In this document: piece after piece, positions 1-64,000 of the stretch
Layout: every line of letters starts with the position of its first letter
Position numbering within the stretch: position 1 is the first letter of the stretch
Assembly (NCBI RefSeq): GCF_006345805.1
Contig: NW_021834232.1
Span: 43,836-107,835, forward strand
Reading direction: 5' to 3'
Source of the DNA: Octopus sinensis
Taxonomy: Eukaryota
Length of the DNA stretch: 64,000 bases
Notes under the pieces: model-generated
The model's database searches: none
Told to the model about the DNA's origin: nothing
What the model saw: only the letters and a program-made list of their open reading frames with translations
Translations under genes and position numbers: made by a program

Positions 1-2803
1 TTGTCCTCCCCAGGAATTGGACCACCTACCAGTCCCAAATGACGGCAAACTTCAAAGCGTTGAGTCTGGGTGGGGACATGGTTGGGGAGGGTCACCCACT
101 CCAAATGTAGATTAAGGACATGTCGACAGTCCGCCTCCACCAAACCCATTAATCTGTCGACCGCAGAATTAACATCCAAAATGACAATCATCACCAACAC
201 GTGATTGTAACACGTACTCACGGAATTTAAAAAAACGCGGAAATATTCCAAAAAACGGTTCCATTGCCCCACGAGGACTGACTGGGGTACCACCAAGACC
301 AACGCCGTAAAGTCCCTCAAATCCGCGGATATTTCCCTCAAATCACTCCAAATCTCAAATGTTCTCACAACCGAGAAAACCTCCGTTTTATCACCAAAAA
401 CGTGAAAAAACGAAAACAAATCCGACTACATCAAATCACCAAAACACTACTTCCGAGACTTTTCCGTAACTGAAAACCCCCTTGAGCCACATTCTGGTCA
501 ATTGCTCACACAAACTGAACTCCCCGGTGACAAAGCCGAGTACCACTTTAAATATGGCCACCCGGCCAACACAACTCTTTGAGTAGTTTAGCCAGTCATG
601 TCCTCGAGGGAATGGTCCCCCACAGTACTCACAGAGTGACACTGCCCCAAGAGTACCCTCCAAGGGGGACTGAGGGAAAAGGGTGGCATACACAAACATG
701 ACTTTCCACCTCCGGAATACATTGTACTTGATTAGCCTGACACAACGACACGTGGAATCCACAACACTGGCAACCCTCGACTGAATTAGATCACGGTAAA
801 GTAAGGATAGTGATGATTTCACCAGTCTACTGATGATTTCATTAGCAATGTCCTCAATAATGACCCTCCCGGTCTCCAATCTCCTCACCTTTCCACAATA
901 TGTACTGCTAGTGAGTGTGTAAAACAACCTGGACAAGGAATGAGTCACATGGCCTATTAGGGTCTCCCAAATCCTCTCGAATAGATTTGAGGTCACATTC
1001 CCAACCAGCATGCTCTCCTCTCTCGACCTTAAAGCCTTCGTCCTCGCCTTCTCTTCTATCAATCTGCTCACAATGTCCCTACAATATCAAAACAAAACTT
1101 TTACATTATTTTCCCGCCAATTACTTCATTCATTATATTTCCCGCAATTTTAGTTATGGTTGTAAAATTGTGGATTTTGTCTACTTTCCCGCCACTGGGG
1201 ACTGTACTGATGAGCTGGCCATTGGAGTCAAATGATGACGTAACGTCACGAAGCACAACCGATTCTAAATTCCCGCCATTTAAAACGCGGGAAATATTTT
1301 GTGGATATCTCTGGTTGATATAATCCCCGAATTCAATGCACAGTTCGTCGACAAAAAGTTCTATCTGGTCATAAAACTCGTCAGAATCTTCCAGAAAAAG
1401 AAACTCTGAAACTTTCTCCAACAATTCCTCCGAACTGACACATAGCCAATCCCCCAACTTGTCCACACAAACTCTATTCTATAAAATATTATTTTATTTA
1501 AATAATTTGTTCATAATTAATTAAAAATATTTAATTATTTAAAATAGTATTCTTGTGGTACCAAACTTACATTTTCTGACGCCTGTCTGTAGGCGTCCCT
1601 GATGGAACACAGAGCAGTCTCATAAACATGTCTGCAATGATTCCGTGCAATACAGAGCACAAGAACATTCTCAGTCTGACAAACAATCCGAAAAAACCGA
1701 ACAAAATTCCCACAATTATAAGCACTATTAATAGCCAGTGCATCCACCACTTGCGGAGAATTGAGTACACATTCCCGCCATAACAAAACACGACTAGAGT
1801 GGTTAACCTAACATTAACCTGAGGGCAGTCTCGTTGCCCAGGTTCAGCAAAATGTAATAACTCCTAAACTCTGATTCATTACTCTCCAGATTTGGGCGTT
1901 TTAGGTCAGAATACATTTGGTCCAGTGACTGGAGACAGTTCACTAGGCCTTTGATGTTGAGTTTCAAGTCGAAATCAGAGTCATCGTTTGCTCCAAGAAA
2001 GCCCATGGAAAACACGTGGAAACGTGTACATTTCTCCACAAGGGAAATGACGCGGGAACCCACCAATCCTTGTTGTGTAATATCCTTAAATAATTTAATT
2101 AATTTTTAAAATATATAATTAATAAAATAAATAAGTACTTTTTGAATACTTCTAAATCGGTCCCACAAAAAGTTGTACCAGTCATTTTCATTGCCAGAGG
2201 AGAGTTGAGGAACCACTGAGGAGAGAAGGTAGTGCATGGTGTACTCCAGGACACTCAGAGGCCTCAATTCGTGTGGGAGAGGACGGTCCTGCCTTACTAG
2301 AACACTCCCTACCTGGTCAGCCGATGGTCTGCTGTACAACTTAACCATTCTTCGGTGGTCAGCCTCGATGTGGAGCATGTTCTATTATGCTTGATAGTCC
2401 TTACTGAACTGTCCTTTATTTCGAATGGACTGAGCATTCCTTGTACTTCTCGTAGGTAACGTTCTCTCTCCGGACACATGTCAGTCAGAGTTCCTTCAAT
2501 TGTCCCGTCCGCCTTCCTCGACGAGTCTCTTCTCATTAGGGAGTCTCGGTGGTCGAGGATTTTCATTCTTTGTTTGGCTGTGTGTGCTGGGGATTGTAAA
2601 ATTGGGTCGCCTTCTTGTGCTTCGGGCATTGGAGGGTTCTTTCCAAATATTCCGGAATCTCCATTAATCAGAATTAGAGTACATTGGGATGTGTTCGAGA
2701 AGAGGGATTTGTCATTTTGGGGTTGTTTATTAGATAAGTCCTCGTTCTTCTTTAATGTGTCGAATAAAGTTGAATTATTCGTTGTGTAGTCATATGGGTC
2801 CAT
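1..2803 (-). CDS. MCM3AP: SAC3/GANP-family mRNA export factor (MCM3AP-like), multi-exon, runs off the left edge
   Basis: Splicing GT-AG introns at 2382-2404 (23 nt), 2289-2312 (24), 2085-2138 (54), 1794-1818 (25), 1479-1570 (92), 1079-1104 (26) and 426-450 (25) joins the ORF fragments into one frame. Motifs: GTLTDMCPERERYLRE, VKLYSRPSADQ|DRPLPHELRP, WYNFLWDRFRSIQK|DITQQ, ESEFRSYYILLNL (SAC3/GANP domain). Confidence 0.88.
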
Positions 2804-2895
2804 TTATCCCCACAACAACTAAATATGTTTAAAGTATTTTTATTGTTTATTTAAGCTTAACTAAATAATGTAAATATATTATATAAATAGGAATA

Positions 2896-4330
2896 CTAGG
2901 TGCGGTAGAATGCTGAATAGCTCATATCTTAGACGGCATAACGAAGTAGTCAGATGTATTCACTTACATCCAGTGTTCCCTCTAAGCTGCGCGCGTGCGC
3001 GGCCGCGCATCAGTTTGCACCTTGCTGCGCAGCGAAATTTTTTTCTGCGCAGTAGAAAGTATAATATTAAAAATTGCTATTTTTTTTAATTTTTTATATG
3101 AATTTATATATTCTTATTTTCATTTGAAGGACCATACCGACATGAAAATTGTCCATCGAACACTGGAGTCTCTTGTAGAGGCAAGTGGGAGGGATCGTGG
3201 AGATGGACCACAAGCATTTCACCGTACATACAGAAAGTGTGTGGGGTCACGGTCTGAACATCGTGAAAAGATGGCTAGACTGTTGAGAAGTGTCGGAATC
3301 ACCTGAACACGTTAGTTAATGGTTAAGACGGTGATTCTGTTTTTGGCTTAAATAATAATAATAATAATAATTTCAAAACGAAAACGTGTCTATAACCTGG
3401 ATTTAGTTTGATGAACTGTATCAAAACTAAACTACGTAATAGACTTGAGATTGACCATTTGGAGATGATCATGCGAATCAAGTTCTATTTAACAAGTGGG
3501 AATACAGTGGATCTTGATCGAGTATACAAATTTTGGATACAAAATAAAAACAGAAGAGAATATCCAATTGACTAGACCTATTTTTTTAACCATTGGTTTT
3601 TTAATTGTAAAATTTTCCCCCCCCAAAAAATTTTTTGCACACTTCACTTTATAACGCTGCACAATGCAATGTGCCCAGCGCGCATAGCTACCACTCGCTT
3701 AGAGGGAACACTGCTTACATCTCTCTCGTCAATATGGAATAAGGAAAACTAAGAAACTAAAGACACACTCAGTTCAATCTGTTGTTAGCAATGAATTTGT
3801 GGAGATTCGTGTGGATACTACGATTAGTACGGATACAGCTGTGGCGAATAACAAACCTGATATATTTGTTCATGACAAAATGAGGAATACAATTACTCTA
3901 ATCGAAGTTGGGATTACTTCGCAAAATTGCCTCAAGCAGGTCGAAGTTGAGAAGTTCCACAAATATGACTTATTGACAAATGAACTTGAAGCATTTCATC
4001 ACGCAAAAGTGAAAGTAATCCCTGTTGTAATGACCTGAGATGGAATTGTCTCAAGATTTTTCAAGGGTCATCTTGATGTCCTCAAGCTGGAAGAAAGAGT
4101 GAGAGCATATATTCAGACAGTGGTTCTGAGGAAGACATTGGAGAGTATGCAGGCTGAAGAGAGGCATGGTATATCGATACCTAGTGAGGAGAAAGCTGAC
4201 ACGGAATGTCAACCAAGGGCAGTCTCAGAATGTAGAGTGTGCTTCGACGAGAACACACCCATACGGTCACTGGATTATGGGCCCAAAAAGAGAAGATTAA
4301 GCTAATTAATTAATTACTTTAACATGGATT
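2896..4330 (+). mobile_element. 3' fragment of R4/Dong-like RLE non-LTR retrotransposon, interrupted by a hAT MITE
   Basis: RMLNSSYLRRHNEVVRCIHLH [MITE] LSRQYG...NKPDIFVHDK...IEVGITS...EKFHKYDLL...VIPVVMT*DGIV. The frame is restored when 2971-3721 is removed. Confidence 0.85.
2971..3713. mobile_element. Non-autonomous hAT element (MITE)
   Basis: Perfect 17-bp TIR CAGTGTTCCCTCTAAGC / GCTTAGAGGGAACACTG; 8-bp TSD CTTACATC at 2963-2970 and 3714-3721. Confidence 0.93.
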
Positions 4331-4386
4331 TGTATTGTTCAAAAAAATAACAATAAATAAATAGGAATATATTAAAGAATTAAATT

Positions 4387-4712
4387 TTTAATTAATTCTT
4401 AAAAGAAATAGTGAGGGGAAACAGGATCGCCATCAGTTCTTCTTTACATACATTACATTAGATTAATTGATTTCTTATTCTAATAATAAGCACGTCAAAT
4501 AAAAAATTCTTAAAATATCAGTAAATTTTAAAAGCAACTCAAAGGTTTTAAAAGCAACTTAAAGGTTTTAAAAGCAACTCTATTAGTAATACTAACTAAT
4601 AATTATTGTCGTAAGTCGTAAGTTAAAATCAATTAATCTAATGTAATGTATGTAAAGAAGAACTGATGGCGATCCTGTTTCCCCTCACTATTTCTTTTAA
4701 GAATTAATTAAA
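4387..4712. repeat. 87-bp perfect inverted repeat (4387-4473 / 4626-4712)
   Basis: TTTAATTAATTCTTAAAAGAAATAGTGAGGGGAAACAGGATCGCC...GATTAATTGATTT is reverse-complemented at 4626-4712. Confidence 0.92.
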
Positions 4713-6328
4713 TCGGATTTATCACTCCAAATCATCTAAATTCTTTGTTTAAGATCTGAAATTCTTAATGATTACTTTTGTTAATTCAATAATTTTTTAA
4801 ATTATTAAAATTTGAAAAAAGTAACTCAGTTAACAAGAACGCGGAAATTAAACAAAGAAATTTTCATCAATCAGGTGATTGAGCGTCATAGTAACGAACA
4901 TAAAAATGTAACATTACCTATGCGAATTTTTTTTTGAATTGAAATGTTTATTTTCTATAATAAAAATTACAAACATTGTCCCAAACAGTCTCGTATAATA
5001 TAAATTCAGTTTTCAACAGAGTCTGTATTCAACCGCTACATATGATTCTGTGCAAACTCTTCCGGTCCTTATTTATGTGACGAAAAGGGTTTAGACGAGA
5101 TGACCTTCTTCCAGTATAGAAGCAACGTCTCCTATGTCGAATAAAACAAAGCAAAAGTTCACTTATATTATGAAACAATTTTTAAAGAAACATTACAAAT
5201 TGATTGAATATAAAATGAAAATGTAATTTTTTAAAAGTTAATTTTTTTAATCATTGACTTTGGAATTGTCTTCCTTTCACCAGATGTGCAATTCTCAACG
5301 AGAACGGAATGCAGAGAAACTTCTTCCACTACTAGAAATTGTTCCTTGCTAAAAAAACTAGTGAGTGGATATTTTCTTGTTTTTATATTTTTATCGAAAT
5401 CAATTTTAATTGTAACATTATTTTCAATTGTGATATCTTTTTTTCGAAAATTTTTATTTGCGTCTTCTGTAACTTTTCTTTTATACTTTTCATTATGAGT
5501 TTTTACTTCTAAGGATAATTCCGTTTCTTCCGATTCTGAGTTAATCTCTTCTTCTGCGCCTCCACATGGCAAAACATTAAAACCCGTTATTCCGTAAAAT
5601 AGACTGGGTAAATAAAAAGAGACTAACCAAAATATTGACTTTCCAGTTGCGCGATGACAAGTTATGTTGTATTTATACACCACCTTCTCTAGAATTTCTC
5701 TCCACCTTATAGATTCTGTTGCGAACAAAGTCTTCCCCAACCAACGTTTGAGAGTTTGGTTATATCTTTCTATTTGTCCTTGAGATTGTGGGTGCCTTGG
5801 TCTTCCATATATCGGAGTTATTTTCCAATCATCAAAAAGTTTTGAAACTTCTTTGTTGCGGAATTCCTTTCCATTGTCCGAATGAAAATAAATTGGAGGA
5901 CCGACAGTCTGGAATAAACTCTCAATTGCATTATAGATGCTTTGTGATGTTTTATTCTCTAACGCGAATGACCATGCAAACTTTGTGTATGCATCGATGA
6001 CAGTAAGTATCCATTTAAAATTGTCATTATTTGCAGAATACCGCCTTAGATCTATACAGTCGGCGATAAATCTTTCGTATTTTTTTTCCACAGAAATTAT
6101 TCTGATAATTTCACAAGTACTTAAAGAGTTAAATGATTGGCACGGTATGCATTTTGATACAAAATCACGAATTATACATTGTTTAATTCCAATATATTTT
6201 TGAGCCGGTTAACCAAAATTAGGCGACACAAATAAAATTTATTCCCAAAATCATAATGATTTGGAGTGATAAATCCGATTTATCACTCCGGACACTTAGA
6301 ACTGGCCCGGACGCTATAACTTACGACA
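4607..6328 (-). mobile_element. Ginger2/TDD-like integrase DNA transposon, 5' part of the ORF deleted
   Basis: Ends TGTCGTAAGT / ACTTACGACA; 5-bp TSD ATTAT (4602-4606, 6329-6333). Subterminal IR TAAATCGGATTTATCACTCCAAATCAT. Retroviral-type integrase core (DCIDL, VIDAYTKF, HSDNGKEF, PRHPQSQGQIERYNQT) at 5231-~6215 with a 24-nt intron at 5604-5627. Confidence 0.85.
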
Positions 6329-6910
6329 ATTATTATTATTATTAGCACTTCCCGTAGGAACATAAACAAGGAAAGGAAAGAGTTATATCCCCACACGTGC
6401 CACACACGATACAATCTTCTTAACCATCGTTTGCCATCCTCTGCGGTTTTGTGCAGGCCATCGCAGTTCGTCCAAGTCATCGCATTGTTTCAAGGTTTTG
6501 CCCACGTGTTTCAGATCGTGTTCCAGAGCAACCGGCAGTGTTGTGCTGGGACGTCCGCGAAACTTTGGGCTATCCGAGAGAAAGTACTCTTCCATGGCTT
6601 GGTATGCAGGTGAGGACGGGTCCATTCTCAGGACGTGTCCGAAGAGCCTCCAGCGGCCATCTATGATGTCCTGGCTGACTGGCACCGAGTTACTGAGTTT
6701 GTAGAGCGATGAGTTGTTATTTTTTTTAGGCCAATGCAGGCCATTTAGGACGCGAAGCTGTTTTCTGTGAAACGAGTCAAGATTCTTTAGTTCGGTGTCA
6801 GAGATGCCCCATGTAGATGAGTTGTACAGTAGTACCGGTTTGACAAAAGCGTTGTAGATTCTAGAGCGTAGTGATGGGTTCCCGGGACAATATCGTAGCC
6901 AATCTTTAAT
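6329..6910 (-). mobile_element. 5'-truncated RTE-clade LINE, 3' end with (TAA)n tail
   Basis: RIYNAFVKPVLLYNSSTW...RWRLFGHVLRM...RGRPSTT...R..W (RTE C-terminus); TAATAATAATAAT tail at ~6329-6344. Confidence 0.85.
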
Positions 6911-7104
6911 GAATTGATACGATAAAGGATAGAATTGATAGCCTGTCCGGTTGTACTGTGTGTGTTTTAGACATTGTGCAAGAAACTAACTAATAAATTC
7001 TATTTATTATCTAAAAAATATATTAATTTAATTATTTTTAATATAATATTACATAATTTTTATATAAAAAATAAAATAAATAAATTATCCAATACTCTTG
7101 TGCA

Positions 7105-9233
7105 ATGTGTTCCTACGTCTTGGTAATGGCCAATTACAACCCCTTAAATGAATCAGAAGTGTATGATAAAGTACTTAAATAAACAAACCCCAGTTTTCTA
7201 AAATAATCATCAAAGCCGATTTCAGCAAAATGGACTCTGTGTGCAGAGAACTCTGCGAAAAGTACTCAAACGTCCTCCCCTACTTGTTCGACATGGCAAT
7301 GGACCCAAACCTTACCTCAGGAATAGGAATCCTCGTCTACGACAAACTCATACAGTTTGCCTCAGTTTAATTATAACTTAATTAATAAATTAGAACTACA
7401 TAATTTACGAAATTGCGCCCACCACGACGGATCACTGTGTTGCCGCCTATTATACAATGAGGGAGAGGTTCGCCAACCGAGAATTCCAATTGCTCGTCCC
7501 GCTTTATCGGTGGATTGAAAATTACATATTTTTGCTGCGTTATTCCCGCTTTTTTACAAGTTAGCTCACGACTTTCGACAGCAGTGTTACTGTATGGTAT
7601 TCGAGGCACTGTTTGGGCAGTCGAAGGTAACTCACTTGATGTGAATGTGCTAGTTTAGGGAGTGCAGGTCAATTCTTTACTTTATGCAGGCCAATCTCGA
7701 CGAAATGAGTCCAATTCTTGAAGAAAGGCAGGTCGCAGAAGCAGAGATTCAGTACAACAAAGTACATATTTAAAATATATTATTAATTAAATAAATTTAC
7801 ATTTTATTAATAAATTAATATATTTTATAATTAATTTAGTACAATGTTCGTCTCAAATTGGTGGACCGCAATACTTCACCTCTGCTGTCAGATCAAGAGC
7901 TGGAGACCGCCTCTTCATGTGATGATTACGTAATAACCATGTGTAAGCCAATCCAGATATCAGAAAACATTGAGTTGTTGAACAACAAGGCAATCCGGGC
8001 TATATTCTCCGGGAAGCCTGAGGAGGCCCTTCGATATTTGGAGAAAATTGAAAACCCACCTTTGATCATAACTTACAACATCACAATAGCCCGCCTTTTT
8101 GTTGCAAAAGACCGCGCAATTGATTTATCATCGATTTTATCGACGTGCATTGTGGACAATTATGGGTCACTTTATTATGAGTTGGATTCGGAGAATGTGG
8201 ACGTGAGACGAGCCCTGGGAGTACTCCGTTTGTTTGCCCACCGAAATGAGTCGTCCATCCACTTTCTCCTCCGGGCAATGCGAGTGAACAACCCGGTGGA
8301 TCTCCTACGGGTAGGGGAGGCGATATCTCTAAGGAGTGACACGACTTGTTGGAATATGGAGCGACTGTTTGGCCGTGGGTTTATTGAGCGGATTTATATT
8401 CCCCGTCGACACAAGGAGACGATTCCCATTTTCTATTCCTTCATCCGAACCCCGAATGTGGAGACTGATGTGAAGAAATTTGGGATATCCCTCGAGTTGT
8501 TGTTGAGGGCCAAAGCACTGGTCGACATTGGAATAGCCCATTTTCTTGAGGGGGACTCCATGGTTCTGAAAAACGACGTATACGACCACTACTCTGACAT
8601 TAAAATGTGGCAGGACAACCTCATTGATGTCAACCTGGCCATAATGCTCCAAATTGCCTATGTGACACTCTCCCTTGGCTTCTATGTGTTGTGTCAGACA
8701 ATGTGTACTCATATCCTCGCTCTCAGTGAGGCCAAAAAACATCAAAGGTATCTACATGTTTTATTTGTGGGTTTTTGGCCTACCTTTATTTGGCTGAAGT
8801 GCGATTGTACTATGAGAGTGATCCAGAAGGGAGTCTGAAGGCGATTGACGAGGCTACGGAGATGTTTGAACTGATGAAGACAGACAAGACAGACTCTTCC
8901 CGTGCTCTCATATGGCGGGAACATCCATTTTTTGATAATATTAAAAAAATGTGGGTTGTGTTGGCCCACAATCGAGCCTTTATTTTGTGTGCGTGTGAGA
9001 AGTACGACGAAGCCAAGGCCGTGTTGACCAAACTGAAGGAAGTGAAGGAGTTAAATAGCAACAAGTCGTGTGTGGATAATGTCAGTACGGCCGGTTATGT
9101 GTTCACTTTGGAGCTTTTCTTGGACTATCAACTGGCCGCTAATGGTAGGGTTGTGTGTTTATTTGTAGACGATTATTTGTGGCTTGATTATATTCGGAGG
9201 GAGTCATTCCATCATTCTAAATTGAATGAATGA
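7105..9233 (+). CDS. CNOT10: CCR4-NOT subunit 10-like TPR protein, ~632 aa after splicing
   Basis: Introns 7171-7193 (23), 7365-7393 (29), 7539-7564 (26), 7627-7653 (27), 7762-7839 (78), 8748-8770 (23, GT-GG) and 9145-9168 (24) give one frame. AYVTLSLG...FLAYLYLAE resembles CNOT10 AYVALALG...FLGHLYAAE; LYRWIENYIFLLPHDFRQQC and HNRAFILCACEKYDEAK also align by eye. Confidence 0.72.
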
Positions 9234-9579
9234 TTCTATTATTTGTTTGTGGCTACGCTTTTACTCTTTTTTGATATATTAATTAGACCAAGTGATGTTT
9301 TCCCAACAAACGTTCTGACATGTTTTGTCTTGTGGATATTACCCAAATGAGCTAAGGAAAATATTTGTGGATTCTTAAAGAACCGTCACTGAGTATTTTG
9401 TAAGATGATATGGATCGAGAGAGGATATAAAGTTAAAGTCGATACAAAAAAATGAGCAATTGGTATTGTTCTGCATTATTTTGATTACTTTTTATATCGT
9501 TGTACTATTTTCTTGTGAATGACTCATTTAATGTGAAATTAGGTTCATTCCAATGTATACTGCGAATTCATTCTCAATG

Positions 9580-9903
9580 TATACTGATAAAATTATTATT
9601 ACTAAAGCAAAGGAATTTGGACAAAAGCTAAATATTCAAGACCTGCAATTTAACAAAGGATAGCTATATAGATTCAAAAATCGGTTCAATTTGAAATTGA
9701 AAGTTCTTCACGGAGAAATAAATTCAATGTATAAAACACTATACAAAGAACTTTATTTGATTTTTTCAATTAATAATTGTGTTTATAAACAGATTAGTAA
9801 TTTGATCATTTAGCTAACAATCATATAAATTTTAGATTCCGATTCCTTCATAATCCGAAGGGAAAGTCGATTTGAATTTTTCGGATTAACGAGGGTTGAC
9901 GTA
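9580..9903 (+). mobile_element. Degenerate pogo/Tigger (CENP-B-like HTH) transposase fragment
   Basis: DKIIITKAKEFGQKLNIQDLQFNKG*LYRFKNRFNLKLKVLHGE with an internal stop. Confidence 0.7.
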
Positions 9904-10439
9904 TTCTTCAAGCCGTGGAATAGATATTTGTTTAGCGGAATATTGATTATAATGAATGCTCTGGTTTCTTGTAGTGCTTATCATTTTTTGCATATTGGTA
10001 AATATTTGTTTGCTGTGATTCGGTCAGATAATCAACAAAAAATTGTTATTTTGAATAAACTCAATGAATTTTGATGTTTCTGTAATGAATGATTAGAATT
10101 TAGAAAATGCCTTTTCATGCATTTAATTTTATACAAACAGGGACGACAATATATATCACTGTCACAGTCCCATAATGAAATGCCCTATATCAAATCGACA
10201 AAAAATGACCAAAATCATATCAAAAAAATAAATTAGTATAAATTGCGATCAAAAATGACTAATTTGTTATTCAGAAATTGAATTTCGAGATAGCATGAGC
10301 TGCCTCGAAAGGTTCAGAATGAGGAAACTATATGAATCATTTATATTTGAGAATAAAATTGTATTCATTAATATAACAGTTCGTATAAATTCGACTGGAT
10401 TAATTTTGTTCAGAAAAATGTCTCGATGTGATAGTTATT

Positions 10440-10610
10440 TTTAATAATTCACGATTTCGAATTTCCGGCACATAAGATGGCCTGGTGATCCCCCGGTTGA
10501 TCGCCAACGAGACTCTTTAGAGAAGATAACAAGTCTTGTTGGGGTTGTTGCCTTTCTTGCCGATCTTCGTCCCAAGCCGACGAAGAAAGCGTTTCCGGGC
10601 CGATTACTCT
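10440..10610 (-). mobile_element. Degenerate CRE-like RLE 3' end
   Basis: Frameshifted (G)VIGPETLSF.RRLGTKIG...RVSLAINRG, homologous to the 3' ends of the other CRE-like copies here. Confidence 0.55.
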
Positions 10611-11269
10611 CAATCAGTATTTACCATCCTTCGCTGCACCTTTGGAGTTAGCTTTCGAGAGTCTCTATGAATAGACTGAACTTTCCCAATTTGGAATTTG
10701 AGTTCCTCTAGGCAATTTCTGATCTTGCACTCTGGAAGAGTCGCATCTCCCTTGCACATTGTTATTTCGTTGGCATAAACTGGAGCACTTTGCCGAGTAC
10801 CTCTCATTGAATTTCTTCAGGACAAGGTTACAACCACCCATACACCATTGACATTTCCGATGATCGCAGAAAGAGAATGCAAGTTAGTTTTGGCAGCATC
10901 ACAAACAAGATCTTGTATTACAACATTAGCTCTTGTGACATTATGAGGTCCCACAGGCGACGGTCCTGTCTTTTTTAAACTATTTTAATTTGCAGGAAGG
11001 CCCATAGGTTTCGTTTTCCTTAACTGCTTGGAAACGTACATGCATTCACCACAACAACTAAATTATTAATGACGAGGTTCATAAACGAATTATTGCTCAG
11101 AACGCCATTCAAAATATGAAGATAGAATAAATGAAACAGCATTTGACCACTTATTATGGAATTAATAAACTGAAAGAATTATTATTTCACTATCAAAAAG
11201 TCTATTATATGTGAAGTATGTTCCGAATGCACAGCATGTGCACAAAGCCAACTTTTATAAGCTCCGATT

Positions 11270-11830
11270 TCTATGATTCAGATTAAAGAGAAGTTTTCTC
11301 AAGAAAGATTTCAAATGGACTTGGTGGATTTAAGTCGATGGTCCAAGCCAATTATGTCTTTAAATATATATTTAATATCATTGACGTACATTCCAAATTT
11401 TGTTTTGCAAAAGCTATCGTCTCTAAAGTGGCAACTGCTATTAGTTAAGCTTTAAGAATTATCTTTTATTGTTTTGACATCCTCAGACTTTAACATCTGA
11501 CAATGGGAATGGAGTTCAAAAATTAACTAGTAAATTCTTTATACACAGAATTTAACATTTTAAAATAGTTTAGTTGTCCAAGGCATCCCCAGTCCCAGGG
11601 CCAAGTAGAATGTTGTAACCAAACGTTAACTCGTTGGTTACAAAATAAAGAATGGATTTCATGTTTGGACTTGGTAGTGTACAATTATAATAAAAGCTTG
11701 AATTCTTTCACGAATAAAACCCCTTTTAATCTATTTCATGGAAGTAAAGGATACAACACGTTTATGGTGAACAAAGACAATGCTTTAATTTTATTATTTT
11801 TAGATAGAGATGAAAGTGAAAATGAATGTT
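11270..11830 (+). mobile_element. Degenerate Ginger2-like integrase remnant
   Basis: QERFQMDLVDLSR, and RHPQSQGQVECCNQTLTRW with stops and frameshifts. Confidence 0.7.
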
Positions 11831-11889
11831 AGAATTAAATACAATGATGACGAGAAACATGAAGCAAATAAAAGTGTAAACAATATACT

Positions 11890-12080
11890 TTTTATGTTTA
11901 GATATCTATGAAATCAATAATGAAAAATATTTCCATAGAATGCAGATGGACATGGGATGGACTGGTCGCCAAATACCACAAGCGGTACTTAAGACAGCTG
12001 GGTGTTGATAAGTCTCTACAGGCTTATATGCAGTCAACTGTTCTTAAGAGGACTCTGAGAGTGTCTCGTTTGATGCTCGC
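11890..12080 (+). mobile_element. R4/Dong-like RLE retrotransposon 3' remnant
   Basis: TWDGLVAKYHKRYLRQLGVDKSLQAYMQSTVLKRTL matches the C-terminus of the 26.1-29.5 kb element. Confidence 0.65.
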
Positions 12081-12559
12081 CGATTCAGTCCTTTCCTACA
12101 TTTACTTAGTGAGATGCGCTAGACTGCACTTTCTCGACGATCTACAGTGCCACATGTCAATTAGCAATCAGAAGCACATCACACCGATTCAATTCTTCTC
12201 GAAAATTGTTCCCGTCCGTTCCGCACTTGCGTTGGGTCCAGAGTTCAACATCGAGAAAATTTAAGAAAGTCCTTCAGGATTGTTGGAATCACCCAATTAA
12301 TTACTCCAATTAATTGTTGGTTATTCTTGAGTTAAATAAAAATAATCCAATCATGCATTTTCAGACAGTGCACTTCCTGTTATCTTCGATGGTCAACGGT
12401 GAGTAGGTAAAAACCATTAAAGTAAGCGTTCATTCTTTTGGAAAATTACTATGGAGCTCGTTTCTACATAAATTTTATAAAAATCTCCGGTGTGAGTAAG
12501 ACACCTGCTTTATATTGGAAGTCCGAATAATTGATTTAGTTCAATTTATTTTTAAGGAG

Positions 12560-12870
12560 TATCATCATAAAAATGATATTTATGTGGCCCAATTTATCTG
12601 TCAGGTTTGGAGGACTAGATAATATCCTACCTGAACTAATAAAGTACGCGCCAATGAAGCTTGCTAGAACCATTGCAAACATCCTGAACAAAGAATTTGA
12701 GCAGAATAGCCTATTAGACCTCAGCAAAAGATGGTTAGTTCCACTAAAGAAACCCGGAAAAAAGAGAAACCATACCCAACTTAAGACCTATTAGCCTAGT
12801 ATCGACGCTTCGGATAACACTCTCACTGGTTGCATTAGAAAGAATAAGAACTAAGATGGCAAATTTTCTT
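12560..12870 (+). mobile_element. RTE-like reverse-transcriptase fragment
   Basis: GLDNILPELIKYAP...LVPLKKPGK...(frameshift)RPISL. Confidence 0.65.
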
Positions 12871-13127
12871 TGGGTCAAAACTTATAGTTACATAAATTTT
12901 TTTAAATCTGCTTCATATGGGAAGTGCAAATAATTAATCTGACTTAAAGTATATTTAAGGAGTATCATTCGAAAAATGATATTTGTATGGCATAATTAGT
13001 GCAATAATTGATTTCTAAAATATAAATTTAGTAAACTAGTAAATATTAAATACGTGCCAAAAATCGAGTTATTTTATAACTGTCTGTAAATTTAATTTTA
13101 TTATGAGAAAGAAAATATAAGTTAATT

Positions 13128-13320
13128 AAGGTTGCTTAAGAGCAGAAAGGATAGCGTGGCTATTACCCCTGACAACGGTTGTTGAAAGGCGTTGAAACAG
13201 CCATTCGGTCTCCCTTCTATCTTTCGTCTGAACCGAGATCAGGGATCCAAGTTTCCTAATGAAGGAGATTGATTCCGGACCGATGACTCCACAATAATCG
13301 GTTGCACTATGAACCTAAGT
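13128..13320 (-). mobile_element. CRE-like RLE 3' end fragment
   Basis: GVIGPESISFIRKLGSLISVQTKDRRETEWLFQRLSTTVVRGN. Confidence 0.75.
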
Positions 13321-13394
13321 CTGTAAATTATAGTTCACTTACATAATTGTCTGGAAATACTACAATTATTTTTGTGATTATAATCAATTCCACG

Positions 13395-13810
13395 TCCAAC
13401 GTCCGGATGGGTCCACGCTATTCCCGTTCAAGCGGGGACTCGCTCTCGTTTGGGACGTGACCTGTGTCGACTCGTTTTCCTCGTCATCTCTCATCGACTC
13501 CGTGTCCCGCCCTGGCTCAGATTCCGCACATGCCGAAGCGAAAAAAATTGCAAAGAACGGCTCATTGGAGAACACCTGCCTTTTCGTCCCCCTGGCTTTC
13601 GAGACGAGTGGGATAATCGGCCCGAAAGCCCTGGAGTTCCTTTCAGAAATCGGTGTGATGATTTCGAGGAAAAGCCACGAGAGACGTGAGTCTAGCTGGC
13701 TTTTTCAGCGCATTTCGCTCGCGATATTGCGCGGAAACTGCCTATCTATTCGCGCGTCCTCTCAATCAAAGAATTAACATCATAAATTCACTTAATTAAC
13801 ACTCGAACTA
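13395..13810 (+). mobile_element. 5'-truncated CRE-like RLE 3' end
   Basis: RPDGSTLFPFKRGLALVWDVTCVDSF...PLAFETSGIIGP...WLFQRISLAILRGN, followed by an A-rich tail. Confidence 0.85.
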
Positions 13811-13980
13811 AAAAAAATCAATTCCATAATTTTGTGTACAAGAATTATTGCAGATGCTTATTGATTATATTATGTCACATGCCTCAGCGATTACTATGCC
13901 CCACTCGTTACCTCTGAGAAATATGATTTTTCATTTTTTAGAAAAATTAAAAAATCAATCATAAGGTAATAAAATTAAAA

Positions 13981-16900
13981 TTTTTTTTTGTTTAGAAAAG
14001 AGTTCTTCAAAATAACTAATTATAGGAATAGGAATAGGAAGTTTTATTGGAAACAGAGAAGGGTTAAAGGTTAGGGGGGAGTTTGTATAATGAAACAATA
14101 GGACTACCCTATCGACTTCTTCCCAGAAAAAAAAGAGACCCCCTCAAGTAAATTTTTTTTTTTTTTTTTTTTTTTTCTTTTCTACCTCTGCAGGTACGTC
14201 CCAGTGACAATTGAGTTGGATTTATAACCACTTATAGCTTTTTCGACAGTTTCACCGACCATGGAGGATTTACTTTCAAGCCACAGGGGGATTGGATCTT
14301 CAACTTTTTGGTGGTAAGCAAGCTTCAAAGCGAGCCTGCGAGACTTTTCAAATTTAGTTAAGATGGTGTCCTTCTTTTTAGAGAAGTACCATCCCTCTTT
14401 TCCGTATAGTAGTCCCGGTAGGATCACCGTATTGAAAACGTAGAGGAAAGTATCAGGCTCCAAATTTAACTTCCTCAGGCAGAACAGAGCATTAGTTGCT
14501 TTCCTTTTACTTAATTTTGCGTTTTCGAGATAGTTTCCCTTTTCATCGATGAACAAGCCAAGATATTTAATTGAGTTTTGTCGAGGTATGTTCTTGATCA
14601 GGCACGGTAAATTTATTAAATTTCTGCTTTCTGTGATTCTCAGTAATGCGGACTTCTCACGCGCAATAATGAACATATTTTCATCGCACCATTGCTCCAC
14701 TGTATTCATATATGATATAATCCTTTGTTCGGATAAGGCAGGTTTCGATGAAATGTCAAGGATTACAACATCATCGGCGTATATCAAAATTTCCGTCCGT
14801 GTGTTGACAGGAGACGGCAGATTGCTCATCACAATGTTGAATAATAGAGGACTGAGGACTGATCCTTGAGGGACGCCTCTTTTAAGTTTCAGTTCATCCG
14901 AGTCATAGTTCAGAAAGCTTATCACAGAGCGCCTGTCGCGGAGGAAGTCTTTTAGCCATAGGAATAGTCCTTTGTCTATGTGACACTTCGCCAGATGTCT
15001 AAGGAGACCGAGGTGCCAAACCATATCAAAGGCTTTTGAGATGTCTAGAGACACAATTGTCAGACACTCTTTGAAATCCAGAGCCTTTACAATCGACGAA
15101 TTGAGTGTATAAAGACAGTCAGCACAGGAACGACCCCTCCGAAAGCCCCACTGCACGTCTTTGAGATAACCATTTCTCTCGACGTGTTCAGAGAGTCGTT
15201 CAAACATTACCCTTTCCATTATTCGACTGATGGTAGGAATTAGGCTTATAGGCCTATAACTTGTCGCCAAGTAACCAGGTTTTCCAGGCTTCCGTATCAT
15301 CCTTACCTCCGTCAGTTTCCATGAAGAAGGGACGTATCCCAAGCTCACACTGCGGGAGAAGAGACATCCCAAATATTCGTAAAGTTGCTTGGGAGCTTCT
15401 TTGAACATGCGCATGGTTATCTTGTCCTTTCCCGGAGCGTTATTTTTGGAGTATCTAACTGCATTTTCCACGTCTTTGCACGTTATAGATTCCGAGCACA
15501 TTGGTAATGAGCTAAGATTGTCTTCCAACTCTTTTTCCATATCAAACAAAGCTGAATCAGATAGATTTGTATCCGGATTGACTTCTTGTATTCTTTTGAG
15601 ACTATCAGCAAATATGTTCGGGATTTCTTCATGAGATGCAGGGGATCCATCTTGTTTTAGCAGTTTAGGTATAGTTTTCTCAGACGTCGAGGTTAATTTC
15701 GAGTAGACCTTCCAAAAATTTGGACTTCCTTTATGTAGCTTTTTGCACTCAGTATTCCATTTTTTATCCTTCGCCACCTTCGCCGATTTTCTTATTTCTT
15801 CCGTAATGGTGAAGATTTCACTTTCCAAAACGGACCGGTCACGAAAATCTGCGCAGCGCCGGAGTTTGTTCCTTAGACATTGTTTTTTCCTTAGTAGGAT
15901 TTCAACATTCATGTTTGGCATGTGAGTTTTCCTATTGTTTGAGACGATTTTTGTAGAATATGTTTCCAGATAAGACTTTATGTATCCAATAAGGGAATTG
16001 CTAGACTTCTCGAGGTCCTCAGATGAAGAATTTTCGTCAAGTTTAGGAGCGAAATTGCTCAGATAAAGTGTAAAACATTTTCGGTAGTGTTCCCAGTTTA
16101 TAGTCGAGAGGTTATATCGTATAAAAGTTGGTTTACCCTTTAAAGGTCCAAGGTTGAGTTTGTATAAAATTGGTAGATGGTCACTTCCAATATCATTTAA
16201 GGTGTACGGTTGTTCCATAAATTGAAGAGTAGACATAGAGACCAATGCTACGCCCAAATAGTCCCACCCTCCTGGTGAGTAATGATTTGGGGTTTTTGAT
16301 GTGATGACCGAGAAACTGAGAGATTCTGAAAGCTTCTTAAGAATGATGCCATCCCTGTTGGTTCTCAGACAGCCAAAAGATGTGCATTTGGCATTTAGAT
16401 CCCCGAGGAGTATTGACAAATGATTGTGTTTATCGGCAAAAAAGTCCTTGATAAGCGATGAATAATTGGAAAGGGATTTTGAGTACATCCCTCCGATTGT
16501 TACCCACCCTTTTTCCAGAAGGACGTCGATTGTGAGGAATTCACACAATTCCTCGGACACAATTTTTAGATTTTTCACCCTTAGAGTTGATTTGTAGTAG
16601 ATAGAAGTGCCTGTTCCAGCGATCGAGCCCGGCTTCCACTTAATATCAAGGGAACGATAGCCATCCAAGTAGTAATCATCATGTTTTTTGATTTTTGTTT
16701 CGTTTACGATCAAAAGGTCCACGGGGTATGGGATAACATATCCTCAATCTCTGAACGCCTTCTCTTTAGAGAACGTGCGTTCACAGCGATAATAGACAGA
16801 AAGGGGCTCACGCCTGATCAATCCTTTCCCTTCCAAGAGAAAGGGACAACAGATTGTTGATATCGAGGCCTTTTTCATCGCATATAGCGATTATTTTGCG

Positions 16901-18370
16901 AATCATAGAGGTAAGCTCAACGTCGATAGTTGGTGCTTTCCTCTTAAAGCGGGTTGGAGGCTCTGTGTGTTGTGTATTGGGAGGCAAAGTTGCGTCTTCA
17001 CTAACATCTGTTTGCGTTGAGGAGTCAAAACAGCGGGAAATTGTGGGTTTTCGCCATACAGATTCAACGGCCTCCGCTTTTGACCATACAGTTTTTGAGT
17101 GTTCTGCTTTGGCCAGTCTGTCCCTGGCACTGAGCTGCTTTTTTAGTTGTTCAGTGGCTGCCTTAGCTGAAGAGCAGCCACCGTAGCAAGCCAAATGCCC
17201 ACTCAGACCGCAGTTTATACATTTTTTCTCAGTTTTTCCTTTAATCGGGCACATTTTCATATTATGATCACCACCACAGAAAAGACATCTTTCCACTTCT
17301 TTGCAGAAGTTAGCAATGTGACCAAATTGTTGGCAGCGAAAGCATCTTGTTGCTGGGTTTTTAAACCATTCGCATCGTATTTTTTGAAATCCCACTTCGA
17401 TTCCCATCCTTACAAGCGAAGTGGCTTCTGCCCTCGAATTCAGACTCAACTTTCCAACAGGTATACTCCGTCCATTTTTGTAGAACCGTTGGAAAGTAAA
17501 ACCGGGGTTGAGAATTTCTTTGAGGTAAAGATCCAGGTCTTCCTCGGAGACCCAAGATGGTATTCCCTTCAAGACTACGGTCGATGGTTGCAGACTGCAC
17601 GCAGAAATATAATGGCCGTCCTGGCCAAATGGTTTGTTATACTCGAAGTCATTCACAAACGAGTCCCTATCACTAGAATTTGAGAATTCGAGGGTAAAGT
17701 CCCCAGACTTCCTGGCAGTAATTCGGGCCTTCTGTGCAGTCTCGGATTTGGTTAGAATATTAAAGGACTTTATTCGTCCAATCGCATAATTTTTTATCTG
17801 CAGCGAGAGGACAAGAGACTCAGTACAGTTTGGATTGTTCAAAGAGACTTGAGAGGAGTGTGACCCCTCCTCATCTTTGATACGGATTTCATCTTTGCGT
17901 TCAAGCTCTTGAGACACAGAAGATTTTGAGTTTTTGATAGTTTTATTTTTTGCACCACGAGAAACGAAACGTGTCATGTCACCTTTTTTTTTTAACTAAT
18001 TAAGTGTCAGCAGTGGCTGCACCAGATTCCGATGGATATCCTCTGGTACAGCCAGCCGATTTGGCGGTGGTCCTTCGTGTACTTGTGGATGCACTTCCCA
18101 ATTTCGGTCAGAAGCGACACTCCGGCCGTCCCTATCACTCCACTTGTCTCCACAGCAATCGGAACAAAGTGGTAATTTGGTGGGAGAGAGGCGTATTTCT
18201 TCCGCTTCGTCTCCTCAGCCCGACGGGAAGCGAAGCCGGGGGAGAACGCAGACTGAGCAACGGTCCCGGGGGCAAAGGTGTCCGCGCAGGTAACATCCCA
18301 AACAAGACATTTCCCCTCCGAGAATGGAAAGACCGTCATTCCGTCTGGACGCTTGCCGTCGCCACGTTTT
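13981..18370 (-). mobile_element. 5'-truncated CRE-like RLE element with a LINE nested in its 3' UTR
   Basis: RLE ORF 18007-~18370 ([32 protein letters not shown]). Its 3' UTR resumes left of the LINE, with poly(A) at 13981-13989. Candidate 7-bp TSD ATTAAAA at 13974-13980 and 18371-18377 (AT-rich, so weak). Confidence 0.7.
14023..17992 (-). mobile_element. Near-full-length Jockey/I-group LINE (gag-like ORF1 + APE-RT ORF2)
   Basis: ORF1 16808-17977 has three CCHC knuckles. ORF2 ~16810-14182 has APE (NARS, NETK, GDLNA, SDHLP) and RT (QGSVLSPLLF, YADD), with one frameshift near 16725. (TTCCTA)3 tail; 10-bp TSD TAACTAATTA at 14013-14022 and 17993-18002. Confidence 0.93.
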
Positions 18371-18383
18371 ATTAAAAACTTAG

Positions 18384-19056
18384 TTGGTAGGAACTTTAAG
18401 TTTTGTCCGTCGTGTAACGTCCAAATTGAACTAAATACATTGGTGTATACCATCAAGTCACATATGTATCATGTTGAATGCCTCAAGTGTCGGTGTTGTA
18501 ATAAAGAACTCAAAATTGGGGACTTCTTTTCCTATGCTGATAAATCCACACTTTACTGCATGGACTATTATCACAAAAATATATGTTTGGTAATTGAGTT
18601 ATTTTTAGTAAAAACTGAAAACACTGCGGAATCAGAGAGAAAATCAAAGTCTCCTAAATATTGTTCGGAAGCGAATGGGAGTCCTGAAAAGCCTGAATCC
18701 ATTAGTGAAGAAGTTCAAACCAAGCTTGTAGCCAACAATAACCTTCAAAGATGCAAACAACGAGGACGGAGGACATCAATTAAACCACACCAAATTGGGC
18801 TTCTTACAGAATTGTACGAAAATGAAAAAAAGCCATCACGTCATACATTGGAAGAAATGACCAAATTGACTGGACTGCCAATTCGCGTCATCCAAGTCAG
18901 GATGGGGGTCTCTAGTGTTAGGTCTGGTTTCAAAACAGGAGGTCCAAGGAACGGAGCCACAACCCGAGCAACTCTAGCCTCTTGCCTTCCAATCCACCTG
19001 ATCAGACATTCCAGTACCCTCCCAATATGCATTTCTACAGAAATCTTAATTTTTAA
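18384..19056 (+). CDS. LIM-homeodomain gene (Lhx1/5-like): second LIM domain + homeodomain; 5' part not identified
   Basis: CPSC..YHVECLKCRCC..LYCMDYY (LIM). RGRRTSIKPHQ..TGLPIRVIQ|VWFQNRRSKER after splicing the 26-nt intron 18896-18921. Likely 24-nt intron at 18585-18608. Confidence 0.8.
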
Positions 19057-19924
19057 CATTCTGCTAGTCTAATAAATATAGTTGTTTAAAATGTTCAGAT
19101 TGCACTTTTTCTAAGGTTTAGTTTTAGAGTTGTCGACCGAAATGGTTCTCATTTCTCTCCTACTTTTCTAAACATCCAAACAGTGATTTCAGGATACGCT
19201 TCTTCCAGGAGATCCAAAATACAAAATAATTTTCTTTCCAGAAGTTTTTTTTAGAGATTAAGGCAGGATCTGCTAACGAATTCCAAGAGATTTTATTTGA
19301 TTTCCTCCGTGGTAATAACATAAGTTGCTTCCTCAACAATTATTTTATTGACTGTTTAATTAAGTACATAGACAAGTCTGAAATCATAAGTGACACTCAA
19401 AAACTCATCAAAACGACTAATCTCGGCGTCTGGGGCTAACCCCCAAAATCTGGAAACTTGATGAATTTTTTGTATTAAAAACTAGAAATTGACAAGAAAT
19501 AAAGTTATCTTTTGATAAAAAAGAAATTTAATTTAACTAAAATTAGACACGTTTATTAATTTCTCTCTTGTTACTTTGATGTTTGCACACTTTTTATAGC
19601 TAGATAAAAATATATGTTATACCTTCCGCAATGGAAGATCCCAATTGGCTTAAAAGGGACTTTCTAGTCATTAATTAATTTTCTACAGTAGCTATCATTA
19701 AATCTATTTCAGGATAAGAGTCTCTTATTTTCTCACAAAAATTGACATAATGGCACATGTGACATAACTTGGGGTAAATATTTTCGAGTATTCTCCAAGC
19801 TAAAATATAAACCCGAACAGTTTCCGCACCTTCGCCTGCGGCACTCTCGCCTATTCCACCCAAAAGTTGGTCCTGGGACGATCATATGATGGATTCAAGT
19901 TGGGAGTGCTCCTTTACCATATGA

Positions 19925-20042
19925 TGTACGAAAGTGAAAGAAAGCCATCGCGTCATACATTGGAAGAAATGACCAAATTGACTGGACTACCAATTCGCGT
20001 CATCCAAGTCAGGATGGGGGTCTCTAGTGTTAGGTCTGGTTT
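19925..20042 (+). pseudogene. 118-bp genomic duplicate of the homeobox helix 2-3 region, including the 26-nt intron
   Basis: Near-identical to 18813-18930; breaks off right after GTCTGGTTT. Confidence 0.88.
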
Positions 20043-22659
20043 AGTGGAATCTTCATCTTCCCCGAGGAAACTGCAATTGTCACTGCGGCCACCTTACACA
20101 TTCACTTTGATATCACTGACACGTGCAAACAAGTTCACTTCGCACTCCTCCAACGCGATACCCACACCAGACCGGGTGTCGACCGAATATGTCAGTTTGA
20201 GTGGATAGAGTAACCGATTCCTCACCATTCTCCTCAGAAAAAGTTACTTTATCCTGCCTTCGACAGTCCTTCAGTCACAGAGACAGAACTCCGGTTCAAA
20301 GATATTGGTAGTTACTGACATTCCACGATGAATAATTTGCTTTCAATTCAGCAGTCGTCTTTTGGGAATCTCCTGCAAAGTCTACTCCTCCCTCTCCAAA
20401 GGCAGGAGAGACAGCCGTAAATACCTTAATTAATCGCGAATGTGAGTGCTAAGGTAAACGCATCTGCGAATCCAGCCAACAAAGCATCGCCAAATTGTTC
20501 AATTTTTGAGACCCCATCTGTGTCTATCAAATTAATTTTGAGGTGAATACATTTTTTGATCATTTGTTACGTTCTTCTTGTTCTTCTAGAACAAATCCAC
20601 GAAAAAAATTATTGTTGAGATAATTCTCTTTGCAGAAGGAGATTTTTTGTAATCAAGCAAAGCATCATTTGTCAAGTCGTAAGTGAGTGCAATATATGAA
20701 GTTTGCTCTGCCACTGAAACAGTAGGACGATTCGAGCCATTTACCTAATGAAAGGTTTCAACTCGATTTAATTGATTTTATTGGCAGACTCAGAAAAGCT
20801 CACCTACAAATCCCAAAACTATGAGAAGCCAACATCGACTATCTTGGACACTCAGAGATTAAGAAGTGCGATCCGTCGAAAACTTTTGGAAGGTGAAATC
20901 CGTGCTGCTGTGAGGACCCTTGCAGATCAATACCGCATAATTGATTCGTCTGAACAGTCCTACGCATCACTTGTTGATCGCCACCTAAGTCCCCCAAACG
21001 ACCACCGGATCCCTCCTTGCCCAGGACAATTACCCAATATACTTGTCTCTGAAAAAGACGTAAAAGATGGGATTCTCTACTTCGTTCCGAGCAGCAGTGG
21101 TGGACTAGATGGGCTCCGTCCAAGTCACCTCAAAGATCTTATTGCTCGTAACACTGGCAACTCTGGGGTCCGGCTCGTGCTGGCTATCACCAAACTAATG
21201 AATAGGATGCTATCAGGGACACTACCAGAAACAATTCGACACGTAATGTTCTCTGCCAAATTAATCGCATTGAACAAGAAGGGAGGGGAAATACGCCCTG
21301 CTATTGGCCTGGTCTTTTGTCTGTTGGCCTCAAAGCTTGTAGGCAGGGAAATCCTGTCTACGTTGATAACACAATTACAACAAGTTCAAATAGGGGTCGG
21401 CACACCGGGGGGTTGTGAAGCAGCAGTTCATGCTCTCCGAACATTCACCAAACAGAACGAGAAACTCCTTTCGTAATCATCAAAATTGACATTAAAATAC
21501 CTTTAACTCGATACTACGTAATACAATTCTGGAGGATTGCTTCACATACTACCCATCAGTATACAGCTATATTAATAGCTCATACGAAAACCATCCAGTC
21601 TGATACACGGCCAATATCACATCCCATCGTCTTCTGGAGTCCAACAAAGAGACCCACTGGGGCCTGCCTTGTTTAGCCTGGGAATTGCTCCACTTCCCTG
21701 AGGGTATGGTATTTCGATGATTGCACAATGGGCGGCCATCCGAAGGATGTACTAGACTGCCTAAAAAGTCAGATAGCCCAAATGAAATCCCTATGCCTAA
21801 CCCTAAAACTAATAAGTGTGAAGTTATCAATTTTGGATTTTTGTAGCCTGAATGGGACCTGATTCTTGATACATTCAGGGAGATCATTCCTAAAGCCGAA
21901 ATCAGTAACACTGATGCTGAAATCAGTAACACTCTAATAACAAAAGAACATCAACTAAAAACCACATTCAGACGTCTGAAGATGCTGAACGCACATACCT
22001 CTCTATTCCTGCTAAGAAACGCCTTGTCAGCACAGAAACTGAATTACGTTCTTCGGGGTGCACCCTGCTACCTGAAAATGGAACAGTCTCTTCCGGACCA
22101 CCATTGAACGTATCACTAATGTGAAATTGGACGACCAAGGGTGGGACCAAGCGACCTTACCCGTTAATCTGGGCGGACTGGGAATCCCTTCACCGAAAGA
22201 TCTAGCTTGCCCCGCATATCTATTCTCTTTTGATTCCAGTCGACTGCTGATCAGGATGATTCTTCAACTTCAAGCAGAATCATCTGAAATCACAGACATG
22301 GAGCATTCGCGAGGGATGATGCCTGAACAGAAAGATTGTTACAGGACCATCTGCGTGGATAAATATGAGAGGCTTCTGAACCAATCAAACTAACACAGAC
22401 GTGCCTGTCTAGTGACTGAAAGATGCGAATCGAATGGAGTTTGGATCAACGCATTCCCGTTGGTAGTGTCGGAACCCATTTTGATGACGATACTGTCTGC
22501 ATCGGCATCAGTACCAGACTTGGACTGGAGATTTGCCGGACTCACAAATGCCGGTGTGGCGCCACCGTCGATTGCTATGCCCTCTCTTTTAGAAGTGCAG
22601 AACGATACCCAAGATACAAGGCGATCAACAAAATTGTCAAGCGAGCCCTAGATCGCAGT

Positions 22660-22900
22660 TTATAGAATTTTCTCACAAAACCGTTTCATATTCATACCAA
22701 TGATACTGTAATTACCTTTGCATTGTGGATTTTCAGTTCACTAGCAAGCATGTCGTACGTATGGCGCTTTTCTACCTCAATTTTCTTTAAAACGATTTAT
22801 CTCATTTTGTCGTGTCCGGCTTGTTATTCTCAACTTCTTATCTGTATTCATTGTCGTAAAAATACGAATCTCCATATAGTTATTCGCAGTCACTGACTTA
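22660..22900 (-). mobile_element. Degenerate R4/Dong-like RLE 3' remnant
   Basis: NNYMEIR...IEVEKRHTYDMLASEL..KV (frameshifted). Confidence 0.6.
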
Positions 22901-22929
22901 ACAAAATAAGTTTAACCCCATACTAAATA

Positions 22930-23050
22930 GGATTAACATCAAACTAATTGGAATCAATAGAAAATCAAGTGGAATCAATAACAAACTAAGTGGGTCTAGC
23001 AGAAAACTAAGTGGGACTAACAATAAATTAAGTGAATTCAGTAAATTAAG
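22930..23050 (+). repeat. ~6 copies of a degenerate 21-bp tandem repeat
   Basis: AAACTAAGTGGGACTAACAAT-like units (KLSGTNN, KLSGSSR, KSSGINN in one plus frame). Confidence 0.65.
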
Positions 23051-23542
23051 CGGATTGTGGTCGAGACAACTGGAGGAATAAGCAGGAAATCGCTTCACTT
23101 CCTAAAGAAACTTGGACGCTTAGCCACATTAAAAACCACGACACACGTGAGACCCGGTGGCTTTCCAGTTGATCTCATTCTATCCGGCCGCTGAAATAAT
23201 TAACATTTTATCAAATAATTGAGGCAAACCCCTTTGAGGACTCTTGAACTGCCTGATTCCCATCACAGTTGGAACCGGTCGGCCTGATTCGGAAGGATGG
23301 TAATCGTCCTGACGGCCTAACGACTTTCCCCTTCGAAAATGGCAAGTCGCTCATCTGGACGCAACTTGCACGGACACCTTCTCCGCCGGAAACATCTTTA
23401 CGTCAGGCGCAATGCCAGGCTCCGCAGCTAACCAGGCAGAAATGATAAAAATCAAGAATACAGTGCATTATCTCACCGCCATATCTTTGCCCCGATCGCA
23501 GTGGAGACGTCGGGAGTCCTCGGTCCCAGAACTAAAAAATTC

Positions 23543-24337
23543 GGTACATATGTAGTAGTTGGCGGCCACTTTTTAGAATGCGAATTTAAAAAAAACATAT
23601 ATTTTTTTAGTTAAAAAAAATATATAATTAAAAAATAATACAATATAAAAATAAAATCCCACGCTACTTTAAATTATAAATGAGAAGTGAGGTCAATCAT
23701 ATTCAATCAATTTCATGCATCCAGGAAATCATCCCAAAAAAAAAGTGTGTCGCACGGACAACCAAAATGACTTTAAACATTGGCAGCTCTCCGGCTTGAA
23801 TTGCTACAAAGAAGGGGTGTCGAAGTAAATCGAGTCAAAAACAAATTGTATTTATATATTAAAACTCAACAAAAACGTGGTTAGCAGGAACCAAAGTACC
23901 ATTCGAAGATATAGTCCGGTTGTCTACCTGTGGGGCAAAAATATATCTTCTATGGAGATATGCCTGAAAATCTTGGTTGGCTTCATACAACCGTGGACTG
24001 GTCAATGTACATGCGTGAATTTGCATGCTATCATTGACATCTCGTCAGAGATCCAAAATAGGTGTGCGTAAATTTATCAGACAACACCTTAATAGTTATT
24101 TTACGGAGTTCATTTGGCGACAGACAGCCAAAAGAAAGAATTTGAAACAATCATGGAGTGCATTGCCTTACATTGTCCCCCAGAATCTCAAACTAAAATA
24201 AAAAAAATAATTAATATTTGTATAAAAAATATTAATTTTTTATAGTAATATTATTTAAAAAAGGTAATTATTCGCCAAAAAAAATATAGTTTTTTTAAAA
24301 TTCGCTAAAAAGTGGCCGCCACTACTACATATGTACC
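23543..24337 (+). mobile_element. Internally deleted Merlin (IS1016/ISXO2-like) element
   Basis: TIR GGTACATATGTAGTAG(T)TGGCGGCCACTTTTTAG; 8-bp TSD AAAAATTC (23535-23542, 24338-24345). Remnant TWLAGTKVPFEDIV...TTVDWSMYMRE resembles Merlin N-termini. The CRE RLE frame is restored on removal. Confidence 0.82.
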
Positions 24338-24657
24338 AAAAATTCCTTATTAAACTGGGGGACCTGGCAAGCAGAAGGAGAAATGATCATCGGGAACGAA
24401 CATGGCTTTTCCAACGCATATCAATAGCCATCTTGCGTGGAATTGCCATTCCATTATCCTCTGCTGCTAATTAAATATTATTAACACTTTTTATCATTAA
24501 TTTTTTAATAATCAATCATCATAAAAAAATCGAGGTTAAATCAATCATTTTTATTTAATAGATAAAATATGCTAAAGGAGAGATATGGACGATACCAATG
24601 GCAAGACTAAAAAAATGATAATTTAATATTTTTTGTTAAAATGCATTATTCTTTCAC

Positions 24658-24900
24658 CAGGGTTGTTAGATTTAAATCATTTGATTTTAATCAACAATAA
24701 AAATCAATGATTTAAATCATTAAAAAAATCAAAAAAATCAAAAAAATCATTTAAATTTTTAAATGTCTGGAAGAAAGCGTGATTCTTTGTGGGCTTATTT
24801 CGATAAACGTATTATTCCTGGAAAGACCGGAAGCCGTGCCAGATGTCGTAATTGTGGGAAGGACATACAAGGTCTTGTATCTCGGAGAGTTGAAAGTTTC
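24658..24900 (+). mobile_element. hAT 5' end with BED zinc-finger remnant
   Basis: Starts CAGGGTTGTTAGATTTAAATC; MSGRKRDSLWAYF...ARCRNCGKDIQG. Confidence 0.65.
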
Positions 24901-24939
24901 AACTCATTCAATGATTAAAATAGTATGATTTGTTCAAGG

Positions 24940-24985
24940 TAAAATGTAACCGGTTGCCCATGCGTATCCAGCCGCCCATGTCACA
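24940..24985. mobile_element. Orphan right terminus of a TGT...ACA (Ginger2-like) family
   Basis: AATGTAACCGGTTGCCCATGCGTA...GCCCATGTCACA; the reverse complement of this motif forms a left terminus at 29732. Confidence 0.55.
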
Positions 24986-25249
24986 AAATATAAACAACAA
25001 AATGCAACGTGCTAATATGTCGATGTGTGCTCCATCTGGACAAAAACAAAATAACAATATTATTTCTAGAGCAGGATGGACAACCGCATCGAAGAGGCAG
25101 ACGTCCGATGGCAAGAACATAATGATGTTAGATGTGTATCTTAGTTTTCCAGAAGTCATTAAAACCACAAAAACTAGGTTTGAAATTGAATTTAGAAAAT
25201 GGAGATAAAGACACTGGCATTTGCTATTGACCAAGAATGCCACTGGGGA

Positions 25250-26090
25250 ATACTAAAGTTCATACGAAGTGCTGTGAATTTTATTTTACTGTGAAACGCC
25301 CTATTATCGAACAAATTATAAAAGACTTCGAAATTTGTAAATTTGCTGGGCCGTTAAAAGTATTTTTGATTAAATATACTTAGGTATCCCATTCTAGTTT
25401 CCATGTAACGGCAAAAGTCCAAATGAAAGATTCCAAGCGAATCTTATTGATGTTCGAAGATACAAAGATTTTAACGTCTTTAGGAAAAACCTAAAGACGG
25501 GGGACGACCTGGACGAATTGAGATCACTCGCATACGACAGAGGAAAATGGAAAAAACTAACCTTAAATATCGTTACATTGAGTGTTGCACATGCAGGGCT
25601 ATAAACATTATGGCTTTCGTGAAAGTGCTATAATAATAATTGGATATTAACAATTATTGACATCTACAGCAAATTCATGGTCTGCAAATCCATAAAAATA
25701 AATCTGCCTTTCGGAAAACTTAACATTTACTTCTAGAAGTTGGAAATAAATTTGAAAAATTTTTTGTCAAATTGGATATTGTCAAATTTTACAAACGGAC
25801 AACGGATTGGAATTCAAAAATCAACTGATGGATCAACTATGCGAGAAAATAAAATCAAACATATTTATGGAAGACCAAACAATCCCCAGTCACAAGTTTA
25901 TAAATTTGAAATAAATTAGGGTGCAATTGAGCGCTTTAACCAAACATTGACACGGGATATAATAAAACTGATGGATAAAGAAGGAACTAGAAATTGGAAA
26001 CAATTTTTAGACAAAGTAACTTTTTCCTATAATACGACACACCACTCGGCGATCAATGAACCCCCCTTCAAAAAGTTTAGTTTTTAATCT
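25250..26090 (+). mobile_element. Degenerate Ginger2-like integrase with an RTE 3' fragment (~25478-25640) inserted
   Basis: DVRRYKDFN [RTE DDLDELRSLAYDRGKW...(TAA)n] NWILTIIDIYSKF...DNGLEF...GRPNNPQSQ...IERFNQTL. Confidence 0.72.
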
Positions 26091-26099
26091 CATTCCTCC

Positions 26100-29000
26100 A
26101 GACATAAATTGATCTTATTTTAAAAGAATGAATTTAATGAGATTTAATGATTCGTCCAACTCAGGAGAGTGGATGTCATCTCTTTTGAACTATGTCAAAG
26201 ATCGTCTCAAGCGAGTACCTAGGGGAGGGTGGCCACTTATGGCCAGCTATTTTAATTCTAAATTTGGTAAGAAAAAATCGATATTCGAATTGAAAAAACT
26301 TGCTACTACTTTCCGCGGAAATAATGAAATCACCAAAACTGGACATAATATGAATAGAAAATTACCTGATTTGACACTGTACAACAAATTTTTGAAGAAT
26401 TATTAATTCAAATTGATCAAATAAATCAATACCAATCGAAGAAAGGAAGCAAACAAGAAAGATTCAATCTCAGCATGTAAATCATGAAGTGATTGAAATG
26501 ATTAATAAAGCCCTAATTGAATACACGTCGAATAACATTCCTGCAAGTATTGAGGATATTTCGTCTTTGATATACTCAGCACAATGTGTATATCAACAGA
26601 TATCAAGTAAATTGACATTCAAGTCGAATTGGAAACAAAAAATCCAAAATAAAATTGAATCTTTGATGGAGAATGATCGGTTAATATCAAAGCATTTTAT
26701 GTCCACCACTAAAGATGAGGAAACGAAGAAGAAAGCAGTAGACATTCTCTGCTCCTACAATTATAAGAAGTCTAAAAGGGGGGAGTTTGAGAGAATATCG
26801 TCTACAAAAATGATCAAATCAAAATTCTAAACAAAAAGTTATCAGTTTCAGATTCAAGAAGGCAATATGAATAGATAATAGAAACTTCGAGTTGAACAGA
26901 AGATCGTTCTACAGAAAGCTGAATCCCAATTCTGATAACAAACAAATTGCTGGTTTTGACTCGTCTGAGTGTCTCAAGTTTTGGGGTGATGTTTGGAAGA
27001 AAAGGAAGAAAAGGGATAAAATTGTTTGGCCTTAGAGTGAACAAAAGAGTAACTGGAGTGGAAGATAATGCACCTGACGTTAGCGACGAGTTTATATCAA
27101 ACTTAATTGAGTACCTTCCTAATTGGAAGGCTCCGGGATGTGATGCTGTGTACAATTTCTTTATCAAAAAGCTGGACTCTCTTCACAAATTTCTTTTCCA
27201 AGAGATCAGAAATATTATTAATGGTGTCAGTCAACCACAAGGATGGTTTTACACTGGAATTACATTTTTAATCTCAAAGAAAGCAAACTCTGTTGATCCG
27301 AAGGACCTTAGACCAATTACATGCATGCCGTGCTTATATAAATTGGTCACAAAATGTGTGAACGAAAAAATCGCTGTATATGCTGATACTTACGATCTGA
27401 TAACGGAGTTCCAGTTGGGATCTAAACGCCATTGCCAAGGAGCAAAGGAATTAGCGCTTCTAAATAGACGCGTTAATGAAGTTTATGGAAACAAATATTA
27501 TGTGCATGGATCGACGTAAAGAAAGCTTTTGACTCAGTGAGTCACGAATTTCTTTTTGAAGTTTTGGAAAACTCAGGACTACCTAAATGGATAACGAAAT
27601 TTATGATGTCAATAATTCCTAACTGGAGAGTGTCGTTAAGATTAGGAAAAGAGCTGCTTGGAACAGTAAATATTGATCGTGGTATACTCCAAGGTGACTC
27701 ACTGTCACCACAGTTATTTGTATTGGTCTTGGATCCATTAAGCAGGATTTTATCTTTAAAATATCCGAGTATGTCAATCAATACTGGTGAAGACAAGTCC
27801 TTAACCTTTTCTACCAATCATTTTCTATTCATCGATGATTTGAAGCTTTTTGCTCAGAAGGAAGAGACACTGGCACGCATGATGGAGGATGTGAACATTT
27901 ACTTTAAACTGGCTGGTTTGGAGAAGAATTTTGAGAAATCAGCGACAAATTGTTATTTGTTGAGGAATGAAGCTACATTAATGGATGGACTAGATAGCTA
28001 TCGCTATCTGGGGGTGCTAGAAGACAGATGCAGTAATGTTCTTAAAGACGATGTACTCAAAAATATTAAAGAAGAAATGCAAAAGCGTATTGGAAGACTA
28101 TCGGAAACTAAACTAAATGCAGTCAATCTATTTAGAGCAATTAATGAGCATGCTCTATCGCTGATTAACTATTATATCGGTCTACTCGATCTGGAACCAT
28201 CTTGTTTCGAAGAAATGGACAAGTTTGTCAGAAAGCTGTTGGCTGATTTGAAAATTCACATGAAGCCAGCCTGTAAAGAAAGACTGTATCTGCCAAGAGA
28301 TACACTTGGAAGGGGACTTGTATCAAGCCTTTAAGGCGGGGAAAAATGCTGTTGGACTTCAAAACCAATTTGGAAAGGCGAAAGTTAATCTCCTTGAGAA
28401 AAGCAGCAATTGTGGGGGCCGAACAGAAAAGGAAAACCCATATGGCCACAATCACAGAATTCCTGCATTGTAAATATAGAACAACCACACTCGATGAGAT
28501 TGCTAAATCACTACGTGACTTGCAGATAGAGTCACTGTTGCTTAGTATTAAAAAGAAAAGGTTGCATTCGAAGCTATTTGAGTCGCTTGAGAATAATACT
28601 TTTGATATCCCAACATCTTCAACATGGCTAAAGAAAGGGAATATATCTCCTAAATCTGAGGCAATGTTCTCTTTTCTTCAAGACAGAAACGTCTTTTTCA
28701 GAAACTCTGATGAAAAATGCCCACATTGTAAATCCTCGCCTAAAACCGTGGACCATCTTGCGACGCGATGCAGTAGAATGCTAAATTCAGATTATACCAG
28801 AAGGCATAACGAGATTGTGAGGTGTGTTCACATGCACTTGTGTCGGAGATTTGGAATGAAGAAGTCCAAGAGACTGAAAAACCACTCCGTGCAGTGTATA
28901 ATGTCGAATAGCTCTGCGGAAATTCGGGGTCGATACTACAATTCCAACTGAACTAAAAATACAATATAACAAGCCTGATATATTCCTGTATGACAAGAAG

Positions 29001-29480
29001 GAAAATTTGATATGGATCATTGAAGTGGGTGTTACCTCGATAGATAATTTGAAATCGGTGGAAGTGGAAAAAAAAGCATAAATACGACATTCTAGCCAGT
29101 GAATTACAATTAATTCACAAGGCTAGGTAAAGATTGTACCGATTGTCCTCACGTGGGATGGGATAGTCTCTACATTCTTCAGAAAATATATGGACCTTCT
29201 TAAAATCAAAGAAAGTGTGCAAGCATACATCCAGACTGTTGGTTTGAAAAAAACAATGGAAAGCATGATAGTAGAACACAAATTTGGCTTCGAAAATATG
29301 TCTACCTCAGGTAACTCATTTGACGAAGGACGGAAATCGGTGAAGAAGAGACGGCGACATTCTGTAGTTTCCGCCGATGAAGGAAACAACTCCGAAGTGG
29401 GAACAGATAGCGGAAGAGGATTCCGAGAGTAAACTTGGCGGAGCAAACTAATATGGAAAAGGAAAGTTAATTAGTTAATT
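26100..29480 (+). mobile_element. Near-full-length R4/Dong-like RLE non-LTR retrotransposon, frameshifted
   Basis: WKAPGCD, RPITCMPCLYK, QGDSLSP, FIDDLK (RT); CPHC..TVDHLATRC..RRHN (CCHC); KPDI..IEV..K..KY (RLE). Confidence 0.9.
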
Positions 29481-29731
29481 AATTAAATTTATTTTAATTT
29501 ATTATTATTGTTCAAAAAAAAAAAATGAGATTTTAATAGGGTCCATTAATCCGGCTAGTCCATGGCTTAGGATGGCGAGAGCAGCTCTCGAACGCCCAGG
29601 AACTGTCCCTCAAAGGCCTCCCTGAGGTCCTAGAGAAGATAATGTCTGGGTGGCAGGTAAGTCTTAATTTGCGGCTGAGAGGTGACCGTATGTGCGGGAC
29701 TGAAAAGCCAGGAATGCCGAAGGTCTTAATA

Positions 29732-29839
29732 TGTGACATGGGCAACGCGTTACGCATGGGCAACCGGTTACATTTTTTGACCTTGTAGATGTCAAAATTA
29801 AATCCTTTGATTATCACAAATATTATTTTTATGGGCCAA
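29732..29839. mobile_element. Left terminus of a Ginger2-like element, interrupted by the Helitron 3' end
   Basis: TGTGACATGGGCAACGCGTTACGCATGGGCAACCGGTTACA, preceded by TAATA. Confidence 0.55.
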
Positions 29840-32200
29840 CTAGCTCGGCAGCTCGCTTCGCTCACCGCGAACTAGCTCCTGCGGAGGGCCTGTTTCATCA
29901 AACAACTATAAGTTTATGTAGATGTATAAAACTACCTGTTTTAATGTAACCCTATTCTATCGCCTGTTGATAAACGATGTTTGTTGTCCGTCCTTCCTTG
30001 GCATATATGAATAAATTTTCTCTTCTGCCTACCCTCGAGCATCCCACATACAGCTGTCCATGTGAAAAGCACTCACTCTCTAAAAATAACCCAACTACCT
30101 TTAATGACTGTCCCTGGGCCTTGTTTATTGTCATTGCAAAACTCATCCTCAAAGGAAATTGCAGCCTTTTAAATCTAAATGGTAATTCATCAGAAATTAT
30201 CGGAATTCGTGGAATATAAACATCCTCACCTCTATACTTACCTGTTAATATCGTCGCCTCTATTACGTTAGCCATTAAATTTTTGATAACTAACCTCGTT
30301 CCGTTGCACAATTTAGGTGGCGCAAGATTTCGTAATAAAACCACTGGAACGCCAATCTTTAATTTTAAAAGATGATTCGGCATTCCAGAGGGATCTAAGG
30401 AGTTTAAAAATTCAACCGGATATTCGCAGGCTCTTTCATGGTCCATAATAACGTCCACCGATTTATATATTCTTTCTTCTCCAGGGATTTTGATTAATAA
30501 ATCTAAATTTATATTAAGTACCTCATCATTTAGCGGAGCTAATATAGCTCGTTCACGAAGCCAGTCGAAATTCCTGTAGTGTTCGGATAGTTCAGAATAT
30601 ACTGAACTGAATAATTCTTCTGCTGTATTCACATATATACATAATTCTTCCGGTAGACTGATTTTCTGATCCTGTATATCTGAAGTAATTGCCCCATTTC
30701 CAATATCTAAAAGGATATTTGGAAATATGCTATTGACGCCTTGTAAATGTGCACGTACATTTACATCTAAGCTTACCTTTTTGACGTGTGTCCACAGGTA
30801 TGACGATTTGAGGCAGGCATTCAATTCATCCGCAGGCGTCCCTCTTTGAATAATTGGCAGAGTTTGTCTAAAATCACCTGCCAATACAACTATTGCTCCA
30901 TCAAACAACAGTTCCTCACAATTCTTGATATCTCTATATGTTCTGTCGACTGCTTCGAATGCGCCCTTATGAGCCATTGTGCATTCATCCCAAACAATTA
31001 ATCTAGAATTCATAATTCTATAACCCGCAACTGAATTTTTTTCACATTACAAACCGGTTCAGTATTGTAAGACAGGTTCAAGGGAATATTGAATGTTGAA
31101 TGTGCTGTTCGACCTCCATCTAAAAGAGTTGCAGCAATTCCAGACGATGCAACTGCTAATGCTATTTGATTGTCGCTTCTCACCTTTGCTAACAATAAAT
31201 TTAGAAGAAAGGTCTTACCTGTATCACCTGGTGCATCAATAAAGATGATAGAACCATTTTCTTCTTGGATGACTCGGTTAATTTCTCTGTATATTTCCAA
31301 CTGCCCAGGTAATAAGCTTTGTTCTCTTTCTTCCACAATTTTTTGAAGTTCTTCTAAATTATAATGCTCATCTAAAGAATTTATATTATGAAGATCACTG
31401 ATTGTTAAACCAAAATCACTTACACTCTTACCTACGACAGATATTAGCAATCTGTCTATCATGATTATGTCTATCATGCGGCTTCTATTAAAGTCTGATT
31501 CCAGTGGTTGTCATCCTCTAAAAGACCTAATTTAAAACAGGCTTCTCTGTATGTTTCGCAGAGTACACCATTGACAGTCCGCAGATCAGTGAATGATTCT
31601 GGCCCTCGAATGTTGTGCAAAAGTAACCTAACACAATAACATTCAAAATTATTTGGATGCACGGTATATACTCTACCCAATGCATCCGTACTTACAATAC
31701 CGTTATGCCCGTTTACTGGCTCTCCTCTAATCCTTCTTTTAAATTTCTTTCCGGCCACTTCCCACGTATAATATCTAGGAACATCAACATAATAAATTGT
31801 CTTCGCAAATTCATCAGTCCGACATAATTCCATGTAGGCCATAAGCGTTGAATTTTTTGGATTCATAACTTGATTAGGGCAGTTTCTTCTGTAAAATATA
31901 TCCTTTGTCTATTTTCCAAGTGCACCGCTAAATGCATTACTAATGGATATCTTTCATGAATCGGATATCCGAAAATTCTCCATGTTCCTTCATTACTGCA
32001 GATGAATCGTCCATGCTGAAAAAAGCTTGGCTCGTCACGCTGCTCAATTGTAAAAATTGCTTGATCCGACCCTTTATTAATGTATTTACATACATATTTA
32101 ATTGATCTAATAGAATTACAAAATTCAACATTAATATGAGCATCAAAAATCTTACATAACAGTGGATAATAAGGCACCACCCACCTGTTGTTAACTGTTA
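29840..32200 (-). mobile_element. Helitron Rep/Pif1-helicase 3' half with CTAG terminus
   Basis: KYVCKYINKGSD, GPESFTDLRTVNG, APGDTGKT, SSGIAATLL.GGRTAHS, WDE, GDFRQ.LP, FAMTINKAQGQSL. 3' end is a GC-rich imperfect hairpin ...GAGCGAAGCGAGCTGCCGAG-CTAG|T at 29840. Confidence 0.9.
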
Positions 32201-32624
32201 TTTCATTTTCTTTTCCTTCTTTAACTTTAAAAGATGATTCGGCATTCCAGAAGGATCAAAGGAGTTTAAAAATTCAATCCGGTTGAATTTTTAGAAAATA
32301 ACAAAAAAAATAAAAAAAACAAATAAAAATAAATAATTTAAAAACAAAAAAAAACTTTAAAAATTTGTAAAATAGAATAAACAAAAAAATCTCTGCCGCC
32401 ACGGCAACAACCTGTCTAATTTTTTTAATAGCCAATTAAGATAATGCTTAAGAGCCTTTATAGTCCGGAGATTTAGCTTAGTGACCTTGATTAGACAAAC
32501 CACTGGCGGAAATGGGGCAGGCGGAAATGGGGCAGGCGCAGATGCAGCAGGCAGAGTAGCAGCAGCCAAAAAAGCGACACACAAAAAAGATTTAATTAAT
32601 TACCTTAAGCTGACCGTTTTTACC

Positions 32625-32875
32625 TTCAGCTTCGTTTTTCCTCCTTCGTTATCTATTTAAAAAATTATTTTTGAATAATAAAAAATATTAGGAAAAAAGA
32701 GGCATACAGAAAATAAATTCTATCTTTACGAAAAACTTCTTTTCTTAAGGTCGTCTTCCCTCCTTCGGTTATCTATTGAAAAAATTATTTTTGAATAATA
32801 AAAAAGTTTAGGAAAAGAGGCATACCGAAAATAAATTCTATCTTTACGAAAAACTTAACTAAATAGTTAATATTT
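32625..32875 (+). repeat. Two ~120-bp tandem copies (also present at ~58265-58495)
   Basis: CTTCC-TCCTTCGGTTATCTATT...GAGGCATAC.GAAAATAAATTCTATCTTTACGAAAAACTT occurs twice. Confidence 0.8.
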
Positions 32876-33042
32876 TTACGCAAATTCTTCTGATTGTGCT
32901 GTCAATTGTGGTAAATTGTGTTAATGATTGTGCTAATGTGGTTTCAACTATCAAAGTGTTTTTCAAAATCTGTTAATTGCACAGTCTATTCAAGGTCGTG
33001 CAATCTGTAATTGCACATTCTGTCAAGTCAAATATGATAATA

Positions 33043-33528
33043 TGTCACATGGGCGACTATGTCGCTATGGGCAGCTTGCCAACGTTAGGGTTTGGGTTAG
33101 GGTTAGATTTTAAATATTTATGTTGTCACTTGCCAACGTTAGGGTTTGGGTTAAGGTTAGGGTTAGATTTTGAATATATTTATGTTGTCACTTGCCAACG
33201 TTAGGGTTTGGGTTAAGGTTAGAGTTAAAGTTGTTACAAACTTTGCAAAAATTTGATGTAATTATAATTTGCTAATGTTGCAATTTATATTATCAAAAAT
33301 AAAAATAAATCACATTATAATTTGCTAATGTTGTAAATAATTTTACTATTTTAAAGCAAGCATGGTTCAAATATAAAACATCATTTTCTCAAAAATTTAA
33401 AGTTCAATCATTAGTTCGTATCTTTTGCCTTTATATTAGTTGGCCTTTTAGTAAATATTTGCTATGTAGTTGCCATGGAAACACGTAAAGGCCAGGTTGC
33501 CCATAGGGGTCTGATCACCCATGTGACA
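33043..33528. mobile_element. Ginger2-type MITE with telomere-like repeats (internally deleted allele)
   Basis: TIR TGTCACATGGG / CCCATGTGACA; 5-bp TSD TAATA; ~3 units of the TTAGGG-variant repeat. Confidence 0.85.
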
Positions 33529-33763
33529 TAATAGCTTTAATTTTGATTCATGGTCGATAATGATAGATGCATTTAATTTTAAAGAGAAAAACATAGGATG
33601 AATTGAATTTCTTTATCGCGAATAATTGGGAGTTCATCATTGTTAATATTCTTGCTGTCGTTTTCATCAAGGATATTCTTAATACGTGAGATTTTTGCCT
33701 CGAAGGTTTTAATGGACCTCATCATGAATGTCGAGGACATTAACGTTGTTCATTTTAATCAAA

Positions 33764-34890
33764 TGCCCCATGTTTCTTTAACCTGAGGGCTCTCGAATCA
33801 TTTGATTTTTCGCTTAAATCTAGCTTGGAGTCCATTTGCAATATTACCCTTGATGAGATCGGTTGGCAACAGGCCACCCTTCCTATAAGCCATGGCGGTA
33901 TTGGTATCCGATCATCTGTCGACCTTTCTATCCCGGCGTACTTATCTTCAGTTAATGCGACCAACGATCTGGTCCAGGAGATTCTCCAATCCGTAACCGA
34001 ATCATCTATGGACACAGAGTCGGTCGCCGCAGAAAGTCGCTGGCAAGGGATGTCTCTGGAAATCCCGGAGAATACACACGCTCAAGGCCAATGGGACCGG
34101 ATCCTCTGCGACCACAAGATGAATAGCCTCAAGCCGAAACTCAATTAACATCGCTTGGCTTGCTTATTGGCCGCCTCGCAACCATATTCTGGTGCATGGC
34201 TTACAGCAATCCCTATGGCGTCAATCGGCACCTTAATGGACAACGACTGTGTAAGGATTTCCGTCTCTCTCCGCCTCGGACTTCCCATTTGCAGAACACA
34301 CCAGTGCCGCTGCGGTATAAGAGTGGACCCATTTGGCCATCATCCCCTCTCCTGCTCACGTAGTGCCGGACGTTTCCCACGACACGCCGCCATCAACGAC
34401 ACCGTGAGCCGTGCCCTAACGACGGCGGGGTTTCCTAATGAGCTCGAACCAGTCGGGCTCGACAGAGGCGACGGTAAGCGCCCGGATGGCATGTCAATCT
34501 TCCCGTTTGAAAAGGGGAAATGCCTTATCTGGGACGCCACCTGTTCCGACACTTTCTCCGCCCAGAATCTAATTGCCTCCGCTGCGGAACCGGGCTCAGT
34601 TGCAAAGCAGGCGGAACTAACAAAACAGAAGAAGTACCGGGTCCTGGCAAAGAATCACCAATTCACTGCAGTCGCGGTGGAAACCTCTGGAGTCATCGGC
34701 CCGCAGACGCTATCGTTTCTCCGCCGCCTTGGATCTAAGCTCGTGGTTGCCACGAAAGATCCCAACGAGTCGATCAGACTCTTTCAAAGGATCTCATTGG
34801 CCATCATGCGCCGGAATTGCCAGTCGATCCGCTGCGCATTTTAACTCTTTTCGTTTATTAACAATAATTATCCAATTTAAAAAAAAAATT
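33764..34890 (+). mobile_element. 5'-truncated CRE-like element, same family as 37990-41100
   Basis: Near-identical to ~39977-41060; RLE motif RPDGMSIFPF..WDATCSDT..VETSG; A-rich tail. Confidence 0.92.
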
Positions 34891-35000
34891 AAAAACAAAT
34901 TAAAATAATTTTGACAATTACTGTGACAGGCAAAATGATAAATTGACATCACTTATAGACTATTTGATTCATTAAACAAGAAATCGTCAAAAAGAACATA

Positions 35001-37786
35001 ATGAGTGAATTAAATAGAAATGATAATAAATTGTTTGAAGGTCAGGACAAAAAATCCAAACCTAAGTCCAACGTCGAGGCGCCCCCGAAGACAATGACCA
35101 AGGCAGAACTTGACAATGTAGTGACCAAAATTCGAGAGTCGCCTCACAGTGAAGAAACCAAGAATACGATGGTTGACTCACTGACAAGTAAAGTCGGGAG
35201 TGCAAATCTCCAAGGATTAACTGACACATTAATTAGCCCAGTGGTTCTCAACCTGGGGTCCGCGAAAGATTCCAGGGGGTCCGCGAGATTTTTCTGAAAC
35301 TTTATTTAAATGTTTCTATTTAATGATAACAATTTTAAATTAATATATAATAGAATTAAATCATAATTAATAATATCTCTTTTAGATATATTATAAATTA
35401 ATATATTTTAATATTCAATAATACTGAGAAGGCTAAATTACTTTAAAGCTGAATGTAACTCAATTATTTATAAAAATCGTATATATATTTATTTTTTAGT
35501 AAAAGTTAATAAAATTTTTAAGCACGCTATTGATATGAATTCCTCGCATGTTATTAAGATACGCAAATATAATCCTGATTATATAAAATATGGGTTTATT
35601 TGTTTTGATAAAAATGGATTTGAAAGCCCAAAATGTGTTGTGTGGATGAAAATTCTGTCACACAATAGCATGAAACCAACAACTCTTGTGAGACACTTGC
35701 GCACATGTCATCCCCATCTAATCCTGGCAAAAACTCGAATTCGCTAAGGGAGATAAGACAGTCTCCCGGGGCAAAATCGAAGTTGAGACCTTCGTGGCTC
35801 TCGTTATCAAGCCCCCTAAGCTCTAATTCCTCGGCCACTTTTCTTTTGGAGCTATTGTATAAATAAACCATATTCTTCTTCTTCATTATTTTATTTCTTT
35901 GCGTAAAATGATGAAAAATCAAGTATTGACTCGTTTCATACAAACTTTGCCTTCTGATAATTCCATGCTATTAGCATCTTACATGATCTCATTACGTATA
36001 GCGAAAGAAAAGAAACCTTATAATATTGCCGAAAAACTGATTCTTCTTTGTTGTAAAGACATAGTACGTACTCTTATTGGCACTCATGCTGAAAATATGA
36101 TTTCGGAAATACCATTATCGAATGATACTGTTCATCGACGAATTTCTGAAATGTCAGAAAATATTAAGTGTCAGGTTATTATTATATTATTTATTTCAGG
36201 TGGTAGAACAAATAAAAACTTCATGCCATCAAAATTTCGCTATACAAGTTGATGAATCCACCGATGTAGCGAACTGTGCTCAATTAATAATATTTACTCG
36301 TTTGTCTATGACGGAGATTTTAAAGAGGAATTTTTATTTTCCTATTCGCTTGAATCGACCACTAAGGAGAAGATATTTTTCAAGCAATTTCTATGTTTTT
36401 TGACAGTGTTGGGTTATCTTGAATAATGTATGTTGTTGCACAACCGATGGAGCTTCAGCAATGCTTGGCTTTCATTCTGGCTTTAGAGGCCAAGTTAGAC
36501 TTGCTAACCAGGAAACGAAACATATGCATTGTATGCTACATCGATATGCACTTGCTGCAAAAACATTACCTTCAGATTTAAGATATGTTCTCGATGATGT
36601 CGTACATATCATAAATTATATTAAAAAGAGTGCTTTAAATTCTCGCATTTTCAGACTTATTTGCGAAGAATTTGAAAAGGATGGAAAGGCTTTGTTATTC
36701 CACACTGAGGTGAGATGGCTATATCGGGGAAACATTCTTGCCAGAGTTTTTTCTTTAAGGAATGAATTATCTGAAAATTTTATTCGCGAAAAAAATTCCA
36801 AATCATCGGAATTTATTTCAATATTAATAAATAGTTCATGGCTATAAATTCACTCAACAAATCGCTTCAGGGAAGACATGAAACAATAATTGATTTTGTG
36901 GATAAAATTAAGTTTGTTAACTGTTTCATATTAATTATTAGTGCTTTTTTGATGAAGTTTTTGATGAAGATGAAATATGTAGGGGGTCCGCGAAATTTTT
37001 CATTTACTCACAAGGGGTCCGCGGACAAAAAAGGTTGAGAACCACTGAATTAGCCAATCAAAGTTGGCCGATGGTTATAGTCTCCCAGGAGAGGAGAACC
37101 ATACATACACGCCGCCCGGTGAGTGGAAAGAACCGAGCAAGTATTACAACGAGGTAGTGAAGCGAGTCTACACGCCGACTCACAACGAGGTAGCGAAAAA
37201 TCAGATGAACAAAGGCGATTATGCCTTAAAGGTTTTCAAGCGCTCGATGGACCGCGCTGAAGGGACACCTCTAGGAACAAAGCTCCAGACTCTTTTCCCT
37301 TGGTTCCGAGATGTTGTTGTGGGAAAACAACTATCTTATATTTACCCCACCTAGTCTGTCAGTGAGGTGGATGCGGTTTTTTTCGAAATGATAAAATCCC
37401 TTAGTGAGCCAGCTCTTCGATCATTTGATCGCTATCTTGGGAAACGGACTCAAGAGGACTATGTTCTATGGCAGAGAAACTGTATAACTCGAGTACCAAA
37501 TGACACCAATATAGATCTATCAAAGGTCACGAAGAGTGTGAAAGAAATGTATAAGAAAGGCGGGACAGATATAGTTGAGCCCAATCGGAAAGCTCTAGAA
37601 CATTCTTGTGCCCGGATCGTACGTCGTAATTTCCACGTCGCCAAAGACACCTCTGACCGCAAAAGAATATCTGTGAAGAAAGTAAGCGAGTCCATATGTT
37701 ATCAGCTCTTGATTAAAATTGGTTTTGGTTCTTACACCCCTTGGTTTTTCTCTCGTGTTCAACAAGAAATACAATTGAAAAATTGA
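35001..37786 (+). pseudogene. Orphan protein gene (~310 aa) split by a hAT insertion
   Basis: Removing 35239-37055 fuses ...GLTDTLIS to QSKLADGYSLPG... in frame. A 36-nt GT-AG intron ending at 37354 links to the 37355-37786 frame. No family recognised. Confidence 0.62.
35239..37047 (+). mobile_element. hAT (Charlie/Buster/SPIN-like) element, degenerate, with micro-introns
   Basis: TIR CAGTGGTTCTCAACC / GGTTGAGAACCACTG; 8-bp TSD AATTAGCC. Motifs YIKYGF, LSNDTV.RRI, Q.DESTD, TTDGASAM, HC..HR.ALA, HTEVRWL. Introns at 36175-36199 and 36912-36941. Confidence 0.93.
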
Positions 37787-37989
37787 TAAAAATGCAATAT
37801 GACAAAAATAGGGATAAATAAGATGAAAATTACAAAGAAAATAATAGTAGTTCAGAAATTTCAAGGTATGTAAAATAAAACAGATCAAGGAAATAAAATC
37901 GGACAATATCACAAAAAGGATGGAATTTCAGATAACTTAATCATTAAAAGAAATTACATCACGAATTATTCCCTTTAAATCCAAATTAA

Positions 37990-40900
37990 ATATAAATATA
38001 AAAGACGACTAAATAGTGAAAAACCCACGCCATGGCAAACCTAATCCTTTGTCATTGTTTCAATCTACTTTTCTCTTTTTTTTCCTCATGCCTCTCTGTT
38101 TCTCTAAAAAGTCGCTTTGTTGCACTTCGTGCATGCTTAACAACCCCAGGAAGAACGGCTCTCATTGCTCCTCCTGTGACCGTTTTTTCCATCTATCCTG
38201 TGCCGGAATACCTAAATTGGCCGCCGCTTCTCTGTCGAAGTGGTGTTGCCACTCTTGCCTTACCCAATCAAACTTGAGCCTGCACCCGGTTTTCTCATCC
38301 AAAGATTCACACTCTCAGCCCATCATTTCTTCCCCCTCGGTAAAAGATTTCCTCTTGGCGGTCGCACAAGCCAAGAGAAGCCGCTCGATCCCTATCAAAA
38401 TCCCGAAGGCCGCACGTATCCTTGCCGGAGACTCTTTATCAAAAGTCATCGACAAAGCCATTACTTCCAATGACCCAGCCTCCTGGAATCATCTTTTCTG
38501 CTTTGGCGTCATGGCTCTCGGCCTCCGCAGAGAGGATTCCCCACCAAAATCGATTTCTAACCGTTCCAAGCATAACATCTCAGCCTACCTAAATCGCCCT
38601 GATGATGACTTTCCTGCCTGGCTGGGCGAAACAAAGCCCCAGTCAACGCATAAAGTTAAAAAATCCAGTCAAAGTAGCAACGTAGACTCAGAAGCCTAAG
38701 ACATTTTGCGCCTGCGGAACAGGATCAACACTAAACTGATGGAGGGAAATGTTGCCAGCGCTGTCCGTGTTTTATCATCTGATGACTCAGTTCTTTCCAT
38801 TACACCAAGTGTCCTCGCTGAGCTTAATGCAAAACATCCGAGCCCCCCCGCGGACCTTCGCTCTACTACTCTAAATTCCGATTACCCCGCAACCTATGCC
38901 CCCAAAGAAGATGTTCTAGATGCTATTAATTCCCTTGCAACAGGCAGCTGCGGGGGCATCGACGGACTACGCCCAGGGCATGTGAAAGATCTACTCTCAA
39001 GCCACACCTGCGAGGCCGGCGCTCGGCTCCTCGTCTCCATAACTGCTCTGACAAACATGATCATCCAGGCACAAATCCCCGAGTACGCTCGGGACCTCCT
39101 ATTTTCTGCAAAAATCACCGCATTGAGGAAGAAGGAAGGCGGAATCCGCCCTATTGCTGTTGGTACATTTTTTCGCCGCCTAGCTTCCAAAGTAGCCTGT
39201 AGACAAGTTACCAAGTCTTTGGGTCAGGAACTACGCCCGTTTCAGTTGGGCGTCGGTGTCCGCGGCGGCTGTGAAGCTGCTGTCCATGCTGCGCAAGAAA
39301 GTTTATTTCCGCCTCGACGAAAGGCCGGATAACGCCTCTGTACTCGTGAAGCTAGACTTGACAAATGCCTTCAACAGTCTTCGTCGGGACTGTATTCTCG
39401 AAACTTGCTACCGCCGTGCTCCCTCAATGCCCGCTTGGTATCTATGGCTTACTCCAAGCCAAGCCTTCTTATTGCCGATGACCAAATCTACAACAGCAAC
39501 GGTGTTCAACAGGGCGACCCACTTGGCCCGTTGCTTTTTGCCCTGACGATCGATCCTGTTGTTCGGAACATCTCATCTCGTTTCAATGTATGGTACCTGG
39601 ACGACGCTACTATCGGAGGTCCGGTAGCTTCCGTCCTTAAAGATTTGGAAAATCTGATCCCCTCCCTTAATTCTCTTGGCCTATCCATCAATCCGCTCAA
39701 ATCCGAAATTGCCAATATTGGCTTTACCCCAGAAGATTTTACCTCTGTATTTAATACGTTCTCGAATGTCCTTCCAAATATCCGCAGGACCTTGATCGAA
39801 AATTTGAAAATCTTAGGGTCCCCTATATCCAATCTGGGTGTTGAATCATCCCTATATGCTAAAACATCCTCGCTAGTGGCAATTTCTAACAAACTAGCAA
39901 AAATCGATTCCCATTCCGGCCTGTTTTTCCTACGCAATTGTTTTGCAATTCCAAAGCTTCTATTTATCCTCAGAAGTGCCCCATGTTTCTTTAACCTGAG
40001 GGCTCTCGAATCATTTGATTTTTCGCTTAAATCCAGCTTGGAGTCCATTTGCAATATTACCCTCGATGAGATCGGTTGGCAACAGGCCACCCTTCCTATA
40101 AGCCATGGCGGTATTGGTATCCGATCATCTGTCGACCTTTCTATCCCGGCGTACTTATCTTCAGTTAATGCGACCAACGATCTGGTCCAGGAGATTCTCC
40201 AATCCGTAACCGAATCATCTATGGACACAGAGTCGGTCGCCGCAGAAAGTCGCTGGCAAGGGATGTCTCTGGAAATCCCGGAGAATACACACGCTCAAGG
40301 CCAATGGGACCGGATCCTCTGCGACCACAAGATAAACAGCCTCAAGCCGAAACTCAATCAACATCGCTTGGCTTGCCTATTGGCCGCCTCGCAACCATAT
40401 TCTGGTGCATGGCTTACAGCAATCCCTATGGCGTCAATCGGCACCTTAATGGACAACGACTGTGTAAGGATTTCCGTCTCTCTCCGCCTCGGACTTCCCA
40501 TTTGCAGAACACACCAGTGCCGCTGCGGTTTAAGAGTGGACCCATTTGGCCATCATCCCCTCTCCTGCTCACGTAGTGCCGGACGTTTCCCACGACACGC
40601 CGCCATCAACGACACCGTGAGCCGTGCCCTAACGAAGGCGGGGTTTCCTAATGAGCTCGAACCAGTCGGGCTCGACAGAGGCGACGGTAAGCGCCCGGAT
40701 GGCATGTCAATCTTCCCGTTTGAAAAGGGGAAATGCCTTATCTGGGACGCCACCTGTTCCGACACTTTCTCCGCCAAGAATCTAATTGCCTCCGCTGCGG
40801 AACCGGGCTCAGTTGCAAAGCAGGCGGAACTAACAAAACATAAGAAGTACCGGGTCCTGGCAAAGGATCACCAATTCACTGCAGTCGCGGTGGAAACCTC

Positions 40901-41100
40901 TGGAGTCATCGGCCCGCAGACGCTATCGTTTCTCCGCCGCCTTGGATCTAAGCTCGTGGTTGCCACGAAAGATCCCAACGAGTCGATCAGACTCTTTCAA
41001 GGGATCTCATTGGCCATCATGCGCGGAAATTGCCAGTCGATCCGCTGCGCATTTTAACTCTTTTCGCTTATCTTAATAATAAAAATTTTGAAAGCTAAAA
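37990..41100 (+). mobile_element. Near-full-length CRE-like RLE retrotransposon (PHD-RT-CCHC-RLE)
   Basis: N-terminal C4HC3 PHD (CTSC..CSSC..FHLSC..WCCHSC); RT (QQGDPLGP, WYLDD); CRCG..H..SC..RHAAIND; RPDG..WDAT..K..KY..VETSG. Three frameshifts; exact 5' end uncertain. Confidence 0.9.
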
Positions 41101-41445
41101 AAAAAATTAAAAAAATAGTTTTAGTAGTAAATAAATTTTTATATGTGAAAAGATTTGGTATTTGCTGATTACCGAACGTTTTTCCTTGATTTTCTGCGTG
41201 TTGAATGATAATGTCCGACCAATGAGATGATATTGACGACAAAACTGTGTCCGCAATAGACTACTATGTACTAATATTTATCATTTTTTATTTCTTTCAT
41301 AAGGAAGTAGTCATATCTTCTAATTATAAAAAGCCGCAAAATTAAGAAATATAACAGCCATAACGATATTCGGGAGTCAGACACTCCAGTTGTCGCAAAA
41401 TATCATCTTCAAACATAATATTTAGAAATTCAATATGCCTATGTG

Positions 41446-43660
41446 CAGGGGTCGGCAACCTTTTTGTGGCAAAGAGCCACTTTTTACTTAAACAGCAATT
41501 AAGCATAATTAAAAAGCCACCATATAAAAATATTTTGTAAAGAAAACATGAAAGAAAATTTAAACACAAAAATTATAAAATAATTAATGCGACGATTGTC
41601 CTTGTATTTCATTTGACAGTGTTAATAACTCGGGAATGCGAATTTTTTTAATAGATAAGATGACTCAGGAAGGCTATTCCATACATCAAATGTTAACAAA
41701 TCTGTCTTTCTATTTCGTGTTTCTGCACGATTATTTTTATTTAATTATTGTCGCGCGCAATGGATGAAACGCGTGCCTAAAGTGAAACGCTGTGAACCTT
41801 GAGAAAACCACAAAAAACCTCGAAAATAAAATTAACAATCCTTTGATGAAAACAGGAATAAAACCGAGAAATCAATTTTTTATTATTATCGTTTGAAAGA
41901 TTAACAATTTATTTAAATAATGGTTAGCCATTTTAAAATTACCAAAAAATTAAAAATATTTTAACCTGAAAATTTACCTGTCTAAATTTTTTTAACTTGT
42001 GATTTAAATACTATTTTTTCATTTCCATCTTGATCTTTTATTTTAACTCTATTATTTGAAATTAAATCTTCAACAGTAAAGATTTGTTGATGATAAAAAG
42101 ATTCTAATTTTCGCTTCTTCGTCCTTTGATTTGTATCAAAATCTTTTTTCAGCAAAACATTATTTCCAATTGCAATTTCTTTCAATGTTTTTGAAAAATT
42201 TCGTTCCATTCTTTCAAGATATTTGTCATTTATGATAGTTTGATTTTCATGTTCTTCAATTAATTCATCATCATTATAATAAGAAATGTTATATCCTCTT
42301 GTTCGAAAAAAAGCCATAAATGGTGACATATTTATAGAAGAATGAATTGAAATATTGTACTGATATACAATTTTTTCTAACACATCCACCTATTTTTTCT
42401 GTTTGTCTGTGAGTTCTTTTTGAATCCATCTGCAAATGGTTTGATTGCAACGCTCCACTTGTCCCTGTGATTCTGGATGTCTTGGACGTCCCCTTTTATG
42501 AATTATTTTAAATTCTTCACATAATGACGTTATTTCTGAATTAACAAATTCTGTTCCGTTGTCAGACTGCAGAATTTTTGGTGGACCATAGGAAAGAAAT
42601 ATAGTTTTCAATGATTCCGAAACTGTAACTGCTTCTTTATTTTCTATTTTTTTAGCAAAGCAAAATTTTGAATAAATATCTATGACATTCATAAGATATT
42701 TATAGGAATCATTTATATCTGCATAAAACGAAAGATCGACTAAATCAACTTGATAGCTAAAAATAAGCTATTGAATGAACCGTTCTCGAGGTTCTTTGGC
42801 TACTATGTTGACTAGTGGATATTTTGTCTTTAAGGGCTGACTTCGCTGACATTTGTGGCATGATGATATTACATCCCTAATTATGTTTCGATTGATTATG
42901 CAAAAATTATTTTTGCAATACTCTTCCATTTTATTAAATCCATAGTGATAAATTGAATGAATCCTTTCACAATGCAGTTTCATGGATTCGAAATCATTTG
43001 AGGCAATTACCAATATTTTGTTTCCATCAGATTGTTTATAATATAGCACACCTATCATTAGATTTAATAGTACCTCCAGAATTTACGAAATTTCTACATT
43101 TTTTGAGAAAACGAAATCTTTTTAGTCTTGAAAAATCTTCTGGTATTGTATTATTTATTAAAAAATCAAGAATATTCTTATACTCCTGATCATCCTTTAC
43201 AATGTTGGCAAATCTCATTTCGATAATATTATCTCAAAGTGCGCAATCATCTTTAATATTGACTTGATAATTGTCAAGAGCTTAATTGAAGGTTAAATTC
43301 AAGGTCACGGCGTTTCACTTTAGGCACGCGTTTCATTTATGGCGCGTGACAATTATTATATCAATTATTAAAGAATATTTTTTTCGTTTCTAATTTTTCA
43401 TATTCGGTGGTTAGGTGGATAAACTTTTGAGCCCATAATTCTTTACTTTTTAACTCAAGCAATTGAATCTTAAATTCAGAAATTTTTATTTCAAATTTTG
43501 AAATATTTAGATATTCTGTTTCCACAATCAGAGTGCAACAAACAAGATAGATTTTTTGTAAAATCATGGAATCATGTAATTTTTGTATTTTATTCTGACC
43601 TGTTCTGAAATGATTTGCTTATTGATAAAAAAGTTTCTTTAATATAGGAAAACTCAAGAA
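41446..43660 (-). mobile_element. hAT (Charlie/GTF2IRD2-like) 3' remnant, split by the Ginger2 insertion
   Basis: Terminus CAGGGGTCGGCAACC at 41446; QLLELKSKELWAQKF...[Ginger]...DVWNSLPESSYLLKKFAF. Confidence 0.7.
41749..43351 (-). mobile_element. Near-intact Ginger2/TDD-like integrase transposon
   Basis: ~60-bp imperfect TIR TGTC(G/A)CGCGC..ATGAAACGCGTGCCTAAAGTGAAACGC; 5-bp TSD ATTAT. ORF 43218-41982 is continuous after splicing 43052-43073 (22 nt) and 42757-42780 (24 nt), apart from one TAG at 42390. HHCC zinc finger + DDE. Confidence 0.93.
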
Positions 43661-43679
43661 TTTTTATCTCCAAATTGCA

Positions 43680-45200
43680 GGAGGAGGCTGGGTTGTGAGT
43701 ACGAAAGGTGGACCAGAGGATAAGCGGAGGGGGCGAGAGAAAGGCAGGTCTCGAGCAAATGATCCCGTCTCACTGTGTTGAACGCATTTGATATGTCCAG
43801 TTTAACTAAAAGATATTCCAATGAAGAATCCAGAAGTTCTCTTACGGCATGGGCAGCCGATTCACACCCTCCACTGACGCCGACGCCCAATTGGACTGGC
43901 AAAAATTTCGGGACCAACTCGGGGATCACAACGTGGCAAACGAGCTTTCCGGCCAATCTGCGGAAAACATTACCCACGGCGATCTGCCTGACCCCGTTAT
44001 CTTTTTTACCCAAAGCAGTGAGATTAGCCGAGAAGAAATCGCCCGGGCAAAATCCGGTAAATTCCCACCGATAAAACGGTTACAGAGATTGGTGATAGAT
44101 TCCAAGAGGAGACGGCGCCTGCCTCAGCAGTAAGAGGTGAAGTCAAGTCTTTAATGTGTCCGGGCTTCAGCCCATCTATACCCCACTGCTGCTTGGGGAA
44201 AAACTTTTCAGTGCCTTCTCAACTGTGAAGCGGTAACCAGCAGTTGCGGAAGGGCGGTCGTATCGATAGCGGGTGTGGGTGCGGGAGTTTACTGGAAGAC
44301 TGGGGTGCTTGGATCTCAAATTGACGACGAAACGGAAGGAGATGGGGACAAAAGCCGGTTAGAGGAAGCAACAAGTCTGACAGCTCCACGGACATCGCCA
44401 TCCAACAGCTTGCTGTTCACCTTACGACGGAGGTAAATGCAATCGGAGGAAGTTTTAGTGTTAACCACAGAAGGGGCGACACATTGTGACAGTCAGAGTG
44501 GAGGGAATCGAACTGGGAGGGAAACAGAAGTACAATGATCGAATAGGGCGAGTTGCTGTTTAATAATCGATGCGGGAAAAAGTTTTTTAGACTCGCTGTC
44601 GGGCGGGAGGGTTGGATCCCAATACCGAAAACAGCAAACAAAAAGGAGTAACCAGTCAGACTGGTCATTAGATGACAAAGCGCGGTTTATAGCTGTGGAC
44701 AAAGAGAGAGCAGCTTGAATCCTCGCTGCCTTCGGTATCCGTGCCGGAATTTGGCGGTTACAGCGAGAAGAATAGATGAATCTTAAAGCATCTTCGGCTG
44801 ACGGAGATGGACTTTCAGCAGGGATTTCCGGCGGACTGTTGGCCGGGACCGGCCTGCAAGAACGACAAACAGGGCAGTTCCAGGTTATGAGAGAAGCTGA
44901 AACGCGCCTGGAAAGTCGAACACACGAAAGGTGGAAGAAACTGTTGCAGCCAGAACAGTATCTACCTTTCTTCCGATCGTTGCTAGTTTTGCACGAAAAG
45001 CAAATAGCCATCGTAGGAAAGAAATAGGATAGAAAGATGGAAAGGTATAAAAAAAAAGAAATAGAAAAGAAAGATGGACAGAAAGAAATGAAATAAAGAA
45101 ATGGAAAAGATAGAAGGACAAATAAAATGAAAGAAAAAGAAATGATAGATGGAGAGATAAAATGAAAGAAAAAGATAAGATAGGTTGACAAAAATACTGA
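43680..45200 (-). mobile_element. 5' half of a PHD-CRE element lacking its 3' part; near-identical to 58954-~60480
   Basis: Pyrimidine-rich 5' UTR; PHD CFSC..CSGC..FHLSC..WNCPVC; RT N-terminus; similarity to the other copy stops at CAGCCTCCTCCTG. Confidence 0.88.
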
Positions 45201-45474
45201 CTATTTGAGTTGTTTTTGACCAATGAGGATTGTTAATATTCGTTGTTAATTAAATGTCAAATCATGTAGGTCACGCTGTCAACGATGAAGGTCGCTCTAG
45301 TCGCCAGCTATGGGCATAGTAACTCTATACATAATATAGTAACTCTGGCCATCTTCTGCATTAAGTATGATATCTACAACAGTTTATTTCGCTTTTATCC
45401 AAATTCCTTTGTTTTAGTAATAATAATTTAATCAGTCAGGTAAGTCGTTAATAGCATCCATTCGAGATATCTAT

Positions 45475-45477
<3 letters not shown>

Positions 45478-45514
<37 letters not shown>

Positions 45515-48171
45515 GATAGCTAAGTTAGTTAAAAGCCTCACGAGACACCCGAACCAGCCGCGCGAATGGCCGAAGACGTTCCCTCGGATCACAGCAATCG
45601 ACAGACGTTCCAGGAGCCAAGAAAACCTCTTGGATCGTGACTAGTCCTTGAAATCCGTCGACCGAGCGAGCGAAGGAAGCGGAGTGTCTTGGGACCGAAG
45701 ATCCCGGAGGACTCCAAGGCAATTGGAGTAAAGAGCAGCGAGTTGGACAGGTGGCCGTACTTGAGAATCTTCGCTCCTCGGCCTGCCTGGAAGCGTGCCC
45801 AGGATTGGCGGCGGACAGCGCGAGATTTCCCAGCGAGAACGTGTCCGAGCAGGTAGAATCCCAAATAGGGATTTCCCCTGCTCGTAGGGGAAGGTGGACA
45901 TGCCGTCAGGGCGTTTGCCATCCCCTCTATCCAATCCAACAGGTTCAAGGATAGACGGGATGCCTGCTGAGGCGAGGGCTCTCTGTACGACTGAGTTGAG
46001 TTCACTGTGACGGGGGGCACGACCGGCACTCCGCCGGCAAGCGAGGGGATGCAAACCGTACTCGTCAACAGTTCCCCACAACGGCATTTGTGCGACGGCA
46101 GATTTTCAGCCCGACACGGAGGGAGATTGCAATTCTCAGGCATTCCTTGTCCAACAGGTTCCCGATGGAAGGGAGAGGGAGAGCCTTAAACAGACACCGC
46201 TGCTTTCACAGCGACCTGCACGGAGGCAAGCGACACGGTGTTGATTGGGACAGGAAGCAGCCTTCGAAGATTGCCTGACAAGAGATTTCGTCCCATTGGC
46301 GCTGTACAGATTGAGAGTTGGGCAGCTTCGAACCAAACGAGCCTCCACCGACCACGGGCTGCAGAGTAAACTTCAGACAATTTCCGTTCGGGGAGGTTTC
46401 TAAGAACGATGTCTGAGAGAGTACGAGAAGCGTGATGAGCGGATAGGAATGCCGGGAGGGCAAGATCGGAATAGGATCTCAAGCCAAGGCCACCCAGCGC
46501 ACAGGCAGGGATGCCTGAGTCCAGCCTGGATCGTCGAAAGCCAGATTGCAAAGAGAGCTCGTACCGAGCCTGAGGATATTGTCAAGGTCGGAAAGAAGGT
46601 CGCCTCTTTGAAAGCAGGGTGCACATCTTAGGGTGTAAAGGATCTTAGGGACGGAGAAGTGGTTTCGGAGGAGGAAAAAAGCCACATGAGGCTCGATGAC
46701 TTTAAGCTTGTCGATCATTTTGGATAAGTGGGAAATTTTTCCAGCGAGTGAGCATTCGAGGGCAGAAGGCCCCATGGGGGCACCGAGGATCGTAAGATTT
46801 GATTTGTCCGTAATCGGACGTCTGAAAGAATGCCTCGGCACGTGGAAATTGAAGCAGTGAAGTCACTCGGATTTAAGGCAATGTTCACGATTTCGGATTA
46901 TTGGCGTTTATAGATAGGCCGATGTCCGAGAGGAAGGGAGGATAGAACGAAGGTCGTCGAAAACAGCGTCGGGGGGACCGCAATGGTTGCGTCATCCAGA
47001 TACCATATGTTAACTGGGGATCGAACAGAGTGAGCGATACTGTTAACGCCCAAGGCAAAAAGGACAGGACCCAGGGGATCTCCCTGTTGGACCCCGGTGG
47101 CCGAAGAGATGGGAACATCGTCGAACATGAGGATACTCGGAGAAGCGTATGAGAGATGTACAAGGGGATAAGCGAACGGAACCAGTTCGCGACAGCACTC
47201 CAGCAGGTGGTCACGTCTGATGGAGTTGAAGCGTTTGAGACGTCTAGTTTGACTATGATAGCCGACTGGGAAGATTCGATGAGTTCACGGAGAGAATGAA
47301 CGGCCGCTTCGCAGCCGTTTGGGACACCGACCCGAGTTGGGCGGGGAGAAACACTTGAGACAAAAAGGGGACAATTGCGTGGCACATAAGTTTGGCAGAG
47401 AGCCTCCGAAAGATATTCCCAACGGCAATGGTCTCACGCCGTTGTCCTTTTTCCAAGGGCAGTAAGGTTGGCGGAAAAGAAAATATCACGAGCAAAATCG
47501 GGGAGGGAGGGAACGGAGATGAAGCGGTTGCACAGGTTGGTAATTGAGCGTAGTAGTTTTCGACCAGCTTCGGCGGTAGTGGGAGACGTCAGGTCTTTCA
47601 GATGACCTGGTCTCAGACCATCTACACCACCACTGCTTCCAGGTGAAAAGTCCCTCAGGGCTTTCAGTACAAGAGTTTCCGAGACAGCAAAAGGATTGAG
47701 AGCGAGGGTGTCAGGGGACGGCTGAGGCCTGAAGTCGTTTGGCTGAGGGGGATGTTTTCCCTGAGGGAATTCAAAAACAGCAGGGGTCGTGGGCAAAAAG
47801 GGGACTTGTCGAGGCAACCAGCCTAACTGCACCACGAACGTCGCCGTCCAAGAGTTTACTATTAATCTTTCTGTTGAGGTAGTCGACGTCATTCGCGTGA
47901 GAGGACACATTATGGGATGGTGAACCAGAGGGAAATTCGGAGCTAGCGAGGTGGTCCCGCAGCCAGCGGATGGAAAAAGAGTTCTTATCGTACAAGGCCA
48001 TTTCTTGTTTGACGGTTGTAGCCAGCGAAATGGAGGAGGTTTTCACACGGGCTCTTAATGGGGCAAAACCGAGACCAAGAGGCGAAGCAAAACAGCTTAA
48101 GCCAATCGGAATGGCCATCAGATGCCAAAGCCTTATCGATTGCGGCGGACAGGGAGGAGGCTGCAAAGATA
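45478..48171 (-). mobile_element. 5'-truncated CRE-like RT-RLE element with poly(A)
   Basis: RT and RLE motifs across many frameshifts; long T-run at ~45477-45510; candidate 7-bp TSD CTATTCT (45471-45477, 48172-48178). Confidence 0.85.
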
Positions 48172-48229
48172 CTATTCTATCAATGAATTTTCAAGCAGAT
48201 AATGGTTTTTAAAAGCTTGTCTATAGTAA

Positions 48230-48540
48230 GTGTTTGAGCTCTCACTATTTTTCCATTATTCTTTATTTTTCAAAATTTCTGATAAAGTAGATTTTCCTAG
48301 GTCCAGGTTTAATTCTCTTCTGATAATTTGAGACAATTCATTCAGCGACATTTCCCTCGAATCCTTAATTTTACAAATCTGTTCTTTTAAATGAATTTTG
48401 ACTTTAGTCTTTTTTCTAACCATAGTTAAATTTGAAAAAATTTGCTGCAAGAATAACCCTTCCCAATACAACAATTATCCCACCAAAAATCGAGATCCTC
48501 TTTTTGCTTGCCGTACAAAGATAACTTTTCAAGGGAAAAC
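48230..48540 (-). mobile_element. pogo/Tigger N-terminal HTH fragment
   Basis: MVRKKTKVKIHLKEQICKIK...LGKSTLSEILKNKE (CENP-B N-terminal HTH-like). Confidence 0.65.
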
Positions 48541-48959
48541 ACGGAAGTTAATTATTCTACTTAATCGTGAATTTTGAGTCCTTGTCTTATAAGTTTTATT
48601 TTGCTACTTACCCTAGTTAACATTATCCCTCATGGAGAGTTGAGACCGACGTGAATAAGGACGAGACTAATGCACAAGATGAGGAGATTGGGGAGGCGGT
48701 CTATAAAACCAGCGTTTTTGAGTTGGTGAGACAGGAGGGTAGTTTGAGCACTTGATTTCAGAGGGTTGAAGACTTGATGGTTAAAATTCGAAAATCTGCC
48801 AATGACCTACCAATCGAGAAGGAGGAAGAAATTAGTATCTCTACAAATCAAACACATTTATTATTGTTAGTGTTTTCATTATGTGCTGGTTTAATACTTT
48901 TTTGTTGCATCCTCCACTTGCACTAGTTTTACTAGAGAGGCCTAAATAAGAGATCAAGG

Positions 48960-49130
48960 TCATTATTAGGTGACTGTGTAGTTGTGAAAGACCTATCTTG
49001 CTAGACACCCCAACGGTGGGAATATGGATTGTGAGGTATTTTTTGTAGGCGTAGGTCATTATCAGACATGTCTTTCCCACTCCCCCATCCCCCACTATCT
49101 TGTCCTCCATACAACATCACAGTGCTCGTT
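48960..49130 (-). pseudogene. Rho-family GTPase N-terminal fragment
   Basis: GDGGVGKTCLIMTY...IPT|VFHNYTVT* with a 22-nt intron at 48993-49014; switch II (DTAGQ) is absent. Confidence 0.65.
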
Positions 49131-49407
49131 CGAATGCATTTATTCACCTCCCAAGATTGCCCAGCCCCTCACAGGAGAGTGGGCAGTGTCATTATATTTA
49201 TTAAAAATATAAAAGTTAGAATAATTAAATGTCGAATATGAGCATCGAGGAGAATGACTCACTCCTTGAAACCTGCGTGCCTGAACAGTCACATTTAATT
49301 GATATTTTGAAGACGAAAATTGTTCTGCTTGTTTCCGAACGAAAGGAGCAGAATTTGGTTATCGAAGGCCTGGTGGAGACCAAACGCGAACTCAACTTGT
49401 CCCTCAG

Positions 49408-49950
49408 GCCTTCTTGTGCAGCCAGCGCAAGGAAGTGCAGGAGTACTTTTGCAACAAAATGACATCTATTGTCCACAACCTGGCAGAGATTGTGGGACCT
49501 TCTCACCTCCCGCGCGGGGAGTCTCACCAACCTGGCCAAACTGCCTGCCTCCACTATCCAGATTATGGCGCAGAAAATGCACTTTTCAAGTACTGCCACT
49601 TCTCTGAGCATAGGGCCATCAAAAGTCGAGGAAAGACACCTAAATATAACCACATCTTCCACACAACTTACATCGGGAGAGCCATCTCGAAGATTAGGAT
49701 TGCCAGCATACTGGCCAACAAATGTTTAATCGCCTTCAGAATTGATTCCTTCCTGGTTGGGCGGCCAGGTGACGCCTAGATGTACCCACGAGTGTGTTTG
49801 GGAGACATTTGAAGCAGTAAATGGAGAACAAATCAAATTCTTAGGGATAGGGACTACTCTCCTTCGAATGCGGAAGTCATTAGGTGGCCTGCCAAGAGGT
49901 AGAAGGTTATGTCATCCCAGGCGAAGAAGGAGAGACGTGGCGTGGTCGAT
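49408..49950 (+). pseudogene. NOP56: NOP56-like (box C/D snoRNP) C-terminal fragment
   Basis: AGSLTNLAKLPASTIQI.GAENALFK|AIKSRGKTPKY..IFHTTYIGRA..RI..ILANKC.IA.RIDSF..VPTSVFG. 24-nt intron at 49590-49613; several indels and stops. Confidence 0.8.
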
Positions 49951-50609
49951 TGTGGGAAGAAGATGTAGTCTTTATGTGTGTGACCAGCTGACACTTTCGG
50001 TCGATGTTTTTCCATTGACGTTGTTTTGACCTTATTGGACGTGTTAATTAGACTGACCTCAATTAATTTAGTTATAAATTTAAAGTTGTATAATTACTGA
50101 TTAACCATGTAATTCCACTGATTGCACTCCAACGCGAACTTAACTTGTCCCTCAGGCCTTCTTATGCAGCCAAACCACAGATTATTAGTGGATTATTGCA
50201 ATTCATAGTGAGATAGTCCAGCACTATAAGTCGCCAGTCACAGTCTACCATAAGCCATTTGAATTTGTGATGAAAGTAGAGTGGGGTGACTGACCATGCA
50301 GAATTCCGTTTCTCTTCGACGGAACTGATCCCTGTGTCATTATCTTTTAAATAAATTCTCCCTTATCGTCGCTTTGCCAGTTCGGAAGTTTCCATTAAAT
50401 CTCGGCACAGACATTTTCTTCTTTCTTTGCTTCTTTATTCGATTAGTTAGCTGTGACTGTTTTTGCTGGGTTTGCTATGCAAGCTTGGAGATAAATAAAA
50501 AAAATTAAATCACAGACACCTCGAAATGAAGACGAGTGAATCAAACCAAAATGGGGAGATGAATTTTGAGCTGATTGTTTTTGAAATATTGAGAGGGTTG
50601 ACAAGTAGG

Positions 50610-53300
50610 TAATATATTACGCAATTTATTACATAATCTCAAGTACCCTCGTATTGCTAAATCTAGGGAACTCCCCAAATTATATATTACGCAATTTATT
50701 ACATAATTTATTACATATTCTCAAGTACCCCAAAATTCACAAAACTAGGCACCTCCCTAAAATTGCATAATATATTACGCAATTTATTACGCAATCTATT
50801 ACATAATCTCAAGTATCCTCGTATCTTCACATCTTGGCACCTCACAAAATTGCATAATATATTACGCAATTTATTACATAATCTCAAGTACCCTCGTATT
50901 GCTAAATCTAGGGAACTCCCCAAATAGCATTATATATTACGCAATTTATTAGATAATTTATTACATAATCTCAAGTATTCCAAAATTCACAAAACTAGGC
51001 ACCTTCCTAAAATTGCATAATCTCACATATGCTCACATCTAGGGAGCTCCCAAAATTGCATAATATATTACGTAATTTATTGCATAATCTCAAGTACCCC
51101 CATATTCGAACAGTTAGGGACCTCCCAAAATTGCATAATATATTACGTAATTTATTGCATAATCTCAAGTACCCCCATATTCGAACATTTAGGGACCTCC
51201 CAAAATTGCATAATATATTACGTAATTTATTGCATAATCTCAAGTACCCCCATATTCGAACAGTTAGGGACCTCCCAAAATTGCATAATATATTACGTAA
51301 TTTATTGCATAATCTCAAGTACCCCCATATTCGAACATTTAGGGACCTCCCAAAATTGCATAATATATTATGTAATTTATTGCATAATCTCAAGTACCCC
51401 CATATTCGAACAGTTAGGAACCTCCCAAAATTGCATAATATATTACGTAATTTATTGCATAATCTCAAGTACCCCCATATTCGAACATTTAGGGACCTCC
51501 CAAAATTGCATAATATATTACGTAATTTATTGCATAATCTCAAGTACCCCCATATTCGAACATTTAGGGACCTCCCAAAATTGCATAATATATTACGTAA
51601 TTTATTGCATAATCTCAAGTACCCACATATTCGAACATTTAGGGACCTCCAAAATTGCATAATATATTACGTAATTTATTGCATAATCTCAAGTACCCCC
51701 ATATTCGAACATTTAGGGACCTCCCAAAATTGCATAATATATTACGTAATTTATTGCATAATCTCAAGTACCCCCATATTCGAACATTTAGGGACCTCCC
51801 AAAATTGCATAATATATTACGTAATTTATTGCATAATCTCAAGTACCCCCATATTCGAACAGTTAGGGACCTCCCAAAATTGCATAATATATTACGTAAT
51901 CTATTGCATAATCTCAAGTACCCCCATATTCGAACAGTTAGGGACCTCCCAAAATTGCATAATATATTACGTAATTTATTGCATAATCTCAAGTACCCCC
52001 ATATGCTCACATTTAGAGACCTCCCAAAATTGCATAATATATTACGTAATTTATTGCATAATCTCAAGTACCCACATATTCGAACAGTTAGGGACCTCCC
52101 AAAATTGCATAATATATTACGTAATTTATTGCATAATCTCAAGTACCCCCATATGTTCACATTTAGGGACTTCCCAAAATTGCATAATATATTACGTAAT
52201 TTATTGCATAATCTCAAGTACCCCCATATTCGAACAGTTAGGGACCTCCCAAAATTGCATAATATATTACGTAATTTATTGCATAATCTCAAGTACCCCC
52301 ATAATCGAACATTTAGGGACCTCCCAAAATTGCATAATATATTACGTAATTTATTGCATAATCTCAAGTACCCCCATATTCGAACATTTAGGGACCTCCC
52401 AAAATTGCATAATATATTACGTAATTTATTGCATAATCTCAAGTACCCCCATATTCGAACAGTAAGGACCTCCCAAAATTGCATAATATATTACGTAATT
52501 TAAGGCATAATCTCAAGTACTCCCATATTCGAACATTTAGGGACCTCCCAAAATTGCATAATATATTACGTAATTTATTGCATAATCTCAAGTACCCCCA
52601 TATTCGAACATTTAGGGACCTCCCAAAATTGCATAATATATTACGTAATTTATTGCATAATCTCAAGTACCCCCATATTCGAACATTTAGGGACCTCCCA
52701 AAATTGCATAATATATTACGTAATTTATTGCATAATCTCAAGTACCCCCATATTCGAACATTTAGGGACCTCCCAAAATTGCATAATATATTACGTAATT
52801 TATTGCATAATCTCAAGTACCCACATATTCGAACATTTAGGGACCTCCCAAAATTGCATAATATATTACGTAATTTATTGCATAATCTCAAGTACCCCCA
52901 TATTCGAACATTTAGGGACCTCCTAAAATTGCATAATATATTACGTAATTTATTGCATAATCTCAAGTACCCCCATAATCGAACAGTTAGGGACCTCCCA
53001 AAATTGCATAATATATTACGCAATTTATTGCATAATCTCAAGTACCCCCATATTCGAACAGTTAGGGACCTCCCAAAATTGCATAATATATTACGTAATT
53101 TATTGCATAATCTCAAGTACCCCCATATTCGAACATTTAGGGACCTCCTAAAATTGCATAATATATTACGTAATTTATTGCATAATCTCAAGTACCCCCA
53201 TAATCGAACAGTTAGGGATCTCCCAAAATTGCATAATATATTACGCAATTTATTGCATAATCTCAAGTACCCCCATATTCGAACAGTTAGGAACCTCCCA
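50610..53300. repeat. 75-bp satellite array (~30 homogeneous units from ~51050, diverged units to the left)
   Basis: Unit CCTCCCAAAATTGCATAATATATTACGTAATTTATTGCATAATCTCAAGTACCCCCATATTCGAACA(G/T)TTAGGGA; period read from TAATATATTA at 51061, 51136, 51211. Confidence 0.97.
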
Positions 53301-56090
53301 TCTTAAATCGAAAACGACGACTAAAAAAACGTTTAAAAATTTACTGGAACTGGTGGCGCTCGTTATGGAGGACAGTCACCAAAACTTGACGAGATGAGCG
53401 TTTTACGCTTATCAACGCCCGGTCAATTCGGAAACGGGCTACGGAGCTAACCTACTTGGTTAGCTCGGTAAACATGGACATATTGGTTGTTAATGAAACG
53501 AAGCTTAAGGGAAATCAGCATCATAAAATCCATGGTTTTCAGTCGATTGATATCCCATGGCGACCTGACGCAGTGGCTGGCACTGGGACATCCATATATT
53601 ATAAAGACAATCTGATGGTGAGGGACTTGAAAATCGTCGAACAAAATTTGTGCGAACTGATTACATTGAAACTACTAACATCCCTTGGATGGATATCTGT
53701 CGGAGCTATGTACTCCAAAGCAATGAAGATTATCAAAATCTTATTGAAGAATTTTTCCAGAACAATGATAGAGGAATTCTAATAGGAGACCTTAACGCAA
53801 AACACACATCGTACGGATGTGCCAACACAAATTCGGACGGTAATATACTCCTCAGATTATCGGAGAACTGCGGTTTTAGTGTTTTGACCTCACGAGAACC
53901 AAACCACTTCTCTTGTTATGGAGAGGATTGTATTGGAGTTTTCCTCGTATCGGCAGATCTTGTTCATCAATGCAGCATACCAAGGATTGAGATAAACATT
54001 GGTAGTGATCACCTACCTCAATCCTTGTGTATGCGAACATCATCTACGATATGCGAAGATCTGTTTATCGGATACGATACGTCTCGGACAATCTGGTCGG
54101 ACCTTGAGGTATCAATGAAAAAGCATTTGACACCGTATCCAATACAAAACATCTCTTCGAATATACAAATTGAAAAACTTGATAAAATTCTCAGAGAAGC
54201 TATACTGGACTTTCTCCGAAAATCTTCAATCAGGAAATACATCATGTCAAATACTAACAGAAAAACCCGGATTGACGAATCTTTGGGAAAACTTATAAAA
54301 TGGAAGGGAAACCTTGAAAAGAAGCTAAGACGATGCAGTGACCCCATAGATCGTATTCGTCTTCGGGATAAGATTCGTACCGTGAAAATAGAGATAAATG
54401 ATGTCGCAAAAAAACATTCAGACCTTGCTTGGAAGAGTCAATGCTCGAAACTGAATAAGAAAAACCCTCATTTTTGGAAGGTTTTCAACCTGAGTAATAT
54501 GGAGAACAAAGGAGAAGAGATCCGACTAAAAACAACTGAAGGAATAGATATCCCGCTCGATGAAGTTCCCTCACATCTGCGAAGTCAACTGGCAAAAGTT
54601 CAAGAGGTGGATCCGATCGACATGGTTCCGAAAGAAGTTATATGTGAGGCTCAGAGAAGTCTAAGAGCTAATTTGAGTCATACGGGACCACTGTGCAGAG
54701 ACATAACGTTGGAAGAAACGTATGCCGCAATTATGAGCTGCAAGAATAATGCACCCGGCCATGACTACATTCCAATTTCTGTATTCAAACATGCTCCAAA
54801 TATTCTCCTACGATACTTGACCGCACTATACAATGCAAGCTGGAGACTTGGATACGTACCGGACTCTTGGAAAAAGTCAATCGTACGTATGATTCCAAAG
54901 CCTGGAAAAATAAAGGACCATGCAGAGAACTATAGGCCGATAAGCCTAATATGCTCCGTCTCTAAAATTATGGAACGGATTGTCTTCACAAGACTTTCGA
55001 ACTTCGTAGAGGAATCAGGTGCACTTGCAGTAGAGCAGTGGGGATTCCGACGAAAAAGATCCTGTGGTGATTGTTTCGGAGAACTCGAGAAAGTCATCTC
55101 GCTTAGTCTTGCTAATAATACAGCGACTATTGCTATCTGCCTCGATGTCTCAAAAGCTTTTGACAGCGTATGGCACCTGGGCCTCTTGGAAAGTGTCGCC
55201 AAGAGCAAACCCGGGTCTAAAACGGTCAATTGGCTGAAGAGCTATTATCAATGAGAAGGTCATACATACGATGCGGAAACCGTTTGTCGGAATCTGTCGA
55301 TCTCAAAAGAGGGGTACCTCAAGGCTCGGTCTTGAGCCCCCTGCTTTTTAATATTTACGTTGCTGATATTCCAAAACCGAAAGATCCTACCAGTCGTCTC
55401 ATGATCTACGCGGACGACATATTAATAACGGATGCTTCGTGGAGAAAAGACATCTCGTGGAGGAAGTTAAAAGGATACGTGACAAGAGTGGAAGAATGGT
55501 GCATATCAAAAGGACTGACGCTTGCAAAAGAAAAGTGCACCGCCACTTGGATTGCAAAACAGGGAGCAAAACGAAAACCGCGAGAAACCTCTATGGGTTT
55601 ACAGTAACGGAGAACCTGAAATACCTTGGGGTTGAAGTTGGATCCAAGGGTTCTTACTTCAGATACATCGACTCGAGGAGAAGGAAATGCGCTCAAATTC
55701 TCAGGAGCATAATTCACTTCCACCTTTCCCCGGAAACGTTTTTATATGTTTATAAAACGTGCGTCGAACCATTGCTTACCTACGGGTTCGAGAGATGGTA
55801 TCCTACTGCTGAAAGGGATGGCATTATCGCTAAGCTCGAAAAGACGAGGCGATATGCCATCAAATTGGCAAATGGACTCCAGTTGGACCAACCCATCCCT
55901 CAAGTGATGGAAGACGCGACGGAAACGGTTGGAAGTGTTCTTTAGAGAGCCTTTCCTCTCGAATTAAATATTAAAAAAAAAAAAAAAAAGAGGGAAACAA
56001 CGAAGAAGAGGCATACGTTGTCTCATTAACTTTCTCCCTCTTTTTTCGGCTTTTCCGTTAATAAAAATTCATTCATTATTCATTCATTCA
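53301..56090 (+). mobile_element. 5'-truncated Jockey/I-group LINE inserted in the satellite
   Basis: ORF1 tail, then APE (INARS, NETK, GDLNA, SDHLP) and RT (QGSVLSPLLF, YADD) with frameshifts. AATAAA plus a (TTCA)n tail at 56068-56090; the satellite resumes at 56091. Confidence 0.92.
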
Positions 56091-56158
56091 TATTACGTAA
56101 TTTATTGCATAATCTCAAGTACCCCCATATTCGAACATTTAGGGACCTCCTAAAATTG
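56091..56158. repeat. Terminal 75-bp satellite unit to the right of the LINE
   Basis: TATTACGTAATTTATTGCATAATCTCAAGTACCCCCATATTCGAACATTTAGGGACCTCCTAAAATTG. Confidence 0.92.
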
Positions 56159-58557
56159 TAACAATTATTAATTGGATATTAACAATTAGCGGAGCTAATA
56201 TAGCTCGTTAACGAAGCCAGTCGAAATTCCTGTAGTGTTCGGATAGTTCAGAATATACTGAACTGAATAATTCTTCTGCTGTATTCACATATATACATAA
56301 TTCTTCCGGTAGACTGATTTTCTGATCCTGTATATCTGAAGTAATTGCCCCATTTCCAATATCTAAAAGGATATTTGGAAATATGCTATTGACGCCTTGT
56401 AAATGTGCACGTACATTTACATCTAAGCTTACCTTTTTGACGTGTGTCCACAGGTATGACGATTGAGGCAGGCATTCAATTCATCCGCAGGCGTCCCTCT
56501 TTGAATAATTGGCAGAGTTTGTCTAAAATCACTGCCAATACAACTATTGCTCCATCAAACAACAGTTCCTCACAATTCTTGATATCTCTATATGTTCTGT
56601 CGACTGCTTCGAATGCGCCCTTATGAGCCATTGTGCATTCATCCCAAACAATTAATCTAGAATTCATAATTCTATAACCCGCAACTGAATTTTTTTCACA
56701 TTACAAACCGGTTCAGTATTGTAAGACAGGTTCAAGGGAATATTGAATGTTGAATGTGCTGTTCGACCTCCATCTAAAAGAGTTGCAGCAATTCCAGACG
56801 ATGCAACTGCTAATGCTATTTGATTGTCGCTTCTCACCTTTGCTAACAATAAATTTAGAAGAAAGGTCTTACCTGTATCACCTGGTGCATCAATAAAGAT
56901 GATAGAACCATTTTCTTCTTGGATGACTCGGTTAATTTCTCTGTATATTTCCAACTGCCCAGGTAATAAGCTTTGTTCTCTTTCTTCCACAATTTTTTGA
57001 AGTTCTTCTAAATTATAATGCTCATCTAAAGAATTTATATTATGAAGATCACTGATTGTTAAACCAAAATCACTTACACTCTTACCTACGACAGATATTA
57101 GCAATCTGTCTATCATGATTATGTCTATCATGCGGCTTCTATTAAAGTCTGATTCCAGTGGTTGTCATCCTCTAAAAGACCTAATTTAAAACAGGCTTCT
57201 CTGTATGTTTCGCAGAGTACACCATTGACAGTCCGCAGATCAGTGAATGATTCTGGCCCTCGAATGTTGTGCAAAAGTAACCTAACACAATAACATTCAA
57301 AATTATTTGGATGCACGGTATATACTCTACCCAATGCATCCGTACTTACAATACCGTTATGCCCGTTTACTGGCTCTCCTCTAATCCTTCTTTTAAATTT
57401 CTTTCCGGCCACTTCCCACGTATAATATCTAGGAACATCAACATAATAAATTGTCTTCGCAAATTCATCAGTCCGACATAATTCCATGTAGGCCATAAGC
57501 GTTGAATTTTTTGGATTCATAACTTGATTAGGGGCAGTTTCTTCTGTAAAATATATCCTTTGTCTATTTTCCAAGTGCACCGCTAAATGCATTACTAATG
57601 GATATCTTTCATGAATCGGATATCCGAAAATTCTCCATGTTCCTTCATTACTGCAGATGAATCGTCCATGCTGAAAAAAGCTTGGCTCGTCACGCTGCTC
57701 AATTGTAAAAATTGCTTGATCCGACCCTTTATTAATGTATTTACATACATATTTAATTGATCTAATAGAATTACAAAATTCAACATTAATATGAGCATCA
57801 AAAATCTTACATAACAGTGGATAATAAGGCACCACCCACCTGTTGTTAACTGTTATTTCATTTTCTTTTCCTTCTTTAACTTAAAAGATGATTCGGCATT
57901 CCAGAAGGATCAAAGGAGTTTAAAAAATCAATCCGGTTGAATTTTTAGAAAATAACAAAAAAAATAAAAAAAACAAATAAAAATAAATAATTTAAAAACA
58001 AAAAAAAACTTTAAAAAATTGTAAAATAGAATAAACAAAAAAAATCTATGCCGCCACGGCAAAACCTGTCTAATTTTTTTAACAGCCAATTAAGATAATG
58101 CTTAAGAGCCTTTATAGTCCGGAGATTTAGCTTAGTGACCTTGATTAGACAAACCACTGGCGGAAATGGGGCAGGCGCAGATGCAGCAGGCAGAGTAGCA
58201 GCAGCCAAAAAAGCGACACACAAAAAAGATTTAATTAATTACCTTAAGCTGACCGTTTTTATCTTCAGCTTCGTTTTTCCTCCTTCGGTTATCTATTTAA
58301 AAATTAATTTTTTTGAATAATAAAAAATATTAGGAAAAAAGAGGCATACAGAAAATAAATTCTATCTTTACGAAAAACTTCTTTCTTAAGGTCGTCTTCC
58401 TCCTTCGGTTATCTATTGAAAAAATTATTTTTAAATAATAAAAAAGTTTAGGAAAAGAGGCATACCGAAAATAAATTCTATCTTTACGAAAAACTTAACT
58501 AAATAGTTAATATTTTTACGCAAATTCTTCTGATTGTGCTGTCAATTGTGGTAAATT

Positions 58558-61500
58558 TTTTTTTTTTTTTTTTTTTTTTTTTATATGTAATTAACAAATA
58601 GTTATTAACTAACTAAATTCCCGCATCGTAAATGGAAACACAGTTTCCACGTACTATGGCCAAGGAAATCCTTTCGAAAAGCCACTTGGACTCGCGTGGG
58701 TCTCCCCGTTTATGGGAGATCATGCGGCAAGCTTTTTTAGAAAGGAAAGAGACTTTTCGCCGATGACGCCGGAAGTCTCGACGGCGATGGAGTGAACAGA
58801 TACCGTTCAGAGAGCTCCTTGTACTTTCAATCTTCATCTTCTCGGTTTTGCGAGAGACTGAGCCAGGCTCGACAGCTGAAGAAGGAAGGTTGAGCTCCGA
58901 GAAAGTGTCTGAACACTTTTGCACGTTGCACGTTGTTGTTGTGGTGCACTTTTTCAGTATATTTGTCAACCTATCTTATCTTTTTCTTTCATTTTATCTC
59001 TCCATCTATCATTTCTTTTTCTTTCATTTTATTTGTCCTTCTATCTCTTCCATTTCTTTATTTCATTTCTTTCTGTCCTTCTTTCTTCTTTCTTTTCTAT
59101 TTCTTTTTTATACATTTCCATCTTTCTTTTCTATTTCTTTCCTACGATGGCTATTTGCTCTTCGTGCAAAACTAACAACGATCGGAAGAAAGGTAGATAC
59201 TGTTCTGGCTGCAACAGTTTCTTCCACCTTTCGTGTGTTCGACTTTCCAGGCACGTTTCAGCTTCTCTCATAACCTGGAACTGCCCTGTTTGTCGTTCTT
59301 GCAGGCCGTTCCCGGCCAACAGTCCGCCGGAAATCCCTGCTGAAAGTCCATCTCCGTCAGCCGAAGATGCTTTAAGATTCATCTATTCTTCTCGCTGTAA
59401 CCGCAAAATTCCGGCACGGATACACGAAGGCAGCGAGGATTCAAGCTGCTCTCTCTTTGTCCACAGCTATAAACCGCGCTTTGTCATCTAATGACCAGTC
59501 TGACTGGTTACTCCTTTTGGTTTTGCTGTTTTCGGTATTGGGATCCAACCCTCCCGGCCCGACAGCGAGTCTAAAAAACTTTCTCCCGCATCGATTATTA
59601 AACAGCAACTCGCCCTATTCGATCATTGTACTTCTCTGTTTCCCTCCCAGTTCGATTCCCTCCACTCTGACTCTCACAAATGTGTCGCCCCTTCTGTGGT
59701 TAACACTAAAACTTCCTCCGATTGCATTTACCTCCGTCGTAAGGTGAACAGCAAGCTGTTGGACGGCGACGTCCGCGGAGCTGTCAGACTTGTTGCCTCC
59801 TCTAACCGGCTTTTGTCCACATCTCCCTCCGCATTGTCTAATTTGAGATCCAAGCACCCCAGTCCTCCAGTAAACTCCCGCACCCAACCCGCTGTCGATA
59901 CGACCGCCCTTCCGCAACTGCTGGTTACCGCTTCACAGGTTGAGAAGGCACTGAAAAGTTTTTCCCCAAGCAGCAGTGGGGGTATAGATGGGCTGAAGCC
60001 CGGACACATTAAAGACTTGACTTCACCTCTTACTGCTGAGGCAGGTCGTCTCCTCTTGGAATCTATCACCAATCTCTGTAACCGTCTTATCGGTGGGAAT
60101 TTACCGGATTTTGCCCGGGCGATTTTCTTCTCGGCTAATCTCACTGCTTTGGGCAAAAAAGATAACGGGGTCAGGCCGATCGCCGTGGGTAATGTTTTCC
60201 GCAGATTGGCCGGAAAGCTCGTTTGCCACGTTGTGATCCCCGAGTTGGTTCCGAAATTTTTGCCAGTCCAATTGGCGTCGGCGTCAGTGGAGGGTGTGAA
60301 TCGGCTGCCCATGCCGTAAGAGAACTTATGGATTCTTCATTGGAATATCTTTTAGTTAAACTGGACATATCAAATGCGTTTAACACAGTGAGACGGGATC
60401 ATTTGCTCGAGACCTGCCTTTCTCTCGCCCCCTCCGCTTATCCTCTAGTCCACCTTTCGTACTCACAACCCAGCCTCCTCCTGTTTGGCGATTCCTTTAT
60501 CGTCTCATCGACCGGAGTGCAACAGGAGATCCCCTGGGGCCTTTCCTATTTGCTATGTGTGTCAACTCCGTCGCTCATTCTGTCCGCTCTCCGGTAAATA
60601 TCTGGTACTTGGACGACGCGACGATTTGTGGACCTCCCCGCTCTGTCTTAGACGACCTGCGGAGCATTATCCCGGCCCTTTCATCCATCGGTCTGGAGAT
60701 AAACTCAAGCAAGTCCGAAGTCCTAAACCTGAATATTCCTTCCGATTTTTTGCCGAAACTCTGGACGCCCTGGAACCTATTCTAAAAGGCGCGCGGGTAT
60801 CAGAAACAAAGGACCTTGTAATCCTTGGTTCGCCAATTGGTCACGAGGCCCTCTCACAAACGCTCATCGCCAAGGCAAGCAATCTGTCAAACATGATCGA
60901 ACGGCTTTCCCTCATTGATGCCACGTCGGGTTCTTTCTTCTGCGTAACTATTTCTCAACTCCGAGGCTTTTGTACACCCTAAGGAGTTCTCCTTGTTTTC
61001 GCATGCCTAATCTGTTATCCGATATCGATTCTATCTTGAAGTCTGGAGCCGAGTATCTGTGTAACAATCCATTTCGACGCTCTGGGGTGGCTTCAATCTT
61101 CCCTGCCTGTTAATCTCGGGGGGATTGGCCTTCGTTCGCCCGTTTATCTGGCTCTTCCTGCCTTCCTCTCGTCCCTGGCATCATCCCGTGCCCTCACTGA
61201 CATCGTTCTCAGAAACCTTCCCGAACGAAAAATGTCAGTTGATCACGTGGCCGCTCTGGACCTTTGGGATTCATTGTACAACAAAAGACCCAGTGACCCG
61301 TGTATCCAAGCTCAATGGGATGCCATTTCTTGTGAAGCTCTTGACGTACATCTACGCAAAAATTTCGATCAGCACAGACTTGCATGTCTCCGCGCAGGCT
61401 GCTGCACAGGGAGTGGGGCCTGGCTGGATGCTCTCCCTGTCCCTTCCACCGGTAACCTACTAGACAAAGATTGCCTACGAATTGGTTTATCATTGCGTCT

Positions 61501-61773
61501 TGGATTGGAAATCTGCGAAATACACAAATGTCGTTGTGGTGCTGTCATTGACCGTTTTGGTCTACATCCCCTTTCTGTCGTCGCAGTGCAGGGCGCGCAC
61601 CACGCCATGCAGCACTTAACGACGTTATTCAGAGGGGGCTCACGGCCGCTGGGATTCCATCAATCCTCGAACCCGTCGGGCTTGCGAGGGGAGACGGAAA
61701 AAGACCCGACGGCCTATCGACTTTCCCGTTTGAGTTCGGCAAGTCTCTGTTATGGGATGCGACGTGTTCAGAC
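58558..61773 (-). mobile_element. PHD-CRE-like element with 5' inversion (3' end minus at 58558-58916; body plus at 58954-61773)
   Basis: 13-bp TSD ATTGTGGTAAATT at 58545-58557 and 61774-61786, single copy at 32905-32917. Poly(T) at 58556-58582. Both pieces share GTGTTCAGAC at the TCSD codons. Confidence 0.9.
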
Positions 61774-61911
61774 ATTGTGGTAAATTGTGTTAATGATTGT
61801 GCTAATGTGGTTTCAACTATCAAAGTGTTTTTCAAAATCTGTTAATTGCACACTCTATTCAAGGTCGTGCAATCTGTAATTGCACATTCTGTCAAGTCAA
61901 ATATGATAATA

Positions 61912-63183
61912 TGTCACATGGGCGACTATGTCGCTATGGGCAGCCAGTCCTTTTACGTGTTTCTATGGAAACCGCAGAAAAGGTATTAAATATTGAATAT
62001 AGCAATTTATATATGGAGGAGTGTAGATTAATCAATTATTCTAATTTAAAATTACATTTGAATTATCTTTTAAAAATGGCTTACCCAAAACTATATTAAT
62101 TTTAACAGCGTGGTTACTCACACTTTGTGATGTCTGGGTTTAATGGTTACGTCAGAAATATTAACGAATACAATCAAATTAAGGAAGGTTAATCGGGATA
62201 TCCCGGAGGATATGAATGCTCGAAGCAAACACCGGTTGGCCAAAAAGGCTTTCAATTTTTGTCAAAAATGTCTGAAGAATCGTCAGCAGAATCATCATTT
62301 AATTTCGAGTTAGGGTTTGGGTTAAGGTTAGGGTTAGATTTTGAATATTTATTTTGTCACTTGCCAACGTTAGGGTTTGGGTTAAGGTTAGGGTTAGATT
62401 TTGAATATTTATTTTGTCACTTGCCAACGTTAGGGTTTGGGTTAAGGTTAGGGTTAGATTTTGAATATTTATTTTGTCACTTGCCAACGTTAGGGTTTGG
62501 GTTAAGGTTAGGGTTAGATTTTGAATATTTATGTTGTCACTTGCCAACGTTAGGGTTTGGGTTATGGTTAGATTTTAAATATTTATGTTGTCACTTGCCA
62601 ACGTTAAGGTTTGGGTTAAGGTTAGGGTTAAGGTTAGGGTTAGATTTTGAATATTTATGTTGTCACTTGCCAACGTTAGGGTTTGGGTTAGGGTTAGATT
62701 TTAAATATTTATGTTGTCACTTGCCAACGTTAGGGTTTGGGTTAAGGTTAGGGTTAGATTTTGAATATATTTATGTTGTCACTTGCCAACGTTAGGGTTT
62801 GGGTTAAGGTTAGGGTTAGATTTTGAATATATTTATGTTGTCACTTGCCAACGTTAGGGTTTGGGTTAAGGTTAGAGTTAAAGTTGTTACAAACTTTGCA
62901 AAAAATTTGATGTAAATTATAATTTGCTAATGTTGCAATTTATATTATCAAAAATAAAAATAAATCACATTATAATTTGCTAATGTTGTAAATAATTTTA
63001 CTATTTTAAAGCAAGCATGGTTCAAATATAAAACATCATTTTCTCAAAAATTTAAAGTTCAATCATTAGTTCGTATATTTTGCCTTTATATTAGTTGGCC
63101 TTTTAGTAAATATTTGCTATGTAGTTGCCATGGAAACACGTAAAGGCCAGGTTGCCCATAGGGGTCTGATCACCCATGTGACA
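61912..63183. mobile_element. Ginger2-type MITE with a ~10-unit, ~60-bp telomere-like array (62310-62880)
   Basis: TIR TGTCACATGGG / CCCATGTGACA; TSD TAATA. Unit TTAGGGTTTGGGTTAAGGTTAGGGTTAGATTTTGAATATTTAT(T/G)TTGTCACTTGCCAACG. Confidence 0.88.
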
Positions 63184-63415
63184 TAATAGCTTTAATTTGA
63201 TTCATGGTCGATAATGATAGATGCATTTAATTTAAAGAGAAAAACATAGGATGAATTGAATTTCTTTATCGCGAATAATTGGGAGTTCATCATTGTTAAT
63301 ATTCTGCTGTCGTTTTCATCAAGGATATTCTTAATACGTGAGATTTTTGCCTCGAAGGTTTTAATGGACCTTATCATGAATGTCGAGGACATTAACGTTG
63401 TTCATTTTAATCAAA

Positions 63416-64000
63416 TGCCCCATGTTTCTTTAACCTGAGGGCTCTCGAATCATTTGATTTTTCGCTTAAATCTAGCTTGGAGTCCATTTGCAATATTACC
63501 CTTGATGAGATCGGTTGGCAACAGGCCACCCTTCCTATAAGCCATGGCGGTATTGGTATCCGATCATCTGTCGACCTTTCTATCCCGGCGTACTTATCTT
63601 CAGTTAATGCGACCAACGATCTGGTCCAGGAGATTCTCCAATCCGTAACCGAATCATCTATGGACACAGAGTCGGTTCGCCGCAGAAAGTCGCTGGCAAG
63701 GGATTGTCTTGGAAATCCCGGAGAATACACACGCTCAAGGCCAATGGGACCGGATCCTCTGCGACCACAAGATGAATAGCCTCAAGCCGAAACTCAATTA
63801 ACATCGCTTGGCTTGCTTATGGGCCGCCTCGCAACCATATTCTGGTGCATGGCTTACAGCAATCCCTATGGCGTCAATCGGCACCTTAATGGACAACGAC
63901 TGTGTAAGGATTTCCGTCTCTCTCCGCCTCGGACTTCCCATTTGCAGAACACACCAGTGCCGCTGCGGTTAAGAGTGGACCCATTTGGCCATCATCCCCT
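63416..64000 (+). mobile_element. 5'-truncated CRE-like element (duplicate of 33764), cut by the window end
   Basis: Same 5' junction (CAAA|TGCCCCATG) and sequence as 33764 onward. Confidence 0.9.

What the first reader, a model, noticed from the sequence alone, without database searches (positions are those of the whole stretch)
58545..61786. Twin-priming-type 5' inversion in an RLE (CRE-like) retrotransposon, with the empty site in the same window
Seen: TSD, then poly(T), then the 3' 360 bp of the element on minus, a junction, the 5' UTR-to-WDATCSD body (2.8 kb) on plus, then TSD. The two pieces overlap by 10 bp (GTGTTCAGAC) exactly where the RLE frame continues. The duplicate segment has ATTGTGGTAAATT only once (32905-32917), which confirms the 13-bp TSD. 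Known: this geometry is the twin-priming signature described for mammalian L1 (APE-type). Inference: an RLE-type TPRT enzyme can use the second-strand nick as an internal primer, here copying back to the 5' end. I do not recall this being described for CRE/R2-like elements, but did not search.
Basis: partly seen in the sequence, partly recalled or inferred. Interest (0 to 1): 0.78.

Follow-up and report, generated by a model that had tools for sequence, protein, structure and literature searches.

The report
Head-inverted R2-like retrotransposon insertion
A 3.1-kb jumping gene of the R2-like class (reverse transcriptase plus restriction-type nuclease) was inserted with its front 2.8 kb flipped relative to its tail, the 'twin priming' footprint so far documented almost only for mammalian L1; the unoccupied site survives in a duplicate 26 kb away.

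Summary
ATTGTGGTAAATT flanks the insert (58545-58557, 61774-61786). It occurs once at the paralogous empty site (32905-32917) of a segmental duplication with 98.5% identity. Between the copies lie T25, 334 bp of element 3' end on the minus strand, a 37-nt filler, then 2820 bp on the plus strand running from the true 5' terminus to ...WDATCSD. The two pieces share exactly 10 nt (GTGTTCAGAC). An intact paralogue in the window and 10 aligned homologues from public databases read straight across that point. The predicted C-terminal fold of the intact paralogue matches only R2 endonuclease-bearing proteins, so the nuclease is restriction-like. The N-terminus is a PHD finger and targets vary, so 'CRE-like' is not shown. 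A 13-bp duplication and a 10-bp overlap sit in the middle of the ranges reported for 5'-inverted human L1. Twin priming in a single insertion event is the best reading (about 0.65). Departures from L1 are 1 nt of microhomology at the internal start, a complete 5' end and a 37-nt filler. No second case turned up among about 54 relatives. I found no natural case reported for this element class. Interest is moderate, because this is one locus and no reads were available.

The parts
58545..58557 (.). Left copy of the 13-bp target-site duplication, ATTGTGGTAAATT. Its 3' end on the plus strand (..AAATT) is the inferred first-strand primer.
58558..58582 (-). Poly(A) tail of the element, 25 nt, read as T25 on the plus strand.
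58583..58916 (-). Non-inverted 3' piece of 334 bp. It holds the 3' UTR and the C-terminal third of the nuclease domain (CSDTFSELN...IYDAGI*, with about 3 frameshifts). It ends internally at point Z, 58916.
58907..58916 (-). Minus-strand copy of the 10-nt overlap GTGTTCAGAC (codons for CSD).
58917..58953 (.). Filler of 37 nt at the inversion junction: TTTT GCACGTT GCACGTT GTT GTT GTG GTGCAC TTTT. It is bounded by a 7-bp direct repeat CACTTTT (58914-58920 and 58947-58953). No convincing template was found.
58954..59146 (+). Complete CT-rich 5' UTR, starting at the family's 5' terminus TCAGTAT.
   Evidence: Same start as copy 2 at 45200.
59147..61773 (+). Inverted 5' piece, coding part. PHD finger at about 59156-59293, reverse transcriptase at about 59726-61100, CCHC at about 61529-61580, then the nuclease N-terminal part ending ...[15 protein letters not shown] at point X, 61773. 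At least 6 frameshifts.
61764..61773 (+). Plus-strand copy of the 10-nt overlap. It abuts the duplication directly, with no tail and 1 nt of microhomology (A at 61774).
61774..61786 (.). Right copy of the 13-bp target-site duplication. Its complement (..CCACAAT-3' on the minus strand) is the inferred second primer.
32905..32917 (.). Empty site in the paralogous segment, holding a single ATTGTGGTAAATT.
43678..45200 (-). Second copy of the same family (96% identical). It covers element positions 1 to about 1530 and fixes the 5' terminus. It is 3'-truncated.
38016..41113 (+). Uninverted, nearly intact paralogue (family C) with PHD, reverse transcriptase and restriction-like nuclease in one frame, interrupted by two in-frame stops. 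Used as the collinearity yardstick and for the structure model.
45477..48177 (-). 5'-truncated paralogue (family B) with an A35 tail and an 11/12-bp duplication AGATA(T)CTATTC. It reads straight across the X/Z point.

Best explanation
This is one retrotransposition event of a roughly 3.15-kb non-LTR element carrying a PHD finger, a reverse transcriptase and a restriction-like nuclease. It happened after the local segmental duplication and was resolved by twin priming.

Shown directly:
- The target was opened with a 13-bp stagger that leaves 3' overhangs.
- The insert consists of two complementary parts of one element in opposite orientations, sharing 10 nt.

Inferred sequence of events:
1. The plus strand was nicked after ..GGTAAATT (32917/32918). 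Its 3' end primed on the poly(A) tail. This first cDNA ran 334 nt into the RNA and stopped at Z.
2. The minus strand was nicked 13 bp away before the first cDNA was finished. Its free 3' end (..CCACAAT) was used as a primer inside the same RNA at X, with at most 1 nt of pairing. This second cDNA ran 2.8 kb to the RNA 5' terminus.
3. The first polymerase displaced about 10 nt of the second product before stalling, which gives the overlap.
4. The two cDNA 3' ends were joined through 37 extra nucleotides, and the gaps were filled.

The most likely enzyme is the element's own protein.
For: - Duplication and empty site.
- The tail lies only on the 3' piece, and the 5' piece abuts the duplication without a tail.
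- Collinearity at protein level: the intact paralogue's residues 380-453 map to the end of the 5' piece, and residues 451-546 map to the start of the 3' piece.
- Ten aligned homologues from public databases read WDATC(S/T)DTFS without a break, and the best database hits cover 98-100% of the stitched query.
- Families B and C are contiguous at DNA level across the point. They differ from GTGTTCAGAC at 3 and 2 of 10 positions, so the shared 10-mer is specific to this family.
- The 3' piece is no more than 51% identical in protein to any other family in the window.
- The 5' terminus is shared with copy 2.
- Restriction-like nuclease: AlphaFold2 pLDDT 93, and the top 7 Foldseek hits in the PDB are all R2 proteins with E from 1.6e-5 to 4.5e-4.
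- Uninverted relatives in the window have the same insertion style, with A tails and duplications of 10 and 11/12 bp.
- The numbers fit the L1 yardstick. In 5'-inverted human L1 the cDNA overlap has median 12 bp (quartiles 4-17) and the duplication median 13 bp (PMC12016303).
- Inversions are associated with 10-20-bp overhangs (PMC4245944).
- R2 proteins can nick the second strand without making cDNA, and can start on template that lacks pairing to the primer (PMC12180492).
Against: - This is a single locus, and no reads were available to confirm the three junctions.
- No other copy of this family carries the 3' region, so collinearity rests on paralogues, on homologues and on the 10-nt identity.
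- L1 inversions nearly always show 2-5 bp of microhomology at the internal start, and usually microhomology rather than filler at the inversion junction (PMC2912911). Here there is 1 nt and a 37-nt filler.
- No inverted copy was found among about 54 informative relatives, and only 1 of about 10 copies in the window is inverted.
- One in-vitro model for R2 has second-strand cleavage follow a template jump of the cDNA to the upstream target DNA (PMC6895275).
- APE-type elements with poly(A) tails share the window, so mobilisation in trans is not excluded.
Confidence: 0.65

Rival explanations
1. The same twin-priming event, but catalysed in trans by an APE-type LINE machinery acting on the polyadenylated RNA of this element, in the way processed pseudogenes are made. 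It would then say nothing about restriction-like enzymes.
For: - The window holds APE-type LINEs with poly(A) tails: 14177-17984 on minus with a T24 tail, and about 53460-55990 on plus with an A18 tail.
- The inverted copy has a pure A25 tail.
- L1-made processed pseudogenes show 5' inversion at 13% (PMC12016303).
Against: - Uninverted copies of three related families in the window show the same style, with A tails and duplications of 10-13 bp. That style is therefore the family's own.
- There is only 1 nt of microhomology at the internal start, unlike APE/L1 inversions.
- The first nick at AATT/GT is not an L1-type TTTT/A site.
- LINE proteins generally prefer their own RNA in cis (established knowledge).
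Confidence: 0.1
2. An ordinary full-length insertion on the minus strand, followed by a later DNA inversion of its 5' 2.8 kb.
For: The final order of the pieces would be the same.
Against: - One breakpoint would have to fall exactly at the boundary between element and duplication.
- The other breakpoint would have to create a 10-nt duplication and a 37-nt insertion.
- No pre-existing inverted repeat is there to mediate it.
Confidence: 0.05
3. Two cDNAs made from two different RNA molecules at the two ends of one break, or two separate insertions at one site.
For: L1-induced breaks can be extended from both ends on different mRNAs (bioRxiv 10.1101/2024.12.14.628481).
Against: - X and Z coincide to within 10 nt in 3.1 kb, which is under 1% by chance.
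- There is a single duplication.
- The 5' piece has no tail of its own.
Confidence: 0.04
4. An assembly artefact, that is, a chimeric join inside a repeat.
For: - The region is rich in repeats.
- The assembly carries many 1-nt indels: 11 gap events in 2.4 kb between the paralogous segments, 8 of them homopolymer length changes.
Against: An artefact would not place a tail-less internal point of the element precisely against a second copy of a 13-bp target sequence that is single at the empty site.
Confidence: 0.04
5. Snap-back synthesis, in which the cDNA 3' end folds back and copies the cDNA itself, as proposed for R2-protein transgene insertions.
For: Target-to-antisense junctions made by R2 proteins in human cells were interpreted this way (PMC11371274).
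Against: Snap-back duplicates sequence as a long inverted repeat. Here the two pieces are complementary parts of the element and share only 10 nt.
Confidence: 0.02
6. Ordinary retrotransposition of an RNA transcribed from a master copy that was already inverted.
For: None specific.
Against: The new copy would have to start exactly at the old internal point X with no transduced flank. The sequence next to X is the local target duplication.
Confidence: 0.02

Closest known systems
5'-inverted L1 insertions made by twin priming (Ostertag and Kazazian 2001; surveyed in PMC2912911 and PMC12016303)
   Same: - A single duplication of 10-20 bp flanks the insert.
- The poly(A) piece is not inverted.
- The inverted 5' piece abuts the other duplication copy.
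- The end of one cDNA and the start of the other lie within 20 bp, often overlapping (median 12 bp). Here the values are 13 bp and 10 bp.
   Different: - The enzyme has a restriction-like nuclease, not an APE nuclease, and there is no ORF1.
- The inverted piece reaches the true 5' terminus, so nothing is lost.
- There is 1 nt rather than 2-5 nt of microhomology at the internal start.
- A 37-nt filler replaces microhomology at the inversion junction.
- It looks rare: 1 of about 10 copies in the window and 0 of about 54 relatives, against 18-31% for L1.
Target-to-antisense 5' junctions and excluded 'inverted transgene insertions' seen with avian R2 proteins in human cells (PRINT, PMC11371274)
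   Same: A restriction-like-nuclease enzyme, with the upstream target fused to template sequence in antisense orientation.
   Different: - Those are engineered templates in a foreign host, read as short junction reads.
- They were interpreted as snap-back, which duplicates sequence.
- The case here is a natural, complete, two-junction structure with an empty site, and it is not duplicative.
R2, NeSL/Utopia, Hero, R4 and CRE non-LTR retrotransposons (the group with a restriction-like nuclease)
   Same: - Single-ORF layout with the reverse transcriptase followed by CCHC and a PD-(D/E)xK nuclease.
- The fold matches the C-terminal region of R2Bm and R2Tg.
   Different: - The N-terminus is a PHD finger, not C2H2/Myb.
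- Targets are dispersed, not rDNA or spliced-leader genes.
- There is a 10-13-bp duplication, whereas R2 nicks the second strand 2 bp upstream of the first nick (PMC12180492).
- It has a pure poly(A) tail.
- The clade was not assigned here.
The single 5'-inverted Nimb-2_DR insert in chicken DT40 cells (PMC4245944)
   Same: A rare 5' inversion outside L1, in an element that makes duplications of about 12 bp.
   Different: Nimb is an APE-type LINE, and that event came from an experimental assay.

Membership tests
Twin-priming-type 5'-inverted LINE insertion | One target-site duplication flanks the whole two-piece insert, and an empty site is known | tested here: met
   A 13-bp ATTGTGGTAAATT lies on both sides and is single at 32905-32917 in the paralogue, whose alignment to the filled copy is 98.5% identical.
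Twin-priming-type 5'-inverted LINE insertion | The poly(A)-bearing 3' piece lies next to one duplication copy; the 5' piece lies in opposite orientation and abuts the other copy without a tail | tested here: met
   T25 at 58558-58582 followed by the minus-strand 3' piece. The plus-strand piece ends at 61773 directly against the duplication.
Twin-priming-type 5'-inverted LINE insertion | The two pieces are adjoining parts of one element, with a small gap or overlap at the point facing the duplication | tested here: met
   The overlap is 10 nt, or 3 codons. Residues 380-453 and 451-546 of an intact paralogue map to the two pieces. Homologues and families B and C are contiguous across the point. 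There is no second copy of this family's own 3' region to compare.
Twin-priming-type 5'-inverted LINE insertion | Microhomology between the second primer and the RNA at the internal start (2-5 bp in about 70% of L1 cases) | tested here: inconclusive
   Only 1 nt (A at 61774) is shared, which is what chance gives (yardstick).
Twin-priming-type 5'-inverted LINE insertion | The two cDNA ends are joined by short microhomology at the inversion junction | tested here: not met
   A 37-nt filler sits there instead, bounded by a 7-bp direct repeat CACTTTT. This is a frequent feature of L1 cases rather than a strict requirement.
Twin-priming-type 5'-inverted LINE insertion | Two priming events on one RNA are observed directly | not testable with these tools
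   This needs biochemistry or a cell-based assay.
Non-LTR retrotransposon with a restriction-like nuclease (R2 supergroup) | Reverse transcriptase domain | tested here: met
   RVT_1 scores E 1e-8 in family C and gives weak pieces in the frameshifted copy. tblastn maps the whole reverse transcriptase onto the 5' piece.
Non-LTR retrotransposon with a restriction-like nuclease (R2 supergroup) | C-terminal CCHC motif plus a PD-(D/E)xK nuclease like that of R2 | tested here: met
   - The motifs C-x-C..H..C and RPDG..WD..E..K are conserved: invariant across 11 sequences and at least 90% conserved across 40.
- The AlphaFold2 model has pLDDT 93.
- The top 7 Foldseek hits in the PDB are all R2 proteins (E 1.6e-5 to 4.5e-4), followed by weak hits to Holliday-junction resolvases.
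- Sequence-only searches against the PDB were not significant.
- The model was built on family C, not on the inverted copy itself.
Non-LTR retrotransposon with a restriction-like nuclease (R2 supergroup) | No APE-type nuclease domain | tested here: met
   There is no Exo_endo_phos hit in any piece of family A or C, whereas the APE LINEs in the same window do hit.
CRE clade | Site-specific insertion in spliced-leader RNA genes | tested here: not met
   Three copies with a defined duplication sit in unrelated sequences: ATTGTGGTAAATT, AGATATCTATTC and ATCAATTCCA.
CRE clade | Placement inside the clade by reverse-transcriptase phylogeny | not tested
   No reference set such as Repbase was on hand. 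Named relatives are only unannotated proteins of crustaceans and a cuttlefish.
R2 clade proper | Insertion at the 28S rDNA site, with N-terminal zinc-finger and Myb DNA-binding domains | tested here: not met
   No rRNA match anywhere in the window. The N-terminus is a PHD finger (E 1.4e-5).

The most novel reading that the evidence does not exclude
Twin priming may be a general property of target-primed reverse transcription rather than a peculiarity of L1, its APE nuclease or mammalian hosts. In restriction-like-nuclease elements that cut with a 10-13-bp stagger, the second strand would be nicked before the first cDNA is complete. Its 3' end would be handed to a reverse transcriptase that can start inside the RNA with essentially no base pairing. 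If so, such inverted copies are natural footprints of the order of events in R2-like integration. Some 'snap-back' junctions seen with R2-based gene-insertion tools would then really be twin priming.
Probability: 0.3. Interest if true: 0.6.

Novelty: new member of a known kind. Interest (0 to 1): 0.45.

Why it matters
How the second half of non-LTR integration works is still debated for R2-like elements. The open points are when the second strand is cut and what its 3' end primes on (PMC6895275, PMC12180492, PMC13000458). These enzymes are now being developed for gene insertion.

Experimental work has suggested that 5' inversion depends on L1 and on the host (PMC4245944). A clean natural inversion in an element with a restriction-like nuclease, with its empty site preserved, argues two things. 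The second nick can come before the first cDNA is finished. The nick can also prime on RNA with almost no pairing. It also gives a way to tell twin priming apart from snap-back: the two pieces are complementary parts rather than duplicated ones.

The weight is limited, because this is one locus, from an unknown host, without read support.

Tried and rejected
- Sequence-only searches of the nuclease region against the PDB. A single protein gave only weak R2 hits (E 0.03). A profile gave nothing meaningful. The fold comparison was needed instead.
- Template for the 37-nt filler. The best candidates are a 10-mer at 61533-61542 and a 7-mer in the duplication. Both are at chance level.
- Shared target between the two copies of the family. 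I thought the flanks looked alike, but BLAST found no similarity.
- Possible second examples inside the window.
  - 13138-13305 (minus) next to 13397-13759 (plus) are two separate truncated copies. The plus copy has its own 10-bp duplication.
  - 18010-18372 (minus) and 20856-22815 (plus) are separated by a LIM-homeobox-like sequence and are independent.
- Search for inverted relatives elsewhere.
  - Viral contigs: nothing.
  - Metagenome contigs: 80 loci, of which 32 are uninverted to the N-terminus, 13 are plainly 5'-truncated and 35 are cut by contig ends. L015 is two convergent copies.
  - Nine loci from long ENA contigs: all uninverted. L087 looked promising, but its upstream minus-strand reverse transcriptase is unrelated.
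- Same-species copies or host identity. The best protein hits are only 51-66% identical, so there is no family consensus and no host name.
- Rfam and tRNA scans: nothing, and no 5' ribozyme.
- RNA structure around X and Z as a cause of stalling or priming: not special, z = +0.25.
- Literature. No paper in the held library reports a natural 5' inversion for an element with a restriction-like nuclease, and none pairs a PHD finger with this nuclease type. Ostertag and Kazazian 2001 is not held, so I used later surveys for its numbers.

Full report
**1. Observation**

- ATTGTGGTAAATT occurs three times in the window: 58545-58557, 61774-61786 and 32905-32917.
- A self-comparison shows a segmental duplication. 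30527-32917 aligns with 56183-58557 at 98.5%. 32905-33075 aligns with 61774-61944 at 99.4%. 33075-34348 aligns with 62720-64000.
- The first two alignments overlap by exactly the 13-mer. So 32905-32917 is the unoccupied site, and the insert created a 13-bp target-site duplication.
- The flanks differ by only 10 substitutions and 11 small indels in 2.4 kb. The insertion is therefore younger than a recent duplication.

**2. Anatomy of the insert, left to right on the plus strand**

| Coordinates | Feature |
|---|---|
| 58558-58582 | T25, the poly(A) tail of the minus-strand piece |
| 58583-58916 | 334 bp of element 3' end on the minus strand: 3' UTR and the last ~100 codons |
| 58917-58953 | 37-nt filler |
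| 58954-61773 | 2820 bp on the plus strand: 193-nt CT-rich 5' UTR, ATG at 59147, PHD finger, reverse transcriptase, CCHC motif, and the nuclease up to ...LLWDATCSD |

- A second copy of the family lies at 45200..43678 on the minus strand and is 96% identical. It begins at the same TCAGTAT. So 58954 is the family's real 5' terminus, and the inverted piece is complete at its 5' end.
- GTGTTCAGAC closes the plus piece (61764-61773). Its reverse complement closes the minus piece (58907-58916). These are its only two occurrences in the window.
- The A at 61774 could belong to the element or to the duplication, which is 1 nt of microhomology.

**3. Are the two pieces one element?**

No other copy of this family carries the 3' region, so I used relatives.

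- An almost intact paralogue lies in the window at 38016-41113 on plus (family C). It has one reading frame with two in-frame stops. Its residues 380-453 map to the end of the 5' piece, and residues 451-546 map to the start of the 3' piece. That is a three-codon overlap.
- A conceptual translation stitched across the point hits 136 database proteins. The best are 66% identical and cover 98-100% of the query.
- All ten homologues that I aligned read WDATC(S/T)DTFS without interruption.
- Families B (45523-48166 on minus) and C are contiguous at DNA level across the point. They differ from the 10-mer at 3 and 2 positions respectively.
- The 3' piece is no more than 51% identical in protein to any other family in the window. 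Its nearest relatives are the same proteins as for the 5' piece.
- I conclude that the pieces are adjoining parts of one roughly 3.15-kb element, with 10 nt present twice.

**4. What kind of element is it?**

- Pfam finds a PHD finger (E 1.4e-5), reverse transcriptase pieces, and no APE nuclease.
- The C-terminal domain has an invariant C-x-C..H..C and RPDG..WD..E..K.
- Sequence searches against solved structures were not significant.
- An AlphaFold2 model of the family C domain has pLDDT 93.4. Its seven best Foldseek hits in the PDB are all R2 proteins, with E from 1.6e-5 to 4.5e-4. Weak hits to Holliday-junction resolvases follow.
- The nuclease is therefore restriction-like.
- The label 'CRE-like' is not supported. 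The N-terminus is a PHD finger. The targets of three copies are unrelated. No rDNA is present. I leave the clade unassigned.
- Uninverted relatives in the window end in A tails and carry duplications of 10 bp (ATCAATTCCA, 13383 and 13817) and 11/12 bp (family B). The 13-bp stagger and the tail are therefore the group's normal style.

**5. Mechanism**

- The duplication implies 3' overhangs of 13 nt.
- The plus-strand end ..AAATT-3' carries the T-run, so it primed on the poly(A) tail.
- The minus-strand end ..CCACAAT-3' is joined directly to the antisense of ...GTGTTCAGAC. So it primed inside the RNA at X and was extended 2.8 kb to the RNA 5' end.
- The first cDNA stops 10 nt beyond X.
- This is the twin-priming product (model summarised in PMC2912911).
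- The numbers match human L1. In 5'-inverted L1 the two cDNAs overlap by a median of 12 bp (quartiles 4-17), and duplications have a median of 13 bp (PMC12016303). Inversions go with overhangs of 10-20 nt (PMC4245944).

There are three departures from L1:

1. Only 1 nt of pairing at the internal start. About 95% of L1 inversions have microhomology there.
2. The inverted piece reaches the true 5' terminus.
3. A 37-nt internally repetitive filler sits at the inversion junction, bounded by the direct repeat CACTTTT, with no identifiable template.

Little need for pairing fits what is reported for R2 proteins (PMC12180492).

**6. Rivals**

- Snap-back synthesis was proposed for antisense junctions made by R2 proteins in human cells (PMC11371274). 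It would duplicate sequence. Here the pieces are complementary.
- A later DNA inversion needs one breakpoint exactly at the duplication boundary, plus a 10-nt duplication and a filler.
- Two independent RNAs would not end within 10 nt of each other.
- A rearranged master copy would have to start exactly at X with no transduced flank.
- An assembly artefact would not recreate a precise duplication.
- The rival I cannot exclude is mobilisation in trans by an APE-type LINE. Such elements with poly(A) tails are present. The shared insertion style of the related uninverted copies argues against it.

**7. How common, and how new?**

- In the window, 1 of about 10 insertions of this element group is inverted.
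- Among relatives fetched from public assemblies, none of 45 informative metagenome loci and none of 9 loci from long contigs is inverted. Short assembled contigs are a poor place to find such junctions.
- In the held literature, twin priming is almost entirely a mammalian L1 topic.
[quoted passage not shown] The snap-back interpretation above is the other mention.
- I found no natural genomic case.

**8. Verdict**

It is a further member of a known kind of structure, in a class of element where it bears on an open question. It rests on one locus without read support. Interest 0.45.

Noticed in passing
window 43678-45200 (minus): The second copy of the same family has the complete 5' end but stops at about element position 1530 (...CAGCCTCCTCCTG|CAATTTGG). 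It has no tail and no recognisable duplication. Truncation at the 3' end is unusual for a non-LTR element. It could be a deletion, or the leftover of a second-end cDNA joined elsewhere.
   Followed up: partly
window 38016-41113 (plus): A nearly intact relative (family C) has PHD finger, reverse transcriptase and restriction-like nuclease in one frame of about 1010 codons. Only two in-frame stops interrupt it (38697-38699 and 39330-39332). It has a short A-rich tail. It is a possible recently active element.
   Followed up: partly
window 30527-34348 and 56183-64000: A segmental duplication with 98.5% identity carries Helitron-type PIF1 helicase reading frames (29952-31866 and 56664-57835) and a 5'-truncated family C copy (33762-34841 and 63414-64000). 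The second segment also has an expanded ~60-bp tandem repeat (62309-62880), compared with a single stretch at 33075-33229 in the first.
   Followed up: partly
window 50610-53300: A tandem array about 2.7 kb long with a 75-bp period, open in several frames on both strands.
   Followed up: no
window 17984-17995: A truncated relative (18010-18372 on minus) ends in a 10-nt A tail. An APE-type LINE (ORF1 with a CCHC knuckle at 16808-17977, ORF2 at 14182-16722, T24 tail at 14153-14176) starts 7 nt after it. This looks like insertion of the APE element into the other element's poly(A) tail.
   Followed up: no
window 18278-19072 and 19930-20020: One uninterrupted frame holds a LIM domain and a homeodomain. 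Part of the homeodomain sequence is repeated about 1 kb downstream. It could be a retrocopy or a fragment of a host LIM-homeobox gene.
   Followed up: no
window 58914-58953: The filler is internally repetitive (GCACGTT twice, GTT three times) and bounded by the direct repeat CACTTTT. A join without the filler would read ..GAACACTTTT|TCAGTAT... This pattern resembles repeated abortive synthesis and re-annealing during end joining.
   Followed up: partly
window 5231-6091 (minus) and 41982-42389 (minus): Integrase-core (rve) reading frames from LTR-type or related elements. The whole window is largely made of transposable elements.
   Followed up: no
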